Source of the DNA: a virus
Taxonomy: Duplodnaviria; Caudoviricetes
Reading direction: 5' to 3' (one strand)
Length of the DNA stretch: 58,796 bases
Virus record (IMG/VR): IMGVR_UViG_3300042890_001480
Span: 1-58,796 of that record
The notes beneath the pieces were generated by a model, which did no database searches, was not told where the DNA came from, and was given only the letters and a program-made list of their open reading frames with translations. Positions 1 through 58,796 of the stretch are shown here, in pieces; positions within the stretch are counted from its first letter, which is position 1; every line of letters begins with the position of its first letter. The position numbers were made by a program, and so were the translations under genes.

Positions 1-72
1 CTTGATACCGCCATGATTATATTCGAACAATAGTTCGTTATAGATTAAGTCTAGGTTAGACATGTTAGACAT
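1..72 (-). CDS. hypothetical protein, 5' part only (runs off window)
   Basis: ATG at 72 overlaps the upstream stop (TAATG); open MSNMSNLDLIYNELLFEYNHGGIK to the window edge. Confidence 0.55.
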   Translation of the reverse strand, partial: MSNMSNLDLIYNELLFEYNHGGIK

Positions 73-179
73 TAAGACACCTTCCAATTCTTAGCGATAC
101 AATTATCGCATATAGCAGGGATAGATGATTTAGATACCATAGCGGTATCATTACATGATATACATTTTTTATTTATCAT
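72..179 (-). CDS. 35-aa Cys4 zinc-ribbon-like peptide
   Basis: Manual translation MINKKCISCNDTAMVSKSSIPAICDNCIAKNWKVS; two CxxC; SD-like AGAAAGGA upstream; below ORF-track cutoff. Confidence 0.65.
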   Translation of the reverse strand: MINKKCISCNDTAMVSKSSIPAICDNCIAKNWKVS

Positions 180-211
180 TTTTAGTTATCCTTTCTAAGA
201 TACTTTCGTGG

Positions 212-267
212 AGAGCGGTTATTTGCTAGGCTCACCCTTTCGGGATTATTTGCTAGGCTCACGCTCT
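212..267 (-). promoter_or_regulatory. two-fold symmetric leader element (17-nt direct repeat inside a stem-loop)
   Basis: TTATTTGCTAGGCTCAC at 219-235 and 246-262; outer stem AGAGCG/CGCTCT; inner CCC-GAAA-GGG hairpin on the minus strand. Confidence 0.6.
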
Positions 268-375
268 AATTCTTTATTTAATTTGTTATACTATAATCCT
301 AACAGGGGGGACTGACATTTTGCCTATCACAAATCGGACATGTCGGACATTTTGTAAATTAGTTTCAGAAATTAG

Positions 376-391
376 GGTGATATACCTCACA
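376..391. promoter_or_regulatory. CRP/GlxR-like binding site
   Basis: GGTGA-TATACC-TCACA, 9/10 match to TGTGA-N6-TCACA, in a divergent intergenic region. Confidence 0.4.
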
Positions 392-482
392 TATGGTCGC
401 TCTATCTGGACAAATCGGACATTTTAAATATGTGTATCATACAAATTAAAATTATATTAACATTTTCATAAATCTAAATTAG

Positions 483-511
483 TAGTCAACTAGGATTATA
501 AATGTTATAAT
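483..511 (+). promoter_or_regulatory. promoter of tRNA pair
   Basis: TAGTCA-17nt-TATAAT with extended -10 TG (TGTTATAAT 503-511), just upstream of tRNA-Asn. Confidence 0.6.
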
Positions 512-519
512 AAATAAAT

Positions 520-592
520 TGGAGATTAGCTCAGCAGGCAGAGCGGGAAGCTGTTAACTTCTAGGTCCTAGGTTCGAATCCTAGATCTCCAG
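520..592 (+). tRNA. tRNA-Asn(GTT)
   Basis: Acceptor TGGAGAT/ATCTCCA, D stem GCTC/GAGC, anticodon loop CTGTTAA, T loop TTCGAAT; U1-A72 and G73 as typical for Asn; CCA not encoded. Confidence 0.93.
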
Positions 593-603
593 CTATTACA
601 TTT

Positions 604-674
604 GCGAATATTGCATAGTGGTAGTGCGTAACCTTGCCAAGGTTAATGTGAGAGTTCGATTCTCTCTATTCGCT
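604..674 (+). tRNA. tRNA-Gly(GCC)
   Basis: Acceptor GCGAATA/TATTCGC, anticodon arm TAACC-TTGCCAA-GGTTA, T arm GAGAG-TTCGATT-CTCTC, U73; CCA not encoded. Confidence 0.93.
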
Positions 675-677
675 CTC

Positions 678-707
678 TTGACCTAACAAAATCTATTATG
701 CTACAAT
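678..707 (+). promoter_or_regulatory. sigma70/sigA-type promoter
   Basis: TTGACC-18nt-TACAAT with extended -10 (TGcTACAAT); predicted +1 near 714. Confidence 0.7.
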
Positions 708-713
708 TCTAAC

Positions 714-913
714 CTTGGATAGTTTTCGGAGATAATATCAAGGGGTTAAACTCCAAGTGCGACAATGACGGAAGTGTTATTAGTCTTGGCTTATATATCC
801 AGTATAAGTTCAACCGATGAATTGCGGGTTTACTACCTTTAGACAATTTCGGGGGATCCTTAAAAGATTTAAGGGGTGTAGGGGTTGTATGCTCTAAATC
901 TGGAAGTATCCAA
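714..913 (+). ncRNA. candidate ~200-nt structured ncRNA, family unknown
   Basis: Begins at predicted +1; 715-730 pairs with 899-913 (15 bp, one bulge, 3 G-U); several internal hairpins; GC-richer than flanks; no plus-strand ORF in the track. Confidence 0.6.
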
Positions 914-977
914 TAAAAAGAAAATATAAGATATATACTTAAAAATAAAAATTCTATTAACATTTAATATCATCTAA

Positions 978-999
978 TATTCTAGTCAACTAAGATATA
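978..999 (+). repeat. 22-bp direct repeat, copy upstream of HNH gene
   Basis: TATTCTAGTCAACTAAGATATA, 21/22 identical to 1329-1350; 14-nt partial copy at 483-496. Confidence 0.8.
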
Positions 1000-1036
1000 T
1001 ATCCAGATTATAATAATTAAAAGATATACTTAGTCT

Positions 1037-1324
1037 ATGAAGTCGGATAAGACGACTGATCGAAAACATAAAGCTCATCTGATAAAGTATATTCAGGAGT
1101 TAAAATCTTCTACTCCTTGCTTAGATTGTAAAATATCCTATCCATACTATGTTATGGACTTTGACCATGTTAGAGGAACTAAGCAAGCAAATGTGGCGGA
1201 ATTGATTAATACCTTATCCAAGAAGAAAATAGATCTAGAGATAGCTAAATGTGAGATAGTATGTTCTAATTGTCATCGTATTAGAACTCATCATAGGAAA
1301 ATTAAGAAAAAGGATAAATCTTAG
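1037..1324 (+). CDS. small HNH endonuclease
   Basis: CxxC (CLDC), DFDH, CxxC+H (CSNCHRIRT) zinc-binding HNH pattern; TATACT 6 nt before ATG (leaderless). Confidence 0.85.
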   Translation: MKSDKTTDRKHKAHLIKYIQELKSSTPCLDCKISYPYYVMDFDHVRGTKQANVAELINTLSKKKIDLEIAKCEIVCSNCHRIRTHHRKIKKKDKS

Positions 1325-1328
1325 TATT

Positions 1329-1350
1329 TATTCTAGTCAACTAGGATATA
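1329..1350 (+). repeat. 22-bp direct repeat, copy downstream of HNH gene
   Basis: TATTCTAGTCAACTAGGATATA with inverted core CTAGT-CA-ACTAG. Confidence 0.8.
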
Positions 1351-1418
1351 GATAGTACTATTAGCAAATAATAGGCTATAGAGATTATAGCAATTGAAAT
1401 CATTATCCTAGATATCAT
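1341..1418 (-). CDS. 25-aa single-TM peptide
   Basis: MISRIMISIAIISIAYYLLIVLSIS; ATG 1 nt after the stop of 1420..1740. Confidence 0.4.
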   Translation of the reverse strand: MISRIMISIAIISIAYYLLIVLSIS

Positions 1419-1419
1419 A

Positions 1420-1740
1420 TTAACTCTTATAAACAATAAATGGATATGTATTTAGGGCGGGTAGACGAAGTCTCTTTGCTAATGTATTATATTGGCTAAC
1501 TAGATTCTCTATGTTAGAGTTAGCTTTAGCCAAATCATACTCGTGTGCAGCTCTAGAATGAGTTAAATCTGTAGATCCTTTGATCATAATGTCAGAGGTA
1601 TATTTAATACAATACTGAGCGGAGGACAATGAAGTCTTTCTTGCGTACTGCAACTCATCATTAATAATAACTAAGCTCAATCCCATAAGCATGATTATTG
1701 CAGCTAGTGCTAGGTTTAATTTATTATATTTATTTTTCAT
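1420..1740 (-). CDS. membrane-anchored hypothetical protein
   Basis: Basic N-terminus, hydrophobic helix, then helical region; dedicated promoter just upstream. Confidence 0.7.
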   Translation of the reverse strand: MKNKYNKLNLALAAIIMLMGLSLVIINDELQYARKTSLSSAQYCIKYTSDIMIKGSTDLTHSRAAHEYDLAKANSNIENLVSQYNTLAKRLRLPALNTYPFIVYKS

Positions 1741-1749
1741 CCTGTATAT

Positions 1750-1778
1750 AGTATATTATTTATATTGGACAAAGTCAA
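1750..1778 (-). promoter_or_regulatory. sigA-type promoter
   Basis: TTGACT-17nt-TATACT, 9 nt before ATG at 1740. Confidence 0.7.
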
Positions 1779-1969
1779 AGGATTTCTTCCCCTACCCCGC
1801 TTTTTCTAAAATAGCCCATATCGGCCTTCTAAGGCCCTTATGGCAAATGTTTAGGGATAGATGGTGGGTTATATGTGGAATGTGGGGAAAGGGGTCTCTA
1901 TCTCGCCGAAGCACTTTTTTCGCACTTTATTTTTTTCGCAATGCACTGTATTTAAAATATGTGTCTAAT

Positions 1970-2005
1970 AAACACAAAACCCAATCAGAGGCGGATCCGA
2001 TTGGG
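1970..2005 (-). terminator. intrinsic terminator
   Basis: CCCAATCGGA-TCCGCC-TCTGATTGGG followed by TTTTGTGTTT. Confidence 0.75.
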
Positions 2006-2063
2006 CAGTGCTAGTTCTTGCGAACTAAGTATGGGGAACATTGTGGGATGCTACGACCCATAC
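1970..2063 (-). ncRNA. candidate ~94-nt three-hairpin sRNA
   Basis: Consensus promoter puts +1 at G2063; stems GUAUGGG/CCCAUAC, UAGUUC-GCAA-GAACUA, then terminator hairpin and U-tract. Confidence 0.7.
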
Positions 2064-2069
2064 GTAATC

Positions 2070-2098
2070 ATTATAAAATACTTATTTTTCTAAGTCAA
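2070..2098 (-). promoter_or_regulatory. near-consensus sigA promoter of the sRNA
   Basis: TTGACT-17nt-TATAAT overlapping the 3' end of ORF 2082..2327. Confidence 0.75.
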
Positions 2099-2327
2099 GG
2101 ATATCTTGAACAAATTCTGTATCAGATTCATCAGAACCTTCTTGGGGTGTAAATGAAGGGGAGGGTCCAAGTAGGTAACCTTCTTCATGGTACTTAATCA
2201 TTTTTTCAGTTTTTTCAGGATCTACCTTATTAGCCATAATGGTTAATATGTCATAAATTCTATGAAGCATAATGTAATTAACCATAGGTAGGTTATCTTC
2301 TAAGTTTTGAGATTGTTGATCAGACAT
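2082..2327 (-). CDS. hypothetical protein
   Basis: 81 aa, overlaps upstream ORF by 8 nt, acidic tail. Confidence 0.75.
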   Translation of the reverse strand: MSDQQSQNLEDNLPMVNYIMLHRIYDILTIMANKVDPEKTEKMIKYHEEGYLLGPSPSFTPQEGSDESDTEFVQDILDLEK

Positions 2328-2538
2328 TTTCTGATACCTTTATTTTTTCTAGGATATCTTCATAGAACTTAATTCCTATGAAATTTTGATAATTACAGGA
2401 CAAACAATATAGAAATTCTTTATCATCTAAAGTTAGATTAGGCATCAGAAGGCCCTGATCCATTGGACATTCAAGTCTAGGAACAAGGCCCTCTTCTGAC
2501 AAAGCTATATATCTAGATACGTTCTGTATCTTTCCCAA
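2320..2538 (-). CDS. small zinc-ribbon-like protein
   Basis: CPMD...CLSC; TTG start with SD AAGGAG. Confidence 0.7.
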   Translation of the reverse strand: MGKIQNVSRYIALSEEGLVPRLECPMDQGLLMPNLTLDDKEFLYCLSCNYQNFIGIKFYEDILEKIKVSENV

Positions 2539-2547
2539 TATTGCTCC

Positions 2548-3108
2548 TTATGATTCTGGAAACTCTCCTACGAGAGCTTTGGCCTTGCCCGTTGAGGCAG
2601 ACCATGCTGACCAGTCTTTTCCGCCTTTGGTCATATAGTACGTTATCTCTGCGTTTGTTACTGGATCAAATAATTCCTTATTTGAAACTAAATTGAACTT
2701 TTCTTTTCTTGCTATACCAAGTTCCCCTAGCATGTTGATTTGAAAAATTCCGTAAGATTTATCGCCAGTTGATTTGTTGTCGTTTAGAGCAAGTGGTCTC
2801 CCATTGGACTCTATTCTAGCAACAGACCAAGCTGTTTTTAAAGCAGTTCCTTCAAATCCTACAGCCCATAATAAATCTTTTAAATCTTCGTCTGTAAGCA
2901 TTTCTGAACTCTTATAAGTATCATTGCTGAACTTATTTATTATTTCTCTTTTTAGTTGTTTTTCGGTTTTTTGTACCACTTCTGGTACAGTTGTTAATGC
3001 TTGAGTTACAGTTGGTCCAGGCTGGACGGAAAATAAGAATAATGTTATCATTCCTATGTACGTCCAATTATGGGCAACATCGCTCAAACGTTGTTTGATT
3101 CTCTCCAT
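2548..3108 (-). CDS. lysozyme-like/lytic transglycosylase with N-terminal TM or signal segment
   Basis: Catalytic IES, YGIFQIN, FDPVTNA, GKDWSAW motifs; SD AAGGAGG spacing favours ATG 3108 over 3114. Confidence 0.85.
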   Translation of the reverse strand: MERIKQRLSDVAHNWTYIGMITLFLFSVQPGPTVTQALTTVPEVVQKTEKQLKREIINKFSNDTYKSSEMLTDEDLKDLLWAVGFEGTALKTAWSVARIESNGRPLALNDNKSTGDKSYGIFQINMLGELGIARKEKFNLVSNKELFDPVTNAEITYYMTKGGKDWSAWSASTGKAKALVGEFPES

Positions 3109-3141
3109 TGGCATTTCCTCCTTTAGAGATAACGAACTATA

Positions 3142-3171
3142 ATAGTAGCATTAACTAGCAAAGCGTGTCAA
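3142..3171 (-). promoter_or_regulatory. sigA promoter of transglycosylase operon
   Basis: TTGACA-18nt-TACTAT with extended TG; -35 overlaps inverted repeat GTCAAC-CCA-GTTGAC. Confidence 0.65.
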
Positions 3172-3193
3172 CCCAGTTGACCAGAAAGAATTA

Positions 3194-4183
3194 ATGAATA
3201 TTTCATTTTCAACACCAACTGTTAACATAAAAGGTGAAAATGGATATGGCTATGCGGGAAGAAATATAGTTCATTCATTAAATTCATTAGGACATTTTGT
3301 CCCATTTCAAGATCCTAAATCTTTAGTTCAATTAAATTTTTCACAACCAGATCTTTTTAAATTACACAGGAAACAATATCAAATTGGATATACTCCATGG
3401 GAGTCAACAGTTATTCCAAAAAGATGGCACGAGAACATAAGACATTGCGATGAGTTTTGGACAACATCGGACTGGTGTGCAAATGTATTTGATGATAATG
3501 GATTTAGCAATATCAAAGTATTCCCGCATGGGATAGATCCAATGTGGACTCCTAAAAAAAGAGAACAAAAAGAGACTTTAAAGTTTTTACACATAGGAGA
3601 ACCATCTTCAAGAAAAGGTGGGCAAATAGCAGTAGATGCATTTTTACAACTATTTGGAAATAAACCAGGATACTCTTTAACAATAAAAGCATTTAACTAT
3701 AGCACTGTTAGGGTATTTAATAATTATATAGATAAAAATATTATAGGCCTGCCCCATGAAATGTATAACAATGTGTTTTTAAATAATTCTGTATTAAATG
3801 ACGAAGAGCTTGTTAGACTTTATCATGATCATGATGTTTTAATTTATCCTAGTTATGGAGAAGGTTTTGGGTTTATCCCGCTTCAAGCTCTAGCAACAGG
3901 AATGCCTACAATATCTACATTCGATTGGGCACAATATAAAAAATATATTGGTCCGCTAAAATTAAAATCAGAATTAATAGATTCTCCCTGGGACTATATG
4001 CACGAAGGCAAAGTCTATGAGCCAGACTATCAACACTTACTTGAGCTTATGAGAGATGTAAGTTTAAATTTTAAAGCATATTCATCTTATTATTACACTC
4101 AGTCAACTAAAATTCATGAAGAATATAATTGGTTGCGGTTGACTAATAATGCGTTTGACCATATTTTTAAAAAATTCTCATAA
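3194..4183 (+). CDS. GT-B glycosyltransferase (GT4-like)
   Basis: PHGID, RKG, YPSYGEGFGFIPLQALATGMP motifs. Confidence 0.88.
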   Translation: MNISFSTPTVNIKGENGYGYAGRNIVHSLNSLGHFVPFQDPKSLVQLNFSQPDLFKLHRKQYQIGYTPWESTVIPKRWHENIRHCDEFWTTSDWCANVFDDNGFSNIKVFPHGIDPMWTPKKREQKETLKFLHIGEPSSRKGGQIAVDAFLQLFGNKPGYSLTIKAFNYSTVRVFNNYIDKNIIGLPHEMYNNVFLNNSVLNDEELVRLYHDHDVLIYPSYGEGFGFIPLQALATGMPTISTFDWAQYKKYIGPLKLKSELIDSPWDYMHEGKVYEPDYQHLLELMRDVSLNFKAYSSYYYTQSTKIHEEYNWLRLTNNAFDHIFKKFS

Positions 4184-4267
4184 TCTCTTTCCATTATAAA
4201 TAAAGTTTGATACACTTATACTTCATTAAAAAAACAATCAAGCCGCTGGGCGGAGAAAAAGGTCTAT

Positions 4268-6202
4268 ATGTCAACAGTTATTGAAAACCCATATGAAAAT
4301 TTTATTGCATTGTCTCGTTACGCAAGGTGGATTCCAGAAGATAATCGCAGAGAAACTTGGGGAGAAACAGTAGATCGTTATTTTACTTTTATGCTTGATC
4401 ATTTATTTAAAGAGTATTCTTATGAACCATCAAGCAAATTAATCCAGGAATTAAAAGAAGCAGTTCTTAATAGAAATGTTATGCCCTCAATGAGAGCGGT
4501 AATGACATCTGGTGCAGCATTAGAAAGAGATCATGTCGCAGGATACAACTGTTCTTTTATTCCAGTAGATTCACCAAGATCATTTGATGAAACAATGTAT
4601 ATTCTTATGTGTGGAACTGGAGTAGGATTTTCTGTAGAGTATAAGTATATTAATAAACTTCCTTCCGTTCCAGAATCTTTAGAAAAATCAACAACAGTTA
4701 TTTCTGTAGAGGATTCAAAACAGGGTTGGGCAAAAGCATATCGTGAATTACTAGCGCTACTTTGGTCTGGACAAATTCCAGCAATTGATGTAACTAAACT
4801 TAGGCCAGCAGGAGCAAGACTTAAAACTATGGGTGGAAGATCTTCTGGTCCACAACCACTTATTAATCTTTTTGATTTTACAATTAAAATATTTAAAAAC
4901 TCAGTTGGAAGAAATTTAAAGCCAATTGAATGCCACGACATTATGTGTAAAATTGGAGAAGTTGTTGTAGTTGGCGGAGTCCGTAGATCTGCAATGATTT
5001 CACTATCTAACATTAATGACATTGAAATGGCGGCAGCTAAATCAGGAAATTGGTGGGAAAATAGTCCACAGAGAGCGTTATCAAATAACTCAGTTGCTTA
5101 TTCTAGAAAACCAGAAATGGCACAATTTATCACAGAATGGAAAAATCTTTATGACTCAAAATCTGGAGAGCGTGGAATCTACAATGTTGCCGCTGCTCAA
5201 GCGCAAGCAGCTAAATATGGAAGACGGGATCCTGAAATACACTATGGAACAAACCCTTGTTCGGAAATTATTTTGCGTCCTTATCAGTTTTGTAATCTTT
5301 CAGAAGTCGTATTACGTGAAAAAGATACAGTTGAGGATGTCGAGAATAAAGTAAGACTTGCTACTATTTTAGGAACATGGCAATCAACATTAACAGACTT
5401 TAAATATCTACGTAAAATTTGGAAAGATAATACAGAAGAAGAAAGACTATTAGGGGTATCTCTAACTGGTCAATTTGGACACAAGTTCTTCTCTGGAAAA
5501 CAAGGCCTAGATAAACTAGAATCTACACTAGTATCTCTTCGTGAGCAGGCAAGAAAAACAAATAAAGAAGAGGCTAAAAAAATTGGCATACAGGAGTCTG
5601 CGGCAATTACCTGTGTAAAGCCTTCGGGAACAGTATCTCAATTAGTAGGGGTTTCTTCAGGAATGCACCCATGGCACTCTAGGTATTATATTCGTACGGT
5701 TCGTGGCTCTAAAGGAGATCCAATTTCTACATTTTTAAAAGAGGTTGGAATACCAGTAGAAGATGATGTTATGAAACCAACAGATACTTATGTATTTTCA
5801 TTTCCTATAAAAGCACCAGAAGATGCAATTGTAAGAAACGACCTAACGGCTATTGATCACCTAAACACTTGGCTAGTATATCAAAGAGCATGGTGTGAGC
5901 ATAAGCCATCAATTACAGTTTCAGTAAAAGAAGATGAGTGGATGGAAGTTGGGGCATGGGTATATAAAAACTTTGATGAAGTTTCTGGTATTTCGTTTTT
6001 GCCGTCTTCAGATCACTCATACAAACAAGCACCATATCAGGAAGTAACAAAAGAGGAATACGAAGACTTGTTATCTAAGATGCCAAGATCTATTCGTTGG
6101 GAAGATTTATCTTTTTATGAAACTGAAGATGGAACATCTACAAATGCTACGTTGGCCTGTAGTTCAGACGGCAATTGTGAGCTTGTTGATATTTCTGCTT
6201 AA
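4268..6202 (+). CDS. nrdJ: class II (adenosylcobalamin-dependent) ribonucleotide reductase
   Basis: YNC, NPCSEI, TCVKPSGTVSQL, C-terminal CSSDGNC; no nrdB adjacent. Confidence 0.9.
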   Translation: MSTVIENPYENFIALSRYARWIPEDNRRETWGETVDRYFTFMLDHLFKEYSYEPSSKLIQELKEAVLNRNVMPSMRAVMTSGAALERDHVAGYNCSFIPVDSPRSFDETMYILMCGTGVGFSVEYKYINKLPSVPESLEKSTTVISVEDSKQGWAKAYRELLALLWSGQIPAIDVTKLRPAGARLKTMGGRSSGPQPLINLFDFTIKIFKNSVGRNLKPIECHDIMCKIGEVVVVGGVRRSAMISLSNINDIEMAAAKSGNWWENSPQRALSNNSVAYSRKPEMAQFITEWKNLYDSKSGERGIYNVAAAQAQAAKYGRRDPEIHYGTNPCSEIILRPYQFCNLSEVVLREKDTVEDVENKVRLATILGTWQSTLTDFKYLRKIWKDNTEEERLLGVSLTGQFGHKFFSGKQGLDKLESTLVSLREQARKTNKEEAKKIGIQESAAITCVKPSGTVSQLVGVSSGMHPWHSRYYIRTVRGSKGDPISTFLKEVGIPVEDDVMKPTDTYVFSFPIKAPEDAIVRNDLTAIDHLNTWLVYQRAWCEHKPSITVSVKEDEWMEVGAWVYKNFDEVSGISFLPSSDHSYKQAPYQEVTKEEYEDLLSKMPRSIRWEDLSFYETEDGTSTNATLACSSDGNCELVDISA

Positions 6203-6270
6203 AGGAGTATAATGGAATTGGGGTAAAACCCAAAATTCCTGGGCACAGGGCCCAGAAATAGGAGGATCTA

Positions 6271-6498
6271 ATGTCAAAACAAGATCTAAATAATGATGGA
6301 AAGGTAACTATGCAAGAGAAAATTCTCGCAGCATTGTCAAGCTATGGTCGCCACTTTTTAGGTGCGTCTATTGCTCTTTACATGACTGGAAATACTGACC
6401 CAGGAGATTTACTTAAGGGTGGAATTGCAGCATGTCTGCCAGTTATTTTAAAAGCACTTAATAGTAATGAGCCAGCTTTTGGCTTTACAAAAAAGTAA
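6271..6498 (+). CDS. putative holin / small membrane protein
   Basis: 75 aa with two hydrophobic segments, basic C-terminus, SD AGGAGG. Confidence 0.5.
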   Translation: MSKQDLNNDGKVTMQEKILAALSSYGRHFLGASIALYMTGNTDPGDLLKGGIAACLPVILKALNSNEPAFGFTKK

Positions 6499-6514
6499 TA
6501 ATTAAATAACGAAT

Positions 6515-6556
6515 TAGGATTGCTCCTGTGCTAAAATAAGCATAGGAGTTTTCCTA
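6515..6556 (+). terminator. hairpin/terminator with an embedded extended -10
   Basis: GCTCCTGTGCT/AGCATAGGAGT 11-bp stem, then T run; TGCTAAAAT spans stem and loop. Confidence 0.5.
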
Positions 6557-6573
6557 TTTAGGAGTACTAGCAA

Positions 6574-6921
6574 ATGGCAGGACAAAAAAATTTCGAAGTG
6601 GATCAAAATACCACTTTTACTTTCATTGTTGAATATAAAGACAATGCGGGAGTCCCTATTGTTTTAACTGGGGCAAGCGCTAAACTGCAGGTCCGTGATA
6701 CAAAAGGCGGAACCAAATTAGCTTTTACTCTAACATCACCATCTGGTGGAATTACAATAGATGCTCCTAACGGTAAGTTAACGGTTAGGATGACTCCAAC
6801 CCAAACAAATAAATTATTTTATCCAAAGTCCTCTTATGACCTAATGCTTACCGATTCCAATTCAATTAAGACAAAACTTCTAGAAGGATTTTTGTCTCTT
6901 AGCAGGTCGGTAACAATATGA
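6574..6921 (+). CDS. virion protein, single Ig-like/BppU-N-like domain
   Basis: Beta-rich pattern (F.VDQ..TF, LQVR, YDL.L, LLEG); first gene of the fibre cluster. Confidence 0.6.
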   Translation: MAGQKNFEVDQNTTFTFIVEYKDNAGVPIVLTGASAKLQVRDTKGGTKLAFTLTSPSGGITIDAPNGKLTVRMTPTQTNKLFYPKSSYDLMLTDSNSIKTKLLEGFLSLSRSVTI

Positions 6922-7382
6922 CAGAATCAGTAATAGTAACACAAGTTGTAAATGATGTAATAGTAACACAAGCCGTAAACGATGTAATTATATCCTCCCC
7001 TGGACCGCAAGGCCCAAGAGGTAAAACTATATTAAATGGCAATGGAGTTCCAGCAGAAAATTTTGGATTAGAAGGCGACTTCTATTATGATAAAAATACA
7101 ACAAGATTTTATGGCCCAAAACTTTCTGATGCTACTTGGACTGGTGCCACAAATTACCTTCTAAATGTATCTACCCTAACCTATCCTTTTTCTATTAATC
7201 AGGTAGTTGCTGTAGGAAACTATTATGCTATTGCTATACCTCACAATTTGGGATACAACCCCAATGTTACTGTAAAAAACAGCGCTGGCGACATATTAGA
7301 AACAGGAATAGATTATAATAGTATTAACCAAATTACACTGACAATGGCTCAACCATTCGGTGGGACAGCTTACCTGTCCTAA
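6918..7382 (+). CDS. fibre-associated protein with short collagen-like motif
   Basis: PGPQGPRG, G.EGDFYYD, HNLGYNP motifs. Confidence 0.65.
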   Translation: MTESVIVTQVVNDVIVTQAVNDVIISSPGPQGPRGKTILNGNGVPAENFGLEGDFYYDKNTTRFYGPKLSDATWTGATNYLLNVSTLTYPFSINQVVAVGNYYAIAIPHNLGYNPNVTVKNSAGDILETGIDYNSINQITLTMAQPFGGTAYLS

Positions 7383-7395
7383 AGGAGAATAGAAA

Positions 7396-8598
7396 ATGGC
7401 AAGATTATTTGTAACTGATATCAATCTTAACAAGAATGAACTTCAGAACGCAAGAATTCAGGGATTAGCTTCAGCACCATCAGCCCCTGTAAACGGGCAG
7501 ATTTATTATGACACATCAAATAACACGATGTACTACCACAATGGACTAGCATCACCAAACGGTCCATGGGTAGCAATGAATGCTTCTCAAGAAGTAATTC
7601 AAGACACCATTGGTGCTTCCGTTGAAGGCGGAGTTGGCTTAACAAGAACATACGTTGACTCAACTGGAGTCACAACAATAGATTTAGATAACACAGCAGT
7701 AACAGCAGGATCTTATGGTTCCTCAACACAAATTCCTACTTTCACAGTAGATGCCCAAGGTCGTTTGACTGCAGCATCAACAGTAACAGTAGCAACAAAT
7801 CTTTCAATTGCTGCAGATACTGGAACAGCTGATACGGTAAGTCTTTTAACAGACACATTTACAATTAGCGGTGGCGAAGGAATTGACACTGCCGTAACAA
7901 ACAATACAATTACAATATCTGGAGAAGATGCAACTACCACTAATAAGGGTATTGCCTCATTTGCAGATGCAGACTTTACAGTAACAACTGGTGCAGTAAC
8001 AATCAAGAATGTTAACCTTGCTACACAGACAACTGGAAACTATATTGCAACTATTGCTGGAACAGCAAATGAAGTTGAAGTTTCAGGTTCAGGTTCAGAA
8101 AACTCTGCAGTAACAATTGGTCTTCCAAATGATGTAACAATCACTAACAACCTTACAGTTGGCGGTAACTTAAACGTAACTGGAACAATCAACTCAGTAA
8201 ACACCACTCAGGTAAATATTGTTGATAATAAGATTAACCTTAATACAGACTTTACAGGAACTCCAACAGCAGATGCTGGTGTCCGTGTAGAGCGTGGAGA
8301 CGGTGCAGATGTTGAAATTCTATGGAATGAAACAAATGATAACTGGACACTTACAAATGATGGTACAAATTACCACGCAATTACACGCAAGTTTACTTCA
8401 ACTGTTGGTAACGGATCATTAACTCAGATTCCAGTAACACACAATTTAGGATCTAGAACAGTAGTTGTAAATGTTTATGATTCAGCAACATATGACACCG
8501 TAGAGTGTGATGTTGTTAGAACTTCAACAACTGTTGTAACACTAGGATTTACAGTCGCACCAGCAGCTGGAGCATATACGGTAGTAATTATAGGTTAA
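7396..8598 (+). CDS. fibre/virion structural protein
   Basis: Thr/Val/Gly-rich; VTAGSYG...FTVDAQGRLT, LTVGGNLNVTG, THNLG motifs; SD AAGGAG. Confidence 0.75.
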   Translation: MARLFVTDINLNKNELQNARIQGLASAPSAPVNGQIYYDTSNNTMYYHNGLASPNGPWVAMNASQEVIQDTIGASVEGGVGLTRTYVDSTGVTTIDLDNTAVTAGSYGSSTQIPTFTVDAQGRLTAASTVTVATNLSIAADTGTADTVSLLTDTFTISGGEGIDTAVTNNTITISGEDATTTNKGIASFADADFTVTTGAVTIKNVNLATQTTGNYIATIAGTANEVEVSGSGSENSAVTIGLPNDVTITNNLTVGGNLNVTGTINSVNTTQVNIVDNKINLNTDFTGTPTADAGVRVERGDGADVEILWNETNDNWTLTNDGTNYHAITRKFTSTVGNGSLTQIPVTHNLGSRTVVVNVYDSATYDTVECDVVRTSTTVVTLGFTVAPAAGAYTVVIIG

Positions 8599-8609
8599 GG
8601 GGGCAGTAA

Positions 8610-8849
8610 ATGTCTGTAAAAAGATTAGTCCCTCTTAATGCAGTAGAACTATCCACAGACCCAACGGGTGCACGTCGTGGAGACATTTATTATAATACTG
8701 CTGTAGAAGAACTTAGAGTATATGATGGCGTGTCCTGGACTCCAATATCAGGATTAGCAGACCATCTTCATACGTACGACGGTGCAATTTATTCAGTGGG
8801 CAATATAACCTATCCAATGGATCCTGTAATTGATGGCGGCACTCCATAA
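8610..8849 (+). CDS. small fibre-associated protein
   Basis: GDIYYNT...LRVYDGVSW motif, ends IDGGTP; coupled to next gene. Confidence 0.7.
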   Translation: MSVKRLVPLNAVELSTDPTGARRGDIYYNTAVEELRVYDGVSWTPISGLADHLHTYDGAIYSVGNITYPMDPVIDGGTP

Positions 8850-11800
8850 TGGCTACTAATTACCCTAACTCATTAGATAACTTTACAAATCCAACTTCTG
8901 CCAGCCCAATAAATAGTCCATCTCATTCAGAGCAACATGCAAATGCTAATGATGCAATAGAAGCTATTGAAGGTGAATTAGGAACTAATCCAAAGGGTGC
9001 GAAAGCAACAGTTAAAGTTCGTCTTGATGATGTTGATACTGCAATTGCTACTAAAGCACCTATTGATTCCCCAACATTTACTGGCACAGTAACAATTCCA
9101 TCAGGTTCAGCAATTACTGGTGTTCCGTATCTTGCTACCGCCAATACTTTTACTGGAAATAATACTTTTGCTTCACCAATTGTAGGTTTTGTTGGAACTG
9201 GTGGCACATATTCATCTGCAGCCGTATCTGCATATAACATAATACATTTAAGCCAGGGAATGATTCTTATAAATAGTCAAACTGGTGGCGACTATAACTT
9301 GGCTACAAATACTTATTATAATTCAGGATGGAAATATTTTGAAAGTTCCCCATCAACTCTTTTAAATTTTGGTAATGGAAACATTGACTTTAATACTGCT
9401 GCATCTGGAACTGCTGGAAATACAATAACTTTTACAAGTAAAATGAAAATCAACAATTCTGGAAATGTTACTATAAATGGTTTTGGTGCATCTACCGTAG
9501 GTTTAATTGTAAAAGGCGCAACCTCCCAAACTGCAGATTATTTCCAAATTCAAAATTCATCAGGGACAGTTGTAGTTAAGGCTGATTCCTCAAACAGTAT
9601 TGCAGTGCCATTTGGCCAAATTAGTGCAGCATCAGGATTAATCGGCTCAGGCACAACAAGACTTGGAACTGCAGGCGTTACTGCTTATGCAAGTGCAGCC
9701 ACTAGCAATGGAATTATTGTTCGTGGTGCAGCCTCCCAAACTGCCAAACTTCAGGAATGGCAAAACTCAGCTGGAACTGTCGTTGCAAGTACCAGCGTAG
9801 AAGGTAACGGATATTTTCAAGCAAATTTAAATGCCGCATCTATAGGCGCAGGAAATAATATAGGAGGAGCAAGCTTAACCGCATCTCCTTGGAGTGCTGT
9901 AACTACCGTTTCTATAATTAGAGGATATCCATCTCAGTCTGCCGATTTAACTAAATGGCAAAACTCAGATGGGACTGTGTTGTCTGGAATCAGCCCCATC
10001 GGACAATCTTTTGTTCAGACTACTGCACCCATTACGGCAAGTGCTATATCTCAAAGCATTACTGCTGTTTCATTTACATCAACAACTGCAACATATACAT
10101 TTTCGGCTACTGAACAAACTATTTCTATTGGTGAATACGTTACAGTTTATGGAATAACTCCATCAGGATACAATGGCACATATCAGGTTACAGCAGTTGC
10201 CACTGTTTCTGGTGGTACTTCTTATTCATTCACCGTTGCAAATACCACAAATGCTACTGTCACAGTTGGAACAGGGTACTTTTTTCCCTCTGCTTCTGTA
10301 AGTATTTCAACTAAAAATAAAGCACATACTGGTTTAATTATTAAGGCAGTATCAGGACAAACAGCATCTGTGCTGGAACTTCAAAATTCATTAGGTCAGC
10401 CCGCTACTTGGTTTGATTCAACAGGTGGAATGACAGCATCACAAGCCGTAGTATCAACATTGTATTCAGGTGGATTTATGAATACAGGAACGCTTGGATA
10501 TTTTAATGCTACAACATTTAGTTCATCAGTAATACCAGTAGTAGTTCGTGGAACCACCTCACAGGCAACAGATTTAACTCAATGGCAGAACAGTTCTGGT
10601 ACTTCTTTAGCAAGAATTTCTAATACAGGTATTTTTGTAGGCGGCTCCTTTTCATCTAATGGTTCACAAGCAGCAGGAACAAATATTGCGTCTCAATTTG
10701 GTTCAACATCTGCTACACGTATACCTATGGTTGTATATGGTGCAGCATCACAAACTGCCAACCTTCAGGAGTGGCAGGACAGTGCTGGAGCTGTACTTTC
10801 TAGCATTTCAGCATCTGGAGGATTTACAGTTCCTTCTTTGACGGTTTCTGGAGACTTAACTGTAAACGGAACCACTACAAATATTAATTCTACTAATCTT
10901 GTTATAGAAGATAAAAACATTGTGCTTGGAGATACAACAACTCCAACAGATATAACTGCCGATGGCGGAGGTATTACACTTAAAGGCACAACCGATAAAA
11001 CATTCAACTGGGTTGACTCCACAGACTCTTGGACTTCATCAGAACATTTAAATCTTGCTTCAGGAAAGTCACTATATTTAAACGGAACACTGTTAAAAGA
11101 TGCTACAGAAACTTTAACTAATAAGACTCTTACATCCCCAAAAATTAATGAAGATGTAGCAGTTACAGCAACAGCAACAGAGATTAATGTATTAGATGGG
11201 ATTACTTCAACTACCGCAGAACTTAATATTTTAGACGGGGTAACATCAACAGCAGCAGAACTTAATATTTTAGACGGGGTAACATCAACAGCAGCAGAAC
11301 TTAATATTTTAGATGGAGTTACAGCGACAGCTTTAGAGATAAACGTTCTTGATGGAATTACATCATCTACCGCAGAGATTAATATCCTTGACGGAGTTAC
11401 AGCAGACTATACCGAATTAAATATACTTGATGGAGCAACTCTTTCTACAACTGAATTAAATTATGTAGATGGCGTAACATCATCAATTCAAACTCAGATA
11501 GATACCAAGGCTCCACTTGCTTCTCCTACTTTTACTGGTACCGTCACAATTCCAGCAAATTCAGCAATTACTGGTGTTCCTTATCTTGATACCGCTAATA
11601 CTTTTACCAATAGCCCACAAGAGATTGCAAATACAAGCACAAGCGCTATCCAATTAATTTTAAGAACAAATAGTGGACAAACAGCAGATAATTTCCAAAT
11701 AAAAAATATTACCAACACTGTAAACTTTCGCATCTTTGGTGGTTCATTTGGTGCTGACGGAGTCGCTTCAATCGGTAACGCAACATTACCAACAACGTCG

Positions 11801-14800
11801 CAACTTTACGTACAAGACAATAACGCTGCTAGAGTAGGTTTAATTATTCGTGGCGCTACATCTCAAACTGCTAGCCTACAAGAATGGCACAACTCTGCGG
11901 GAAGTGCGTTGGCTTATGTTGATAGCTCTGGTACTATTCGTTCTGCAATTTTTGGCTCGCTTTCAGCAGGTCTTACGACTATGCGAACAAATTATGATAC
12001 TAACGGAATTGGATTTCAAATAGGTAGCGCTGGTCAAAAAGGATTGGTTATCCGTGGCTTCGCCTCACAAACTGAAAATCTTCAGGAGTGGCAGAACAGT
12101 AGTGGTACGTTGCTGTCCTGGATTCACCCTGCTGGATACCTTACACTAGGTTCTGCAACTACTATTGGTGGAGTTCTTGGTATAAGCACGGGTGTCTCAA
12201 CTGCCAGAGGTATTGTTGTCCGAGGTGCTGCCTCACAATCTGTCAATCTTCAAGAGTGGCAAAACAGTGCTGGAGGGGTAATTGCTTCAATTGGTCCTGC
12301 TGGAAGCATAACAACAAATAGTAATATTACTCAAGGCACTTCTGGAAGAACATTTATCGGTGGAGCAGCAGACGCTGGTGCATTTTTAAATGTAGGTAGT
12401 GCAACGACAACAAGGCAAGTAATTGTAGCACGTCCAAATTTTGCGACACAATCCGCTAGTCTCCAAGAATGGCAAAACTCGGCTGGGACCGTTCTTTCAG
12501 GAATTAATGCTGCTGGACAAATTCATACAGGCACTACTACAAGCATTAATGGTTCAATAACAGGGACAATTATATCGACTACTTATGTATCAAGCACAGT
12601 TGCCACCTTTGAATACAATGGCACATCACTTGTGCAAGTAGGACAGAGAGTAACAATTGGAGATCCTTACGGCAATTATAGTGGTAATGGATTTGCTGGA
12701 ACTTGGACAGTCACAGCAGTTACATCAAATACTTTCACAGTACTTGGCTCAGGGTTTTCAGATTATATTGTTGCGCCAGAAGCAGAGGATGGAACATTTA
12801 CTTTATCTGCCGCTGGAAGTTTTGTTGCTAATACTGCTGTAACTACTCCAGTGGTTGTCAAGGGAGTTACATCACAAACCGCTAATCTTCAGGAGTGGCA
12901 GAACAGTGCTGGTGGAGCTTTACTTAATATAGATTCAACAGGCAATTTAGATATAGGTGCTGGCTCTAGCAATATATGGAAAATAAAAAACCAAACCTCA
13001 GCAGTAATGGAATGGCAACCAAGTCAAGGATTTATGTTTTTGCCATATGGATCATCTAATAGACCCGTAACAATTAAAGGCGCAGCAAGTCAAACAGCCA
13101 ACCTAACCGAATGGCAGGATAGCACTGGAGCTGTACTTTCTAGCATTTCAGCATCTGGAGGATTTACAATACCTTCTCTTACAGTATCTGGAGACTTTAC
13201 TGTAAATGGTACAACAACAAATATAAATACAACTAATTTAATTGTAGAAGATAAAAATATTACTATTGCAGATGTTGCTACTCCTACTGATACTACCGCC
13301 GATGGAGCGGGAATTACAATAAAAGGCGCTACAGATAAAACACTTAATTGGGTACAATCAACAGGCTCATTTACATCATCAGAACCGTTTATAATAAATA
13401 CAAATTCAACAACTAAGCAAAATCTTATTGTTAAAGGAATTGCATCCCAAACTGCTAATCTTCAAGAATGGCAAAATAGTGCTGGCAATGTGATAGCCTC
13501 TGTCTATAAAGATGGCATTTCAATTCAAAACAATGAGACAAACTTTCCACGAGGACTTACTATTACGCAGTCCACCAATAATATTGCAGCAGCAGCATTT
13601 ATTGCACGAAAAAGTAGGGGTACAAATGAATCACCTGTTGTTGTTAATACGGGAGATATTGTTGGTGCCTTTGGATTCACTTCGTATAACGGTACTACTT
13701 ACCCTATAGATACCACACTATTTGGTGCAGCGGTAACAGATAAAAGTGGTTCTACTATCTCACAAAGCCTTTACTTTACTACTGGATCAAACAGTAATGG
13801 TAATTATGTTCCTAATTTACTGGTTTATCATGATGGAAGAGTAGGCGTAGGTGCAGGCTTTGGAAATATAACTTCAACAATTAATCAACCATCTGCTACT
13901 TTGCACATTGGTTCGCTAGCCGCTAACACAGTTGTCGCTCTAGTCAAAGGCGCAGCGTCACAATCAGTTAGCCTTCAAGAGTGGCAGAATAATTCTGGTA
14001 CAGCGTTGGCATCAATCGGAGCAACTGGTGCTTTACGTATTTCAGGTTCATTAGGGTATATGGGAGGCGGAGGAAGTCAATTAGTATTTCAAGCAGGAAA
14101 TAATGCTGCCTATTTTACTGTCACATCTTTGGCGGGGGCGTATCCATCCTTAATCATAAGAAGTATTACATCTCAAACTTCTAATCTTCAACAATGGCAA
14201 AACTCGGCTGGAACTATTTTTTCAGGAATAAATGCCGCTGGACAAATATTCGCAGGGACTACCACAAGCATCAATGGTTCAACTACTACGGAAATCACAT
14301 CGGCTGCATTTACATCAGCTACAGTTGCGGTCTTCACCTATGGCGGCACATCACTTGTGCAAGCAGGACAGGCAGTTACAGTTGCAGGTGTAACAGGTGG
14401 TACATACAACGGTACTTGGACAGTTACAGCAGTTACATCAACAACTTTCACGGTCCTTGGTTCAGGATTTACAGATGTAGCAGGTACAGGTGGAACATTT
14501 ACTTTGTCTGCCGTTGGAAGTTTTGTTTCAGGTACGGCAGCAATTACTCCAATAGTTGTTCGTGGCGCAGCATCACAAACTGCCAATCTCCAAGAGTGGC
14601 AGAATTCTGCAGGGACTATATTGCCAAGCATTGGTCCAAATGGAACAATGAATTTAAAGTCTGTAAGTTCAGCCAATCTTGTAACTTTCTTTAATGGTAC
14701 AAGCGGATTCGGCGCAGGAAACATAAGTTATAATGGAATATTTAATATTAATGCTGCAAATATGGGATTTCCATATACAGCATCTGGCGCAACGCTTTCT

Positions 14801-15463
14801 GTAAATGCAACATCAGCAACAGTAGTTCCAATTACTTCTAGAGGCTTTGCCTCACAAACTGGTGACTTACAGCAATGGCAAAATAGTGCTGGCACTGTAT
14901 TAGCTTCTGTTGCTAGTGGTGGCGGTATTTTGGCAAATTCTTTTAGCGCTGTTAATGGTATTGTAACAGGTTCATTATCGTTTTCTAGCATTTCTTATAA
15001 CGGATTTTCCAATCCTGCTGGAATTCTAACTAATCCAACTGTAGTAATACGAGGAATAGCCTCACAAACTGGTGACTTACAGCAATGGCGGGGTAGTGCC
15101 AATACAATACTTGCAAAAGTTGATGTAAATGGTAATTTTTCTGCAATCTCAAAGTCATTTGATATCCCTCACCCAACAAAAGAAAATATGCGTCTTCGTT
15201 ATGCATCTCTTGAAGGAAATGAGCATGGAATATATGTTCGTGGAATTACAAAAGAAAAAATTATTGAATTGCCAGAATATTGGACTAATTTAGTAGATGA
15301 GTCTACTATTACTGTTTCTCTAACTTCTATTGGTAAATTCCAAAAAGTTTATGTAGAAAAAATTGAAGGTAATAAAATTTATATCGGCGGGAGAGTTAAA
15401 GAAATCTCCTATGCAGTATTTGGAGAGCGTAAAGATATAGATAAACTAATAGTGGAGTACTAA
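8849..15463 (+). CDS. giant repeat-built tail fibre/adhesin (2204 aa)
   Basis: About 19 copies of GxxSQTAxLQEWQNSxG, 8 ELNxLDG repeats, C-terminal KSFDIPHP...LEG chaperone-like domain. Confidence 0.85.
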   Translation: MATNYPNSLDNFTNPTSASPINSPSHSEQHANANDAIEAIEGELGTNPKGAKATVKVRLDDVDTAIATKAPIDSPTFTGTVTIPSGSAITGVPYLATANTFTGNNTFASPIVGFVGTGGTYSSAAVSAYNIIHLSQGMILINSQTGGDYNLATNTYYNSGWKYFESSPSTLLNFGNGNIDFNTAASGTAGNTITFTSKMKINNSGNVTINGFGASTVGLIVKGATSQTADYFQIQNSSGTVVVKADSSNSIAVPFGQISAASGLIGSGTTRLGTAGVTAYASAATSNGIIVRGAASQTAKLQEWQNSAGTVVASTSVEGNGYFQANLNAASIGAGNNIGGASLTASPWSAVTTVSIIRGYPSQSADLTKWQNSDGTVLSGISPIGQSFVQTTAPITASAISQSITAVSFTSTTATYTFSATEQTISIGEYVTVYGITPSGYNGTYQVTAVATVSGGTSYSFTVANTTNATVTVGTGYFFPSASVSISTKNKAHTGLIIKAVSGQTASVLELQNSLGQPATWFDSTGGMTASQAVVSTLYSGGFMNTGTLGYFNATTFSSSVIPVVVRGTTSQATDLTQWQNSSGTSLARISNTGIFVGGSFSSNGSQAAGTNIASQFGSTSATRIPMVVYGAASQTANLQEWQDSAGAVLSSISASGGFTVPSLTVSGDLTVNGTTTNINSTNLVIEDKNIVLGDTTTPTDITADGGGITLKGTTDKTFNWVDSTDSWTSSEHLNLASGKSLYLNGTLLKDATETLTNKTLTSPKINEDVAVTATATEINVLDGITSTTAELNILDGVTSTAAELNILDGVTSTAAELNILDGVTATALEINVLDGITSSTAEINILDGVTADYTELNILDGATLSTTELNYVDGVTSSIQTQIDTKAPLASPTFTGTVTIPANSAITGVPYLDTANTFTNSPQEIANTSTSAIQLILRTNSGQTADNFQIKNITNTVNFRIFGGSFGADGVASIGNATLPTTSQLYVQDNNAARVGLIIRGATSQTASLQEWHNSAGSALAYVDSSGTIRSAIFGSLSAGLTTMRTNYDTNGIGFQIGSAGQKGLVIRGFASQTENLQEWQNSSGTLLSWIHPAGYLTLGSATTIGGVLGISTGVSTARGIVVRGAASQSVNLQEWQNSAGGVIASIGPAGSITTNSNITQGTSGRTFIGGAADAGAFLNVGSATTTRQVIVARPNFATQSASLQEWQNSAGTVLSGINAAGQIHTGTTTSINGSITGTIISTTYVSSTVATFEYNGTSLVQVGQRVTIGDPYGNYSGNGFAGTWTVTAVTSNTFTVLGSGFSDYIVAPEAEDGTFTLSAAGSFVANTAVTTPVVVKGVTSQTANLQEWQNSAGGALLNIDSTGNLDIGAGSSNIWKIKNQTSAVMEWQPSQGFMFLPYGSSNRPVTIKGAASQTANLTEWQDSTGAVLSSISASGGFTIPSLTVSGDFTVNGTTTNINTTNLIVEDKNITIADVATPTDTTADGAGITIKGATDKTLNWVQSTGSFTSSEPFIINTNSTTKQNLIVKGIASQTANLQEWQNSAGNVIASVYKDGISIQNNETNFPRGLTITQSTNNIAAAAFIARKSRGTNESPVVVNTGDIVGAFGFTSYNGTTYPIDTTLFGAAVTDKSGSTISQSLYFTTGSNSNGNYVPNLLVYHDGRVGVGAGFGNITSTINQPSATLHIGSLAANTVVALVKGAASQSVSLQEWQNNSGTALASIGATGALRISGSLGYMGGGGSQLVFQAGNNAAYFTVTSLAGAYPSLIIRSITSQTSNLQQWQNSAGTIFSGINAAGQIFAGTTTSINGSTTTEITSAAFTSATVAVFTYGGTSLVQAGQAVTVAGVTGGTYNGTWTVTAVTSTTFTVLGSGFTDVAGTGGTFTLSAVGSFVSGTAAITPIVVRGAASQTANLQEWQNSAGTILPSIGPNGTMNLKSVSSANLVTFFNGTSGFGAGNISYNGIFNINAANMGFPYTASGATLSVNATSATVVPITSRGFASQTGDLQQWQNSAGTVLASVASGGGILANSFSAVNGIVTGSLSFSSISYNGFSNPAGILTNPTVVIRGIASQTGDLQQWRGSANTILAKVDVNGNFSAISKSFDIPHPTKENMRLRYASLEGNEHGIYVRGITKEKIIELPEYWTNLVDESTITVSLTSIGKFQKVYVEKIEGNKIYIGGRVKEISYAVFGERKDIDKLIVEY
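11171..11482 (+). repeat. 39-bp (13-aa) tandem repeat, 8 copies
   Basis: TAAELNILDGVTS-type units; exact 39-nt DNA periodicity at about 11216-11313. Confidence 0.85.
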
Positions 15464-16167
15464 TGGCTACTAACTATAATCCTAGCATAGTTAAAAGCGG
15501 ATTGGTTCTTTGTTTAGATCCCGCAAATCCTAGATCATACTCAGGATCTGGTACTACAATAACCGACATAAGCAATTCTGAAAATAATGGAACTTTTAGT
15601 GGCGGCGGACCAGCTTATAGTGCATCAAATAATGGAACATTAGTATTTGATGGCTCTGATGACACTATTACTGTTACAACCAGTAATGGATTTGGAAATT
15701 CTTCATTACCCCCAAATCAATCTATGTCTTTTTGGTATAAGCATGATGACAACAATCAATATGATTTTTTATGTGGATTTAGAAATAATGCAAATTATGA
15801 TTTTTATACTTTAATTGTTGATCAGGCTGGAGGAGACTTCCTTGAAGTAAGAACAAGAACTGGTGGCGGTGGTGCGGCCGATACAAACATTGCCTGGCCA
15901 GCTGCATATAATAATGTTTGGAAACATATATCTGTAACTGCATCTGGATCCCTTGTTACTCTTTATTTAGATGGCATACAAGCAAATTCATCAAATAGTC
16001 TTTCTGGAAATTACGGAGCATCTTCTGGTAATTTTACAGTAGGTAGGTATGCATTCGGTTTTCCAATGAAAGGTTCTATGGGACAAATATTGTTTTATAA
16101 TAGAGCGATAACTGCAGCAGAAGTAAGACAAAATTTTAATGCTACAAAAGGCAGGTATGGATTATGA
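15463..16167 (+). CDS. LamG/concanavalin A-like lectin protein
   Basis: GLVLCLDPAN..SY start, WKHISVT, LYLDG, FYNRA, QNFNATKGRYGL. Confidence 0.85.
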   Translation: MATNYNPSIVKSGLVLCLDPANPRSYSGSGTTITDISNSENNGTFSGGGPAYSASNNGTLVFDGSDDTITVTTSNGFGNSSLPPNQSMSFWYKHDDNNQYDFLCGFRNNANYDFYTLIVDQAGGDFLEVRTRTGGGGAADTNIAWPAAYNNVWKHISVTASGSLVTLYLDGIQANSSNSLSGNYGASSGNFTVGRYAFGFPMKGSMGQILFYNRAITAAEVRQNFNATKGRYGL

Positions 16168-16772
16168 GCCTTTCACATTCACCTCAAATTGTTAGAGATG
16201 GTTTAATACTTTGTGTAGATCCAGATAACATGAGGTCTTACAATGGGAGTGGAATCAGTATATTAAATCTAGTAGACGGAACAAGTCAAACACTTAATGG
16301 TACATTTTCAAAGCCAAGCTTAGGAATAAGACTAACAAATACTAATATATCTGGATCTTCAAATATATCGAGGCTAAATATAAACTCTTACGCATCAATC
16401 AGAACAATAGGTGTGTGGGTTAACATAGTTGATAATATAACTGGTAATTACATATTTGATGCAAGAAATGGTGCAGGCGCAGATGGATACGTTTGGAATG
16501 GTGGAATTGGAAGTTTTTGGTCAGGTCTTTCTGTAAACGGACAAAATAAAACAACTCCAACTATTGGGGACTCCTTTGCTACTGGATCTTGGAGATTTTT
16601 GACATATGAAAGTTCTGCTAGTTTTACTGATAACGTAACTATGTTTTCTAGATTTACTAATATTGAAGGCTTAAATTGTACATTTGGACAAATTTTATTT
16701 TATAATAGGGTACTTACAAATGCAGAAATAAATAAGAACTTTAACGCATTAAAAGGCAGGTATTCATTATGA
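16164..16772 (+). CDS. LamG-like paralogue
   Basis: Same N- and C-terminal motifs as its neighbours. Confidence 0.8.
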   Translation: MSLSHSPQIVRDGLILCVDPDNMRSYNGSGISILNLVDGTSQTLNGTFSKPSLGIRLTNTNISGSSNISRLNINSYASIRTIGVWVNIVDNITGNYIFDARNGAGADGYVWNGGIGSFWSGLSVNGQNKTTPTIGDSFATGSWRFLTYESSASFTDNVTMFSRFTNIEGLNCTFGQILFYNRVLTNAEINKNFNALKGRYSL

Positions 16773-17533
16773 CAAATGAAGCAGGACCTAATATTGTTTA
16801 TAATGGATTGGTGCTTTATTTAGATGCCGCCAATTCAAGATCTTATCCTGGAACAGGAGCAACTTGGACGGACTTAAGCGGAAACTTACAAAATTTTACA
16901 TTATACAACTCTCCAACATTTTCTAGCAACAATGGCGGAGAAATTTTATTTTCTGGAACAAACGATTATGCTAGAATAAGAAATAGCAGCTCTATAGATC
17001 TGTTATCATCAAATGGTACAGTTGAAATTTGGTTTAGATCTATAGGCGGTACTTTAGGCGGAAACTATGCAAGACTAATAAGTTTTTCAAATGAAACAGG
17101 GACTGGCTCCGATACAACATTAACGCAAGGAGTACTTAATGATTTTATCAACTACTTCTGTTTAGTACAAAATCAAACTACACAAAGACTTGCTGTTTGG
17201 TATAAAGATAATCCACAAGGATTTGGATCATCAACTCCAGTTAATACAAACAATTATTTTAATGCTGTAATATCTTGGTCTACTAATGGAGCATCAATGA
17301 CTTTTAATTTTTATTTAAATGGTGTAGTTGCAAATACAACAACTGTTACTCAATCAGGATATAACGCAGATGCATCAACTATAACATTAGGACAAAATGC
17401 AAATGGTGCACTATCTGCCCCAAGTGAAAATTCTTCATGTGCATTTTCATCTGTAAAAATGTACAATAGATCGCTTTTAGCATCAGAAATCTTACAAAAC
17501 TATGCTGCTCTAAAAGGGAGGTATGAATTATAA
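16769..17533 (+). CDS. LamG-like paralogue
   Basis: GLVLYLDAANSRSY, FYLNG, MYNRSL, ALKGRYEL. Confidence 0.85.
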   Translation: MTNEAGPNIVYNGLVLYLDAANSRSYPGTGATWTDLSGNLQNFTLYNSPTFSSNNGGEILFSGTNDYARIRNSSSIDLLSSNGTVEIWFRSIGGTLGGNYARLISFSNETGTGSDTTLTQGVLNDFINYFCLVQNQTTQRLAVWYKDNPQGFGSSTPVNTNNYFNAVISWSTNGASMTFNFYLNGVVANTTTVTQSGYNADASTITLGQNANGALSAPSENSSCAFSSVKMYNRSLLASEILQNYAALKGRYEL

Positions 17534-18306
17534 TGTCTGTTACATATAATGAAACATTTAAAGGATATAGAACAGCAAAAGAATTATTAATTGCTAAACC
17601 CGAACTTTTAAATAAAGATGGCATTTACCCATTGTGTCCAGATGGAACTTTAAATTCATTAACTAGAGTGTATTGTGATATGACTACAGATGGTGGCGGG
17701 TGGATGCTTGTTGCTAGAAGCAATCAACACGGCTCTGTTGCATTAGGCAAGTGGGGATGGCTTGGAACGGGCACTGGAGAATTAGAAGATTTTTCACAAC
17801 CATATCAAGAGTCGTGGTATACAAAATGGCATTTAAATTCAAATACGTTTACAGAATTTATTTTTGGAAATAGATTAAATGTTTACAATAATAAATGGGG
17901 ACCATTTATATACAAGCACACAATAAACTACACAAATTTATTTACAGTAGATGGCGTTGTGCTGCCAAGTTCAAGGACTGTTTTAAAATTTGATTTATCT
18001 GTATACAACACATCTGAATTTCCAGTAATGCACCAGTATACAGGATATTCTTTATCGGCTCTTTCAGATAATTCTTTTTATTTAAGAGATTCTCCAGGAA
18101 TTGGATATGGCGGATACCCAAACTTCATGAGAACAACATATGTTAATCATACAAATTCATGGCATATTTCTGGACCTTGGGGGGTAACTGGAACTACTGT
18201 ATCTACGTCGCTTACAAGAGGATATGATTCAAATGGTGACTATATTCAAAAAAGCGGTGATACCAATTATGGAGGGGTCAGTCAATATATGATTATGGTA
18301 AGATAA
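17533..18306 (+). CDS. fibrinogen-related domain protein
   Basis: DGIY...VYCDMTTDGGGWMLV signature. Confidence 0.8.
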   Translation: MSVTYNETFKGYRTAKELLIAKPELLNKDGIYPLCPDGTLNSLTRVYCDMTTDGGGWMLVARSNQHGSVALGKWGWLGTGTGELEDFSQPYQESWYTKWHLNSNTFTEFIFGNRLNVYNNKWGPFIYKHTINYTNLFTVDGVVLPSSRTVLKFDLSVYNTSEFPVMHQYTGYSLSALSDNSFYLRDSPGIGYGGYPNFMRTTYVNHTNSWHISGPWGVTGTTVSTSLTRGYDSNGDYIQKSGDTNYGGVSQYMIMVR

Positions 18307-19550
18307 TGGCATTAACTCATTCAACCTCTAATATAAACACCAATGGATTGTTGTTGTATCTTGATGCTGCTAATAATAAAAGCTGGACTGCTAATACTAA
18401 AAACCTCATTCAGTTAAACCCAACTCCAACATCTGCATCTGGCCATCTTGCGGGTGGAGGATCTGGAAGTATAACTTATGACTCTGCAAATCAAGCAGTT
18501 TTATTTACAAGAGGAGAATATTCTTCCTGGGGGGTATATTTTTATAACAATCAAGTTTTTTCAGGAAACATAGATTCTACTAAAACACATACAGCTTCTT
18601 TTGAATGGTATTCTGAAAGCGATCCTGGTATAGGATATAGGTGGGAGTTGGTTAGGGGGGATTCAGTTGGCACAACAGCTTTTGCAGACGTCTTAGCAAA
18701 TAGCGTTCCTATAGGTAATAACTGGTACAGATTTTCATATACATTTACTCCATTAAATAACGGAAACAATGCTCATTTTAGAGTTATAACACTAATTCCT
18801 AATTTTCAAGGTGCTGCTTTAGAAAGACGTAAAACTTATTTTATGTGGAGAAAATTACAATTAGAACAAAATTCTGTAAGAACAGATTTTGTAGATGGCA
18901 CACAGGCAACAAGTTGGAACGATGTTAGTGGCAACGGAAGGTCTCTGGCAAACTCAAGCTTAAAAGATTATGCTACATTTAATGGTGGCTGCGTTTGGTT
19001 CAGAGGGGATTTTGCAACTAATGGATTCACAATTCCTTCTTCTATGATAGATCTTGAAGCACTTGGGCAAACAAGGAATTTTACCGTTATGTTTGGAGTT
19101 AGAAAAAAATATTATGGTTTTAGTGGCAATAATACTGGTAACGGAGTTATTCTAAATGGCGCAGGAAGTGGTTATGGTCAAGGATGGAGAATAATTGAAG
19201 AAGTTTATGGATCGCCTGGTGCTGTATTTTCTGGAACGTATGGAGTTGGCTTAGCTACTGGAGGGGTTGGTCAAGGAATCATTATATCTGACACTGTTGC
19301 AGATAGACCTGCAATTGTCGCATTTAGCGTTAGTCCTACAACCATTTATGCATTTCTCAATCAAAATTCTGCATCAGTAGCGACCCCAACATATATACCT
19401 GGGTTTCATTTAGGACAAATTGGTACTACAAATTTTGGCGTGGGAGCATTTGCTGGAGATTTTTATTTTATGATGATATATAATCGTGCATTATCTGCTG
19501 CAGAAATATTAGAAAATTACAATGCTTTAAAACTAAGGTACGGATTATGA
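18306..19550 (+). CDS. LamG-like protein with inserted carbohydrate-binding-like domain
   Basis: LamG termini; ~170-aa insert containing GNNWYRFSYTF and LQLE. Confidence 0.8.
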   Translation: MALTHSTSNINTNGLLLYLDAANNKSWTANTKNLIQLNPTPTSASGHLAGGGSGSITYDSANQAVLFTRGEYSSWGVYFYNNQVFSGNIDSTKTHTASFEWYSESDPGIGYRWELVRGDSVGTTAFADVLANSVPIGNNWYRFSYTFTPLNNGNNAHFRVITLIPNFQGAALERRKTYFMWRKLQLEQNSVRTDFVDGTQATSWNDVSGNGRSLANSSLKDYATFNGGCVWFRGDFATNGFTIPSSMIDLEALGQTRNFTVMFGVRKKYYGFSGNNTGNGVILNGAGSGYGQGWRIIEEVYGSPGAVFSGTYGVGLATGGVGQGIIISDTVADRPAIVAFSVSPTTIYAFLNQNSASVATPTYIPGFHLGQIGTTNFGVGAFAGDFYFMMIYNRALSAAEILENYNALKLRYGL

Positions 19551-20731
19551 GTGTAGAATCGGGTCCTAATATTGTTAATGATGGATTATTACTTAATTTA
19601 GATGCCGCAAATTCTAAATCTCATAATCCATCCGAAAATTTAATTCTTGATAGTCAATCATTTGACAATTGGTCTGTTTCTAATACCAAAGTAGCAGCAA
19701 ATCAAATAGAAGCACCAGATGGAACAGTGACTGCGGACTTAGTAAGTAATACTCAATTTCAAATTTCTTCTATTAGTAAAATCGTGGCATTAAGTCAAAG
19801 CACAACATACACATTTAGTCTTTATGTTAAGCCAATAACAATAAATAAAATTGTTGCTATACAGTTTGATACAAGCGGAACTGGAGCAAATTTTACTGTG
19901 CCAATTTTTGACTTAAGCACATTAACATCAAGTGGTGGGGGAACTAACCAAACCATAACTGATGTTGGAAATGGTTGGTACAGAATTGCTGCCACTATTA
20001 CTACTTTAACTGGAGCCAATCCAAACGGCCCTTCCATTTTCCTTGGATCATATGGAACTACAGGAAATTTCGTTCAAATGTATTTTTGGGGAGCACAACT
20101 AACAAGGTCTTTAGGACAAATAGCATACGTAGCAACAACTACAAGTGCTATATCAAGATCAACTGCATGGTCTGACTTAAGCGATAATGGTAACAATGGC
20201 ACAATCACAAATGGATCAACTTATGATCCTTCTAGCCAAGGTTCATTAGTTTTTAATGGAAGTAGTCAATATGTAAATATAAAATCAAATGCTAGAATAT
20301 TATCTAACCTTACATATACAAAACAAGTTTGGTTTAATACAAATAATACAAGTGCATTAAATAATTTAGTTTCAAGCACTCTAGGAGAACATTTTTTATA
20401 TTTAAATGGATTAGCAAGGCCATGGGCTGGGCATCCTCCACAATTTAATTCAGTAGTAAGCGCTACAATTCTTTTAGCAAATACTTGGTATAACGTTGCA
20501 GTAACATTTGATTCTTCAGTTGGCTGGAAAATGTATATAAACGGAGTATTAAATGCTTCAAGTGCCAATCTAAATACTTTTACTCAATTTTCAGACGTAG
20601 CCATTGGAGCGTATCAAGGCGGTGCTTCATTTGCTGGAAACATAAGCAATGCATTAGTATATAACAGAGTACTAACAGACTCAGAAGTACTACAAAATTT
20701 TAACGCTTTAAGGGGCAGATATGGAATTTAA
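19547..20731 (+). CDS. LamG-like protein with inserted carbohydrate-binding-like domain
   Basis: LamG termini; insert ENLILDS...GNGWYRI...WGAQL. Confidence 0.85.
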   Translation: MSVESGPNIVNDGLLLNLDAANSKSHNPSENLILDSQSFDNWSVSNTKVAANQIEAPDGTVTADLVSNTQFQISSISKIVALSQSTTYTFSLYVKPITINKIVAIQFDTSGTGANFTVPIFDLSTLTSSGGGTNQTITDVGNGWYRIAATITTLTGANPNGPSIFLGSYGTTGNFVQMYFWGAQLTRSLGQIAYVATTTSAISRSTAWSDLSDNGNNGTITNGSTYDPSSQGSLVFNGSSQYVNIKSNARILSNLTYTKQVWFNTNNTSALNNLVSSTLGEHFLYLNGLARPWAGHPPQFNSVVSATILLANTWYNVAVTFDSSVGWKMYINGVLNASSANLNTFTQFSDVAIGAYQGGASFAGNISNALVYNRVLTDSEVLQNFNALRGRYGI

Positions 20732-20757
20732 TGGTATAATTATAAAGGAGGGTTTAA

Positions 20758-21513
20758 ATGGCTAACTCAGATAAAAATATATTAATAGTTCCTAACATTG
20801 CTTCAGCAACAGGAACCTATCCAAACATAAAATTTACTGGGGCAAATAACTCCCCAATTACTTTAAACGTCCTTGACGACAGCAGTATGACATTCTCTGG
20901 ATCATCTGGACAATTATTTTCAATTGTAAATAGCATGTCTGGTACTATATTTTCCGTCAACGATGTTTCTGGTGTTCCTTCTATTGAAGTGCTAGATACT
21001 GGCTTAATTAAATTAGCACAATATAGTGGAAATGTTGCAATTGGAACATCTGCCTCAACAGCAAGAGTCACAATTAAAGCAAATAATACGATAAACAATA
21101 TTCAAGAATGGCAAAACACTTCAGGAGAAGTTGTAGCAAGCATAAATTCGGCTGGTGTTCCAGGAGGAGCAGGATTTGACATCTACCCCCTAGATGATAT
21201 TAGCCTATATTTTGATGGAAGAGAAAAGAGATTTTTACCTAGATACCAAGGAGTTCAAATAACCCCTTTAAATGGCTTTAGGCTTTTGTTAACAGTAAAT
21301 GGTATAATTCAATCAGTAGATACTCCAGAGTATGTATGGCAGTCTATGTTACCAAGATATGGGTTCTTTATAGATTCCGACGGGTTCATAGCATTTCATG
21401 AGCAGGTTGCCCAAGGCTCCAGCTTTGACGCTAGACTACTTCCTGGATCATTAACAACAAAAGTAACAAAAAATTATCCGTTTAAAGCAGCGGACATATT
21501 ATTAGGAGTATAA
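20758..21513 (+). CDS. fibre-related virion protein
   Basis: One QEWQN repeat; GQLFSI..S..GTIFSVND block shared with 24554..26326; TGGTATAAT and SD upstream. Confidence 0.7.
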   Translation: MANSDKNILIVPNIASATGTYPNIKFTGANNSPITLNVLDDSSMTFSGSSGQLFSIVNSMSGTIFSVNDVSGVPSIEVLDTGLIKLAQYSGNVAIGTSASTARVTIKANNTINNIQEWQNTSGEVVASINSAGVPGGAGFDIYPLDDISLYFDGREKRFLPRYQGVQITPLNGFRLLLTVNGIIQSVDTPEYVWQSMLPRYGFFIDSDGFIAFHEQVAQGSSFDARLLPGSLTTKVTKNYPFKAADILLGV

Positions 21514-21514
21514 C

Positions 21515-24500
21515 ATGGCAAGAAAAGTATTATTAGAAACTGGATATACATTTAATGCGTCAACCAGAACAATCACTATTCCAAGAATTATTCGTCGTGA
21601 TAGACTGGCACTTATCACAAACACTACCGCAAATCAGGTAATTTATAATTTTTCAGATCCAAGCCTAAGAGCAACAACGTACACAGTAACCCCTGTCGGT
21701 AGCTCTGGATCAACAACTATTGTCCTTAGCTATAATACTACAACCATGTCTAATGCAGACACACTCCAAATTATTATTGATGAATATGATGAGAAATTTA
21801 GCCCATCAGAAACATTTACAGACCCAGTAAGCAGAATGCGAATATCTCAGGGTCAATCTTTAATTGATACAGATTTTGAATACGGTCAACAGACAACAAA
21901 GTGGGAAAACCTAGCCCTTGTTAATAATAGACCGTGGTCATTTGAAGGACAAACAACTTTATCTAACGTAACTGCTATTACAATGTCAGCAGGATCAAGA
22001 ACTGTAACTGTAGCAACAGTAACTCCGCCAGCAGTCGGCACACCAGTATTTATTCGTGATACTAACTTACTCTTTGCAAATGGTAACTTCATAGTAGAAT
22101 CAGTATCATCAGGCACCAGCTTTACATACACTGCCCGTGCTGCAAACTATACATCAATAACAGCACTTTTTGATTCATCTAAAACAGTAGTTACTGCAGG
22201 CTCTCTTTATACACAAGCAGCAATTGGCGGAGCTCCAACATTTACAGTATCGGGAACAGATTTAAGGGTATCAGTAACAACAACAGTCCCACATGGATTA
22301 ATGCCAGGAAATGAAATTGCTGTAGTTGGTATAACTGGAACAAATCCTCCAAATGGTAACTTCTATGTATCTACAGTAACATCACCAACAGCATTTGTAT
22401 ATTATGCAAACTCTTCAGTTGGTAATCCAGCATCATTAACTACAACTTCGGCAATACTTTATGTAAGACCAACATCACTATTTATGCACAGACCATTTGA
22501 CGGAGGAGTACTTTTTGGATCAAATAGCGCATCTCCAAATGTTAGCTCAATTCGTCAAACACGTAGACAGTTTAGATATCAGTCTGGTAAAGGATTACAG
22601 ATTTCATCTGGAAGCTTAATGCGACCTTATTCAACTGTAGATCAACTAACATCTTCAGGAACTACAGTAACTGTTCGTACTCGTGAAGCACATAACATTC
22701 AGCCAGGAGCTCAAGTAATTGTTTCTGGAGCAGTGGAAACAGCATACAACGGAACATTTACAGTAGTATCTGCTCCAAGATTTAATACATTTACTTATAC
22801 TGCAGCAGCAACCCCATCAGCAACACCAGCATCTGGAGACCCTGTTGTTTCAGTTTCTTCTTGGTCTGGTGCAAAAACAAGACTTGGAGCATTTGATAAT
22901 CAAAACGGAGTATTTTGGGAATACGATGGCGCAGTATTGTATGCCGTACGTAGATCTTCTATTTTACAAATTGGCGGAAGAGTATCAGTAACAGCTGGAT
23001 CTAGCACTGTAACACAAACAGATGCAGAATATCCAACCTCATTTGCTAAGCAATTAAGAATTGGAGACATGATTACACTTCGTGGACAATCTTATAAAGT
23101 TATAAATATTGCTTCAGACACATCTATGACGATTAATCCATCATATCGTGGCATATCAAACGTCACATTTGGAACCGTAACAAAAATGGTTGAAACAAAA
23201 ATTGCACAATCAGCATTTAATATTGACAGACTCGACGGAACAGGACCTTCAGGATATGTATTAAACCTAGGTACAATGCAAATGTTTTATGTCGATTATT
23301 CATGGTATGGGGCAGGAACAATTCGTTGGGGAGTTAGAGGCTCTGACGGTAATATAATTTATTGCCACAGAATGTCTAACAATAACATAAACTCTGAAGC
23401 ATATATGAGATCAGGAAACCTTCCTGCTCGTTATGAGACAACCACAGACACCCCAGTTACATTTTTAACAGCTACATTAGCTCAGGCTGCAACATCAATG
23501 ACAGTTAGCAGCACAGCAGATTTTCCAAATAGCGGAGTTTTAATGGTTCGCAATGGAACAATTTCAGAAGGAGTTACTTATACTGGTAAAACAGGAACTA
23601 CATTTACTGGCTTAACTCGTGGACAAGCAGGTTCAGCAGTTGCTGGAGTTACAACAACCTGGGCTTCAGGAGCAGTATCTGGAACAGTTTCTTCAGCATC
23701 AGGTATTCAAATTGGACAACGTGTACATTCATCCACGAGTCCAAATCCAGTTCCAGACGGAACATTTGTGACAGGAATATCAGGAACAACAATTACATTA
23801 AATGAAGCAGTTACAGCTGCTAACCCAAATTTAATATTTGCCCCAATGGGAGTAACAGACTCAGCATTTACTTTTTCTGCTACAGCCCCAACTTCGGTTG
23901 AATTGGCTTACCCAACATTTTCTCCATCAATATCACACTGGGGAACAGCAGCAATTATGGACGGAAGATTTGATGATGATAAGTCACTTGTCTTTACTTT
24001 TGGAACCCCGTCAGCTACAACAGTTGGAGCAGGAGCATCAATTGCTCTTATGTCAATTCGTGTAGCACCATCTGTTGATAACGGACAGATTGGAAACTTT
24101 GGTGCTCGTGAAGTTATAAATAGAATGCAACTTAAACTAGAGTCATTTGGTTTTGTTCAAACTGGAACACCGCAACCTCTACTTATTACATTATTACTTA
24201 ATGGAGTACCATCAACATCTACTGTATGGACAAATGCAGTTGGTAACGCCGTATCTCAAAACTCATCACTTGCTCAAATTGCATCTTTTGCTGCAGGATC
24301 AACTACAATGACTGGTGGTGAAGTTGCTGGAGGTTTCTTTACTGGAGGCACAACAGATAGACTTGATTTGTCAGAAGTTCGTGATCTAGGTAACTCAATA
24401 TTAGGTGGTGGCGGACCAAACGCTAATACAAACGTTTATCCTGACGGCCCAGATACAATGACAGTTCTTGTTAGAAACTTAGGATCAGCTTCCGCAACAG

Positions 24501-24538
24501 TATTCGGACGCTTAGGCTGGACAGAAGCACAAGCGTAA
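21515..24538 (+). CDS. large virion structural protein with repeated small beta-barrel modules
   Basis: 1007 aa Thr/Ser/Gly-rich; three (Y)NG.F.V......F.Y modules; DYSWYGAG core. Confidence 0.75.
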   Translation: MARKVLLETGYTFNASTRTITIPRIIRRDRLALITNTTANQVIYNFSDPSLRATTYTVTPVGSSGSTTIVLSYNTTTMSNADTLQIIIDEYDEKFSPSETFTDPVSRMRISQGQSLIDTDFEYGQQTTKWENLALVNNRPWSFEGQTTLSNVTAITMSAGSRTVTVATVTPPAVGTPVFIRDTNLLFANGNFIVESVSSGTSFTYTARAANYTSITALFDSSKTVVTAGSLYTQAAIGGAPTFTVSGTDLRVSVTTTVPHGLMPGNEIAVVGITGTNPPNGNFYVSTVTSPTAFVYYANSSVGNPASLTTTSAILYVRPTSLFMHRPFDGGVLFGSNSASPNVSSIRQTRRQFRYQSGKGLQISSGSLMRPYSTVDQLTSSGTTVTVRTREAHNIQPGAQVIVSGAVETAYNGTFTVVSAPRFNTFTYTAAATPSATPASGDPVVSVSSWSGAKTRLGAFDNQNGVFWEYDGAVLYAVRRSSILQIGGRVSVTAGSSTVTQTDAEYPTSFAKQLRIGDMITLRGQSYKVINIASDTSMTINPSYRGISNVTFGTVTKMVETKIAQSAFNIDRLDGTGPSGYVLNLGTMQMFYVDYSWYGAGTIRWGVRGSDGNIIYCHRMSNNNINSEAYMRSGNLPARYETTTDTPVTFLTATLAQAATSMTVSSTADFPNSGVLMVRNGTISEGVTYTGKTGTTFTGLTRGQAGSAVAGVTTTWASGAVSGTVSSASGIQIGQRVHSSTSPNPVPDGTFVTGISGTTITLNEAVTAANPNLIFAPMGVTDSAFTFSATAPTSVELAYPTFSPSISHWGTAAIMDGRFDDDKSLVFTFGTPSATTVGAGASIALMSIRVAPSVDNGQIGNFGAREVINRMQLKLESFGFVQTGTPQPLLITLLLNGVPSTSTVWTNAVGNAVSQNSSLAQIASFAAGSTTMTGGEVAGGFFTGGTTDRLDLSEVRDLGNSILGGGGPNANTNVYPDGPDTMTVLVRNLGSASATVFGRLGWTEAQA

Positions 24539-24553
24539 AAGGAGGAGACATAA

Positions 24554-26326
24554 TTGCCTCTAAATACAGTAAATTTAATAAGCCCCGTAGTTACCAGCTT
24601 ATCTTCCGTTAGACCAGAAAATATACAAAGATGGGTTTATAACGGATCAGATGTAGCAGCAATAACACCAACTGGAATGTTAGATTTAAGATCTTCCACA
24701 ACTGGAACGCTTCCATCTAATTCCACTCTTGGAAGTTTAGGAACAAAAATAGTTTTCTATTCAGCAGATGCTATAAATCCAACTTGGGGTTTTGGATTAC
24801 AAAGCGGAAGACTTGTGGCTTTGATTGATTCATCAAACCCTGGAAACTCATTTTCAATACGATCATCAATTGGCGGATCGGATATAATTAGATTCCAGAA
24901 TGACGGAAACATAGGCGCAAGATTTTTAGACTCTATTAATAATAATGGGGCATATATTGATATGGGACCTGGCGGATCTGGGATTCTCGTTGCCAATCGT
25001 ACTCCTTCACATATTACTATTTCAGTTAGAGGCGCAGCCTCACAAACTGCCAATCTAGAAGAGTGGCAAAATAGCGCTGGAGCTATTCTTGCAAGGGTTT
25101 CATCAGCAGGTGGAATATTTTCTACTGCTAACAGCGTATTATCTGGCGGATTATCAGTTTCAGGTAATTATGGCGGAAGTAATACAATGGAGATTCCAAA
25201 TAGCCAAAATATTATTGGGCTTACAATAAGAGGATTTTCAACTCAAACAGCTAATTTACAAGAATGGCGAAATAGCGCTTCGGTATTATTAGCTTCAATA
25301 AATCCTTCTGGATTTTTAAGTACTCCTAGAATTAATTTTACAGGCGGAACCTCAACAGTATCAGCATTAGCATTATCTGATGGCACACTATCATTTGAAA
25401 GCACAGCAGGACAATTATTTTCAATATCTAACTCCCTTACTGGAACAATATTCTCAGTTAATGATATATCAGGATTGCCAATTGTAGAGGCAACAGATTT
25501 AGGTATAGTTAAAATTAATGAGCTTTTTGGACAAACAGTAGTTGGATCGGGCACACCAACTTCAAACACAATGTTAACATCAATTGCAAGAACAGCAACA
25601 AGTGTTCCAATTGTTGCAAAAGGTGCAGCCTCCCAAACTGCAAACCTGCAAGAATGGCACAGTTCTGATGGAACTGCAAGAGCAACCTTAAGATCTAGTG
25701 GCGCACTAAATCTTGGAACCTTAATAACAGGAACACAATTATCAGTAATCCCATTCAGCAACACTACTATTGGAATAGTTGTGAGAGGCGCTGCCTCCCA
25801 AACTGCAAATCTTATGGAATGGCAGAATAGTTCTGGTACTGTATTGGCTAAAATTAATGCAGACGGAGGAGCCAATTTTTCAGGTACAAATGTTGATATA
25901 CGTGATGGCAGTGGAAACTTTACAATTAGAAACGCTGGTACTACTGCCTACTTTACAAACTCATCATTATTAGTTGGAACAGGATACTCAGCGGGAATTG
26001 GTGTAATTATTCGTGGTAATGGTTCACAAACCGCCGACCTTCAACAATGGCAAGATAGTGCTGGTACGGTGTTGGCAAAGGTTGATACATATGGTTATTT
26101 AACATCATATGGTGCGGTGTTGCATAGCGGTAATGGAAGTTTTGAATCTGCTTACGGCGGAGCATTTATGGGAATGAAAAAAACATCATCTGCTGTTGCA
26201 AATCCTGGGGCAGACATTGCCCGCATATACCTTGTTGCTGGAACCACCGCAGGAACTCTCAAACTGGTAGTGCGTGCAGGAGCGTCAGGCGCAGAAACTA
26301 CTATTTTGGACAATATACCACAGTAG
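24554..26326 (+). CDS. tail fibre with QEWQ repeats
   Basis: Five SQTAxLxEW repeats; TTG start with SD AAGGAGGAG. Confidence 0.8.
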   Translation: MPLNTVNLISPVVTSLSSVRPENIQRWVYNGSDVAAITPTGMLDLRSSTTGTLPSNSTLGSLGTKIVFYSADAINPTWGFGLQSGRLVALIDSSNPGNSFSIRSSIGGSDIIRFQNDGNIGARFLDSINNNGAYIDMGPGGSGILVANRTPSHITISVRGAASQTANLEEWQNSAGAILARVSSAGGIFSTANSVLSGGLSVSGNYGGSNTMEIPNSQNIIGLTIRGFSTQTANLQEWRNSASVLLASINPSGFLSTPRINFTGGTSTVSALALSDGTLSFESTAGQLFSISNSLTGTIFSVNDISGLPIVEATDLGIVKINELFGQTVVGSGTPTSNTMLTSIARTATSVPIVAKGAASQTANLQEWHSSDGTARATLRSSGALNLGTLITGTQLSVIPFSNTTIGIVVRGAASQTANLMEWQNSSGTVLAKINADGGANFSGTNVDIRDGSGNFTIRNAGTTAYFTNSSLLVGTGYSAGIGVIIRGNGSQTADLQQWQDSAGTVLAKVDTYGYLTSYGAVLHSGNGSFESAYGGAFMGMKKTSSAVANPGADIARIYLVAGTTAGTLKLVVRAGASGAETTILDNIPQ

Positions 26327-26415
26327 CCACTTCCATCTTAGGCTAAAATATAGTACAATAGAATTCATAGTTCCCAGGGGACTATGTTTACGTAAACAAA
26401 AACAAGGAGAAAAAT

Positions 26416-26655
26416 ATGTCAATTGACTATTCAGGTCTATTAACCGATGAGCAAAAACGTTCAATCTTGTCACAAAGATTGACGCAGTTTGCCGCAGAAG
26501 CATATCAGCACGAGATCAATAAAAAGATCGCTGATGATTCAGATAATGAAGAGGGCGTTAAGGCAGCAAATGATGCTCTTGCAATTCTTGATTCAGCAAT
26601 TACAGTTCACCAAGCTGAAATAGCTAAGCTTCCTGCACAAGCAGAAGCAGAATAA
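26416..26655 (+). CDS. small helical protein (possible fibre chaperone)
   Basis: SD AAGGAG, own -10 (TACAAT 26354-26359), downstream hairpin. Confidence 0.75.
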   Translation: MSIDYSGLLTDEQKRSILSQRLTQFAAEAYQHEINKKIADDSDNEEGVKAANDALAILDSAITVHQAEIAKLPAQAEAE

Positions 26656-26667
26656 CTAATATCATTC

Positions 26668-26691
26668 AGCATAGGCCTTCGGGCCTATGCT
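26668..26691 (+). terminator. UUCG hairpin (terminator or stabiliser)
   Basis: AGCATAGGCC-TTCG-GGCCTATGCT; no U-tract. Confidence 0.6.
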
Positions 26692-26732
26692 AAATATATA
26701 TATTACATGTCATAAAATAAGAGTGTGAGAAA

Positions 26733-28400
26733 ATGTCCAGTAAAATTCTACTAAGAAGAGGTACGGCGGCTGAATGGTCTTCAGCTAACCCAATCTTGGG
26801 AACTGGCGAACTTGGAATAGAAACAGATACACTTAAAATAAAAATTGGTAATGGATCTAGCACATGGTCACAATTATCTAGTTACGCAAACGTAACACCA
26901 GCACAATTAACTTCTCAAATAAATAGCCTTATAAGCGCAGCCCCTTCAACCCTTGATACATTAAATGAGTTAGCGGCGGCAATAAATAATGATGCTTCTT
27001 TTTCAACTACAGTAAATAATCTTTTAACAGGTAAAGTATCTAAATCAGGTGGAGATACAATTACATCTAGTACGGCATCCACGGTTGGCTTAATTATCAA
27101 AGGCGCAACCTCTCAAACTGCCAACCTTCAAGAGTGGCAGGACTCTGCTGGAACTGCGCTTCTACGAGTAAATAGTGCTGGACAAATACAAGCACCATTA
27201 GATACATCAGTTGGTTTAGTAGTAAGGGCAGCAACTGGAAACGCAACTGCAACAATTACTAGCGCATCTGGTTCTGGAACAACAGTTACTTACACCGCTA
27301 CAAATACTTTTACTGCTGGTCAGGCTGTAACAATTACTGGTGTAAACCCATCGGCTTACAATTTATCTTTTGTTACAATTGCAACTGCTAATGCAACAAC
27401 TTTTACAGTTACTAATGCCGCAACTGGAACTTATGTTTCAGGTGGAACTGCAACTATTCAACAATCTGGAAACTTGCAACAATGGCAGACTGCTGCGGGA
27501 ACCATTCATACACGTATAACTGGACTTGGTACATTACAGACTAATAACAACGGCTCATTTGATATGGCAGTTTTTGCTGGTAGTGCTGGAGCTACTCAAA
27601 TTCTTGCTGGTGGATCAATTCGCCAAAACTCAAATTTAAATAACAGTTTTGGTGGTGGAACTGCCACTGGCGTAATTATCAATCTTGGAACATTTGCTAC
27701 AACAAATGTTGGTCTTAGAATAAATGGTGTTGCCTCTCAAACCGCCAACCTTACAGAATGGCAGAATAGTGCTGGTACGGTGCTTGCAAAAGTTGATTCT
27801 ACTGGTGTCATGTCGGTTGCAGATTTAATAGTTAATAATCAAACTACATCTGCTACTTTAGCAGTAAAAGGTTCTTCAACTTCAGGAAAGTTTGTAGGAT
27901 TATTTGCTGAAAATGGAATTACTCCTCAAAACTCTACAATCGGGCCTACCATTGCAAACAGAATGGTAAGCGTTCAAGGCAACGGCGCTGCATTTTTTAT
28001 GGGCCGAGATGTTACAAATAGTATTGAATTTATCATGGGTACATCTAGTGTAGGTGCTGTTTTTGCTGGTGCTATGACAGCGCACGACTTGCATTTAAGA
28101 ACACAAAATACAACTAGGGCTTGGGTAAAAAGCGCTGGAAAATTTGCAATAGGGGCTGACATTTCAACAGGTCAATTAAATGTAACGCCTGCAAGTTCGG
28201 CAACAATTGGTTTAGTTGTCCAAGGCATAGCATCTCAAACTGGCAACCTTCAAGAGTGGCAGAATAACAGCGGAACCGTATTAGCTAAAATTACTGCATC
28301 TGGAGCATTAGATGCAACAGCAATTACTGTAAATGGCGCAGCAATATCAACAGGATCAGCAAGTGGTTTATCAGATGCATTCATGTTAATGGGCGCATAA
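26733..28400 (+). CDS. tail fibre with Mtd_N-type N-terminal domain
   Basis: LRRGTAAEWSSANPILGTGELGIETDT..IKIGNG; APSTLDTLNELAAAI fibre motif; four QEWQ repeats. Confidence 0.85.
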   Translation: MSSKILLRRGTAAEWSSANPILGTGELGIETDTLKIKIGNGSSTWSQLSSYANVTPAQLTSQINSLISAAPSTLDTLNELAAAINNDASFSTTVNNLLTGKVSKSGGDTITSSTASTVGLIIKGATSQTANLQEWQDSAGTALLRVNSAGQIQAPLDTSVGLVVRAATGNATATITSASGSGTTVTYTATNTFTAGQAVTITGVNPSAYNLSFVTIATANATTFTVTNAATGTYVSGGTATIQQSGNLQQWQTAAGTIHTRITGLGTLQTNNNGSFDMAVFAGSAGATQILAGGSIRQNSNLNNSFGGGTATGVIINLGTFATTNVGLRINGVASQTANLTEWQNSAGTVLAKVDSTGVMSVADLIVNNQTTSATLAVKGSSTSGKFVGLFAENGITPQNSTIGPTIANRMVSVQGNGAAFFMGRDVTNSIEFIMGTSSVGAVFAGAMTAHDLHLRTQNTTRAWVKSAGKFAIGADISTGQLNVTPASSATIGLVVQGIASQTGNLQEWQNNSGTVLAKITASGALDATAITVNGAAISTGSASGLSDAFMLMGA

Positions 28401-28424
28401 TTTAAAAAATAAAGGAGGAATAAA

Positions 28425-28766
28425 ATGGCAACAACTTATAAGGTACTAGGACAAGTAAATCCAGCGGCAACAACTGCAGCTACTCTATATACAGTTCCTA
28501 CAGTTACAACACAGACAGTAGTTTCAACTATTGTAATAGCTAACTTATCTGCAGCAGCTGCAACTTTTAGAATTGCGATACGACCAGCGGGAGCAACATT
28601 AGCAAATCAACACTATATAGCTTATGATGTTACAGTAGGAGCATCAGATTCAACTACACTTACGTTAGGACTTACACTTAACTATGCGGCAGCAGGAGAT
28701 GTAATAACAGTATATGCTTCTTCAGCTAATTTAGCATTTAGTGCTTTTGGAAGCGAAATATCATAA
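28425..28766 (+). CDS. small beta-rich virion protein
   Basis: SD AAGGAGG; LYTVP, ends FSAFGSEIS. Confidence 0.75.
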   Translation: MATTYKVLGQVNPAATTAATLYTVPTVTTQTVVSTIVIANLSAAAATFRIAIRPAGATLANQHYIAYDVTVGASDSTTLTLGLTLNYAAAGDVITVYASSANLAFSAFGSEIS

Positions 28767-28769
28767 AAA

Positions 28770-29858
28770 ATGGCAATATCCAGCGTAAAGATTTCATCTA
28801 TAGTTAATGGTTTCCCTAAAGATAGATCTTTGCTTGCTGGAAATTTAACATCAGCAACACCATCTGGGTACGTAGCTGTAGCTTTAAGTAAAAGCCCATA
28901 TGTATATGTTTATAGATGGTACAATGCATTTGGCAGAAGATATTCTGATCCCGCTTCCCTTCCTTCTGGTAGCTCTGGCAGAGCAGTAAGATGGTCAAGA
29001 TCTGGAAATGATCTAGCCGTTACTAATTCTAATATAGTTACAATTTATTCTTGGAATAATTTAAATGGATTTGGAGCAAAGCATACTTCGTTTTCTGTAC
29101 CATCACTTGTTGATGTAGAGTTCAATCCTGGAGATACTGTATTAGCTGTTTCAGGAACTGTTACTCCTTATATATATGCCTACCCATTTACTTCTGGTGT
29201 AGGGGTAGGAACAAAATATGCTGATCCGTCAACTTTATCTAATATTGGACTAGGAATACACTGGTCTCCATCAGGTAATGCAATTGCAATAGGTCATAAT
29301 TTTCAATCCCCATTTATTTCCGTCTATTCATGGTCAAACGGTTTTGGGACAAAATATGCCAATCCAGCAACACTGCCAGTTAACAGTGTCTTTGACGCCG
29401 CCTGGTCCCCATCAGGAAATGATATTGCAGTTCCTTATACTGGTTCACCATTTATTTCCGTCTATCCATGGTCAAACGGTTTTGGGACAAAGTATGCCAA
29501 TCCAGCCATATTGCCGAGTGGAAGTGCTCATGCTGCAGCCTGGTCACCATCGGGAAATCAAATAGTAGTGACCCATAACGTTTCCCCGTTTATTTCAGCA
29601 TACGATTTTACATCTGGTACAGGTTTTGGAACTAAGTATGCAGATCCAATAACTTTAATTACAGGTGGAGCAATAGGTTTTGTAGGCGCTACTGTAAAGT
29701 GGCACTCTTCAGGAAATGCAATATTATTTGGTTGCGGCAATCCATCACGTATTGGCGCATACGCTTGGTCTGACGGATTCCAAAGAAAATATGATGATCC
29801 GATAGATGCAATTATAAACAATACACAAGGTGTTTCATCTAGTGTAGATCTAAAATAA
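28770..29858 (+). CDS. beta-propeller (WD40/YVTN-like) protein
   Basis: About 7 blades of WSPSGN.IA......P.IS.Y.W..GFGTKYA.P. Confidence 0.85.
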   Translation: MAISSVKISSIVNGFPKDRSLLAGNLTSATPSGYVAVALSKSPYVYVYRWYNAFGRRYSDPASLPSGSSGRAVRWSRSGNDLAVTNSNIVTIYSWNNLNGFGAKHTSFSVPSLVDVEFNPGDTVLAVSGTVTPYIYAYPFTSGVGVGTKYADPSTLSNIGLGIHWSPSGNAIAIGHNFQSPFISVYSWSNGFGTKYANPATLPVNSVFDAAWSPSGNDIAVPYTGSPFISVYPWSNGFGTKYANPAILPSGSAHAAAWSPSGNQIVVTHNVSPFISAYDFTSGTGFGTKYADPITLITGGAIGFVGATVKWHSSGNAILFGCGNPSRIGAYAWSDGFQRKYDDPIDAIINNTQGVSSSVDLK

Positions 29859-29872
29859 AAAAGGAGAAAAAA

Positions 29873-30181
29873 ATGGAAAATAATCAAATGCAAGAAAATC
29901 AATTAACACCAATACAAGCTCGTCAAGCAGAAGTTAATGCTTACGCTGCAAATATTGTTAACTATGAAAGTATCTTGTCATCAATTAATGGTGACTGGGA
30001 TGCCGACCTACTTCAATTTAAAGGTCTAGATATGCAAGAAGCAGCTCGTCAATGCTCAATGGATCGTCTAGAGCGTCTTGGAGAGCTACAGTTACACGAT
30101 CAAGTAACAAATTTGCTAAAAACAGAAATTGTTGAACGCTTTAAAGCACAAACAATTTTAAATTCTTTATTAAATTCTTAA
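29873..30181 (+). CDS. hypothetical helical protein
   Basis: SD AAGGAG; lies between the propeller paralogues. Confidence 0.75.
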   Translation: MENNQMQENQLTPIQARQAEVNAYAANIVNYESILSSINGDWDADLLQFKGLDMQEAARQCSMDRLERLGELQLHDQVTNLLKTEIVERFKAQTILNSLLNS

Positions 30182-30214
30182 CATTTAATATAAATAAAAA
30201 AAGGAAAAAATAAA

Positions 30215-31279
30215 ATGGCAGTAATTAAAATTGGTAATTCTGGAATTAAAAAAATGAATAAAGGTATCTCTTTATTGGTAGGCAATATAGCATATACTCC
30301 TAATTTTATTGCCGTAGGTGTTGGTTCTAACAATGTTTTTATTTTTCCTTTTTATGAAGGTTCCTACATAGAAAAAGTTTTTCCTAATACAACCTCAAAT
30401 ATGTCGTTTGGCTATGATGTTTCCTGGTCGCCATCAGGAAATAATTTTATTCAAGGAGGACTTTCAACACCGTATGTATCTGTGTGGCCATGGAATGATA
30501 GTGCAGGTTTTGGAACAAAATATGCTAATCCAGCAACACTGCCACCTAGCACTACATACTCTGCAAGATTTTCTCCGTCAGGAAATGATGTTGCAATGGG
30601 ACATAGCAGTAGCCCTGAAATTTCAGCATATAGTTGGTCAAACGGTTTTGGGACAAAATATGCTAATCCAGCATCATTACCTACCTATATTACAGTAAAT
30701 TCTGTAAGATTTTCTCCATCAGGAAATGATATTGCACTTGCAAATTATTATATTCCAAACCTATCCGCATACCGATTTACATCTGGTACTGGATTTGGAA
30801 CAAAGTATGCAGATCCTGTTGGATTACCAAGTGGTATAGCAAATGGCGTGGCTTGGTCTCCGTCAGGAAATATTGTTGCTCATGCAACGGATTCTTCTCC
30901 GTACATATCTGCATATCCATTTACATCAGGTACTGGTTTTGGAACAAAATATGCTAATCCAGCAGCACTCCCAACGGGTCTTGGTAAAAGTGTGGCCTGG
31001 TCTCCATCAGGAAATAATATTGCAGTTGCACACACCACATCCCCATTTATTTCTGTCTATCCGTGGTCAAATGGCTTTGGAACAAAATATGCTAATCCAG
31101 CAACGCTTCCAACGGGCGACGGTAAAAGCGTGGCCTGGTCTCCATCAGGAAATACAATTGCAGTAGCACATTTAACATCACCATATTTATCAGTTTATAA
31201 ATGGTCAAATGGTTTTGGCACAAAATACGTAACTCCTGAATTTTCAACAAACAATGTTTTCAGCGTGGCATTCAGGTAA
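30215..31279 (+). CDS. beta-propeller paralogue
   Basis: Same blade repeat with very high internal identity. Confidence 0.85.
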   Translation: MAVIKIGNSGIKKMNKGISLLVGNIAYTPNFIAVGVGSNNVFIFPFYEGSYIEKVFPNTTSNMSFGYDVSWSPSGNNFIQGGLSTPYVSVWPWNDSAGFGTKYANPATLPPSTTYSARFSPSGNDVAMGHSSSPEISAYSWSNGFGTKYANPASLPTYITVNSVRFSPSGNDIALANYYIPNLSAYRFTSGTGFGTKYADPVGLPSGIANGVAWSPSGNIVAHATDSSPYISAYPFTSGTGFGTKYANPAALPTGLGKSVAWSPSGNNIAVAHTTSPFISVYPWSNGFGTKYANPATLPTGDGKSVAWSPSGNTIAVAHLTSPYLSVYKWSNGFGTKYVTPEFSTNNVFSVAFR

Positions 31280-31315
31280 GCTTACCGCATATTAACATTA
31301 AGGTATAATCTAATT

Positions 31316-33076
31316 ATGTCATATAAGCTAAAAGTTATAAAAGATGGCCCAGTAGGGTTTTGGATGTTGGATGAAACATCTGGAACTACCGCTACGGATA
31401 TATCTGGATGTGGCAACAATGGAATATATACTGGTGGATTGACTACAGGACTTATGCCACTAGTTCCTGGCGGAGTTAATGGAACTAATATAACATCTTC
31501 AAAAAGTATTTCTTTCCCTATAACAAAAGATTACTCAGGATCAATTTCTGGTGGAAATATTGCGGACAAATACTCCTTGGACAATGACTTTTCAATAGAG
31601 CTATGGCTATACCCTAAAATAACTACAACCAATCAAACTAGAATATTTGCAGATCCTACAAGCGAGGCAGGATTATACTATATCAAAGGAAGTATTTTAT
31701 TTAAAATAGGCACAGAAACAATATACTATACTCTTCCTAATTTAAAAAAAGCATATCACATAGTAGCGGTATATTCTGTAAATGCGCTAATATTATATTG
31801 TGACGGGGTAATTGTAGGATATAAAAATATAACATCTACAATAACACTATCTAATACATCTACTACATTTCAATCAGGACCTACCGCAAATGCAAATGAC
31901 TCTTTTACAATAGACGCCATTGCTTTATATAGATATTCTTTAAAACAAGAAACTGTATATTCTCACTTTACCTATGGACAACCTATAAATCCAATTCAAT
32001 TAGCTACCCCAGAAAATGGAATTTTATTTTCTTTAAATGATGAAAACGTAAGACGCATATTTGAATACTCATATCCATATAGCAAATCTTTAGAAAACTT
32101 TACAAATGACGATGTAGTATTTAATCAGGAAGATCAATCAATATCAATTATTCCTTCAACTACCGTAACTGCAAAATCTGCAGAGTTTTCTGACTATATA
32201 GTATTTCCTACTAATATTGGAATTACCAATTCTAAAATAGAATGGAGCGGAGAAAACGGAATAACCGTAGAAACCAGTATAGATGGATCAACCTATACAG
32301 CCTGCGTAAATGGACAAAATATTCCTCAGTACGCACAAGAATCTTTTGCGACGGGTGGAAAAATTTATATTAAATTTACTTTAAGTACAGAAGATGCTAG
32401 TAAATATATCCCAAAACTATTATATCTTAATATATCACTTTTTAGATCTATAAATTTAAGAGCAGATAACTCAGGATATGCCCTAACCCCAGTAGATGAG
32501 GAGTACTATTTGGGTCGTAAGAATTATAATATTTTATCAAGAGATTATAGAAATGGACTAAGATGTCAGGCAGATGGCGGATTTAATATTAATACCGATA
32601 TGCTGGTAAAGACTATAGAGTTCTTTTATACCCCCACCGCATATACCGATAGCGGCCTTATATCCTCATTAGCGGACACAACTTATTTTGCCTCTAACTA
32701 TTCATGGAGAAACTCTGGAACGGTCTCTAAAACCAATATAGCAGCGATTTACGTTAATGGGGTGAATAAAACCTCTGAGACGGCGGTGGCAAATGTATTT
32801 ACCTTAAATGAATTACACCACGTACTTATTGTCTATACTGAGCCTATTTCTAATGATATTAAATTTAATTCATCATTATATGGATCAGAAGAGTCTTTAT
32901 ATAAGAATATTATAATCTATCCCACAGCTTTTGATTCTACAAAGGCTTTAAAACACTATAACTTATATATTCAGAATGCAGCAGAGGTAATTTATGCCAA
33001 TACTTCTGACGTCACCTTGACAGAATCCGCTTTGGATGTATATAATAATGACTGGATATTGGTTCAAAGCAGTTAA
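31316..33076 (+). CDS. virion protein with N-terminal LamG-like domain
   Basis: PVGFWMLDETSG, FSIELW, YHIVAVY, LYCDG, IDAIALY. Confidence 0.75.
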   Translation: MSYKLKVIKDGPVGFWMLDETSGTTATDISGCGNNGIYTGGLTTGLMPLVPGGVNGTNITSSKSISFPITKDYSGSISGGNIADKYSLDNDFSIELWLYPKITTTNQTRIFADPTSEAGLYYIKGSILFKIGTETIYYTLPNLKKAYHIVAVYSVNALILYCDGVIVGYKNITSTITLSNTSTTFQSGPTANANDSFTIDAIALYRYSLKQETVYSHFTYGQPINPIQLATPENGILFSLNDENVRRIFEYSYPYSKSLENFTNDDVVFNQEDQSISIIPSTTVTAKSAEFSDYIVFPTNIGITNSKIEWSGENGITVETSIDGSTYTACVNGQNIPQYAQESFATGGKIYIKFTLSTEDASKYIPKLLYLNISLFRSINLRADNSGYALTPVDEEYYLGRKNYNILSRDYRNGLRCQADGGFNINTDMLVKTIEFFYTPTAYTDSGLISSLADTTYFASNYSWRNSGTVSKTNIAAIYVNGVNKTSETAVANVFTLNELHHVLIVYTEPISNDIKFNSSLYGSEESLYKNIIIYPTAFDSTKALKHYNLYIQNAAEVIYANTSDVTLTESALDVYNNDWILVQSS

Positions 33077-33139
33077 ATTTGTCATTTGTCTGGACAAAAT
33101 CTGGACTTTAACCTAAAAGAATGGTAAAATTAATACCTA

Positions 33140-33475
33140 ATGGATATTAAAAGAGTTAAGCAATCGGTAGTAGAAGAAACAACCCTAGGAATTTATGTGT
33201 GGGAAGTTGACGGTAAATGGGTTGGCGATGATGATGGTAATTATCTTTCTGTAACCTCCAAAAAAGGAAATAGAGAAAAGATTGAAATGCTTAGGAAAGC
33301 CGTTGCCCACTATGGCGTAAATATAGGAGAGCCAAAGTTTTTGGCGGGACGTAGAAAAATTGATGACGAAGAATTTGAGTATCAGCAACAAAGGTTGAAA
33401 TGGGGTCTAACTCCAGATCCACTAGATATTGGCGAATACAAGGATCAAGTTAGAGCAGCAAAGGGAGCTAGATAA
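33140..33475 (+). CDS. hypothetical protein upstream of portal
   Basis: 111 aa abutting portal; promoter TGGACT-17-TAAAAT just upstream. Confidence 0.75.
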   Translation: MDIKRVKQSVVEETTLGIYVWEVDGKWVGDDDGNYLSVTSKKGNREKIEMLRKAVAHYGVNIGEPKFLAGRRKIDDEEFEYQQQRLKWGLTPDPLDIGEYKDQVRAAKGAR

Positions 33476-35056
33476 ATGGAATTTATAAACGACGAAGAGT
33501 CATCAGATCAAATTTTTATATCAAACGATTCCGATTGGATTAAATTTAATAAAAAGCCAGTTGTAGAAAATGATCCATTTAAAATTGAAGGCGCAGAATT
33601 AAAAAAAGTTAATGGACTAGGTTCATCATTTAGACGTAAAGTCTCAAGAGATTTACAAAAAAGATTTGTAGGTCAAGACGACACAGGAACACAGCAAAAT
33701 TTATTAGCACAAGCAGTAACTGGCTATGCGATGTTCGATCTTATTGAGCCTCCATATAATTTAGAATATCTTTCTAGGATTTATGAAATATCTCCATACA
33801 ACTATGCAGCAATTAATGCAAAGGTTGCAAACATTGTCGGATTAGGATTTTCTTTTGTAGAAACTCGTAAAGCAAACGAAGCACTTGATAGCATTTCAGA
33901 TGGAAGACAGTTAGAGAGAGCACGTCGTAAATTAAATAAACTTCGTCAGGACCTAGATTCTTGGCTAGAAGAAGTAAATGAAGAAGAAACATTTACAGAA
34001 ACATTAATTAAAGCTTATGTGGATTTAGAAGCAACAGGAAACGGCTACATCGAAATAGGCAGAACAACTGCTGGCAACATTGGATATATTGGTCATATTC
34101 CTGCAAAGACAATGCGGGTACGCAGACTTCGTGACGGCTTTATTCAATTGCTTTATGGCAAGGCAGTATACTTTAGAAACTTTGGAGATCAAGAAACTGA
34201 GAATCCAATTGCAGATGGATCAGATCGTCCAAATGAAATTATTCACCTAAAGAAATATACCCCTATGAATAACTATTACGGAATACCAGACATTATTGCA
34301 GCACAAAATGCAATGGCAGGTAACGAGTTTGCTGGAAAGTATAACTTAGATTACTTTGAAAACAAAGCAGTCCCAAGATATATCATTACAGTTAAGGGTG
34401 CTAAATTAGCTCCAGAGTCAGAACGGAAGTTATTAGAATTTTTCCAAGTAGGACTTAAGGGTAAAAATCACAGATCTCTATACGTACCACTTCCAGCTGA
34501 TAGCGCAGACTCAAAGGTTGAATTTAAAATGGAACCAATCGAGGCAAACTCTCAAGAGTCTTCATTTAATGTATATCGTAAATCAAATAGAGATGAAATA
34601 CTTTTGGCTCATAGAGTTCCAATTAGCAAAATCGGATTACCTGAAGGAGTCAATTTGGCTTCAGCTAGAGACTCAGATAAAATGTTTAAAGAGCAGGTAT
34701 GCCGTCCAGCACAGGATATTTTAGAAAAGAAATTAAATAAAATAGTTGAAGAAAAAACAGATGTGCTATTAATTAAATTTAATGAATTAACCCTGACCGA
34801 TGAAGATACTCAGTCTAAAATAGACGAGAGATATTTAAGAATGCAGGTAATTACCCCTAATGAAGTTAGAATTAGAAAGGGCATGGTCCCAATCGATGGC
34901 GGAGATTCAATTGTTCAATTAAAGCCACAACAGGCTGCTGAGCAAACTGCACAGGCTATGAATTCTCGTCAAAGAACTCAAGATCGGGATGCTAATTCTC
35001 CAGATATTTCTGGGGAGGCTAGAAATCCAAAAGGCGAGGGTAGAGTAACCTCTTAA
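33476..35056 (+). CDS. portal protein
   Basis: D.EATGNGYIE, EIIHLK, YYGIPD, YFENKAVP, ILLAHRVP, ITPNEVR motifs; precedes protease and capsid. Confidence 0.92.
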   Translation: MEFINDEESSDQIFISNDSDWIKFNKKPVVENDPFKIEGAELKKVNGLGSSFRRKVSRDLQKRFVGQDDTGTQQNLLAQAVTGYAMFDLIEPPYNLEYLSRIYEISPYNYAAINAKVANIVGLGFSFVETRKANEALDSISDGRQLERARRKLNKLRQDLDSWLEEVNEEETFTETLIKAYVDLEATGNGYIEIGRTTAGNIGYIGHIPAKTMRVRRLRDGFIQLLYGKAVYFRNFGDQETENPIADGSDRPNEIIHLKKYTPMNNYYGIPDIIAAQNAMAGNEFAGKYNLDYFENKAVPRYIITVKGAKLAPESERKLLEFFQVGLKGKNHRSLYVPLPADSADSKVEFKMEPIEANSQESSFNVYRKSNRDEILLAHRVPISKIGLPEGVNLASARDSDKMFKEQVCRPAQDILEKKLNKIVEEKTDVLLIKFNELTLTDEDTQSKIDERYLRMQVITPNEVRIRKGMVPIDGGDSIVQLKPQQAAEQTAQAMNSRQRTQDRDANSPDISGEARNPKGEGRVTS

Positions 35057-35075
35057 TTATTAGGCAACTAGTTAT

Positions 35076-35104
35076 TTGCCTTTTGACGTATACAAGTATA
35101 AAAT
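35076..35104 (+). promoter_or_regulatory. promoter of protease/capsid operon
   Basis: TTGCCT-17nt-TAAAAT, 7 nt before ATG 35112; the TTG start in the ORF track is the -35 box. Confidence 0.6.
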
Positions 35105-35111
35105 TAAGCAT

Positions 35112-36446
35112 ATGAATATTGAAAAATCTAATTGGTCTTCTAATGGCGATAATATTATTTTATCTGTTCCATTCACAAAAGTTAATCGTGAAAAAAGAAC
35201 AGTTTCTGGATTTGCCACACTAGACAATCTAGATCAAACAGGCGACGTAGTAACAGCAGATGCAAGCCTTAAAGCTTTTGAAAACTTTAGAGGAAATCTC
35301 CGTGAGATGCATCAACCAGTTGCAGTGGGCAAGGTAGTTTCTTTTAAACCAGAAACATTTTATGACCCAGCAACAAAAGAATTTTTTAATGGAGTGTATG
35401 TAGACGCATATATTTCAAAAGGCGCCCAGGATACTTGGGAAAAGGTTTTAGACGGAACCCTTCAAGGTTTCTCAATTGGCGGTAAAATAATTGAGTCAGA
35501 CAATGAAGTAAATAAATCAACAGGTAAGACTGTTAGATTTATTAAAGACTATGACTTGATGGAGTTATCAATTGTAGATTCTCCAGCGAATGAATTATGC
35601 AGCATTGTTTCAATTCAAAAAGTTAATGGACAGCTAGTATTTAAAGGAATGGCCGCAGAAGTTGTAACAGAAAATATTTTTTACTGTACAGAAAGCGACT
35701 CTGTTTTTATTTCAACAGAGAAGACATATGAATCACCAGTAACTGGTAAACCAGCAGAGCTAATCGGTTGGGTAGAAAGTTCAGATGTCAATAAAGGAAA
35801 AGAAATAGATAGAATTCTTGCTTCATTTAAGAAGTCAAGATTACCGTTGCCTGCAATACAAACAATTGCAAAACAGGCAAACGCAGAAGGAGGTAATGAA
35901 GTGTCAGAAAACACAGAAAACGTAGTTGTAGAAGATGCAGCAGCAGAAGTTGCAGCACCAGAAACAGCCGTAGAAACTCCAGCAGTTGCAGAAGATGCAG
36001 CAGTTGAAGAAGCACCTGTAGAGAATACAGTTGCAGACGCTTCTGCCGAAACTCTGGAAAAGGCAGCCGACGTATCAGAAGTTGAGGTTGATGAACCTGA
36101 TTTTGCAAAGATGCTAGGTGACCTAAAAGGCTTTTTCTCAGAAACTTTAACAAAAGCTTCTGAAGCAAATGCTATTCAGGTTTCAACAATTAAAGATACT
36201 GTTGAAACATTTAGCAAGAGCGTTGAAGGCCGAATTTCAGAATTGGCAGAGAAACACACAGCACTAAGTAATGCTGTAACAGAAATACGCAACACCATCA
36301 ATGGTGTAGAAAAGCGTGTCGATGCAGTAGAATCAGAGACTGCAATTAAGAAGTCCTCAGACCTTGGCGGGTCTCAGGAAGTAACAATTAAAAAATCTAA
36401 ATGGAACGGTTCTTTCCTCGGTTCCGTACAGGAAATTTTCAATTAA
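35112..36446 (+). CDS. HK97-type prohead protease fused to scaffold domain
   Basis: REMH, GFSIGG, ELSIVDSPAN; acidic Ala/Glu linker and coiled-coil C-terminus. Confidence 0.9.
   Translation: MNIEKSNWSSNGDNIILSVPFTKVNREKRTVSGFATLDNLDQTGDVVTADASLKAFENFRGNLREMHQPVAVGKVVSFKPETFYDPATKEFFNGVYVDAYISKGAQDTWEKVLDGTLQGFSIGGKIIESDNEVNKSTGKTVRFIKDYDLMELSIVDSPANELCSIVSIQKVNGQLVFKGMAAEVVTENIFYCTESDSVFISTEKTYESPVTGKPAELIGWVESSDVNKGKEIDRILASFKKSRLPLPAIQTIAKQANAEGGNEVSENTENVVVEDAAAEVAAPETAVETPAVAEDAAVEEAPVENTVADASAETLEKAADVSEVEVDEPDFAKMLGDLKGFFSETLTKASEANAIQVSTIKDTVETFSKSVEGRISELAEKHTALSNAVTEIRNTINGVEKRVDAVESETAIKKSSDLGGSQEVTIKKSKWNGSFLGSVQEIFN
35901..36446 (+). CDS. nested in-frame scaffold protein (181 aa)
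   Basis: SD AAGGAGGT (35887-35894) 6 nt before in-frame GTG. Confidence 0.6.
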   Translation: MSENTENVVVEDAAAEVAAPETAVETPAVAEDAAVEEAPVENTVADASAETLEKAADVSEVEVDEPDFAKMLGDLKGFFSETLTKASEANAIQVSTIKDTVETFSKSVEGRISELAEKHTALSNAVTEIRNTINGVEKRVDAVESETAIKKSSDLGGSQEVTIKKSKWNGSFLGSVQEIFN

Positions 36447-36465
36447 AAAAAGGGTAGGTAAAACT

Positions 36466-37515
36466 ATGAGTAATGAAACATTAGAAAAGGCAGTAGCCGC
36501 TAATACTTCCGTAACCACTAACATGACTGGGTCTGCAGTAGCAAACACAGGCGTACATATTGGTTCCGAAGGTGAAGGTGGATTACTTAATCCAGAGCAA
36601 TCAGCTCGATTCTTAGACTATATGTTCGACGCAACCGTAATTGGTAAAGTTGCACGTACAGTAAGAATGAAGTCTGATACAACTGAAATTGATCGTATGT
36701 CCGTAGGCGAGAAGCTTATGAAACTTGCGACAGAAGCAGATGATACCTCAGCAAATGCTGCAGTATCTTTCTCAAAAATTTCTTTGACAACAAAGAAGTT
36801 ACGCCTAGATTGGGAACTATCAACAGAGTCTCTAGAAGACAATATTGAGGGTCCAGATCTAGAAGACCACATTGCACGCATGATGGCAACACAAGCAGGA
36901 AACGATATCGAGGATGTAGTTCTTAACGGAAATACAGCTCTAACATCAGATGCTTTGTACAAGTCATTTGACGGTGTAGTAAAGAAAGCAAAAACAAACG
37001 GTCGTGTTGTTGATGCTGGTGGAGCTGCAGTAAGCCGTGCTGTATTTAACAGCGCCCTTAAGGCTATGCCACGTAAGTACAAGCAACGTCGTTCAGACCT
37101 TCGCTTTTTAGCAGGATCAAACCTAATTCAGGATTTCCTATATGCTAACAGCATTGGTACAAACCAAACAATTCCACAAGATATTGCTTCAAGCATTATC
37201 CGTGGAGCAACAGAGCCACTAGGTGGACCTGCAGGATATGTGGCACCATTCGCATTCGGTATTCCGATTGTTGAAGTTCCACTTCTTCCAGAGGCACAAG
37301 ATGGTGACTACTCAGGAGAGACTGGTAATCACGGAGATATCCACTTAACATTCCCAAATAACGTAGTTATTGGTGTTAAGCGTGATGTAACTGTTTACCG
37401 ATTCTTCTGGCCACGTAAGGACTCTATTGAGTACACAATGTATACTCGTGTAGGCGTTCAAATCGAACAAGCTGATGCTTGGGTTGTAGTAAAGAACGTT
37501 AAGGTTGCTTCATAA
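36466..37515 (+). CDS. major capsid protein (HK97 fold)
   Basis: GGLLNPEQ, LEDNIEG, NGN, FGIPIVEV; follows protease; strong terminator after. Confidence 0.92.
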   Translation: MSNETLEKAVAANTSVTTNMTGSAVANTGVHIGSEGEGGLLNPEQSARFLDYMFDATVIGKVARTVRMKSDTTEIDRMSVGEKLMKLATEADDTSANAAVSFSKISLTTKKLRLDWELSTESLEDNIEGPDLEDHIARMMATQAGNDIEDVVLNGNTALTSDALYKSFDGVVKKAKTNGRVVDAGGAAVSRAVFNSALKAMPRKYKQRRSDLRFLAGSNLIQDFLYANSIGTNQTIPQDIASSIIRGATEPLGGPAGYVAPFAFGIPIVEVPLLPEAQDGDYSGETGNHGDIHLTFPNNVVIGVKRDVTVYRFFWPRKDSIEYTMYTRVGVQIEQADAWVVVKNVKVAS

Positions 37516-37536
37516 GTAATCTTTAATAATTAAGTT

Positions 37537-37570
37537 GGGCCTGGCAATAGCCAGGCCCTTCTTATTTTAT
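37537..37570 (+). terminator. intrinsic terminator
   Basis: GGGCCTGGC-AATA-GCCAGGCCC then TTCTTATTTT. Confidence 0.85.
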
Positions 37571-37638
37571 ATTTATATGCCCTTCCCCTTTAATTCCTTT
37601 AATGCTATAATAAATATACTTGAACAAAGGAGATTATT

Positions 37639-38037
37639 GTGTCATTTGAGACATTAAAAATATCTGAACTAAAAAAGGTAGCCGAAGATTTCGGTGTAGG
37701 TACAGAAGAATTAAAAAACAAGACTGACATTATTGCTGCACTTTCAGAAGAAGGCGTAACCTGGGCCGTGTATCAAAAAACAATTAAAGACATTGAAGAC
37801 AATTTAGTGGAAGCTCCAGAGCAACCAGTTAAATTTGATCCGAAGAAAGAACTATCTGAAGATAGCGTTTTAGTCAAAATGACTAGAGCAAACTTTAGAT
37901 ACGACATTATGGGATTTACTTTTACAAAAGAACACCCATTTGTTGCAATGACTAAGGATAAAGCGCAGTCAATTTTTGATAAGGAGGAAGGTTTTAGATT
38001 AGCTAACCCAACAGAGGTACAAAGTTTTTATAGCTAA
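37639..38037 (+). CDS. protein with N-terminal HeH/Rho-N-like motif
   Basis: LKISELKKVAEDFGV....K.DIIAAL; GTG with SD AAGGAG; TGCTATAAT upstream. Confidence 0.7.
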   Translation: MSFETLKISELKKVAEDFGVGTEELKNKTDIIAALSEEGVTWAVYQKTIKDIEDNLVEAPEQPVKFDPKKELSEDSVLVKMTRANFRYDIMGFTFTKEHPFVAMTKDKAQSIFDKEEGFRLANPTEVQSFYS

Positions 38038-38050
38038 TTAAAATCTTAAT

Positions 38051-39040
38051 ATGGCAGAGATTTATGTAAACAGTAACACCCCAATTAAAACAAAAATATA
38101 TTGGGAAGGTGAACTCGTAGAGCCTAGCGGTAACGTAACTGCTGCCATATATGATATTACAGAAGATCCTGCTATTAGTCCAGCAATTCTTCCAACAACT
38201 ATTTTAACAACACTTACGGCAACAGCTGTAGAAACAGATATAGGAACATATCAGATAGTTCTGCCATTTTCTTATTCTGTAAGAAATAGAAAATTTAAAG
38301 TTGTCTGGTCTTATACGGTCAACTCAATTGCTGGAACCCATACTGCATATGTTGATGTTGTAACTCCATATATAAATTTTGGAGACACAATAGATACTTT
38401 AAATTTTGGTTCCGATCCAAGCGATCCAAATTATAAAACTTATAGAGAATTGCAAATAGCAGAAAAATATGCACGTAAACTTATTGAAGATTATACCAAT
38501 CAAGAATTTTATTTATATAATGACACTGAAGTGGTTTATGGAATGAATTCGGATATTCTTCCGCTTCCATATAAAATAAATACAGTTTATAAACTGTATT
38601 CAAACGATATTTTATTAATAGACAATAATACAAGTCCAGTTACAAACAACTGGACATATACTCCAATTATTTCAGAAACTGGATTTGGTATTAGAGTAGA
38701 CAGAACTTACCTAATTGACAATACAGTATATGTTGCTAATGGAATGGTTCCCCCAACAATTAATGATAATATAAACGGCGCTTTTGCAAAAAATGTTAGA
38801 TATAAAGTAGTTGGAAAATATGGCTGGGACAGAGTTCCAGACAATGTTCAGCAAGCCTGCGTAGAGCTAATGAAAGATTACTTTGCCAAGGACAACATTT
38901 GGAAAAATAAATATGTCAAAAACATTCAAACATTTGACTGGCAATTTGAATATGATTCAAACGCATATCGTGGAACAGGAAATGCATATGCAGATCAACT
39001 GCTTAATCAATATGTCATAAATGGAATGGTTGTTGTTTAA
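38051..39040 (+). CDS. head-tail adaptor/connector
   Basis: ARKLIEDYTNQEF, YGWDRVPDNVQQAC, DQLLNQY motifs; synteny. Confidence 0.75.
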   Translation: MAEIYVNSNTPIKTKIYWEGELVEPSGNVTAAIYDITEDPAISPAILPTTILTTLTATAVETDIGTYQIVLPFSYSVRNRKFKVVWSYTVNSIAGTHTAYVDVVTPYINFGDTIDTLNFGSDPSDPNYKTYRELQIAEKYARKLIEDYTNQEFYLYNDTEVVYGMNSDILPLPYKINTVYKLYSNDILLIDNNTSPVTNNWTYTPIISETGFGIRVDRTYLIDNTVYVANGMVPPTINDNINGAFAKNVRYKVVGKYGWDRVPDNVQQACVELMKDYFAKDNIWKNKYVKNIQTFDWQFEYDSNAYRGTGNAYADQLLNQYVINGMVVV

Positions 39041-39468
39041 TGCAAGATTTAATCCAGTCAGTTCTACCAATGAAACTGGATGTGTATAGACAGCTAGACG
39101 CACAAGATCCAGATACTGGAGCGATCAAAAAAGAATGGTTATTTTATAAAAGCGTGGACTGTCATGCTAAGGGTGTTATAAGCAACTCGGCAACTACCAG
39201 AAGTAGCGACAAACAGATATTTAATAATAAATATGTTAACGATCAAATAATTCAAGTTAGAACAGAAGTCAGATTAACAACACGGGAAAAGGTTACAAAT
39301 ATACGTGACATGAGTGGCAACTATATTTGGGTAGAATTAGACTTCCCTACAGAAACTCCTACCGTATTTGAAGTTATGGGCACTACACCATTAACCGACC
39401 CATTTGGCAGAGTTATTGGATATAACTCATCTATGAAAAGATCGGAGAACCAGCAAATTGGACTCTAG
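39040..39468 (+). CDS. head closure protein (putative)
   Basis: Synteny, size, beta-rich. Confidence 0.6.
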   Translation: MQDLIQSVLPMKLDVYRQLDAQDPDTGAIKKEWLFYKSVDCHAKGVISNSATTRSSDKQIFNNKYVNDQIIQVRTEVRLTTREKVTNIRDMSGNYIWVELDFPTETPTVFEVMGTTPLTDPFGRVIGYNSSMKRSENQQIGL

Positions 39469-40246
39469 TGTTATGTTGTTGTCTGCAGCCTCAGGTCTTG
39501 AAAGACTTATGATTGGCAGCCGCAGCGATGGCGTTTTAAAAGATAGCAATGTTGCCCAAATATCGGCAGCCCTATATTACCAATCTAATGTTATTGCAAA
39601 ATTAACAACAAGCACTCAATTTAAAAATAAATTTAAAAAAACTATATATACTCAAATAAATAAAGATTTTGGAGAATATATGGATGCTCAGGCTAGATCA
39701 AAACCTAGAAGCTTTCACCATGTTTATGAATGGAAAAAGTCTGGACTTTCTACGGCTAGATTATTTAAATTAAAAATGATAGATACAACAGGAATTTCTT
39801 TTAAAATAGATTTTGAATTTACCCCATCTAAATCTGCTGTTCCAACCTCAAAAGGCAGAAGAAGACATGTATTTGTAAGCAAAGCATCTGTGATGGAGGC
39901 TGGAATGCCCCTAACAATTGCCCCAAGGGCCGCAGAGCGCCTAGTATTTGAAACTGATACTGGAACAGTGTTTATGCCTAAAGGGGCCTCTGTGACCGTT
40001 AAAAGGCCAGGAGGGCCTGGTGTAAAAAATCAATTTACTTTATATTACAGCAGATGGTTTAGTAGCAATTTAGTAAATCTATCAATTAAAAGATCTGGAT
40101 TCCAACAAATATTTAATTCAGCAATGTCTAAATCACTAAGACTGCCATCATCAATTAAAAAGATTCAATATTCATTCTCCCCAAATTCAATTAGACAAAT
40201 GGCTGATGCGTCAGTAGAGTCGTCATTTGGAGGGGCAATGATATGA
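39458..40246 (+). CDS. neck/tail completion protein (putative)
   Basis: Basic 262-aa protein between closure and terminator genes. Confidence 0.55.
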   Translation: MDSSVMLLSAASGLERLMIGSRSDGVLKDSNVAQISAALYYQSNVIAKLTTSTQFKNKFKKTIYTQINKDFGEYMDAQARSKPRSFHHVYEWKKSGLSTARLFKLKMIDTTGISFKIDFEFTPSKSAVPTSKGRRRHVFVSKASVMEAGMPLTIAPRAAERLVFETDTGTVFMPKGASVTVKRPGGPGVKNQFTLYYSRWFSSNLVNLSIKRSGFQQIFNSAMSKSLRLPSSIKKIQYSFSPNSIRQMADASVESSFGGAMI

Positions 40247-40755
40247 CGGCTAATTATAAATTAGACGCAATGCTAGAGCTAAGAAAGTTCCTTTGGAGTA
40301 AATTATTAGCAGCATCAATATTTGAAGATACAGAATATTACAGTGATAATATTGGGGATACAGTTATTCCAATTATTCCAATACAGCAGTCGGCGGAAAT
40401 GAATCAATTTTTAAGCGGGAAAAAGCACATAGTCTATGACAAAATAGGAATGTCTTACGAGGACAATTGGCTCATATGTTGTGAGCAGATATTGTTTACT
40501 ATATATTCAACAGACGTTTCAGATATAAATGAGATTAGAAACTTTATGACTGATCAATTTAGAAGGATGGACGCCTCGGCAAAAGACGTAAACGGCTTTG
40601 CTACCCTATCTAATAAATTCAAATTCCACAGCATTTTTATTGCTGATATCTCTCCAACTGCTCCATCAGAAGAGCTACAGGGATTTTTATCGGCAGATGT
40701 AATATTAGAGGTTAAATATTCTCGTATTACAGACACCGTAGGCCGATTTGCGTAA
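40243..40755 (+). CDS. tail terminator protein (putative)
   Basis: Immediately precedes tail tube; typical size. Confidence 0.6.
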   Translation: MTANYKLDAMLELRKFLWSKLLAASIFEDTEYYSDNIGDTVIPIIPIQQSAEMNQFLSGKKHIVYDKIGMSYEDNWLICCEQILFTIYSTDVSDINEIRNFMTDQFRRMDASAKDVNGFATLSNKFKFHSIFIADISPTAPSEELQGFLSADVILEVKYSRITDTVGRFA

Positions 40756-40756
40756 T

Positions 40757-40785
40757 TTGCCTTATAGCCCAAAATGGCCTATTAT
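40757..40785 (+). promoter_or_regulatory. promoter of major tail gene
   Basis: TTGCCT-17nt-TATTAT; same -35 as the capsid operon promoter. Confidence 0.5.
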
Positions 40786-40865
40786 TGGATATGAGGAAAG
40801 AAAAGCCTAGCCAGCTTAGATTTTTTAAATATATATATATATTTAATATAGGAGGAAAATAAACT

Positions 40866-41573
40866 ATGGCACAATCCGTAGGTAATGCTAAAAATATTCT
40901 TGTTGGTGCATCTCCATTGTTCTTGTCAACAATTGACGTAAACGATGCAGATTACATTCAGAATGCAGTCCCAGGTGTAGCAATTGCTGCTGGAGCTAAT
41001 AACGCAGCTATTCCAGCTTTTGCACCATCAGTATCGTACACAGACTCACTAAATGCAGTGGATCAAACAGCAGGAAAGTTTGGATACCGTAACGTTGGTT
41101 TTACTAACAATGGTCTTCAGATTACGTACAACCCAACATATGATTCAGTAACCGTAGATCAGTTACTTGATACAGCTAAACTGTTCAAGTCTGCTATGGA
41201 GGTTATGATTGCAACAGAAATGTCAGAAGGTACACTCGAGAACATCGTAGCTGTATTTGGACAAAATGCATCATCTCTAACAACAACAGGATCTACAACA
41301 ACAAAGCAAGACATCCTTGGTCTTGAAGCAGGTTCTTTAGGAGCAGCCCCAACAGAGCGTCAATTAATCGCCGTTGGCCAAGCCCCTACATCATCTTCAA
41401 CAAGCTCTGAGCGTGTGTACTATGCACGTCGAGTATTGTCTGTACAACAGTCACAATTCTCACTTGCCCGTACCACTCCAACTACATTTCCAGTGACTTT
41501 CCGTCTTCTACCAGATGCTAACTATTCTGGCCAAGAATACGGCAAGATTATTGACCGTGTATTAGTAGTATAA
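40866..41573 (+). CDS. major tail (tube) protein
   Basis: NILVGA, VGFTNNGL.I.Y.P, VDQ, E.TLEN, FPVTFRLL; SD AGGAGG; followed by terminator and chaperones. Confidence 0.85.
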   Translation: MAQSVGNAKNILVGASPLFLSTIDVNDADYIQNAVPGVAIAAGANNAAIPAFAPSVSYTDSLNAVDQTAGKFGYRNVGFTNNGLQITYNPTYDSVTVDQLLDTAKLFKSAMEVMIATEMSEGTLENIVAVFGQNASSLTTTGSTTTKQDILGLEAGSLGAAPTERQLIAVGQAPTSSSTSSERVYYARRVLSVQQSQFSLARTTPTTFPVTFRLLPDANYSGQEYGKIIDRVLVV

Positions 41574-41594
41574 TAAATTTAATTTATTAATAGG

Positions 41595-41623
41595 ACCCCC
41601 AAGAAATTGGGGGTTTTCTATTT
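41595..41623 (+). terminator. intrinsic terminator
   Basis: ACCCCCAA-GAAA-TTGGGGGT then TTTCTATTT. Confidence 0.85.
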
Positions 41624-41678
41624 GTGTTAGTAATATGGTTTTGTTATAATAATTAAGACTATCCAAGGAGGATATAAA

Positions 41679-42011
41679 TTGGCTACAACCATATATAACG
41701 TAGAAGAAATCGAGCTTCAAAATGGAGCTAAGGTTAAGTTAAAACCATTGACAATCAAAGAACTAAGAAAGTTCATGGCTGCAATTCAAAAGACTTCAGA
41801 GTCAAAAACAGAAAACGAAACATTAACAATCCTTATTGATGCCTGTGCAGTGGCATTAGAAAAACAATTACCAGATTTGGTAAAAGATCGAGATGCATTA
41901 GAAGATGCTCTGGACGTACCCACAATCAATCGCATACTTGAAGTATGTGGTGGGATTAAGATGGACGACCCAAACCTTCTAGCGGCAGCGGTTCTGGCTG
42001 GTCAGAACTAG
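41679..42011 (+). CDS. tail assembly chaperone (gpG-like)
   Basis: Between tube and TMP; LKPLTIKELR; TTG with SD AAGGAGG; slippery site near its end. Confidence 0.85.
   Translation: MATTIYNVEEIELQNGAKVKLKPLTIKELRKFMAAIQKTSESKTENETLTILIDACAVALEKQLPDLVKDRDALEDALDVPTINRILEVCGGIKMDDPNLLAAAVLAGQN
41969..41975 (+). other. -1 programmed ribosomal frameshift site C CCA AAC
   Basis: X XXY YYZ heptamer in the correct frame; -1 frame open to 42334. Confidence 0.8.
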
Positions 42012-42334
42012 ATTTAGCCGCTCTATTAGGGGAAGTTTTTCTTTTAGGTAATTGGAAAAATTACGAAGAACTAGAAGAAAGTCTTTCAATGCCAGAGTTA
42101 ATACAAACTTTTAAGTCGATGCAGAAAACTGAAGAAGAGAAAAGAAAATTCTTGGCTATGCTTCAGGGCGTTAACTTAGAAGAAGAAAAAACAGAAGGTC
42201 CAACCTTTGAAGATGTAAGAAGAAAGGCGCTAGGCATAAATGCTAGTGGAGACGACATATTGTCACTACAAGGCCAGTTTGCCTCAGAGTCTGGATTTGG
42301 AATCGGAGCAGGATTAGGATACTCTAAGGAGTAG
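41975..42334 (+). CDS. tail assembly chaperone frameshift extension (gpT-like; ~218-aa fusion from 41679)
   Basis: -1 frame PSSGSGSGWSELDLAALLGEVF... continues into ORF 42089..42334. Confidence 0.78.
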   Translation, partial: PSSGSGSGWSELDLAALLGEVFLLGNWKNYEELEESLSMPELIQTFKSMQKTEEEKRKFLAMLQGVNLEEEKTEGPTFEDVRRKALGINASGDDILSLQGQFASESGFGIGAGLGYSKE

Positions 42335-42344
42335 AATATAATAA

Positions 42345-45300
42345 ATGGCTGACGAAAATATAGTCACGAATATAGTCGCTAAAGCCGACTTTTCAAATCT
42401 TATTGCAGATCTTAATAAGGTTTCATTTTCGTTAAGTAAATTACAAGATCAGCTAGTAGCTTCTAACAAAATGTTGGCAGCTCAAGTTGGTGTAATGAAT
42501 AGGTCATTTGCCGATACTTTAAGAAGTACTGGTCAATTTTCTACCCACTTTGTTAGCCTTTCATCTGATGTAGAAAAATTTGGTTCTCAGCTAGATAGAG
42601 GCCAGATGAGACTTGGAAAGTTTTTCCAAGTTTATCGTCAACACGCAACTTCTACTGGCGGATTAGTAAGAGATTTAGCAAAGCAACAAGTACAATTACA
42701 AAACGCAATTATGCAACCCTTGGGCAAAAATGCTCAAGGGTTAATGCAATATAATGTTCATATTCCAAGAGGCTTAGATTTAATAAAAAATAAATCTTTA
42801 ATAGCAAGACAAGAACTACAAATTATGAATAAGGTAGTTCAAGAAGGCGCTAATTCATTAATTAACTGGGGTAAAAATACTCAATGGGCAGGACGTCAGT
42901 TAACAGTAGGATTAACCGTACCACTAGCAGCATTTGGGAAAGCATCAGCAGATGCATTTAAGCAAGCAGATGAACAATTAGTTCGTTTAACAAAGGTTTA
43001 TGGCGGAGTAGCAGCAGTATCAGCACAAGAACTTGGAAAAGTAAGAGCTGACGTTTCAAAAACTGCAGAAGATTTAGCAAAGTCATACGGCTCATCATTT
43101 AAAGATACAATTGCTTTAGCTGCAGATATTGCAGCAACTGGAAAACAGGGTAATGATTTATTAGGATCTATACGGGAAACAACACGTCTAGCCGTCCTTG
43201 GTGAAGTTGATAGACAAGATGCAATGAAGGCTACTCTAGCAATTCAAACAGCATTCAAACAAAATACAGAAGAATTAGCAGAATCAATTAACTTTTTAAA
43301 CGCAGTTGAAAACCAAACATCAACTACCCTTAATGACTTAGTAGAAGCAATTCCAAAGGCTGGACCAATTATTAAAGGACTTGGCGGGAGCATACAAGAT
43401 TTGGCATTATATTTAACAGCAATGCGTGAAGGTGGAATTAATGCTTCTGAAGGAGCTAATGCTTTAAAGTCAGGTCTTGCCTCGCTTATTAACCCAACTA
43501 AAGTTGCAAAAGATTTATTTAACGGATTTGGAATATCTTTAACAGATATTGTTCAAAAAAATGCAGGAAATACAACTGCAACAATATTAGAATTACAAGC
43601 AGCATTAGAAACATTAAACCCGCTTCAAAAGCAACAGGCACTAGAACAATTATTTGGTAAATTCCAGTTTGCTCGTATGAATGCTTTGTTTGAAAATTTA
43701 GGAAAACAAGGAAGCCAGACTTTGCAAGTATTAGATTTAATGAAGGCTAGCTCCCAAGAATTAGGGGCATTGGCTACTCGAGAATTAGGACAAGTAACAG
43801 AATCGGCATCTGGTAAATATCGTAGAGCGGTAGAAGGATTAAAGGCAGATTTAGCTGGAATTGGAGAGCAGTTCTTAAAGATTAATACAAGTCTTATTAA
43901 TTTTGTTGATGGAATAATTAAGTTTGTTCAAAAATTACCAGATCCAATTAAACAAGCATTAGGATTTATGGGAATGTTAACGGCGGCGGCTGGACCATTA
44001 ATCATGTTAACTGGTGTACTCGGAAACTTCTTTGGTTATATTATTAAAGGTGCTTATCATTTTAAATCATTATTTAAAGGTGGAGAAGGATGGAGGCTAT
44101 TAACTCCAGAAATTTTAGCAGCACAAAAAGCTGGTAATTTAGTAGAACAAACATTTTATAGTGATGCTAAAGCAGCAGCGGTATTAAAACAAGCAATTGC
44201 TGGACTAACTGCAGAGTTTACAATATTACAACAAAAAGCATCATCTGCTGCAATGTCAGTTAATCCCGCCATATCAACAACTGCTGGTAATGTTATAGTT
44301 GCAGGCCCAAGAGTTGTAAATCCTAACCATCCGCTTGTAGGCAAAATAGACACAAGAGCTGCTACACACCATAATCCAAGAGGATTGATGAATCAAGCAC
44401 AAAGAGATGCCCAAACAATTCACTCTGTTACTCCTGGATCAATTGATGTAAATCAAAAAATAGGAACTGTTCCTCAAATATTTATGGCAGGAGATATGCC
44501 AAAAATTGAAGGATTAACATCTTCAAGAGGTGCTTCTACGGGAATAGTGGCTGGAGAGGCAGCAAAGTGGCATGCGCTTATGGGATCCCTATCTATGTTA
44601 AGTAAAAGAGAAGTTGCTACATTAAAGAAAGAAATTGCAAGAACTGGAACCTTTAGCGAAGATATAAGTAACACTTTTAGTCAATTGTTAGTGCCAATGA
44701 CAGATATAACTACAAATGCTGCTAATAGATCTGCTCAAATAGTTGCTCAATTACAATCTGGAAAAATTACAATGGAAGCTGCTCGTGCAAAAATTATTGC
44801 ATTAAATACAGAAATAGAAGCAATGATGGCTGCGGCAACAACGCAAGTTGCAACATCGTTAGGCAGAACTGCAAGTTTAACTCAAGTCCCTCTTACTTCA
44901 CAAGCCATTGTAAGTAATACTGGAAAAGCAAACTTAAAAGAAATATTTAGGCCTGGCAGAAAAGGTAAAACAATAGTTGATACTATTGCCAGGGCCCTTG
45001 GAGTAAGAACATATGGCGCTGGATATTCAACAGAAACAACAATGCCAAAGAAACTTGCAACAGGCGGAATGGTTGTTCCTGGACCAAGATCGGACACAAC
45101 AGATACTCAATTTATGAATTTAATAGAGGGAGATGTCGTATTAAATAGAAAAGCATCAGATGCCTTAATGGGATATAACAAGGGCGGCAGAGTAGTACCA
45201 GCAATGGTAACTCCTGGAGAAATTATAGTTAACAATCCAACACCAGAAGAAGCTGAAATGCTTTTAGCCTACAATAATCAATTTGCAGTCGGCGGCAGGG

Positions 45301-48300
45301 TAATGGCTTCAAAAAATAATTATGGAAATCCACCAATAGGTCTTGTTCTAAAACAATTAATGACTAGAAGAAATGCTGGAACAAGAGCTAGAGCAGAAAC
45401 AAGAATGGGCGAATACAGAGGTCATTCTTGGTTAGCTCAAGGAAATGCTACAAAAACAGCAATTGATAATTATTTATCTGGTATACCAAAAAATAAAAGA
45501 TTAGAGGCAGCACGGGCAATTGAATCTTTTGGATTTAAGTTAAAATCAACTGGTGGAAGAAATAAAGATATAACTGCAAGTACACATTCTAGAAGCGCTA
45601 AAACTTTAGAGACTAAGCATTTAATAGATGGAGATTTATCTAAAGATTTAACAAAAATTACAGGAGTAAGCCCTAGTGATGCACTTGGGGCCATGACTCA
45701 TGCTACACATTTAACTAAAGCTAAAATAATTAATGGTAAGAGAATGGTAAGCAGATATACAGTAGACTATGATGCCTCATCAAATTTGCAAGCTAATACT
45801 GGTTCTTTAAAGGTTGGAGATTTTATTTCAAGAAATCTTGAAAGACTTGATAAATACAACGTTCAAATGAATGCTGCTGGCGTACCACTTGATAAAAATA
45901 TTAGAAAAAAAATAGAAAAAAATATAGATAAAAATATTAAGTCATATTTATTAGCTAAATCTGGTGGCAATAAAGATATGCTTATGAGTGATAATAAACC
46001 AGGAACTATTAATTTAGAAGAATTAATTCCATTTATTGATAATGAAATAATATCTAATGGTGGAAATGCGGTTAATTTAAATAAATTAAAAAATTTAACA
46101 CAAGTTAGAAAACAATATAATTTAGGCGGAATGGTTGGGAAGGCTTTAGCTCCAAAATTTAAATCACAATTAAATAAAAAATTAGGTATTACATGGGGAC
46201 AAGGATTAGCTGGAGACGGTCTTACAAACAATCCCCCAACCTCAGGATACGGAAACCTTGCTCTTCAAATTGGAATGGGTAAAAAATTATTTGGTGGATC
46301 TGGTTTAACTCCTAGAGCACAAAACTTAATGTACGATGCTTTAGCAAAAGAACTTGAACAAACAACTCCTGATACTTACCTAAAAGTTCAAGGTGTTAGA
46401 GGACCAAAATTAGCAAGAGCAATGGATCCAAGTCAAACAAACGGAATGTTATTTGGTGCCGCTTCTACAGTAGCAGGGCATCGTGGAATTAGTAAAAAAG
46501 ATAGAGAAATACTTGCATTATGGTCTTCTGATCCATTTAAAAACAATTATCCAAAAGGATTGCTCAGTAAAATAACTGGAAAAATGTTTGGATATAATCG
46601 TGGCGGAATGGTTTCAATGCCGCCACAAATTCCAATTCCAGCCCAAGATGGAAAATATAATATGGGTGGAGTTGTTGGCGGAAGAGTACGTAGTGGAAAA
46701 CATAATTATGGAATACCAGGACTAGACATTTCTGGATTAAATCAACCTGCACTAATTGAACAAATGGGCCTACAGTCGGCAGAGAGACAGGGACCATTAT
46801 CTGCATTTACATCTGGACTTAGAAACCCTTATGGGAAATCTGCATTTATTAATCGCCAAATGCCAAAAATGGGTATGGGAGCCTCAATGGGAATTGGAAT
46901 GGGCGGTATGATGGCGGGAAGCATAATTGGCGGTGGTGCAGGACAAGCCGTGATGCTTGCATCTAGCATAGCATCAATGCTTCCTTATTTTGGAGGACTT
47001 TCTAAAGGAATAGGAATAGTTACAAAACTTGCTTCCGTACTTGGAAAATTAACAATTCCAGGAGCTTTAATTGGCAGCCTGGCTTTTGTAGGAAAATTAA
47101 TTTTAGATGCTAAAAATAATGCTGAAGATTTAGGAAAAGCAAATAGACTAGCATTTGGCGGTACACAGGAATCCTTTGCCTCTGTAGGAATTACAAAGTT
47201 TAAAACACTATCAGACAGAATGAAAGAAGTTAACGAACAAATAGACTTAAATAAAGCAAAAGCTCAATCTGCTTATGAACAATACACAAAAGGTGGTCCT
47301 ACAGGAATTACATTAAGTATAGCAGAGTTAAATGAGGCTATTGAAAATGCTAAAAAGAATCAAACTGAATACATAAACGCATTTAACAACATTGATAGTG
47401 GCGGAGTAAATAAATATGCTGCCGACCTTAAAGCACAATTTGTTGCTATGGGACTATCTGCATCAGAAGCATCTAATCAAATATATGCAATGGTAAAGGC
47501 TTCTGAAAAAGCAGGACAGGCATTGTCTGCAGTAACAACTAGCGATTTTAGAAACATTATAGATCAGACTACTGCTTTAACTAGACTATTTGACAATCTT
47601 GGAAAAGCATCAACTGTTAATAATTTTAATGTAGAAGAATTTGCAACAGGTCTAGATACATTAACAAGTTCAGTTATAGCATATCAAGAGGGTTTAATTA
47701 AAATAGATAAAATAGATCCTTCAAAATCAGTAGATTCTGCAAAATCCTTACAAATGACTATGGAAAAAATTGTAAAAATAGATGGCTCTAGGAGTACTTT
47801 AGGTATAAAACAGGTAGAAAGTTTAAAACAACAAAACGTTATTTATGCATCTATTTTAAAAGATACAGAATCTTTAGCAAGCATCACTGCAAAAATATTG
47901 TTATATCATAATGAATTAGGCAGAATAGTTGATTTATCTGCTATATCTGGCCCAGCCGCTATAATAATGGCCCAAAACTATGCAGATGTTTTAAATGGCA
48001 TAAATAAAATTACAGAAGACTCTTCAGACAATAATCCACTTAAAGCCTTAATTGATCCAATTAATAAAGCTAAAAAAACAAGTGCAGATTATGCAAAAGT
48101 AATAAATTCTGCACAAAAACAAGATGAGTCATATTATTCTAAAAAAATAAAAGCGATTGATTTAGAAATTAAAAAAATTAAAGATGCTGCAAATGAAAGA
48201 AGAAAAGCTTTGCAAGAACAGCAAAGCATGGAATCTACTGAGTTAGAAATTAAAAAGAAACAAATAGAGTATCAAGATGCCGTTGCTTCAGGAAATATGT

Positions 48301-49508
48301 CTGCTGCCGCACAAGCACAATTAAGTTTACAACAATTAGTTAAAGAACAGCAATTAAAAAATGCAATATCTGCTATTGATAAAAAAGAAGAAAAAGATTT
48401 AGAGACACAAGAAAATAAAATAGAAAAAATAAGAAAACAAGAAGAGGCATTTAAAAAAGGAATACAGTCTGCTACTACAAAATCTGCTGAATCTGCCACA
48501 AATGTTGCTAATTTAGAAAAGAATTTAGATAGACTTGAAAGGCTATCAGTATTGTATGCTGCATCTACAAGTTCTAAAGCAAGACAAGATTTTGCTAAAG
48601 AAGCACAATCTATTATATTTGCTATGAAATCTGGGACAAGCGAAGAAAAACAAGCAGCATCCGATCTTGAAAAACAATATAATATTCCTGTATCAAAACC
48701 TCAAAGCCTTAATTTATATGGTGCCCCTACGGCAGCACAAGAAACTCTCAATCTGTATGGCGCTGCACAGGAAAGTACTGGACAAAAAGTTTTAGGAGCA
48801 ATGCAAAAAGAAATGGAAAGAAGGGGAATTTCAGACCAGGTATTTGGAAAAGCAGTGGCAAATTTTAAAGCAGCAGTAGAAGAATTTAAAGGGTCTACTG
48901 GCACAAAAAATGTTACAAAAAATTATAATCCAGGAAGAAGAGAAGGAGTTGATCCAAGTAACAAAGAGCTTGCAGATGTTATTTCAGGAGAAGGTTTAAA
49001 AGAAAAAGATATATTTACCTATCAGGGTAAAACTTATGAAGTTAAAAAAGATCTTCTTAGAAGGCTTTATGGCGCTCAAAAGAAAGCTATGGGCGGCCAA
49101 GTTAGAAATTATGAAATGGGATCATTTGGAGGGGTTAGAGGACCAGGAACTGCTACATCTGATTCAATTCCAGCTATGCTTTCAAACGGAGAATATGTAT
49201 TAAGAGCGTCTGCAGTAGATGCAATTGGCGTACCGATGCTTGATCAAATAAATAAAATGGCCATGGGTGGGTTGGCCACAAGGTATAATGTTTCAAAACA
49301 AATGTCTATGCCTTCAAATACAATGGGATATAATAAGGGTGGACCAATTCATTATTACAACGTGGGAGGACTTGCAGTAAATGCTGCAGATGGACAAAGT
49401 CCTATAGAAATTGCTAGAATGACTATGGCAATGATGAATTCTGTAAGTACAAATCAGGCTAAGGCAGTGGGGCCTTCTAAATTAGTTGGAAGAGGTTATT
49501 TAGCATAA
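42345..49508 (+). CDS. tape measure protein
   Basis: 2387 aa after chaperones; LTVGLTVPLAAFG, EQLFG, GPGTATSDSIPAMLSNGEYV motifs. Confidence 0.93.
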   Translation: MADENIVTNIVAKADFSNLIADLNKVSFSLSKLQDQLVASNKMLAAQVGVMNRSFADTLRSTGQFSTHFVSLSSDVEKFGSQLDRGQMRLGKFFQVYRQHATSTGGLVRDLAKQQVQLQNAIMQPLGKNAQGLMQYNVHIPRGLDLIKNKSLIARQELQIMNKVVQEGANSLINWGKNTQWAGRQLTVGLTVPLAAFGKASADAFKQADEQLVRLTKVYGGVAAVSAQELGKVRADVSKTAEDLAKSYGSSFKDTIALAADIAATGKQGNDLLGSIRETTRLAVLGEVDRQDAMKATLAIQTAFKQNTEELAESINFLNAVENQTSTTLNDLVEAIPKAGPIIKGLGGSIQDLALYLTAMREGGINASEGANALKSGLASLINPTKVAKDLFNGFGISLTDIVQKNAGNTTATILELQAALETLNPLQKQQALEQLFGKFQFARMNALFENLGKQGSQTLQVLDLMKASSQELGALATRELGQVTESASGKYRRAVEGLKADLAGIGEQFLKINTSLINFVDGIIKFVQKLPDPIKQALGFMGMLTAAAGPLIMLTGVLGNFFGYIIKGAYHFKSLFKGGEGWRLLTPEILAAQKAGNLVEQTFYSDAKAAAVLKQAIAGLTAEFTILQQKASSAAMSVNPAISTTAGNVIVAGPRVVNPNHPLVGKIDTRAATHHNPRGLMNQAQRDAQTIHSVTPGSIDVNQKIGTVPQIFMAGDMPKIEGLTSSRGASTGIVAGEAAKWHALMGSLSMLSKREVATLKKEIARTGTFSEDISNTFSQLLVPMTDITTNAANRSAQIVAQLQSGKITMEAARAKIIALNTEIEAMMAAATTQVATSLGRTASLTQVPLTSQAIVSNTGKANLKEIFRPGRKGKTIVDTIARALGVRTYGAGYSTETTMPKKLATGGMVVPGPRSDTTDTQFMNLIEGDVVLNRKASDALMGYNKGGRVVPAMVTPGEIIVNNPTPEEAEMLLAYNNQFAVGGRVMASKNNYGNPPIGLVLKQLMTRRNAGTRARAETRMGEYRGHSWLAQGNATKTAIDNYLSGIPKNKRLEAARAIESFGFKLKSTGGRNKDITASTHSRSAKTLETKHLIDGDLSKDLTKITGVSPSDALGAMTHATHLTKAKIINGKRMVSRYTVDYDASSNLQANTGSLKVGDFISRNLERLDKYNVQMNAAGVPLDKNIRKKIEKNIDKNIKSYLLAKSGGNKDMLMSDNKPGTINLEELIPFIDNEIISNGGNAVNLNKLKNLTQVRKQYNLGGMVGKALAPKFKSQLNKKLGITWGQGLAGDGLTNNPPTSGYGNLALQIGMGKKLFGGSGLTPRAQNLMYDALAKELEQTTPDTYLKVQGVRGPKLARAMDPSQTNGMLFGAASTVAGHRGISKKDREILALWSSDPFKNNYPKGLLSKITGKMFGYNRGGMVSMPPQIPIPAQDGKYNMGGVVGGRVRSGKHNYGIPGLDISGLNQPALIEQMGLQSAERQGPLSAFTSGLRNPYGKSAFINRQMPKMGMGASMGIGMGGMMAGSIIGGGAGQAVMLASSIASMLPYFGGLSKGIGIVTKLASVLGKLTIPGALIGSLAFVGKLILDAKNNAEDLGKANRLAFGGTQESFASVGITKFKTLSDRMKEVNEQIDLNKAKAQSAYEQYTKGGPTGITLSIAELNEAIENAKKNQTEYINAFNNIDSGGVNKYAADLKAQFVAMGLSASEASNQIYAMVKASEKAGQALSAVTTSDFRNIIDQTTALTRLFDNLGKASTVNNFNVEEFATGLDTLTSSVIAYQEGLIKIDKIDPSKSVDSAKSLQMTMEKIVKIDGSRSTLGIKQVESLKQQNVIYASILKDTESLASITAKILLYHNELGRIVDLSAISGPAAIIMAQNYADVLNGINKITEDSSDNNPLKALIDPINKAKKTSADYAKVINSAQKQDESYYSKKIKAIDLEIKKIKDAANERRKALQEQQSMESTELEIKKKQIEYQDAVASGNMSAAAQAQLSLQQLVKEQQLKNAISAIDKKEEKDLETQENKIEKIRKQEEAFKKGIQSATTKSAESATNVANLEKNLDRLERLSVLYAASTSSKARQDFAKEAQSIIFAMKSGTSEEKQAASDLEKQYNIPVSKPQSLNLYGAPTAAQETLNLYGAAQESTGQKVLGAMQKEMERRGISDQVFGKAVANFKAAVEEFKGSTGTKNVTKNYNPGRREGVDPSNKELADVISGEGLKEKDIFTYQGKTYEVKKDLLRRLYGAQKKAMGGQVRNYEMGSFGGVRGPGTATSDSIPAMLSNGEYVLRASAVDAIGVPMLDQINKMAMGGLATRYNVSKQMSMPSNTMGYNKGGPIHYYNVGGLAVNAADGQSPIEIARMTMAMMNSVSTNQAKAVGPSKLVGRGYLA

Positions 49509-50176
49509 TGACAACAACATATTTACCAGTAGGATCATTAATATATTTAAATAATACATTAAAACTATCTGAGCATAATAGACAGCCTATATCAATTGAA
49601 ACTAATAGAATTGAAAAAACACAAAGAATGTCCAACGGCACACTGCGTAAATTTTTTATAGTAGATAAAAAATCGATAAATATTTCCTGGAACATGCTGC
49701 CATCATTTTCTACATTTACATTAGATGGCGGATATGGCGCATTAGATGTTAGATCTTTTTACGAAGGAACTGCCTCTAAGGCATCTGGAGCATTATCTGG
49801 AAATAGCACATTTGATGTTACACTAAGATATGGTGGCCCATCGACCATAACAAATGTTTCAGGTAACGGTACAACAATAACTTATACAGCTTCAAACAAT
49901 TTTTCTACAGGAGATAAAGTTACTGTTTATGGAGTAAATCCCTCTGGATATAATTTATCAAATGCTACTATAGCATCTGCATCTTCAAGCCAGTTTACAA
50001 TTACAAATGCTGCAACAGGCTCATTTGTTTCTGGCGGTCAAGCTTTTAAAACACAAACATTAAATATGATATTCACATCCTGTTCATTTGAATTAGTAAA
50101 GAGAAATGTTAAACAGGTCTCAGGTGATTCAGCACAGGAGTTTTGGAACGTATCTCTTTCTATGGAAGAGGTATAA
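49508..50176 (+). CDS. distal tail protein-like with inserted beta module
   Basis: Follows TMP; RMSNGTLR, ends WNVSLSMEEV. Confidence 0.7.
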   Translation: MTTTYLPVGSLIYLNNTLKLSEHNRQPISIETNRIEKTQRMSNGTLRKFFIVDKKSINISWNMLPSFSTFTLDGGYGALDVRSFYEGTASKASGALSGNSTFDVTLRYGGPSTITNVSGNGTTITYTASNNFSTGDKVTVYGVNPSGYNLSNATIASASSSQFTITNAATGSFVSGGQAFKTQTLNMIFTSCSFELVKRNVKQVSGDSAQEFWNVSLSMEEV

Positions 50177-52155
50177 TGCTTCAGTCAACAAATACTAATC
50201 TTCAAAATGTATTAAAGCAAAATTCATCCGTTAGAATAGATTCGGGATGTTATGTAGAATACAATATGAATATGCTTACAAATTTAACTAGCTCTAGCAT
50301 AACTGGTCCAGCATATAAAACATTTGCTAATGGCAGACAACCATTTAAAAAATTATTTCCAATAGAAACAATTATTAAATCTTTTAGGCCAAATGGGGCA
50401 GGAATTAAGTATGCAATTCTGGGCGACATGACATATGGAGAATATAGAGATCCAACCTCAGTTGATTATAATTTAAATTATAGGTTATACTATCCTGGCC
50501 TAGACACATATTATAAATATTGGGTAAGTAATATTGGAGAAGGCGGAACAATTACAATTACATATCCTAAAACTATTATAGCAAATAAAATAGTTTTAAA
50601 ATTTGAAATTTCACATGCGACCCCAGGAACTTGGACAATTTATGGAACACCAGCTGGCGGCAGCGAAGCAACTTTATTATCGGGGACTAATTCAAGCATA
50701 CCAGCATTTGGATCTGGAGTTTATAATGCAGGAGTGCTAACAATATACTATACGGGTTCTACCTGGACAACAGATGCATCATTGCATAATCCAGATACAT
50801 ATGTAAGCCTAACATCAATTAAAGCCACATTTGCTGGTGTATCTGCCAAGTATATTGGAGTTATTGAATTTGCACCAATTTGGGTAAAAGACATATCTTC
50901 AAATGTTGTAGATTTTTCTATTTCAAAAACATCGTCTTCAAATTCAGAAGGTCAACTACCAATAGGAATGGTAACCGCAAACCTTTTGTCTTTAAATATT
51001 AATAGCTACAACTCTTCTTCTATGGATATATTAAATTATGATAGGGCTAATAGTTATGTATTTAACGTAAATAAAATTTACATGTATAAACAAATTCAGT
51101 TAAAGCCATACTTTAAAATATATCATTCTAATGGGGCATACGGATCAGGTTCAGATAAATACGACAGAATAGATCAAGGTATATTTTATGTAGACAGCTG
51201 GGAAACTTCTGAGTTTAATGATGTTTCTATAACATGTTTAGATGCAGCAAAAATATTGCAGGAAACAATTCCACCGACCATACTTTGTGAAAACTATTCT
51301 GCAACAGCAATTTTTAGAAGACTTTTAGATAGCATAGGATTTACAACATATAAATTTAATACAATTACAAACGATCAATCTATAATATCTCCAAATTATT
51401 GGTGGGCAGACGACAATAAAACAGTCTGGCAATGTATTCAGGAGTTATGTACAGATACACAGATGCTGGCAAGCGTAGATGAAAATGGAGTATTACAATT
51501 TTATAGCAGAGACTATTTGTATACAACAAGATCAAGCGTGTGGGATCTTACAAGTGAAACCAGTAGCGGAACATTGCCAAATATAGCATCTTTAAATAAA
51601 AAAGATTTAGCTTCTGCTAATCAAGTTATTGTTAGATGGAGAAGCGCTGTAACATCTAATTATGAACAAAACTCAGATATTATTTGGAAATCAGATCCAA
51701 CATTTTTAGCTGCTGCGGCATTAACTCAAGATTTAAACGCCACAGATGTTTCAACATATGACTCAAATGGCGCAGCTACTTTGTCAAAGTATGTTTACCT
51801 TGAACCCATTACAACCAGTAACTATCAAAATGAGCAGGTGCTGTATTCATTTAGCGGCTACCTTGTAATTGAAGACGAAATAATAGAGTATGATGCTATT
51901 CAATATCAATATGACGCATTAGATAATTCTGGCATTAATTATGTAGATATAAAATCTAGCTCAGATTTATTTAAATATAGAGGACTTGCTAAATTAGGCT
52001 CTCAAAACTTTAAACCCAGTGGTTTATATAGAATAAAATCAAGAGGGGCTTTTGGAACAGGACCCACTTCTGGTAATCCAGGGTATCCTCATAGAGCGGG
52101 AACAGATCAACAACTTAATTCATGGACAATTAAGGAGGTTGTTTTTAAAAACTAA
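50176..52155 (+). CDS. minor tail/hub protein
   Basis: G.FYVDSW, DENGVLQF motifs; start set at the TAATG overlap (50176) rather than 50143. Confidence 0.7.
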   Translation: MLQSTNTNLQNVLKQNSSVRIDSGCYVEYNMNMLTNLTSSSITGPAYKTFANGRQPFKKLFPIETIIKSFRPNGAGIKYAILGDMTYGEYRDPTSVDYNLNYRLYYPGLDTYYKYWVSNIGEGGTITITYPKTIIANKIVLKFEISHATPGTWTIYGTPAGGSEATLLSGTNSSIPAFGSGVYNAGVLTIYYTGSTWTTDASLHNPDTYVSLTSIKATFAGVSAKYIGVIEFAPIWVKDISSNVVDFSISKTSSSNSEGQLPIGMVTANLLSLNINSYNSSSMDILNYDRANSYVFNVNKIYMYKQIQLKPYFKIYHSNGAYGSGSDKYDRIDQGIFYVDSWETSEFNDVSITCLDAAKILQETIPPTILCENYSATAIFRRLLDSIGFTTYKFNTITNDQSIISPNYWWADDNKTVWQCIQELCTDTQMLASVDENGVLQFYSRDYLYTTRSSVWDLTSETSSGTLPNIASLNKKDLASANQVIVRWRSAVTSNYEQNSDIIWKSDPTFLAAAALTQDLNATDVSTYDSNGAATLSKYVYLEPITTSNYQNEQVLYSFSGYLVIEDEIIEYDAIQYQYDALDNSGINYVDIKSSSDLFKYRGLAKLGSQNFKPSGLYRIKSRGAFGTGPTSGNPGYPHRAGTDQQLNSWTIKEVVFKN

Positions 52156-52157
52156 TT

Positions 52158-53990
52158 ATGGCACAAACACTACAAATATTAGAAGTTGGAAACTCTAGCA
52201 CAAATATAAATATTTTTAGCGTGGCTATTTTATTTAGTCAAACGTCCGCACAGATTGTTCTTTCTGCAAATAGCGGAAATCTTATTGGTAGTTATTCCTA
52301 TAAATTAGAAAGATTAACATACGTTGTAACTGGCGGAACAGCATTTAGCGCTTCTACTGTAGTAAACACTTTTTATAAATCAGGACCAGCAGCAATAATT
52401 CCACAAGCAAATCCACAACTTCATACCTTTACCTCATTAGTAAAAGGTGCCCAATATAGAATTACCGCTAGAACTTTTATTCAAGATGGTGGAGCAGGTC
52501 AAACTGGAAATTTAGTTTCTTATGATTTTACAATGGCCAAAGATTCAGCAGCAGCATCAATTATACAAACAGCTACCCCTACAAATCCATTATACGGAAG
52601 CCTAGTAGATATACAATTTGCTAATTCAACTTATGATCCAGTTTTAGGAACATTTGTTCCAGCTACAATAACTTCGGAAACTCCAGTTTTAGATCAGCCA
52701 TATTCTTCGGGAACAAACGTATTAAATAACAAAACATATTTTACACAAACAGGCAGCTATTTAAAAACTACAAAATCATTATTTAAATTATCTCAATCAA
52801 CAACAAATAATTACGCATATACCACTGCATATAAATCTTTTTCACAATTAAACACATCACAGTCCTACTACCTATTTGGAGCAAATCTATTTTTTGACGC
52901 CACGTTAGACAAGCCAAATCAGTCTGGAGGGGTATGTTTTTTTGTCTCTAATGACGGAATGGATGGGTATTATGCGGAATTACAAACTACTGCATCTTCA
53001 GCATCCTTATCTTCAAGCAAACAATTTCAAATTTTTAGAATTAAAAGTGGAGTTAAGTCTGCATTATTAGATACTCAAATTGGAATTACAAAAACTTTAG
53101 CGGGGGTATATGGTGGTCAAACTTATAAAATTGATATAAAGGTTGCTGTTGAAAGTACAAAAAGAACAATAACTGCTTATGTAAATGGATTTAAAATTAC
53201 AGCAGTTGATGATTCCGTAGACAGATTGCCAATAACTGATAAAGTGGCGATGGTATGCAGAATTGGAACAGTTTATTTTGACTACATTTATGGAATGCAT
53301 ATAGGCGTAGATTCTTATAATCAAGATTCTTTAATAAATGTGTATGAAGGAAAATATCCTAAAAATATAATTTCATTTTTATATGGAGAAAGAGTTAACA
53401 TAAATGATCCTGCCATTACCCCAATAAATTCTGGATTCATAGAAGAGTTCGGAGCTGTTGCAAGGGAGCTTAGGGTATTAAAAACTAAATATGAAAGTAG
53501 GCCAGCATTCCCTGTATACGCATCAACAGGAGTAAACTCATTTGCTAAAATTATAGGTCAAAGACTTTCTTCATCGGGAGCAGAGGTATATGTATTAAAT
53601 AATTCTGGAACCTATATTCCTTTAGACGACTCTCAATTTTATTCCTTCTATATTCTTGGAAATTATATTAGCCAGTCTGGAGAAATTGAATATATTGAAA
53701 ATAGCGCTGGAGAATACTCTTCTGCAGAACCAATCACATTTACATCTTCTTGGATACAAAAAAATTCAGACGTGATAGCTTTAGCAAACTGGATTAAAAA
53801 TGTATGGTCTAAAAAACAATCTATATTAGAAATTTCAATATTTGGAAATCCATTATTGACAGTTGGAGATGTCATATCTGTAAATTATCCATACCTAGAA
53901 TTAACTACAGCTCAAAAATTTTTAATAACAGATGTAAATCATTCATATAAGGAAGGACTAGAAACCAGTATAGTTTGTCGGACATTATAG
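52158..53990 (+). CDS. minor tail protein
   Basis: C-terminal GNPLLTVGDVISV hub-type motif. Confidence 0.7.
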   Translation: MAQTLQILEVGNSSTNINIFSVAILFSQTSAQIVLSANSGNLIGSYSYKLERLTYVVTGGTAFSASTVVNTFYKSGPAAIIPQANPQLHTFTSLVKGAQYRITARTFIQDGGAGQTGNLVSYDFTMAKDSAAASIIQTATPTNPLYGSLVDIQFANSTYDPVLGTFVPATITSETPVLDQPYSSGTNVLNNKTYFTQTGSYLKTTKSLFKLSQSTTNNYAYTTAYKSFSQLNTSQSYYLFGANLFFDATLDKPNQSGGVCFFVSNDGMDGYYAELQTTASSASLSSSKQFQIFRIKSGVKSALLDTQIGITKTLAGVYGGQTYKIDIKVAVESTKRTITAYVNGFKITAVDDSVDRLPITDKVAMVCRIGTVYFDYIYGMHIGVDSYNQDSLINVYEGKYPKNIISFLYGERVNINDPAITPINSGFIEEFGAVARELRVLKTKYESRPAFPVYASTGVNSFAKIIGQRLSSSGAEVYVLNNSGTYIPLDDSQFYSFYILGNYISQSGEIEYIENSAGEYSSAEPITFTSSWIQKNSDVIALANWIKNVWSKKQSILEISIFGNPLLTVGDVISVNYPYLELTTAQKFLITDVNHSYKEGLETSIVCRTL

Positions 53991-54015
53991 CCGATGAAAT
54001 GGTATAATAAAAATT

Positions 54016-54405
54016 ATGGTAGCCCCAGAAGATAGAAAATCAACGCACTCGATTACAGGTGTTGCGCCAGCTACGGCATTAAGAACTAGTGCCGATGCTG
54101 GAATTGCAGATCCCTCAAAAATTAGACTATTATCTAACATAACACTTTCTCAATATAATACAGGAAATTTTTTAGACTTTGACCCTACAAATATTACAGG
54201 ATCAGCAACATTTAATTTATTAGATCCATTATTAGTTCCAAGATTAGAAGATGTTTCTATAGATAATATTGCAAGTGGTACCTATCTAGATGCTTCTGGT
54301 AAAACAAGAGCAAGGATTGTATTTAATATAAAAAATCCAGATACAACAAAAATAGTTGATGTAGATATAAGACAATCACTGACATCTACAGAAAGTGGTT
54401 TATGA
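54016..54405 (+). CDS. hypothetical tail-region protein
   Basis: TGGTATAAT 7 nt before ATG; coupled to next gene. Confidence 0.65.
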   Translation: MVAPEDRKSTHSITGVAPATALRTSADAGIADPSKIRLLSNITLSQYNTGNFLDFDPTNITGSATFNLLDPLLVPRLEDVSIDNIASGTYLDASGKTRARIVFNIKNPDTTKIVDVDIRQSLTSTESGL

Positions 54406-55361
54406 TGATAAAAGGTGAATATGTATTTTATGAAAATGGTCAAGAAATTTATAGGCAGCCCAACATAATAACAAATTTTGGTAAAAGATATATGACATCA
54501 TTTTTGGCTGGCACAGTATCTGGAGGAACAAAAGATATATGCTTAGGAATAGCTGATTCTACAGATTATACATTAGAGGCAGCAAATACTAGGCTAGGTT
54601 TTGAATTTTATAAGTTACCCGTTACTCTAGGAAGCATGGATATAAATACATCTACTCCCACATACGATGTTGTTTATAAAACAACAATTCCGCAAGATGT
54701 GGTGGGAGTTATAAAAGAAGTAGGAATTTATCCAGGCACTAGAACCTCAATTAATAACTATGACAGTAAATTTATTTCAGATTTTGAAATAGAAACAGAT
54801 TGGTATACAGCAGACACTAGTCAAAATCCAACATCTTTTACTTCTAGCCCAAGCCCAAGAATAGGTGCTTCTGTATTAGAATTTAAATTTGAAACAGGAG
54901 ACACTTCTAATACTACTAGAGAATATAAGTCTAATGTTGGTCTGCTAGATATTTCTGGATATAGCGCTAACGATAGCCTGACTTTGGCATATAATAGAGC
55001 CCACTCTAATTTAGCTTCTATAAAAATTAAATTTTATACATCATCAGGAAATTATTATTATGGAATTTTTACCCCAACTTCTGGAACTGGAAATAAAATA
55101 ACTTCAATAGATATGTCTGACATATTTACAAATACAGTTGGTACCCCAGATGCCTCATCAATAAGCACAATAGGTTTTGAATTGACAAGAACATCGGCAG
55201 CATCGGCAGCAACAGCCTACATGGAAGGGTTTAGAATAAATGATGAAGACACCTTTGACCCCAATTTTGGATTAATAAGTAGATCGGTTTTAGGCTCTGC
55301 AATAACCAAAACTGCTGGAAGAGCAATAGATATAGAGTATAAACTTAGTTTAGGATTTTAA
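54402..55361 (+). CDS. minor tail/baseplate protein
   Basis: NIITNFG, IKEVGIY, K.....IDIEY motifs. Confidence 0.7.
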   Translation: MMIKGEYVFYENGQEIYRQPNIITNFGKRYMTSFLAGTVSGGTKDICLGIADSTDYTLEAANTRLGFEFYKLPVTLGSMDINTSTPTYDVVYKTTIPQDVVGVIKEVGIYPGTRTSINNYDSKFISDFEIETDWYTADTSQNPTSFTSSPSPRIGASVLEFKFETGDTSNTTREYKSNVGLLDISGYSANDSLTLAYNRAHSNLASIKIKFYTSSGNYYYGIFTPTSGTGNKITSIDMSDIFTNTVGTPDASSISTIGFELTRTSAASAATAYMEGFRINDEDTFDPNFGLISRSVLGSAITKTAGRAIDIEYKLSLGF

Positions 55362-56657
55362 ATGGCAGATACAAATATTTTTAGAAAAACGGTATCAAGT
55401 TTATATCCAGGTAAAACATATTATTTTCAATTTAGATGGAAATACGCAGATGGAACTTATGGAGATTGGTCTGCTACAAAAACCGAAATAGCTGCAGGAA
55501 TTTTACAGGTAGAAGCCCCCACTCTAGCAACTGGACTAACTGCAGCTCCCGCATCTTTTGGGGTTACAGTAGACTGGGATGGCACATATGCATCTTCAAC
55601 ATTTTTAGGATTTAAAGCAATTAATATTTATGCCAGCACATCAAATTTAGGATCCTCTACAACAACAAATTTGACTGCAAATTTAGTTGGAACTATGACG
55701 GTCGACCAAGTTAAAAATAGAATAACAATTGGCTCTACTTTATTAAAAAATGTTTTATCATTAACTTCTAGTAGTGTATATATTACAGATATGTATTTTT
55801 ATTTTATTACAATAAATGAAAATAATGAAGTTTATAAGTCTGGTGGAGTAGCAACATATACAAGAATAAATTCTTCTGCCATAAGACCAGCACAAGCAAA
55901 TAAAATAGATTTAGAAAATGGAACAATATCGATTGAAAATTTAGTGGCAGGAAATGGACAATTTACAGAATATTTAAGAGCTGGAATTAGGGCGGGAGAT
56001 GGAAGTGGTGCTAGAATTGAAATTAGTGGATCTAGCTCTAATATTACATCAACTAATGGCGGAACAATATTACCAGGACTTACAATTTATGATTCTGCTG
56101 GAGGACAATCTTTAAGAGCACCGTTGTCGGGTGGCCTAACAATAACTGGAACAATTACTGGTTCTACAATCACTGGTTCCAGTATTACCTCAACTGGAAT
56201 CGGACAATTTAATGGAACATTAACAATAAATGGCGGGTACATAGCGCATACAACTGGAGTTTGGTTAGATACTCCAGATTTTCAAGTTGGCACATTTTCT
56301 GGAAGTGTTGGATACTTTAGTTTAAGTAGTGCTGGATCTGCTTATTTAGGAAATACAAATGCTTCAAATTTAGCATTTAGAATAAATCAGTCATCTGCTG
56401 GGTTCACTGTATTTAAAGGAATTCAAATTCAATCTTTTGATAATAGCTATTATTCTCAAGCATCTTATAATACTAGATCTGAGGCTAGTGGTGGAATAAA
56501 TTCAAGCATAGCATTTAAAACAGTTGTTGTTGGAGATTACGGACACCTAATGCATGGAAGAGCTTTATATTACGGATCTGCTGGTACATCAGCTGCAATA
56601 GAAAGTGCAACTTCAGCAACATCAACTATAGGCGACATATTTTTTAGTACGAGTTGA
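55362..56657 (+). CDS. minor tail/fibre protein with FN3-like N-terminus
   Basis: LYPGKTYYFQFR...GDWS; ITGTITGSTITG repeats. Confidence 0.7.
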   Translation: MADTNIFRKTVSSLYPGKTYYFQFRWKYADGTYGDWSATKTEIAAGILQVEAPTLATGLTAAPASFGVTVDWDGTYASSTFLGFKAINIYASTSNLGSSTTTNLTANLVGTMTVDQVKNRITIGSTLLKNVLSLTSSSVYITDMYFYFITINENNEVYKSGGVATYTRINSSAIRPAQANKIDLENGTISIENLVAGNGQFTEYLRAGIRAGDGSGARIEISGSSSNITSTNGGTILPGLTIYDSAGGQSLRAPLSGGLTITGTITGSTITGSSITSTGIGQFNGTLTINGGYIAHTTGVWLDTPDFQVGTFSGSVGYFSLSSAGSAYLGNTNASNLAFRINQSSAGFTVFKGIQIQSFDNSYYSQASYNTRSEASGGINSSIAFKTVVVGDYGHLMHGRALYYGSAGTSAAIESATSATSTIGDIFFSTS

Positions 56658-56661
56658 TAAA

Positions 56662-58796
56662 ATGAGCATATGGAGTAAAACTGGAAATAGCGCCTGGTCG
56701 AAAATTAATTCTCTTTTTATTAAAACTGGTAGCGTTACATGGACCGAGTTACTAGGTGCCTGGGTTAAAACTGGTTCCACTACATGGACAAAAGTATTTA
56801 CAAGATTTTTAGTTCCAGCTAATACTGTAGCCCCAGCTGTTACTGGAAGCGAGTACCTATATGGAACTTTGACTGGAACTTTAGGAAGTTGGACATCTCC
56901 AAATGGAGCAAACAGTTATAGTCGTCAATGGCAAAGCGCTGCAAATAATTCTGGATCTGCTGGTTCTTATGGAAACATATCAGGTGCAACATCTAGTACC
57001 TATACAACTACAATAAATGAAAATGGTAGGTGGGTTAGATTAAGAGTAACTGCAACAAATTTAAGTGGAGACTCTGTTGCATTTTCAAATGAAGTATTAA
57101 TTACAAAATATTCTCCAGTTTCTCTATTACCTTATACACTTTCTGGGACCCCAACTGTTGGCGGAACTTTAACAGCCCAAGAACAAATTGGTTCATGGAA
57201 AAGTACAACAACCAATACAGACGATACATATCCAGACACTTTTGAATATGAATGGAGCTGGTCAGATGGGACAATTAGACAGTCTACGGCATATAATTCC
57301 GTTAACAGTAGTAGTTATCTAATAGTTAATGCTGATTTAAATAATACAATTAGGGTAAGGGTTACAGGAACAAACTCGGCAATATTAGATTCCCCTAATC
57401 GTGGTGCAGGATCAGCCACAAGTAACTACACAACTTCTGGCACAATTACTTCACAGTATTCTTTTGCTTTTGGAAATACCCTGTACGTTGGATCTAATGG
57501 CTACATAACTTTAGATCAGGCCCCCTCGTCTGCAGTTGCAGCCCTACCAGCTGGAAACGGAAGAACTCTTAATATATGGAATGAAGATTTAGTTCAATAT
57601 AGACTTCAAGAGTATTCTGATAGCAGCAATTATCATTTATATTTTAGAGCATATAGATACCAGTCCCCCCTTGTTCAATCCGCAATTAATGCGTTAGATT
57701 ATCAAATTAAATTTTATACAAGCCAACCGTATTGTGATGTTTATTTATTTAGAAAAGGAAGTAGTGTTCCTGCATATATAAACAATCCAGGTTACTATTC
57801 AAACGGTTTATTCGGGACTTCTGGATTTTCTGGTACATTTACAGCAGGATCTGTTTTAAGAATTTATTTTAACGGAACCACCCCAGCAAACACATCTGTG
57901 GCAAGCTGGACCTCTATATCAAATTCATTATGGAAAGATATTACAACTACTCAAATAGATGACAGTTTTACCTCAGTTGTTACATCTGCAAATCAATCAT
58001 TTTCATTTACTTCTCCCACTCCTTCAAGTGTTACATATAGTGGTGGCGTGTTTACTATTAATTTTACAGGCGGATCTGGGCCATTTTACCAAGGTTGGTA
58101 TCAAACTGATAGCGGTGCAATAGGAACTCAACCCGCATTAACTGGAACAGTTGATTCTACTCCAGATGCACCACAAAGTGGTGGATCGTTTACATCTTCA
58201 CCTTTAACTAGAACACTAACTGGTACACCTGGATACACTTATTATTGGTGGGTAAGATCAGCAACATCTGCTACCATAACTGGTGCTGGTGAAGTAACAT
58301 CATGGTCTGGGCCAGTTTCAGTTACAATACCTAATGCAACAATGACTACTGCTCCAACCTATGGATCAGCAACTAGCACATCTGATGGGTTTACGGCAAG
58401 TATTAATAACACGCCAGACCCTTCTGGAGGAACATATGCCGTAGTATCAAATTCAAATGCTAATGCATCTACATCAATTACATCAGGTGGCGCAGTTACA
58501 GTTACTGGTCTTGCTGCATCAGCTTCAAATACAGTAACAGTAAGCTATGCAAAATTTGGATTTACTACAGTACAATTTACAGTTACTGGAACTGCATCAG
58601 CAGCAAATACCGCTCCAGGTGCAGTTAGAAATCTTAGTTATAGTTTAATTACTAGCGGGGCAAGGATAACTTGGGATGCTCCAACAAGTAATGGTGGATC
58701 AGCAATTACTAAGTATCAAATAAGAAGAGATTCGGCTAGTTTTTTTGATAATAGTCCATTGACCTCAACTACTTATGATTATACGCTTTCCCCTAA
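56662..58796 (+). CDS. Ig-like/FN3 repeat fibre protein, 3' truncated (>=711 aa)
   Basis: ATG at 56662, frame still open at the window end (terminal TAA is out of frame); PANTVAPAVTG...RQWQ Ig-like repeats and WDAPTSNGGSAITKY FN3 motif; absent from ORF track. Confidence 0.85.
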   Translation, partial: MSIWSKTGNSAWSKINSLFIKTGSVTWTELLGAWVKTGSTTWTKVFTRFLVPANTVAPAVTGSEYLYGTLTGTLGSWTSPNGANSYSRQWQSAANNSGSAGSYGNISGATSSTYTTTINENGRWVRLRVTATNLSGDSVAFSNEVLITKYSPVSLLPYTLSGTPTVGGTLTAQEQIGSWKSTTTNTDDTYPDTFEYEWSWSDGTIRQSTAYNSVNSSSYLIVNADLNNTIRVRVTGTNSAILDSPNRGAGSATSNYTTSGTITSQYSFAFGNTLYVGSNGYITLDQAPSSAVAALPAGNGRTLNIWNEDLVQYRLQEYSDSSNYHLYFRAYRYQSPLVQSAINALDYQIKFYTSQPYCDVYLFRKGSSVPAYINNPGYYSNGLFGTSGFSGTFTAGSVLRIYFNGTTPANTSVASWTSISNSLWKDITTTQIDDSFTSVVTSANQSFSFTSPTPSSVTYSGGVFTINFTGGSGPFYQGWYQTDSGAIGTQPALTGTVDSTPDAPQSGGSFTSSPLTRTLTGTPGYTYYWWVRSATSATITGAGEVTSWSGPVSVTIPNATMTTAPTYGSATSTSDGFTASINNTPDPSGGTYAVVSNSNANASTSITSGGAVTVTGLAASASNTVTVSYAKFGFTTVQFTVTGTASAANTAPGAVRNLSYSLITSGARITWDAPTSNGGSAITKYQIRRDSASFFDNSPLTSTTYDYTLSP

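Follow-up and report, generated by a model that had tools for sequence, protein, structure and literature searches.

Evidence for a large family of structured leader RNAs with repeated internal-loop modules in uncultured phages

Introduction

Repeated sequences in front of a gene may be read as DNA by a regulatory protein or, after transcription, as RNA. Which of the two applies, and what the repeat is for, is the question raised by positions 267-212 of the minus strand of the stretch of DNA analysed here, hereafter the window (58,796 bases, an IMG/VR virus record whose completeness was judged to be about 49%). A preliminary description of this locus, made from the letters of the window, reported two identical 17-mers with flanking stems on the minus strand, lying between an extended −10 (TGtTAGGAT, 304-296) and the first ATG (179-177), and both the sequence and its position were confirmed as given. 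The same description took the locus to be a two-fold symmetric leader RNA, perhaps bound by a dimeric partner or active in antitermination. We consider here what the relatives of the locus say about its structure, how it compares with known RNAs, and which functions are compatible with its surroundings.

The element in the window

Read on the minus strand, the stretch runs from AGAGCG through a first UGAGCCUAGCAAAUAA (261-246), a single U (245), the hairpin CCC-GAAA-GGG, a second UGAGCCUAGCAAAUAA (234-219) and a single C (218) to CGCUCU (Table 1). UGAGCCUAGCAAAUAA is a 16-mer that, together with the G preceding it, makes up a 17-mer in each of the two repeats. By comparison of the sequences, the element is a rod in which P1, loop A, P2, loop B and P3 follow one another, the loops being separated by helices of free sequence. 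Each loop consists of 5' UGAGC and 3' CAAAUAA, that is, 5 by 7 nt with 12 invariant nucleotides per module, and loop B is loop A turned round, the two copies being set head to head.

Table 1. Coordinates of the RNA element and of neighbouring features in the window
Feature	Position	Strand	Basis or remark
Whole RNA element: P1, loop A, P2, loop B, P3 hairpin	212..267	-	covariance model R1
P1 5' arm AGAGCG, pairs with 217-212	262..267	-	6 Watson-Crick pairs
Loop A 5' strand UGAGC	257..261	-	invariant, 96/96 aligned elements (among matches listed)
P2 5' strand CUAG, pairs with 229-226	253..256	-	compensatory change
Loop B 5' strand CAAAUAA + unpaired U	245..252	-	near-invariant in alignment
P3 hairpin CCC-GAAA-GGG	235..244	-	sequence; P3 covariation in relatives
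Loop B 3' strand UGAGC	230..234	-	invariant in alignment
P2 3' strand CUAG	226..229	-	compensatory change, as for P2 5' strand
Loop A 3' strand CAAAUAA + unpaired C	218..225	-	sequence
P1 3' arm CGCUCU	212..217	-	sequence; P1 covariation in relatives
Promoter-like region, two overlapping readings	290..318	-	consensus scan and relatives
Shine-Dalgarno GAAAGGA (195-189) and ATG (179-177)	177..195	-	opens 35-aa Cys-rich ORF (179-72)
Two tRNA genes	520-592, 604-674	+	Rfam 15

The 16-mer occurs twice in the window, with no further copy even when up to three mismatches are allowed; in shuffled windows 0.21 repeat matches were expected, and two or more matches occurred in 3 of 100 shuffles. The energy of the lone fold is −13.0 kcal/mol (z −0.88), a stability equalled in 34 of 200 shuffles and thus no excess over them, and the opposite strand is slightly more stable (−16.9 vs −13.0 kcal/mol). 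Since the single-sequence fold is at chance level, the case for a real feature must rest on relatives.

At 208-271 on the minus strand, covariance model R1 reaches 63.9 bits (E 9.6e-14), and together with the module scan it finds only one full element in the window. The module scan gave exactly two modules, both within the element, and 20 shuffled windows gave 0 to 2 each. A module-like string on the plus strand (CUUC-G-UGAGC ... CAAAUAA-A-GAAG, 5532-5575) falls within the ribonucleotide reductase gene. Its score with R1 is 17.2 bits (E 0.068), an inner helix is missing, and it was rejected as a probable chance match.

A family in uncultured phage contigs

The exact 16-mer is present in at least 120 IMG/VR viral contigs, most of which carry two copies 25-34 nt apart. 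A regular-expression search of 120 loci and the window gave, among the matches listed, 128 paired elements in 117 of the 121 sources; 96 of these 128 are distinct in sequence, again among the matches listed, and were aligned with MAFFT. Two of the four sources without a pair are cut by the contig end (L087, L111), and the other two have a lone copy preceding a gene (L042, L072). A covariance model search returned 122 matches across 100 loci. Typically there is one element per genome: all five near-complete genomes have one dyad each; they measure 99.6-109.8 kb, and four carry direct terminal repeats. Some other contigs hold two or three elements, certain pairs being opposite-stranded and about 1.3 kb apart.

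The family has no entry in Rfam, in the GenBank phage records or in the literature searched. With Rfam 15 at gathering thresholds, only two tRNAs reach threshold in the whole window, and in a permissive search of window 1-520 the best result over the element was TCV_H5, whose 17.1 bits stay below its threshold of 70; Rfam, to which the preliminary description had pointed, thus supplies no family match over the element. None was found among 50,697 GenBank phage records either, and the 16-mer and its 13-mer core, in DNA and RNA letters, are absent from the main full text of the papers searched. The accessible portions of the literature on phage RNA motifs describe none that recognisably matches the motif of the element. 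A phage ncRNA array, UG27 (about 150-nt units in gut prophages), was considered and set aside as different from the element, as far as the accessible text of the preprint goes.

A search of 185,579 species genomes gave 83 loci with the 16-mer, and true elements at five of them, all in MAG contigs. These are L199 (2935-2997, 3908-3971 and 6738-6800), L172 (three elements), L140, L143 and L167. They are labelled Gammaproteobacteria, Proteobacteria, Rhodobacteraceae, Bacteroidia and Bifidobacterium. Given these conflicting labels and the short or phage-sized contigs, binning of phage contigs with bacteria is the most likely explanation. In one phylum sample of 401 bacterial genomes, the letter pattern of the module occurs in 116 as scattered matches, and no paired module copies were seen in the 401 except in a known MAG contig.

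Covariation and arrangement of the modules

The helices vary while the loops remain constant. Among the 96 listed distinct elements there are 57 distinct P1 helices and 51 distinct P3 sequences. Cognate P1 stems average 4.94 bp; redistributing the 3' arms among other elements lowers the average to 2.47 bp. On the alignment of the 96 listed elements, P3 is 88.6% paired with both-side changes at all five pairs, and P2 is 100% paired. The fixed-column count for P1 is lower (71.9%) because 22 sequences, including the window, carry a one-base register shift that fixed columns do not track. Taken together, 85.6% of the cells are paired in the structure and 61.5% in shuffled controls, with covariation scores of 0.441 and 0.105, respectively (96 listed distinct elements); neither value was reached in any of 500 shuffles. 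When the partners were slid by 1-3 columns, 22.7-48.6% of the cells paired, as against 85.6%.

The P2 helix lies inside the repeat itself. In 10 of the 128 listed elements, a G9-to-C change in copy 1 is always accompanied by C6-to-G in copy 2 (copy 1 ...CCUAC..., copy 2 ...GCGUAGC...), and on the alignment this pair is GC in 88 elements, CG in 8 and unpaired in 0. Diverged copies found by the covariance model have 5-bp versions of P2, namely CUAAG/CUUAG, CUAGG/CCUAG and CUAAU/AUUAG. Because these two positions change together, the two copies pair through their CUAG tetramers; as far as compensatory change inside a repeat can prove a predicted helix, P2 is proved. In the 3' strand of loop A the only common variant is A11-to-G, seen in 31 of the 128 listed second copies and in one more that also has C6-to-G. 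The end of the outer helix at the loop takes two forms: a purine-purine juxtaposition, found at P1 of 62 of the 96 listed elements, or a single unpaired pyrimidine after CAAAUAA, found in 22 of the 96 and at both ends of the element in the window.

The number and orientation of modules also differ between relatives. Single-module hairpins occur in L069, L093 and L064, two modules stand in tandem orientation in L047, and a third module is nested outside the dyad in L029, L032, L039, L050 and L052. From these one-, tandem-two- and three-module relatives it follows that the module rather than the dyad is the unit; on the predicted folds, a portable internal loop is arranged in several ways, of which two-fold symmetry is one.

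These results revise the earlier picture in several respects. An RNA-type leader structure on the minus strand is supported by the covarying relatives, the promoter and the gene orientation, and the pattern foreseen for homologues, with covarying stems around an invariant repeat, is what P1, P3 and the constant loops display; the opposite outcome, repeats kept and stems lost, did not occur, as the listed relatives keep paired stems. The 17-mers had been drawn around one internal loop, and here the repeats hold and the single large loop does not, its centre being a helix of 4-5 bp between two loops of 5 by 7 nt. Two-fold symmetry is present in the window and is not obligatory, relatives being single, tandem or triple, which weakens the proposal of a dimeric partner. 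We conclude that positions 267-212 of the minus strand almost certainly encode a structured RNA belonging to a large family in uncultured phages of about 100 kb.

Strand, promoter and downstream genes

Base pairing does not distinguish the two strands, and the minus strand was chosen on account of the orientation of promoter and genes in every class, the purine-rich loops and junctions, and the GAAA or GCAA loops of P3 in 46 of the 96 listed distinct elements, a count made with a script of imperfect register. The GNRA loop had been proposed earlier as a pointer to this strand; it serves as such in those 46 elements and is not a family-wide feature. A test of G-U pairs, summed over stems, gave 474+365 for the aligned strand vs 497+376 for the complement, a slight lean to the complement. 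In a search for RNA runs, none was listed with the stretch, and contigs from two metatranscriptome runs overlap only the tRNA genes (527-676).

The element lies about 20-30 nt past a sigma-70-type promoter and 16 nt ahead of the Shine-Dalgarno sequence. The promoter can be read in two ways, either as the extended −10 with a weak −35, or as ATGTCA-17-TATAGT (318-290), which was listed by the consensus scan. Many relatives have a near-consensus TTGACT-17-TGnTAnnnT at the same place, and an upstream promoter is found in all classes; in many relatives a conserved A/U-rich start region (AUAACAAUUAAAUAAG) comes next, with P1 after it. Transcription is inferred to start near 283-289. The promoter core TAGGATTATA occurs on both strands 190 bp apart, at 292-301 (minus) and 491-500 (plus), as inverted repeat I19. 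At 491-519 of the plus strand, the same core and A/U-rich start region precede the two tRNA genes with no RNA element, and the A/U-rich stretch is therefore part of the promoter rather than of the RNA. The two copies look like divergent early promoters, with the RNA element on the leftward one only.

Several other repeats lie close by. Three copies of (A/C)ATGTCCGA are found within 90 bp upstream of the promoter (334-351 and 415-423, minus strand); its 9-mer at one mismatch or fewer occurs 15 times in the window vs 9.0 expected, and only the cluster is notable; it is a candidate operator, through which a phage regulator might control the early promoters. The promoter spacer contains TGTCAG (317-312), and relatives carry GTCCGACATGTCCGATTTG or ACGGCGTGTCG at the corresponding place. 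A 57-nt direct repeat, D1 (75% identity; 440-496 and 940-996), is promoter-like and stands before the tRNAs and before a 95-aa ORF (1037-1324) in which an HNH-like Cys/His spacing can be seen by eye.

Downstream, the 35-aa ORF is followed by a second ORF that starts at 72 and leaves the contig; neither matches a Pfam family. An ORF with a Shine-Dalgarno sequence and an ATG start lies within 140 nt downstream of 117 of the 128 listed elements. These first ORFs, of 31-106 aa, come from many unrelated families and, judged by their sequences, have the look of phage early genes, a small and fast-evolving run. The stretch around the Shine-Dalgarno sequence, GUAUCUUAGAAAGGAUAAC (185-203, minus), is kept almost intact in several relatives whose first genes differ (L007, L014, L029, L032, L114, L010, L049 and L101), and a weak UAUC/GAUA pairing could enclose the Shine-Dalgarno sequence of the window. 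No terminator-like site was found in window 1-1100, and in L113 the operon behind the element has no strong same-strand intrinsic terminator for about 9.4 kb, intrinsic sites being the only kind considered.

Elsewhere the window carries for the most part plus-strand virion genes, portal and protease among them, as well as ribonucleotide reductase. A 1007-aa virion structural protein (21515-24538) shares about 45% identity, across 95-98% of its length, with proteins of the T4-like cyanophages S-RIM44, Syn1 and S-RSM4; the early region, unlike this protein, resembles nothing cultured. Window 3509-3957 has nucleotide matches of 71-76% to glycosyltransferase genes of Streptomyces and Rhodococcus phages.

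In a search for a possible partner of the element among neighbouring genes, 2,795 ORFs of the loci were clustered. Of the 59 loci with at least 3 kb downstream, 41 have there, on the same strand, a member of a 70-aa family (L109:5055-5264 and 58 relatives, alignment A2). Its AlphaFold model (pLDDT 88.8) is a small all-beta protein with a short helix, whose best likeness in the PDB by Foldseek, the N-domain of EF-P/eIF5A, is weak (E 0.27); Foldseek gave no PDB match at E 0.001 or better. The family matches no Pfam or PHROG family, and the ESM Atlas gave only unnamed viral clusters. As a partner of the element it is a lead only. Conserved small families near the element are without annotation, except for a GP88 family protein in the operon (PF17338, E 1.1e-52; L112:3576-4292 and relatives), which lies about 2-3 kb behind the element and is present in 22 of the 38 loci with at least 5 kb downstream. 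GP88 and the glycosyltransferase matches hint weakly at actinobacterial hosts.

Comparison with known RNAs

The closest counterpart in position is the put RNA of phage HK022. As described in the accessible part of the source, putL and putR are cis-acting sites of about 70 nt downstream of PL and PR, one per early unit, and each RNA folds into a V-shaped pair of stem-loops with a triplex, and binds RNA polymerase at its beta' zinc-binding domain (PMC9378689). On that description, put and the element are both structured leader RNAs of about 60-70 nt behind an early phage promoter, one per early unit; put has two stem-loops, whereas the element is a single rod of nested helices with repeated internal-loop modules. 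The two have no likeness in sequence, put needs no protein factor to suppress termination, and no terminator target was seen behind the element in L113, intrinsic sites being those looked at.

In phage lambda, nut is a leader RNA made of boxA and boxB and serves as a docking site with N. The element as read here would be similar in being the leader RNA of an early operon with a docking role, the latter by analogy. In the window, P3 (CCC-GAAA-GGG) resembles a small boxB-type hairpin and the 3' arm of P1 (CGCUCU) resembles the start of boxA; however, P3 and P1 change freely in relatives, so these likenesses are coincidental. What nut conserves is boxA and the hairpin loop, whereas the element conserves the internal loops while the P1 3' arm and the P3 loop vary.

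Other comparisons concern the internal loops. RAT hairpins have two similar asymmetric internal loops, which are read by a symmetric antiterminator dimer of the LicT/SacY type, and the element is likewise a quasi-symmetric hairpin with two such loops. However, RAT overlaps a terminator, of which there is none at the element (window 1-1100), the element family also has tandem and single-module versions, and we know of no CAT-domain protein in these phages. Box C/D RNAs, the analogy drawn in the preliminary description, likewise carry two copies of an internal-loop motif in one RNA, but kinship with them is not supported: the element belongs to a bacterial virus, has neither the k-turn-forming C box (RUGAUGA) and D box (CUGA) nor a tandem G-A signature on both strands, and has no credible Rfam match, including no snoRNA-type match of any weight in the permissive search. 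Finally, UAA/GAN and loop-E-type internal loops have a GAG / UAA letter pattern beside a purine-purine junction, and the module too has GAG on one strand, UAA on the other and a purine-purine junction alongside; its loop, at 5 by 7 nt, is larger, and the likeness is one of letters alone. The motif name 'UAA GAN' gave no match in the literature search.

Proposed function

The loops stay invariant while the stems, the neighbouring genes and the number of modules (1-3) drift, which is why they are read as docking sites. Each loop would be the site for one conserved macromolecule, and we consider this reading of the loops as a docking platform probable. For what follows from docking, the arrangement of the locus offers a guide: a single site per early unit, placed behind a promoter and lacking any terminator or alternative pairing, matches the pattern seen for nut and put, and a role in processivity is therefore considered first. 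The nascent leader RNA could load or hold a factor on the transcribing RNA polymerase, or could bind the polymerase directly, and such polymerase-directed action would make a long early operon processive, as with lambda nut or HK022 put. Against this speak the absence of an obvious terminator target behind the element in L113 (intrinsic sites only) and the fact that the element shares neither sequence nor fold with put or nut. An antitermination-type mechanism acting on polymerase, drawn by analogy, is a doubtful possibility, and the reading as a whole, a structured leader RNA that docks a factor and acts in an antitermination-type manner, is put forward tentatively as the best explanation we have.

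The first alternative is an operator for translation or decay, in which a phage protein, perhaps one of the operon's conserved small early proteins, would bind the loops and shut off or autoregulate the early mRNA, much as T4 RegA and gp32 act as operator-binding translational regulators on their targets. The position would suit such a role, as the element ends 16 nt before the Shine-Dalgarno sequence in the window and 10-70 nt before the start codon in relatives, and the 70-aa beta protein, encoded downstream in 41 of 59 loci, would be a candidate. However, the Shine-Dalgarno sequence lies outside the structure, one subclass has a second promoter between the element and the gene, and the fold match of the 70-aa protein is weak and comes with no Pfam or PHROG family. 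The loops are moreover invariant though the candidate proteins diverge (30-90% identity), which a more conserved reader would fit better. We regard an operator as unlikely.

Alternatively, the leader may be a decoy or sponge, an abundant early RNA that titrates a host nuclease, a defence sensor or a global RNA binder, with the modules as bait and more modules giving more capacity. Such a role would accord with the strong consensus promoters upstream in many relatives (TTGACT-17-TATACT), with a module number that varies from 1 to 3 per hairpin, and with the subclass that has a further promoter after the element, where it need not be strictly the leader of a gene. But no terminator-like site follows the element (window 1-1100), and the search for a host RNA sharing the loop was negative, the bacterial matches being the five MAG contigs with conflicting labels and the scattered matches in 401 genomes. 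The chance that the element is a decoy is slim.

Slimmer still is the chance of a processing site or 5' stabiliser, in which a double-strand-specific host enzyme (RNase III, for example) would cut or bind the rod. Precedent exists in the early leader of T7, where hairpins with internal loops are processed by RNase III; the present rod, with about 25 bp-equivalents and internal loops in an early leader, and with a two-fold symmetry like that of a dimeric enzyme, could be seen in the same light. RNase III, however, would not need 12 invariant loop nucleotides over entirely different stems, and the roughly 20 nt of single strand before P1 would make a poor cap against end-dependent decay.

A riboswitch-like sensor with a small ligand in each loop, or with a symmetric ligand spanning the dyad, is very improbable. 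Invariant internal loops between covarying helices are typical of aptamers, and the dyad is pseudo-two-fold symmetric, but no expression platform was found (no terminator-like site in 1-1100, and a Shine-Dalgarno sequence at 195-189 that is not sequestered), the downstream genes encode unrelated small proteins and not a metabolic regulon, and module number and orientation vary. A purely DNA-level element, in which two direct-repeat sites (operator or iterons) would be bound by a DNA-binding protein with no role for RNA, is disfavoured and the least probable of these readings, for although identical 16-bp direct repeats do lie beside a promoter at one locus per genome, the copies in 10 listed elements differ from each other yet stay complementary, the spacing of 25 to 34 bp (a 9-bp spread) breaks helical phasing, and the flanking and spacer stems covary.

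Significance for phage biology

To our knowledge, no bacterial or phage regulatory RNA described so far is built from a countable module present one to three times per hairpin. We suggest, as a speculation more likely to be wrong than right, that the UGAGC/CAAAUAA loop is a new and portable RNA 'tag' by which early phage transcripts capture a universal host machine. Equally speculative are the forms that such a tag might take: a protein-free antiterminator on RNA polymerase, unrelated to put, or a multivalent trap for a host nuclease or defence signal.

For practical purposes, the element is a sequence marker of early promoters and operons in phage contigs whose early genes are unannotated. 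With 12 invariant nucleotides set between helices of free sequence, the module offers pull-downs, structural work and reporter assays an exceptionally well-defined target, and in RNA engineering it might serve as a small, portable handle. Should the loops dock a host factor or the polymerase, the element would be a second and structurally unrelated solution to the nut/put problem, one that, if true, would be used by a large group of abundant, uncultured lake phages.

Follow-up and report, generated by a model that had tools for sequence, protein, structure and literature searches.

What does a promoter-driven RNA of about 200 nt do when it lies directly upstream of a minimal nuclease gene? A sequence-only reading of a 58,796-nt stretch of viral DNA (the window) had singled out such a locus and proposed that the RNA and the nuclease might form an RNA-protein system. 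We consider a different explanation rather probable, namely that the locus encodes a stand-alone pseudoknotted RNA of ~200 nt, that the HNH gene is a bystander, and that two short words within the RNA engage one common complementary partner. If so, this is a widespread RNA gene, seemingly present once per genome and part of the core of a clade of large freshwater phages, that matches no described RNA family. To read a structured RNA adjoining an HNH gene as an RNA-guided nuclease is a tempting inference, and here a wrong one.

A non-coding RNA gene behind a host-type promoter

We observed a host-type promoter on the plus strand at 678-707, as the sequence-only reading had claimed: the -35 element TTGACC (678-683) is followed by an 18-nt spacer and the -10 element TACAAT (702-707). 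The spacer ends in TGc (TG at 699-700), giving an extended -10 element, and a consensus scan scored 10/12 with the TG. Transcription would start at about 713-715. The RNA itself, a structured type A RNA of ~200 nt on the plus strand at 712-916, is the sole match to covariance model R1 in the window (203.4 bits); we infer its 5' and 3' ends and its stability from sequence. Each of the 65 distinct regions upstream of type A and the related type B RNAs contained a -35/extended -10 promoter of the form TTGACN (one TTGCAT), N16-18, TGnTANNNT, and in 65/65 its end lay precisely 4 nt 5' of model position 1. An equivalent promoter type was present in 94 of 97 contexts of a shorter form of ~140 nt, type C. 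The conservation of this promoter therefore implies transcription by the host RNA polymerase.

The region 712-916 is non-coding: only 1/68 homologues keep a reading frame open through the RNA on the plus strand and 5/68 do so on the minus strand, and homologue lengths are spread over all residues modulo 3. A minus-strand ORF of 84 aa at 709-963 was rejected as coding by these frame counts. About 45% of the RNA positions are invariant or nearly so. Runs of 4-7 G are a recurring element, with four G4-5 runs in the window RNA and two G6-7 runs in the type C consensus; a G-quadruplex assembled from the four runs was considered and discarded, as two of them sit inside covariation-supported helices. 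The longest complementarity to possible antisense targets in the window was 12 nt, in the variable parts of the RNA, which is about the chance level by our own estimate.

Using Rfam 15, only the two tRNAs described below passed the gathering thresholds in the whole window. At E ≤ 10, no match in 400-1500 overlapped the RNA, and when 705-925 was searched alone the sole match was SmY (13.7 bits, E 0.83). The cores of RNase P, the glycine riboswitch, ykkC and the hammerhead were further candidates, and all were missing from the cmscan output. A literature search for this RNA returned no description. A catalogue of csRNAs of 29-151 nt may include fragments of this RNA (PMC10690425). Together with the conserved promoter and the covariation reported below, these results bear out the earlier designation of an undescribed phage ncRNA.

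Two tRNA genes precede the promoter on the plus strand, tRNA-Asn(GTT) at 520-593 and tRNA-Gly(GCC) at 604-675, the latter directly 5' of it. Both were found by ARAGORN and by the Rfam tRNA model (65.9 and 66.6 bits for the two); they are the context of the RNA gene and not parts of the RNA. A same-strand tRNA ends no more than 150 nt upstream of the RNA in 12 of 77 distinct contexts, and 28 of them have a tRNA no further than 1 kb away in either direction. No RNA sequencing run was listed as containing this stretch, and two metatranscriptome contig sets from the same study, searched at 80% likeness, yielded one tRNA-like contig at 603-676, which has no bearing on expression of the RNA.

Fold and covariation

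The fold of the RNA is strand-specific and favours the plus strand, in line with the earlier expectation. The plus strand folds at -55.9 kcal/mol (z -2.2), a value that 4/200 shuffles equalled, compared to -32.9 kcal/mol (z -0.06) and 91/200 shuffles for the minus strand. Across the alignment, 96.9% of the cells assigned to pairs were paired, in comparison to 80.7% in shuffles (0/500 reached the observed value) and 36-58% in slid controls. The alignments support a multi-helix, pseudoknotted fold built from three helices (Ha, P4 and P5) and a pseudoknot; the helices are 91-100% paired and comprise 21 pairs with compensatory changes in total.

Helix Ha (plus strand, 714-719 with 752-757) is fully (100%) paired across 68 sequences, shows compensatory changes at 5/6 pairs, and closes a 32-nt loop at 720-751 that is almost invariant; in type B the whole Ha helix is replaced. 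Helix P4 (814-828 with 836-852) carries a 7-nt loop and shows compensatory changes at 10/13 pairs, its outer part being 100% and its inner part 94% paired. From this loop, 830-833 would pair with 878-881 in the linker between G-runs to form the pseudoknot, which is 93.5% paired and contains one covarying pair (U-A 46, C-G 12, other 9). Hairpin P5 (857-863 with 869-875) is 91% paired and has compensatory changes at 6/7 pairs. The minimum free energy fold adds a hairpin, P3 (790-795 with 803-808), just 5' of the conserved AACCGAUGAA; hairpins of varying length and sequence occupy this poorly aligned site in the homologues. For type C, the sole consensus helix found, a pyrimidine-rich strand against the G-runs, gave no covariation signal, and its pair counts carry no information, since G accepts either pyrimidine.

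The invariant segment GUUUUCGGA (722-730) lies within the Ha loop and is complementary to two places further 3', with which it could form either Hb (with 769-775) or Hc (with 899-907), the two being mutually exclusive. Hb is 97% and Hc 93% paired; compensatory changes are missing from both, since their common 5' strand is invariant.

These data redraw much of the structure that had been proposed from the single sequence. A 15-bp helix had been thought to join the two ends of the RNA (715-730 with 899-913). Its outer part, 715-721 with 907-913, is not conserved, and 714-719 pair with 752-757 in Ha instead; its inner part, 722-730 with 899-907, could still form, at 93% paired and free of compensatory changes. 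A hairpin suggested at 742-754 clashes with Ha, and one at 761-785 is poorly kept (68% paired). The hairpin placed at 789-809 does exist at about 790-808, with varying sequence and length. At 858-874 the proposed hairpin corresponds to P5 and is supported, in contrast to its supposed competitor at 865-901, which found no support.

The RNA superfamily, its carriers and the neighbouring HNH gene

Next to the window's type A, pattern scans and covariance models point to types B and C as further forms of one previously undescribed RNA superfamily. The first pattern scan for types A/B gave at least 104 stretches, 103 of them real among the matches listed, and a second, independent pattern gave at least 30 new loci, of which 16 were added and 14 were chance matches inside coding regions. 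Types A/B thus occur in at least 119 viral-contig stretches and type C in at least 120 further ones, at least 239 in total. Each of ten large contigs tested (10/10) holds one copy, and an A/B form and type C are mutually exclusive: model R1 matched 5/5 type A contigs and 0/5 type C genomes, model R2 did the reverse with matches in type C genomes only, and every match was single. An apparent absence of the RNA in some relatives was dismissed, as the five SLT-anchored loci without an R1 match (filters off), chosen for full coverage of the island, carry type C. Loci L275 and L286 gave no superfamily match at all.

The carriers are a clade of freshwater phages of roughly 105-117 kb, with one form present once per sufficiently complete genome. 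By their portal protein they are distant relatives of the Streptomyces Stanwilliamsviridae. A blastn search against the phage collection matched only tRNA, and R1 found nothing credible in the Streptomyces phages Jay2Jay, Coruscant and Muntaha, whose portal is 57% identical (best E 0.77). In cellular genomes the pattern scan gave 4 matches, about the chance number by our own estimate. L193 alone is real, a 1-kb contig assigned to a Bacteroidia MAG by binning; it covers the 5'-most 70 nt of the RNA and is too weak for naming a host.

The RNA gene stands in a short island of variable genes that are transcribed rightward, flanked by two leftward gene blocks, and the rightward unit runs into leftward genes. 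On its 3' side an AT-rich spacer (917-1036, plus strand) leads to the HNH gene; 917-996 is 85% A+T, matched by only 0.13% of the 80-nt windows in this DNA, and the 80 nt 3' of type C RNAs have a median of 75% A+T. No terminator-like site was found on the plus strand at 916-1577. Upstream of the HNH gene, the spacer contains a phage-type promoter-like motif at 981-1014 on the plus strand (TCTAGTCAACTAAG at 981-994, TATAAT at 1009-1014), and the motif recurs at 483-511 and ~1331. Many genes downstream of the RNA, the window's HNH gene included, lie behind such a motif of their own. The family of the first ORF 3' of the RNA varies, as does its distance (3-1320 nt); it starts 25-45 nt after the RNA in type B, where one example encodes a small zinc-ribbon protein, and in some type A and C loci.

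The HNH gene itself (plus strand, 1037-1324; 95 aa) starts 120 nt 3' of the RNA, as first read, and is single-copy in the window. Its product matches phrog_3106 (7.2e-22), phrog_2255 (7.9e-21) and phrog_4234 (7.7e-8), all annotated as HNH endonuclease, and has no Pfam match at E 0.01. No RuvC or other extra domain is present, so that the protein was rightly held not to be IscB. Its neighbours are the tRNAs, the RNA gene and small leftward genes; the gene is distant from the portal (33476-35056) and protease (35076-36446) genes, and a terminase-associated role of the HK97 gp74 type, raised before, gains nothing from this position away from the portal module.

To determine how closely the two genes are associated, we counted both. 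Of the 61 HNH loci that have 1 kb or more of upstream sequence, 45 hold a type A/B or C RNA on the same strand no more than 3 kb away (type C members were tallied by hand), an enrichment made up mostly of orthologous positions in related phages. Seen from the RNA, an HNH gene lies downstream in only 52/97 type A/B loci and 26/93 type C contexts. Two of the three near-complete genomes that carry the RNA hold no HNH gene anywhere: G001 (100% complete) and G008 (96%) gave no HNH homologue at E 1e-3. These HNH-less genomes largely refute an RNA-HNH system, and the co-occurrence check that had been suggested for the pair turned out against it.

The synteny table and tallies show the HNH gene to be sporadic at one locus among close relatives, as expected of a homing-type gene. 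We therefore read it as a probable free-standing mobile, homing-type endonuclease gene that comes and goes beside the RNA and is not its partner. It resembles the free-standing HNH homing endonucleases of T4-like phages in being small, in lying between genes in a variable region beside highly conserved sequence, and in its presence or absence among close relatives; we count the missing Pfam match as a difference from them. Most characterised T4-like homing HNH endonucleases are much larger than 95 aa. The invariance of the RNA gene as a landmark probably explains why HNH genes land in the island so often, and conserved RNA genes may serve as landmarks for mobile endonuclease genes.

Twin words and competing explanations

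We observed that every RNA holds a word of 5-9 nt twice and that the two copies change as identical copies. In the window, copy 1 is CGGAAGU at 769-775 and changes in step with copy 2, UCUGGAAGU at 899-907 (both plus strand), which is bracketed by the covarying pair 898-909 (U-A 29, A-U 27, C-G 2, other 9). At the variable word position of types A/B, 55 of 66 RNAs have G/G, 9 have A/A and 2 have G/A, so that the copies are identical in 64/66. In type C, a word of 5-9 nt is common to both copies in 84/84 RNAs; the longest common string averages 6.9 nt, compared to 4.9 nt in random pairings, and the words fall into 7 classes that differ by transitions only. Type C variants with type A-like words connect the forms. 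Only two repeats occur per RNA, 76-171 nt apart. To our knowledge, two short words that are kept identical while the word changes between lineages are not known from other RNAs.

A second pair of positions behaves similarly. Twin AGGGGUU motifs lie on the plus strand at about 740-747 and 880-886, and their last G (745 and 884) changes together: 47 of 67 RNAs have G/G, 20 have U/U and none is mixed. Each position changed 4 times on the tree, and the two starred independent pairs (four over all branches) were all concordant; the A/B word gave four independent pairs, likewise all concordant. Both tests of concerted change on the tree have too little power (p 0.5 and, for the word, 0.125). The central triplet of the word is purine-only across 150 RNAs (AAA, AAG, AGA, AGG or GAG); read as codons, these triplets specify Lys, Arg and Glu. 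A rolling or concatemer coding of the stretch between the words was tried and rejected, as the repeat period is not tied to multiples of three, with period residues 0/1/2 at 42/15/27 in type C and 21/19/26 in A/B.

Since the word copies evolve as identical rather than complementary sequences, both probably recognise one common complementary sequence. In the explanation that we favour, the RNA would act as a folded molecule rather than as a leader for any particular gene, and would present two copies of a lineage-specific word that evolve as identical copies. In type A the partner would be the invariant GUUUUCGG loop of Ha, and the two mutually exclusive loop-loop pairings could create a bistable fold or join molecules head to tail. 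For many type C RNAs the common complement may be the strand opposite word 1 in a hairpin. Several type C RNAs contain no internal complement for the word, so the internal-switch model does not span the whole superfamily and an external nucleic-acid partner is possible for some of them; in type B, alignment reading by eye gave no clear complementarity of the words to the Ha loop. The twin-word signature would imply a common partner and give a direct experimental handle.

An external partner is central to a bolder idea, which we hold to be improbable: a programmable recognition RNA whose lineage-set word of 5-9 nt, shown twice, holds two molecules or sites of one external nucleic acid. For example, the RNA might bind the anticodon loops of matching host tRNAs as a shield or decoy against anticodon nucleases, whose classic targets these loops are. 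In three complete phage genomes the word showed no relation to the set of tRNA genes, a result that is neutral for the anticodon version.

The main rival to a stand-alone RNA is a replication primer, which seems unlikely to us. From the promoter would come a structured, G-rich transcript whose R-loop in the AT-rich DNA just behind the RNA gene would prime DNA synthesis, and the direct repeats would be alternatively pairing primer segments or iteron-like sites for an initiator protein. Many features of the locus agree with this: the RNA is single-copy and present in 10/10 large contigs, has a strong host-type promoter, G-runs, no 3' terminator in the window and unusually AT-rich DNA behind it, and lies where a leftward gene block meets the rightward island. 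Concerted change in the variable part of direct repeats is also typical of iterons. Against it, the cumulative GC skew in three near-complete genomes (G001, G008 and G010) tracks gene orientation, with no separate turning point at the RNA, the repeats number only two, 76-171 nt apart, and no initiator gene was identified nearby. The near-invariant positions, compensatory helices and pseudoknot suggest that the RNA is recognised in its folded state, a property that an R-loop primer could do without. A cis-acting leader of the riboswitch or attenuator kind, with Hb versus Hc, or word 1 versus word 2, as its expression platform, is less plausible still. Two mutually exclusive pairings do use one strand, no terminator separates the RNA from the genes downstream in the window, and at some loci an ORF follows closely. 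Yet the downstream family and its distance vary, many of these genes have their own promoter-like motif, no conserved intrinsic terminator or Shine-Dalgarno-sequestering helix was found, and the rightward unit is short and ends against leftward genes.

Packaging offers a third role, in which the RNA, like the pRNA of phi29, would multimerise on the portal via loop-loop contacts as part of the motor. Its single copy in every large contig tested and its host-type promoter suit such a part, and in type A one receptor loop is complementary to two others, which would allow head-to-tail association. We nevertheless judge it highly improbable: Rfam pRNA does not match, the cultured relatives with the 57%-identical portal (see above) gave no match, and the genomes of the carriers are large and encode an ordinary portal and protease, whereas the known pRNA phages are small phi29-like viruses. 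In a mutual-information scan the loop coupling was of the identical and not the complementary type, with the proviso that the word loops are complementary to an invariant third loop, so that no covariation is possible there. We give next to no weight to an RNA that guides, scaffolds or activates the 95-aa HNH protein. The frequent proximity of the two genes speaks for it, as do five type C loci in which the HNH gene starts ~44 nt 3' of the RNA, some with no promoter between, and variable twin words that look superficially programmable. The HNH-less genomes weigh against it, as do the incomplete co-occurrence, a protein with no RuvC or extra domain, words of just 5-9 nt that differ by transitions only, and the lack of an Rfam HEARO match. 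Guide, packaging-RNA and 6S-like roles, all floated at the outset, found no specific support.

The stand-alone RNA that we favour can be set beside several known systems. Like HEARO/omega RNA, it is a structured RNA adjoining an HNH-containing ORF; it differs in having no Rfam match, a 95-aa HNH-only neighbour, co-occurrence that is not obligate, and a place upstream of the ORF, behind a promoter of its own. IscB-type proteins combine RuvC and HNH and span several hundred aa. 6S and Ms1 are long, largely double-stranded rods with a central bubble that resembles an open promoter; the covariation-supported fold of the window RNA is of another kind, and Rfam gave no match to either. ColE1 RNA II and the T4 origin transcripts share with it the promoter-driven, structured transcript with G-runs, competing pairings and AT-rich DNA after it; unlike ColE1 RNA II, the window RNA comes with no origin signal in the GC skew and no antisense regulator. 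RNAC and RNAD of T4 resemble it by description only, as discrete, small, stable phage-encoded ncRNAs in or near a tRNA region. They are classed as late RNAs, whereas the window RNA has a host-type promoter and its adjacency to tRNAs is partial (28/77 contexts within 1 kb). We know of no twin co-varying words described for the T4 RNAs.

GOLLD and ROOL are also found in phage-like contexts, and like the window RNA they are structured and have lake metagenomes as a source. They are several-fold larger and in Rfam, unlike the window RNA. According to a preprint, GOLLD and ROOL form RNA-only multimers (bioRxiv 10.1101/2024.12.08.627333). The complementarity of its loops makes multimerisation a possibility for the window RNA as well.

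A conserved non-coding RNA behind a fixed promoter

We observed that the type A RNA (window 712-916, plus strand) is preceded by genes for tRNA-Asn (520-593) and tRNA-Gly (604-675) and by a promoter whose -35 element TTGACC (678-683) and -10 element TACAAT (702-707) are separated by 18 nt, with TGc at the end of the spacer. The sequence-only reading had called this promoter strong, and comparison shows it to be conserved: all 65 distinct upstream regions of types A and B, a related form, carry TTGACN (one TTGCAT), 16-18 nt, TGn and TANNNT, and the promoter ends exactly 4 nt before position 1 of R1, our covariance model of the type A/B RNA. No terminator-like site was found after the RNA in the window, and the A+T content of 917-996 is 85%, equalled by only 0.13% of 80-nt windows. 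Folded as RNA, the plus strand of 712-916 reaches -55.9 kcal/mol (z -2.2) versus only -32.9 kcal/mol (z -0.06) for the minus strand, in line with the plus-strand preference proposed earlier.

Homologues were collected from 80 fetched loci, out of 585 relatives, of the HNH gene that lies downstream; in 24 of these, nhmmer placed the RNA upstream of HNH and in the same orientation. At least 104 viral-contig stretches, among which one (L157) is a chance match, contain a 19-base pattern taken from where conservation is highest. At least 16 members were added by an independent pattern built on the 3' half; 14 further matches to it were chance, within coding DNA. R1 gave exactly one match per locus, in the window at 712-916 only (203 bits). 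Across 58 distinct sequences, column identity averages 64% and about 100 positions are invariant or near-invariant. On contig L178, a partial copy (4636-4772, 99 bits) lies immediately ahead of another promoter and a complete copy (4783-4991), a local tandem duplication. Many contigs start or stop no more than a few hundred bases from the RNA (position 712 of 58796 in the window, 18-233 in contig G005), among them L085, L093, L107, L110, L113 and L116; this suggests either assembly breaks at highly conserved sequence or a genome-end repeat boundary.

An 84-aa minus-strand ORF (709-963) was ruled out as coding because, of 136 strand-sequence combinations, only 6 keep a frame open through the RNA, and homologue lengths are evenly distributed modulo 3. 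The earlier proposal of an undescribed phage ncRNA agrees with Rfam 15, in which no family matched the RNA at gathering scores over the whole window, at E ≤ 10 in 400-1500, or in a search of 705-925 alone. A full-text literature search returned no description of this RNA. PMC10690425 reports a catalogue of 8,495 candidate structured RNAs (29-151 nt) from IMG/VR, which could include parts of it.

Covarying helices and a pseudoknot

Pairing was counted in a model-based alignment of 68 sequences, which is fitted to the model and hence somewhat favourable: 96.9% of cells pair overall, compared to 80.7% in shuffles (0 of 500 as high) and 36-58% in a slid-partner control. Compensatory changes, which the sequence-only reading had named as a check, were found in all three main helices. 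Ha (714-719/752-757) is 100% paired with changes at 5 of 6 pairs, P4 (814-828/836-852) is 100% paired in its outer and 94% in its inner part with changes at 10 of 13, and P5 (857-863/869-875) is 91% paired with changes at 6 of 7. In type B, the entire Ha helix is exchanged for another complementary strand pair. The P4 loop (830-833) forms a pseudoknot with 878-881 that is 93.5% paired and has one covarying pair (U-A in 46 sequences, C-G in 12).

The helix previously proposed to join the two ends may survive only in its inner part, Hc (722-730/899-907), which is compatible with the other helices and 93% paired; the outer part clashes with Ha and is uncompensated where Ha is compensated. Hb (722-728/769-775; 97% paired), likewise compatible, is an alternative to Hc. 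Neither shows compensatory change in the 68 sequences, because their common 5' strand never varies.

A shorter form and twin words

Even with filters off, R1 found no match in five related loci whose island is fully covered. In one of these, L302, a promoter of the same type precedes another, shorter RNA, type C. nhmmer located this form at 38 loci, 30 of them among the 80 HNH loci, and R2, a model of the type C RNA, confirmed it; a pattern scan yielded at least 120 further stretches, which comprise 97 distinct contexts, of which 94 have the promoter, and 84 distinct RNAs, 131-169 nt long. All three types have a 5' GUUU-YGG/G-run motif and a 3' G-run/UA/G-run/CUAAA-AUCU segment. Since these segments are common and some type C RNAs contain type A-like words (5-9-nt sequences present twice per RNA), we read A, B and C as a single superfamily. 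The sole RNAalifold consensus helix of type C lacks a covariation signal, so its structure is left as predicted only. R1 matched once in each of five large type A contigs (two 97-100% complete) and in 0 of 5 type C genomes (92-100% complete), and R2 did the reverse. Because the matches are single and mutually exclusive, the RNA is an apparently universal, single-copy locus with alternative forms.

A mutual-information scan revealed couplings of an unusual kind, identical instead of complementary. At positions 745 and 884, 47 sequences have G/G, 20 have U/U and none is mixed; at positions 774 and 906, 55 have G/G, 9 have A/A and 2 are mixed. These positions fall in two repeated modules (AGGGGUU, 15-21 nt, YGGAAGU) and changed 4 to 7 times on a tree from which their columns were left out; the independent pairs on supported branches (2 and 4) all go in the same direction, which is non-significant (p = 0.5 and 0.125) in tests this small. 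Each of the 84 type C RNAs repeats a single 5-9-nt word of its own, mid-RNA and at the 3' end, with a longest common string of 6.9 nt on average versus 4.9 for random pairings. The seven word classes are CCAGAU (commonest), CCAAGU, CUAAGU, GGAAAU, CCGAGU, CCAGGU and CUAGAU, and the CYRRRU words differ among themselves by transitions only. Reading the sequences by eye, we found that the complement of word 1 comes after it in many type C RNAs, giving a hairpin in which the 3' strand varies along with the word, and that other type C RNAs lack this hairpin. Identity of the two copies would imply that both meet one same complementary sequence. Such a complement would lie within the molecule itself in type A (the Ha loop) and in those type C RNAs that have the hairpin, and possibly outside it elsewhere. 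Concatemer coding, antisense targets in the window and a link of the word to phage tRNA genes were considered and rejected.

Genomic neighbourhood and possible function

Gene order in 87 distinct contexts follows a conserved layout: a leftward block of small genes, the rightward RNA, a rightward island of variable content, three conserved leftward genes of which the last encodes an SLT-type lysozyme, and a long rightward block beginning with glycosyltransferase and ribonucleotide reductase. The island combines HNH, small proteins and tRNAs in differing ways, as well as 2OG-Fe(II) oxygenases, a sulfotransferase-like protein and DUF6065 (seen at L162, L132, L144 and L177, where the upstream block contains a GP88-family protein). 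The first ORF 3' of the RNA varies between loci and lies 3-1320 nt away; tRNAs are near the RNA in about one third of contexts, then always on the same strand. In several lineages (type B and some type A loci, e.g. L147, 1529-1738; L098; L104), a zinc-ribbon-like protein of ~65-73 aa (MAKRINW.../MARFKHE..., C..C motif), with no Pfam match, starts 25-80 nt 3' of the RNA. A phage-specific promoter-like module (TATTAACATTT, ~12 nt, T(C/A)TAGTCAACTAGGAT, then TATAAT) sits ahead of tRNAs, HNH and many island genes, in the window at 483-511, 961-1014 and ~1326-1360 and at many loci (e.g. L087, L396, L409); as it resembles an activator box plus -10 element, it may represent middle or late promoters. 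Upstream of this module, CGGACATTTT(A/G) motifs recur (window ~335-355 and 405-427; L302 ~4770-4790; L065) and are possibly operator sites.

The 95-aa HNH ORF (1037-1324) matches PHROG HNH endonuclease families at 7e-22, with no Pfam match at E 0.01. Its proposed pairing with the RNA is not supported. The 80 HNH loci have type A/B RNA in 24 and type C in 30 (19 and, by hand count, 26 of the 61 that have 1 kb or more of upstream sequence). Conversely, 52 of 97 type A/B loci have HNH no more than 600 nt downstream, and 29 of 115 type C loci (26 of 93 distinct contexts) have it no more than 900 nt downstream. Among three near-complete genomes, only G010 has a homologue, ~100 nt 3' of the RNA; none was detected at E 1e-3 in G001 or G008. 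We conclude that HNH is a mobile endonuclease gene favouring the island and, extrapolating from free-standing endonuclease genes in general, probably of the homing type.

We favour a putative stand-alone folded RNA, because the RNA is independent of the downstream gene and universally present in single copy, its unpaired segments are very highly conserved and its fold is pseudoknotted. The main rival is a replication-primer or origin element, which fits the G-runs, the AT-rich flank, the absence of a terminator and a location where gene orientation switches, although GC skew lends it no support. By context, the nearest analogues of the RNA are T4 RNAC and RNAD, documented in PMC9697503 as small RNAs of unknown function.

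The portal shares 57-59% identity with its counterparts in Streptomyces phages (Stanwilliamsviridae); R1 had no match in these cultured relatives. The type of promoter points to a host with ordinary sigma-70-like recognition. The first 70 nt of the RNA occur at 1-70 (minus strand, 89.7 bits) of L193, a single 1,061-nt contig in a Bacteroidia MAG bin, which may be a faint host hint or a binning artefact. CheckV estimates the window contig (58,796 bases) as 49% complete, and its structural region contains two very long ORFs, 8849-15463 and 42345-49508 (2204 and 2387 aa).

Follow-up and report, generated by a model that had tools for sequence, protein, structure and literature searches.

The window analysed here, a whole IMG/VR record of 58,796 bases (IMGVR_UViG_3300042890_001480; about 36% GC, estimated to be 49% complete), carries on its minus strand a near-consensus promoter followed by three predicted hairpins, the last of which is a predicted terminator. 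This arrangement raises the question whether a small RNA (sRNA) is encoded there in its own right, whether it belongs to a known family and what it might do. To our knowledge, only a small number of the RNAs of this size encoded by phages are understood, and hardly any of them comes from an uncultured environmental phage.

Genomic context

The window is half of a siphophage genome of about 120 kb, distantly related to the Stanwilliamsviridae of Streptomyces. Its portal protein is about 57% identical to the portals of these phages, whose genomes measure about 130 kb, and its siphovirus structural genes comprise, among others, the portal, a prohead protease and a tape measure protein of 2387 aa. 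A class II ribonucleotide reductase (RNR; Pfam assignment) and a glycosyltransferase are also encoded. The relatedness to Streptomyces phages and a strong avoidance of GGAGG inside genes make a Gram-positive host plausible.

The sRNA gene closes a minus-strand operon for an SLT_3 lysozyme-like protein (188 aa), a 72-aa protein and an 81-aa protein, the last of which has neither a Pfam match nor an RNA-binding domain. ARAGORN, run on the whole window, found only tRNA-Asn (520-593) and tRNA-Gly (604-675) and thus neither a tRNA nor a tmRNA at the sRNA locus. Three genes, one of them coding for an HNH endonuclease, are inserted between the sRNA and these tRNAs. Two plus-strand open reading frames (ORFs) overlap the sRNA locus (1691-2014, which has no PHROG match, and 1959-2093). 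No coding gene is conserved on the opposite strand, and the RNA does not qualify as an antisense RNA of an overlapping gene; the family members measure between 74 and about 104 nt, and the length steps between them are no multiples of three. Iteron-like AGTGC(A/G) and GCGAAAAAA repeats lie just downstream of the sRNA on the minus strand at about 1900-1960, where a widely conserved block of about 25-45 nt is also found.

Table 1. Features of the sRNA locus and of its candidate target in the window
Feature	Position	Strand	Basis or remark
81-aa ORF, acidic, phrog_12271	2082..2327	minus	constant upstream neighbour of the sRNA gene
-35 hexamer TTGACT	2098-2093	minus	in the final codons of the 81-aa ORF upstream
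-10 hexamer TATAAT	2075-2070	minus	17-nt spacer from the -35 hexamer
Predicted sRNA, ~94-97 nt	2063..1967	minus	predicted +1 to predicted end of U tract; fold
Hairpin 1, 35 nt, loop CCCACA (2047-2042)	2029..2063	minus	RNAfold
Hairpin 2, 16 nt, 6-bp stem, GCAA tetraloop (2021-2018)	2012..2027	minus	RNAfold
Hairpin 3, predicted intrinsic terminator, 11-bp stem	1979..2006	minus	RNAfold and separate terminator scan
Palindrome CGGAUCCG	1999-1992	minus	read in the sequence
Hexaloop UCCGCC of the terminator hairpin	1990..1995	minus	RNAfold and relatives
U-rich tail UUUUGUGUUUAUU	1967..1978	minus	can pair with the A-rich linker 5′ of hairpin 3
Candidate target block, class II RNR 5′-UTR	4243..4262	plus	ATG at 4268

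Promoter, fold and terminator of the predicted RNA

The original prediction, made on the letters of this stretch, described a TTGACT-17-TATAAT promoter with +1 at the first stem base, hairpin loops of CCCACA, GCAA and UCCGCC, and a self-complementary CGGAUCCG. All promoter elements are present on the minus strand, exact to the base, and every one of the loops was reproduced by RNAfold (Table 1). The palindrome is present as well, but its sequence is changed in relatives, where CGAAUCCG, UGGAUCCG or AGAGUCCG takes its place. The promoter matches the consensus at 11 of 12 positions and ranked first among 31 promoter-like sites in a scan of bases 1-5000. With hexamers spaced within the 16-18 nt range and a purine about 7 nt downstream of the -10 hexamer, it has the make-up expected of a sigma-70/sigma-A promoter. 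The predicted +1, G2063, lies 7 nt past the -10 hexamer and opens hairpin 1 as its first base.

The 97-nt stretch 2063..1967 folds into three hairpins with a predicted free energy of -37.9 kcal/mol (RNAfold). Dinucleotide shuffles of this stretch (n = 200) gave -19.9 ± 2.9 kcal/mol (z = -6.21), and none of them was as good. In hairpin 1, a basal stem of 7 bp (P1; 2063-2057 with 2035-2029) is followed by a 5′ bulge UC (2056-2055) and an upper stem. The upper 5 bp of hairpin 3 include a G.U pair. A separate terminator scan returned 2006..1979, with 11 pairs (5 G-C) followed by TTTGTGTTTA, as expected of an intrinsic (Rho-independent) terminator. The covariance model R1 matches the window at 1967-2064 with 88.4 bits.

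A family of related RNAs in uncultured phages

With the 81-aa protein alone as bait, relatives were found to be encoded by more than 596 viral contigs, and the best 80 loci were fetched. The covariance model gave a full-length match (80-99 bits) directly 3′ of the ORF in 66 of these 80 loci. One more match was cut by the end of the locus, five weaker matches lay about 2 kb further on, and eight loci gave none: one was cut inside hairpin 2, one ended too early, three have the RNA beyond the locus end and three possess the terminator hairpin only. The three loci with the RNA beyond their end are of one contig type, the same contig as L097. The exact 16-nt apex TCGGATCCGCCTCTGA occurs in 65 of the 80 protein-retrieved loci, where the protein is 63-100% identical.

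A scan of the viral collection for this 16-mer yielded at least 119 further stretches, and at least 104 distinct sRNA sequences were collected. Among the motif-retrieved matches listed, with duplicates removed, 126 of 131 loci have a member of the 81-aa ORF family immediately before the RNA and in the same orientation, and each of the two preceding operon genes is present in 124 of 131. Bacterial and archaeal genomes hold the 16-mer in at least 120 stretches, which is about the chance rate; the taxa concerned are unrelated and mostly of high GC content. The whole RNA is found in two of 120 such stretches among the matches listed, one on a 24.9-kb contig of a metagenome-assembled genome (MAG) labelled Saccharibacteria and one on a 5-kb contig of a MAG labelled Bacteroidia. 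Since these labels are mutually inconsistent, both are probably mis-binned phage contigs, and no host is drawn from either. A blastn search with 1700-2400 against the phage GenBank collection gave no match. Homologues of the 81-aa ORF occur in 98 records of Streptomyces phages; in phage Evy, the gap beside the homologue contained no model match, promoter or terminator. Judged by these sequence comparisons, the sRNA is a real, new and widespread family, with members on well over a hundred contigs of related, uncultured phages.

The RNA had been assigned to no known family, and database searches agree with this. With Rfam 15 at the gathering score, the whole window returned its two tRNAs only (520-675); the region 1650-2200, searched at E ≤ 10, gave three noise matches, none of them meaningful on the strand of the RNA; and twelve diverse family members returned tRNAs only. 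No membership in a family of this collection, including 6C, RsaE/RoxS, Y RNA, phage pRNA and tRNA-like RNAs, was found. The literature listings for the apex sequence and for surveys of structured phage RNAs contained no account of the sRNA, and the apex matches listed were unrelated, for example primers.

Compensatory changes maintain the helices

The 104 distinct sequences were aligned with MAFFT. From this alignment, RNAalifold recovered P1 and hairpin 3; it predicted 18 pairs, 10 of which change on both sides. One covarying pair, for example, occurs as UA (53), CG (44) or UG (6), and its neighbour as AU (52), UA (27) or GC (23). For a realignment to the covariance model, 100 sources were searched and 97 matches with E ≤ 1e-5 were obtained. 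In this second alignment, 96.2% of 2171 pair cells are paired and 16 of 23 pairs changed on both sides (309 cells), where the upper five pairs and the apex of hairpin 3 are invariant by construction, the alignment being fitted to the model and mostly collected by the 16-mer; apex conservation free of this collection bias is that of the protein-retrieved set (65 of 80). None of 500 shuffles attained any of five covariation measures. When the partners were slid by 1-3 columns as a control, pairing fell to 32-46%, with a maximum of 45.8%. Changes on both sides were observed at all 7 pairs of P1, all 4 modelled pairs of hairpin 2 covary, and so does the lower stem of hairpin 3. The stems thus covary among homologues, as had been proposed for checking, and the helices are maintained by compensatory changes as in a structured RNA family. 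A conserved G.U pair and occasional changes to G.U fit an RNA on this strand only.

Single-sequence folds gave exactly three hairpins for 95 of the 104 sequences, and five of the nine others are genuine two-hairpin forms that lack hairpin 2. This hairpin is dispensable, being missing from these five variants, and its loop is a GNRA tetraloop in 73 of the 95 three-hairpin folds, with UUCG and others making up the remainder. It behaves as expected for a structural spacer.

Evidence for an independent gene

In 122 of 130 loci, the RNA is preceded by a promoter of the form TTGAC(T/A)-N17-(T/G)ANNNT, invariably with a spacer of 17 nt. The -10 hexamer varies among these (TACAAT in 68, TATAAT in 23, TATACT in 20 and others in 11). 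Of the eight loci that lack the promoter, one is a coincidental match within coding sequence and the others have no recognisable -35 hexamer. In 85 of the 104 sequences, the base seven positions past the -10 hexamer is the first base of P1 and is paired (GU in 47, GC in 29, AU in 9). The U tract is kept across the alignment. Because the promoter is conserved, the predicted +1 falls on the first stem base and the stems covary, we consider it very probable that the small RNA has an independent gene in this lytic-type siphophage. The idea of a stand-alone structured sRNA gene in the original prediction is supported by the same three lines of sequence evidence.

At 17 loci or more, picked for tRNA-like sequence after the tail, a convergent tRNA array on the opposite strand stops 0-5 nt from the RNA tail. 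Since the next genes at these loci are convergent tRNAs, there is nothing downstream to regulate in cis, and the RNA is not a leader there. The abutting array also means that, at these loci, termination from both sides must fall to hairpin 3 and its A- and U-rich flanks.

In a search of metatranscriptome runs, two runs contained 4% of the sampled words and two further runs nothing. Only metatranscriptome contigs of relatives (85-99% alike) reach into 1968-2037 and parts of the upstream ORF; as assembled contigs carry no ends, strand or level, they weigh neither for nor against transcription of the sRNA.

The hexaloop and the hairpin 1 junction are the constant parts

C-rich loops, in the plural, had been named as the functional feature of this RNA. 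This did not withstand the comparison of relatives. The apical loop of hairpin 1 is CCCACA-like in one sub-family and GCAA, UUCG, UUUA, CCACCA or another sequence elsewhere, so that the terminator loop UCCGCC is the only constant one. It is the one sequence shared by all family members seen. Divergent members have the uppermost stem pairs exchanged by compensation (UCGGA/UCUGA to UCGAA/UUUGA, CCGAA/UUUGG, ACGAA/UUUGU, UUGGA/UCCGA or UAGAG/CUCUA), and UCCGCC is unchanged. One small lineage of three contigs lacks the promoter and hairpin 1, and a hairpin with the UCCGCC loop still ends the operon after the 81-aa ORF; a 3′-UTR-derived form of the RNA may therefore also exist. Being kept both through stem compensation and in this lineage, the hexaloop is the best candidate for the working part of the sRNA. 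A second constant element is the junction in hairpin 1, GG-U(N)-G(A)G...CUC-CC, which consists of two G-C pairs, a bulged U (with 0-2 additional bases) and then G-C/A-U/G-C. The emphasis should accordingly be placed on the single invariant hexaloop and on the hairpin 1 junction, away from C-rich loops and the palindrome.

A candidate target in the leader of ribonucleotide reductase

GGCGGA, the complement of the hexaloop, occurs at 38 sites on the plus strand of the window. Of these, 34 are in-frame Gly-Gly codons and 2 lie within ORFs in other frames; one of the remaining two is the antisense of the sRNA loop itself, and the other is intergenic, 13 nt ahead of the class II RNR start codon. 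The excess of GGCGGA was considered as a target clue and rejected, as it is explained by codon-pair choice: GGC-GGA is found 34 times (12.7 expected) and GGT-GGA 35 times (19.8 expected), both excesses being due to the avoidance of GGA-GGN, that is, of GGAGG.

In the RNR leader, a small hairpin (CCGC-UGG-GCGG) is followed by GGCGGA (4249-4254) and a purine-rich ribosome-binding region. In relatives, an extended -10 promoter of the RNR leader is followed by a conserved block, CCGC-NNN-GCGG-AGAAAAGG. Of 35 distinct RNR upstream regions, 32 contain GGCGGA; as this site was noticed post hoc in a comparison of some 49 upstream sets, a chance coincidence has, by our own rough estimate, a probability of roughly 5-20%. 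For 48 other ORF clusters within 5 kb of the RNA, GGCGGA is absent upstream in 44 and occurs in at most 8 of 109 upstream regions in the rest. RNR leaders beside divergent sRNA variants retain GGCGGA. The predicted duplex of loop and RNR leader comprises 7 bp (-13.1 kcal/mol) and spans the loop and its 3′ closing base. The loop contact did not appear when sRNA and RNR leader were cofolded; a pseudoknot-like contact of this kind lies outside the cofolding model. Complements of the hairpin 1 loop CAUCCCAC were not found near start codons.

Three of the 35 RNR leaders break the match (GUCGGA, GGCGAA and GGGCAG) and the sRNA loop beside them is unchanged. In one of them, the leader hairpin is preserved by a compensatory change (CUGCC/GGCAG), which argues that this hairpin has its own reason for conservation rather than sRNA pairing. 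In the lineage that has no stand-alone sRNA, the RNR block is missing and the UCCGCC loop is retained. RNR can therefore not be the sole reason for the conservation of the loop, and from the sequence comparison we regard the RNR mRNA as an unlikely target.

Possible functions of the RNA

In Gram-positive sRNAs that work independently of a chaperone, C-rich loops on terminator hairpins bind purine-rich ribosome-binding regions. The conserved loop UCCGCC and the one complementary site observed beside a ribosome-binding site (RNR, 32 of 35) make the present RNA a candidate for this class of C-rich-loop, anti-Shine-Dalgarno sRNAs. Base pairing through the loop is the function that we tentatively put first on the present analysis, at somewhat less than an even chance. 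Host RNA polymerase would start at G2063 from the near-consensus sigma-70/sigma-A promoter and stop at hairpin 3, which would give an abundant RNA of about 95 nt. The 5′ end would be locked in a stem, hairpin 2 would form a stable and usually GNRA-capped spacer, and the 3′ terminator hairpin would present the invariant UCCGCC. This hexaloop would be the effector, pairing in trans with GGCGGA of another RNA. The one concrete candidate partner is the mRNA of the phage class II RNR, where RGGCGGA lies directly upstream of the ribosome-binding site, and a 7-bp contact with this leader would presumably lower or time RNR translation. The shortness of the complementarity (6-7 nt) speaks against base pairing.

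The main alternative, possible though rather doubtful, is that the RNA is a decoy or scaffold for a protein, with the hexaloop hairpin and the bulged-U junction being recognised by an RNA-binding protein of host or phage. A nuclease, a translational repressor or a defence factor could be titrated or organised by an abundant early RNA. Several observations are consistent with such a role. The conserved elements are both structural and sequence-specific, namely GG-U(N)-GAG/CUC-CC between covarying stems and the hexaloop, whose stem keeps a G.U pair in most members, and the bulged junction resembles a protein or tertiary contact more than a seed. The apical loop of hairpin 1 and hairpin 2 vary freely, as spacers would, the hexaloop is conserved even where its sole candidate RNA target is missing, and the near-consensus promoter suggests a high copy number. 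Against such a role, the neighbouring 81-aa protein is acidic and carries no RNA-binding domain, and its homologues in Streptomyces phages, examined in Evy, have no such RNA beside them.

A bolder version, which we consider improbable, is an abundant early decoy that captures a conserved host RNA-binding factor or host RNA by means of the UCCGCC hairpin and the bulged-U junction; as a sub-variant, the sRNA would tune the B12-dependent RNR of the phage via GGCGGA. If true, such a decoy would be a new type of phage counter-measure or take-over factor and would explain six frozen loop bases amid drift across a widespread aquatic phage lineage. The sRNA is compact, with unusually clean comparative support, fixed synteny and a sharply defined constant part. 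It makes a good candidate for addition to Rfam as a new family, and through it early-gene regulation or host take-over can be approached in a phage group that is large, abundant and related to the Stanwilliamsviridae.

Much less probable is that the RNA has no function apart from its end, hairpin 3 being a bidirectional terminator and 3′ stabiliser for the operon and the tRNA array and the short transcript being functionless. The pairing of the A-rich 5′ and U-rich 3′ flanks and the tRNA arrays that end close to the tail would agree with this, as would the UCCGCC hairpin serving as a plain operon terminator in the lineage of L057 and a copy of hairpin 3 alone that follows a different ORF in L048. 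However, a terminator has no need of an invariant loop, and neither the promoter of 122 of 130 loci, with its fixed spacing and +1 on the first base of the stem, nor covariation at all 7 basal pairs of hairpin 1 is expected for a by-product.

A short transcript that activates or primes replication beside an origin, loosely like lambda oop, appears highly improbable: the iteron-like repeats and the conserved block downstream would suit it, but the terminator stands between the RNA and the repeats, and many relatives have tRNA genes after the RNA instead of repeats. A regulated leader, that is, a riboswitch, an attenuator or an N/Q-type antitermination site governing read-through, would account for the order of promoter, structured RNA and terminator ahead of minus-strand ORFs (1740-1420 and 963-709), but is close to refuted, as read-through would be antisense to the convergent tRNAs that come next in at least 17 loci, the downstream ORF of the window is served by its own promoter-like site (1778-1750) and no alternative antiterminator pairing is conserved. 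Mimicry of a T-arm or anticodon arm, a K-turn, a Y RNA, a CsrA sponge, mimicry of a CRISPR repeat and mimicry of the 16S rRNA 3′ end were dropped after inspection of the sequence.

Comparison with known systems

By architecture, the closest known systems are 6C RNA of Actinobacteria, RsaE/RoxS and the 3′ domain of Staphylococcus aureus RNAIII. Like the present RNA, these are small and independent genes with few hairpins and a C-rich terminator loop, and a chaperone-independent pairing with G- or purine-rich sites near ribosome-binding sites is plausibly shared. In contrast to them, the phage-encoded sRNA matches no Rfam covariance model, even at E ≤ 10, carries a single constant loop UCCGCC instead of a C run or UCCC, and contains the conserved bulged junction in hairpin 1. 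Lambda oop and similar short phage transcripts are likewise shorter than 100 nt and have a constitutive promoter and an intrinsic terminator of their own, but oop is antisense to an overlapping gene, whereas no gene is conserved opposite the present sRNA. The short terminated leader of lambda PR′, the site of Q antitermination, also combines a strong promoter, a short structured transcript and a strong terminator; the genes downstream of the present sRNA are, in contrast, often convergent tRNAs, for which read-through would be purposeless. The T4 species 1 and 2 RNAs resemble it as RNAs of unknown function beside a phage tRNA array. In T4, these RNAs share a transcript with the tRNAs and are released by processing, whereas the sRNA described here is convergent to the tRNAs beside it and has its own promoter.

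Glycine codon pairs and the sRNA hexaloop

Codon usage was examined over all plus-strand genes of the window, where a strong bias in Gly-Gly codon pairs was found. Three pairs fall below expectation, GGA-GGA (15 observed, 37 expected), GGA-GGT (3 and 20) and GGA-GGC (2 and 13), and the favoured pairs are GGT-GGA (n = 35) and GGC-GGA (n = 34). In effect, GGAGG is avoided within genes, which suggests a host that relies strongly on Shine-Dalgarno interactions.

The UCC-GCC hexaloop of the sRNA (1990-1995, minus strand) can be read as both glycine anticodons placed side by side and is exactly complementary to GGC-GGA, one of the favoured pairs. A tRNA-Gly with a GCC or UCC anticodon belongs to the tRNA set adjoining the sRNA, both in the window (604-675, plus strand) and in many relatives. 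The likeness of the hexaloop to the glycine anticodons and to the GGC-GGA pair is probably a coincidence.

Neighbourhood of the sRNA gene

The sRNA terminator is directly adjoined by the tRNA array in 17 or more of the relatives. The window therefore has an insertion at 709-1740, where an HNH endonuclease gene and two small minus-strand ORFs lie between the tRNA pair and the sRNA.

Features in the window and in related loci
Feature	Location	Strand	Remarks
HNH endonuclease gene	1037-1324	+	
Second terminator-like hairpin	1805-1843	-	GGCCUU-AG-AAGGCC inside a longer stem, then UAUUUU
Repeated AGTGC(A/G) and GCGAAAAAA motifs	~1880-1960	-	immediately 3′ of sRNA
Divergent region upstream of glycosyltransferase gene	~3124-3193		also in relatives
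Class II ribonucleotide reductase (RNR) promoter and leader	4206-4267	+	extended -10 promoter TTTGATACACT
Second copy, hairpin 3 only	4311-4359 of L048 (related locus)		same 16-nt apex; lacks hairpin 1, hairpin 2 and promoter

In the repeat region directly downstream of the sRNA, dozens of relatives share a block centred on AGTGCGAAAAAAGTGCTTCGGCGAG with 85-100% conservation, and its spacing to the sRNA varies. The AGTGC(A/G), GCGAAAAAA and AGTGCGAAAAAAGTGCTTCGGCGAG elements may represent iterons, an array of protein-binding sites or a promoter element specific to the phage. At many loci of the relatives, (G)GTATAAT or GGTGTATAAT, in some cases in tandem, is found directly 3′ of the sRNA terminator, no more than ~10 nt from the U tract. 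In this arrangement, the 3′ arm of the terminator would extend into the upstream portion of the promoter that follows. The second terminator-like hairpin, which separates the sRNA from the ORF that follows, is common to close relatives only. Its weak Rfam match to a flavivirus stem-loop model was dismissed as noise (15.7 bits vs a gathering score of 38.3).

Other conserved elements and further copies

The RNR leader of ~45 nt contains the conserved block CCGC-NNN-GCGG-AGAAAAGG. In one relative, the compensatory variant CUGCC/GGCAG preserves pairing in the small hairpin of this block, which has the appearance of an independent cis-regulatory element. In the divergent region before the glycosyltransferase gene, the block TAGAGATAACGAACTATAAT is almost invariant in the window and its relatives and is followed by a GTCAAC...GTTGAC repeat; together they form a candidate phage-specific promoter or operator.

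The hairpin 3-only copy of L048 terminates a different ORF, ~1 kb downstream of the complete sRNA gene. Two other loci, L237 and L299, are short contigs that carry the phage sRNA region and belong to two metagenome-assembled genomes, one with the label Candidatus Saccharibacteria and the other Bacteroidia; their presence there is most likely due to binning errors.
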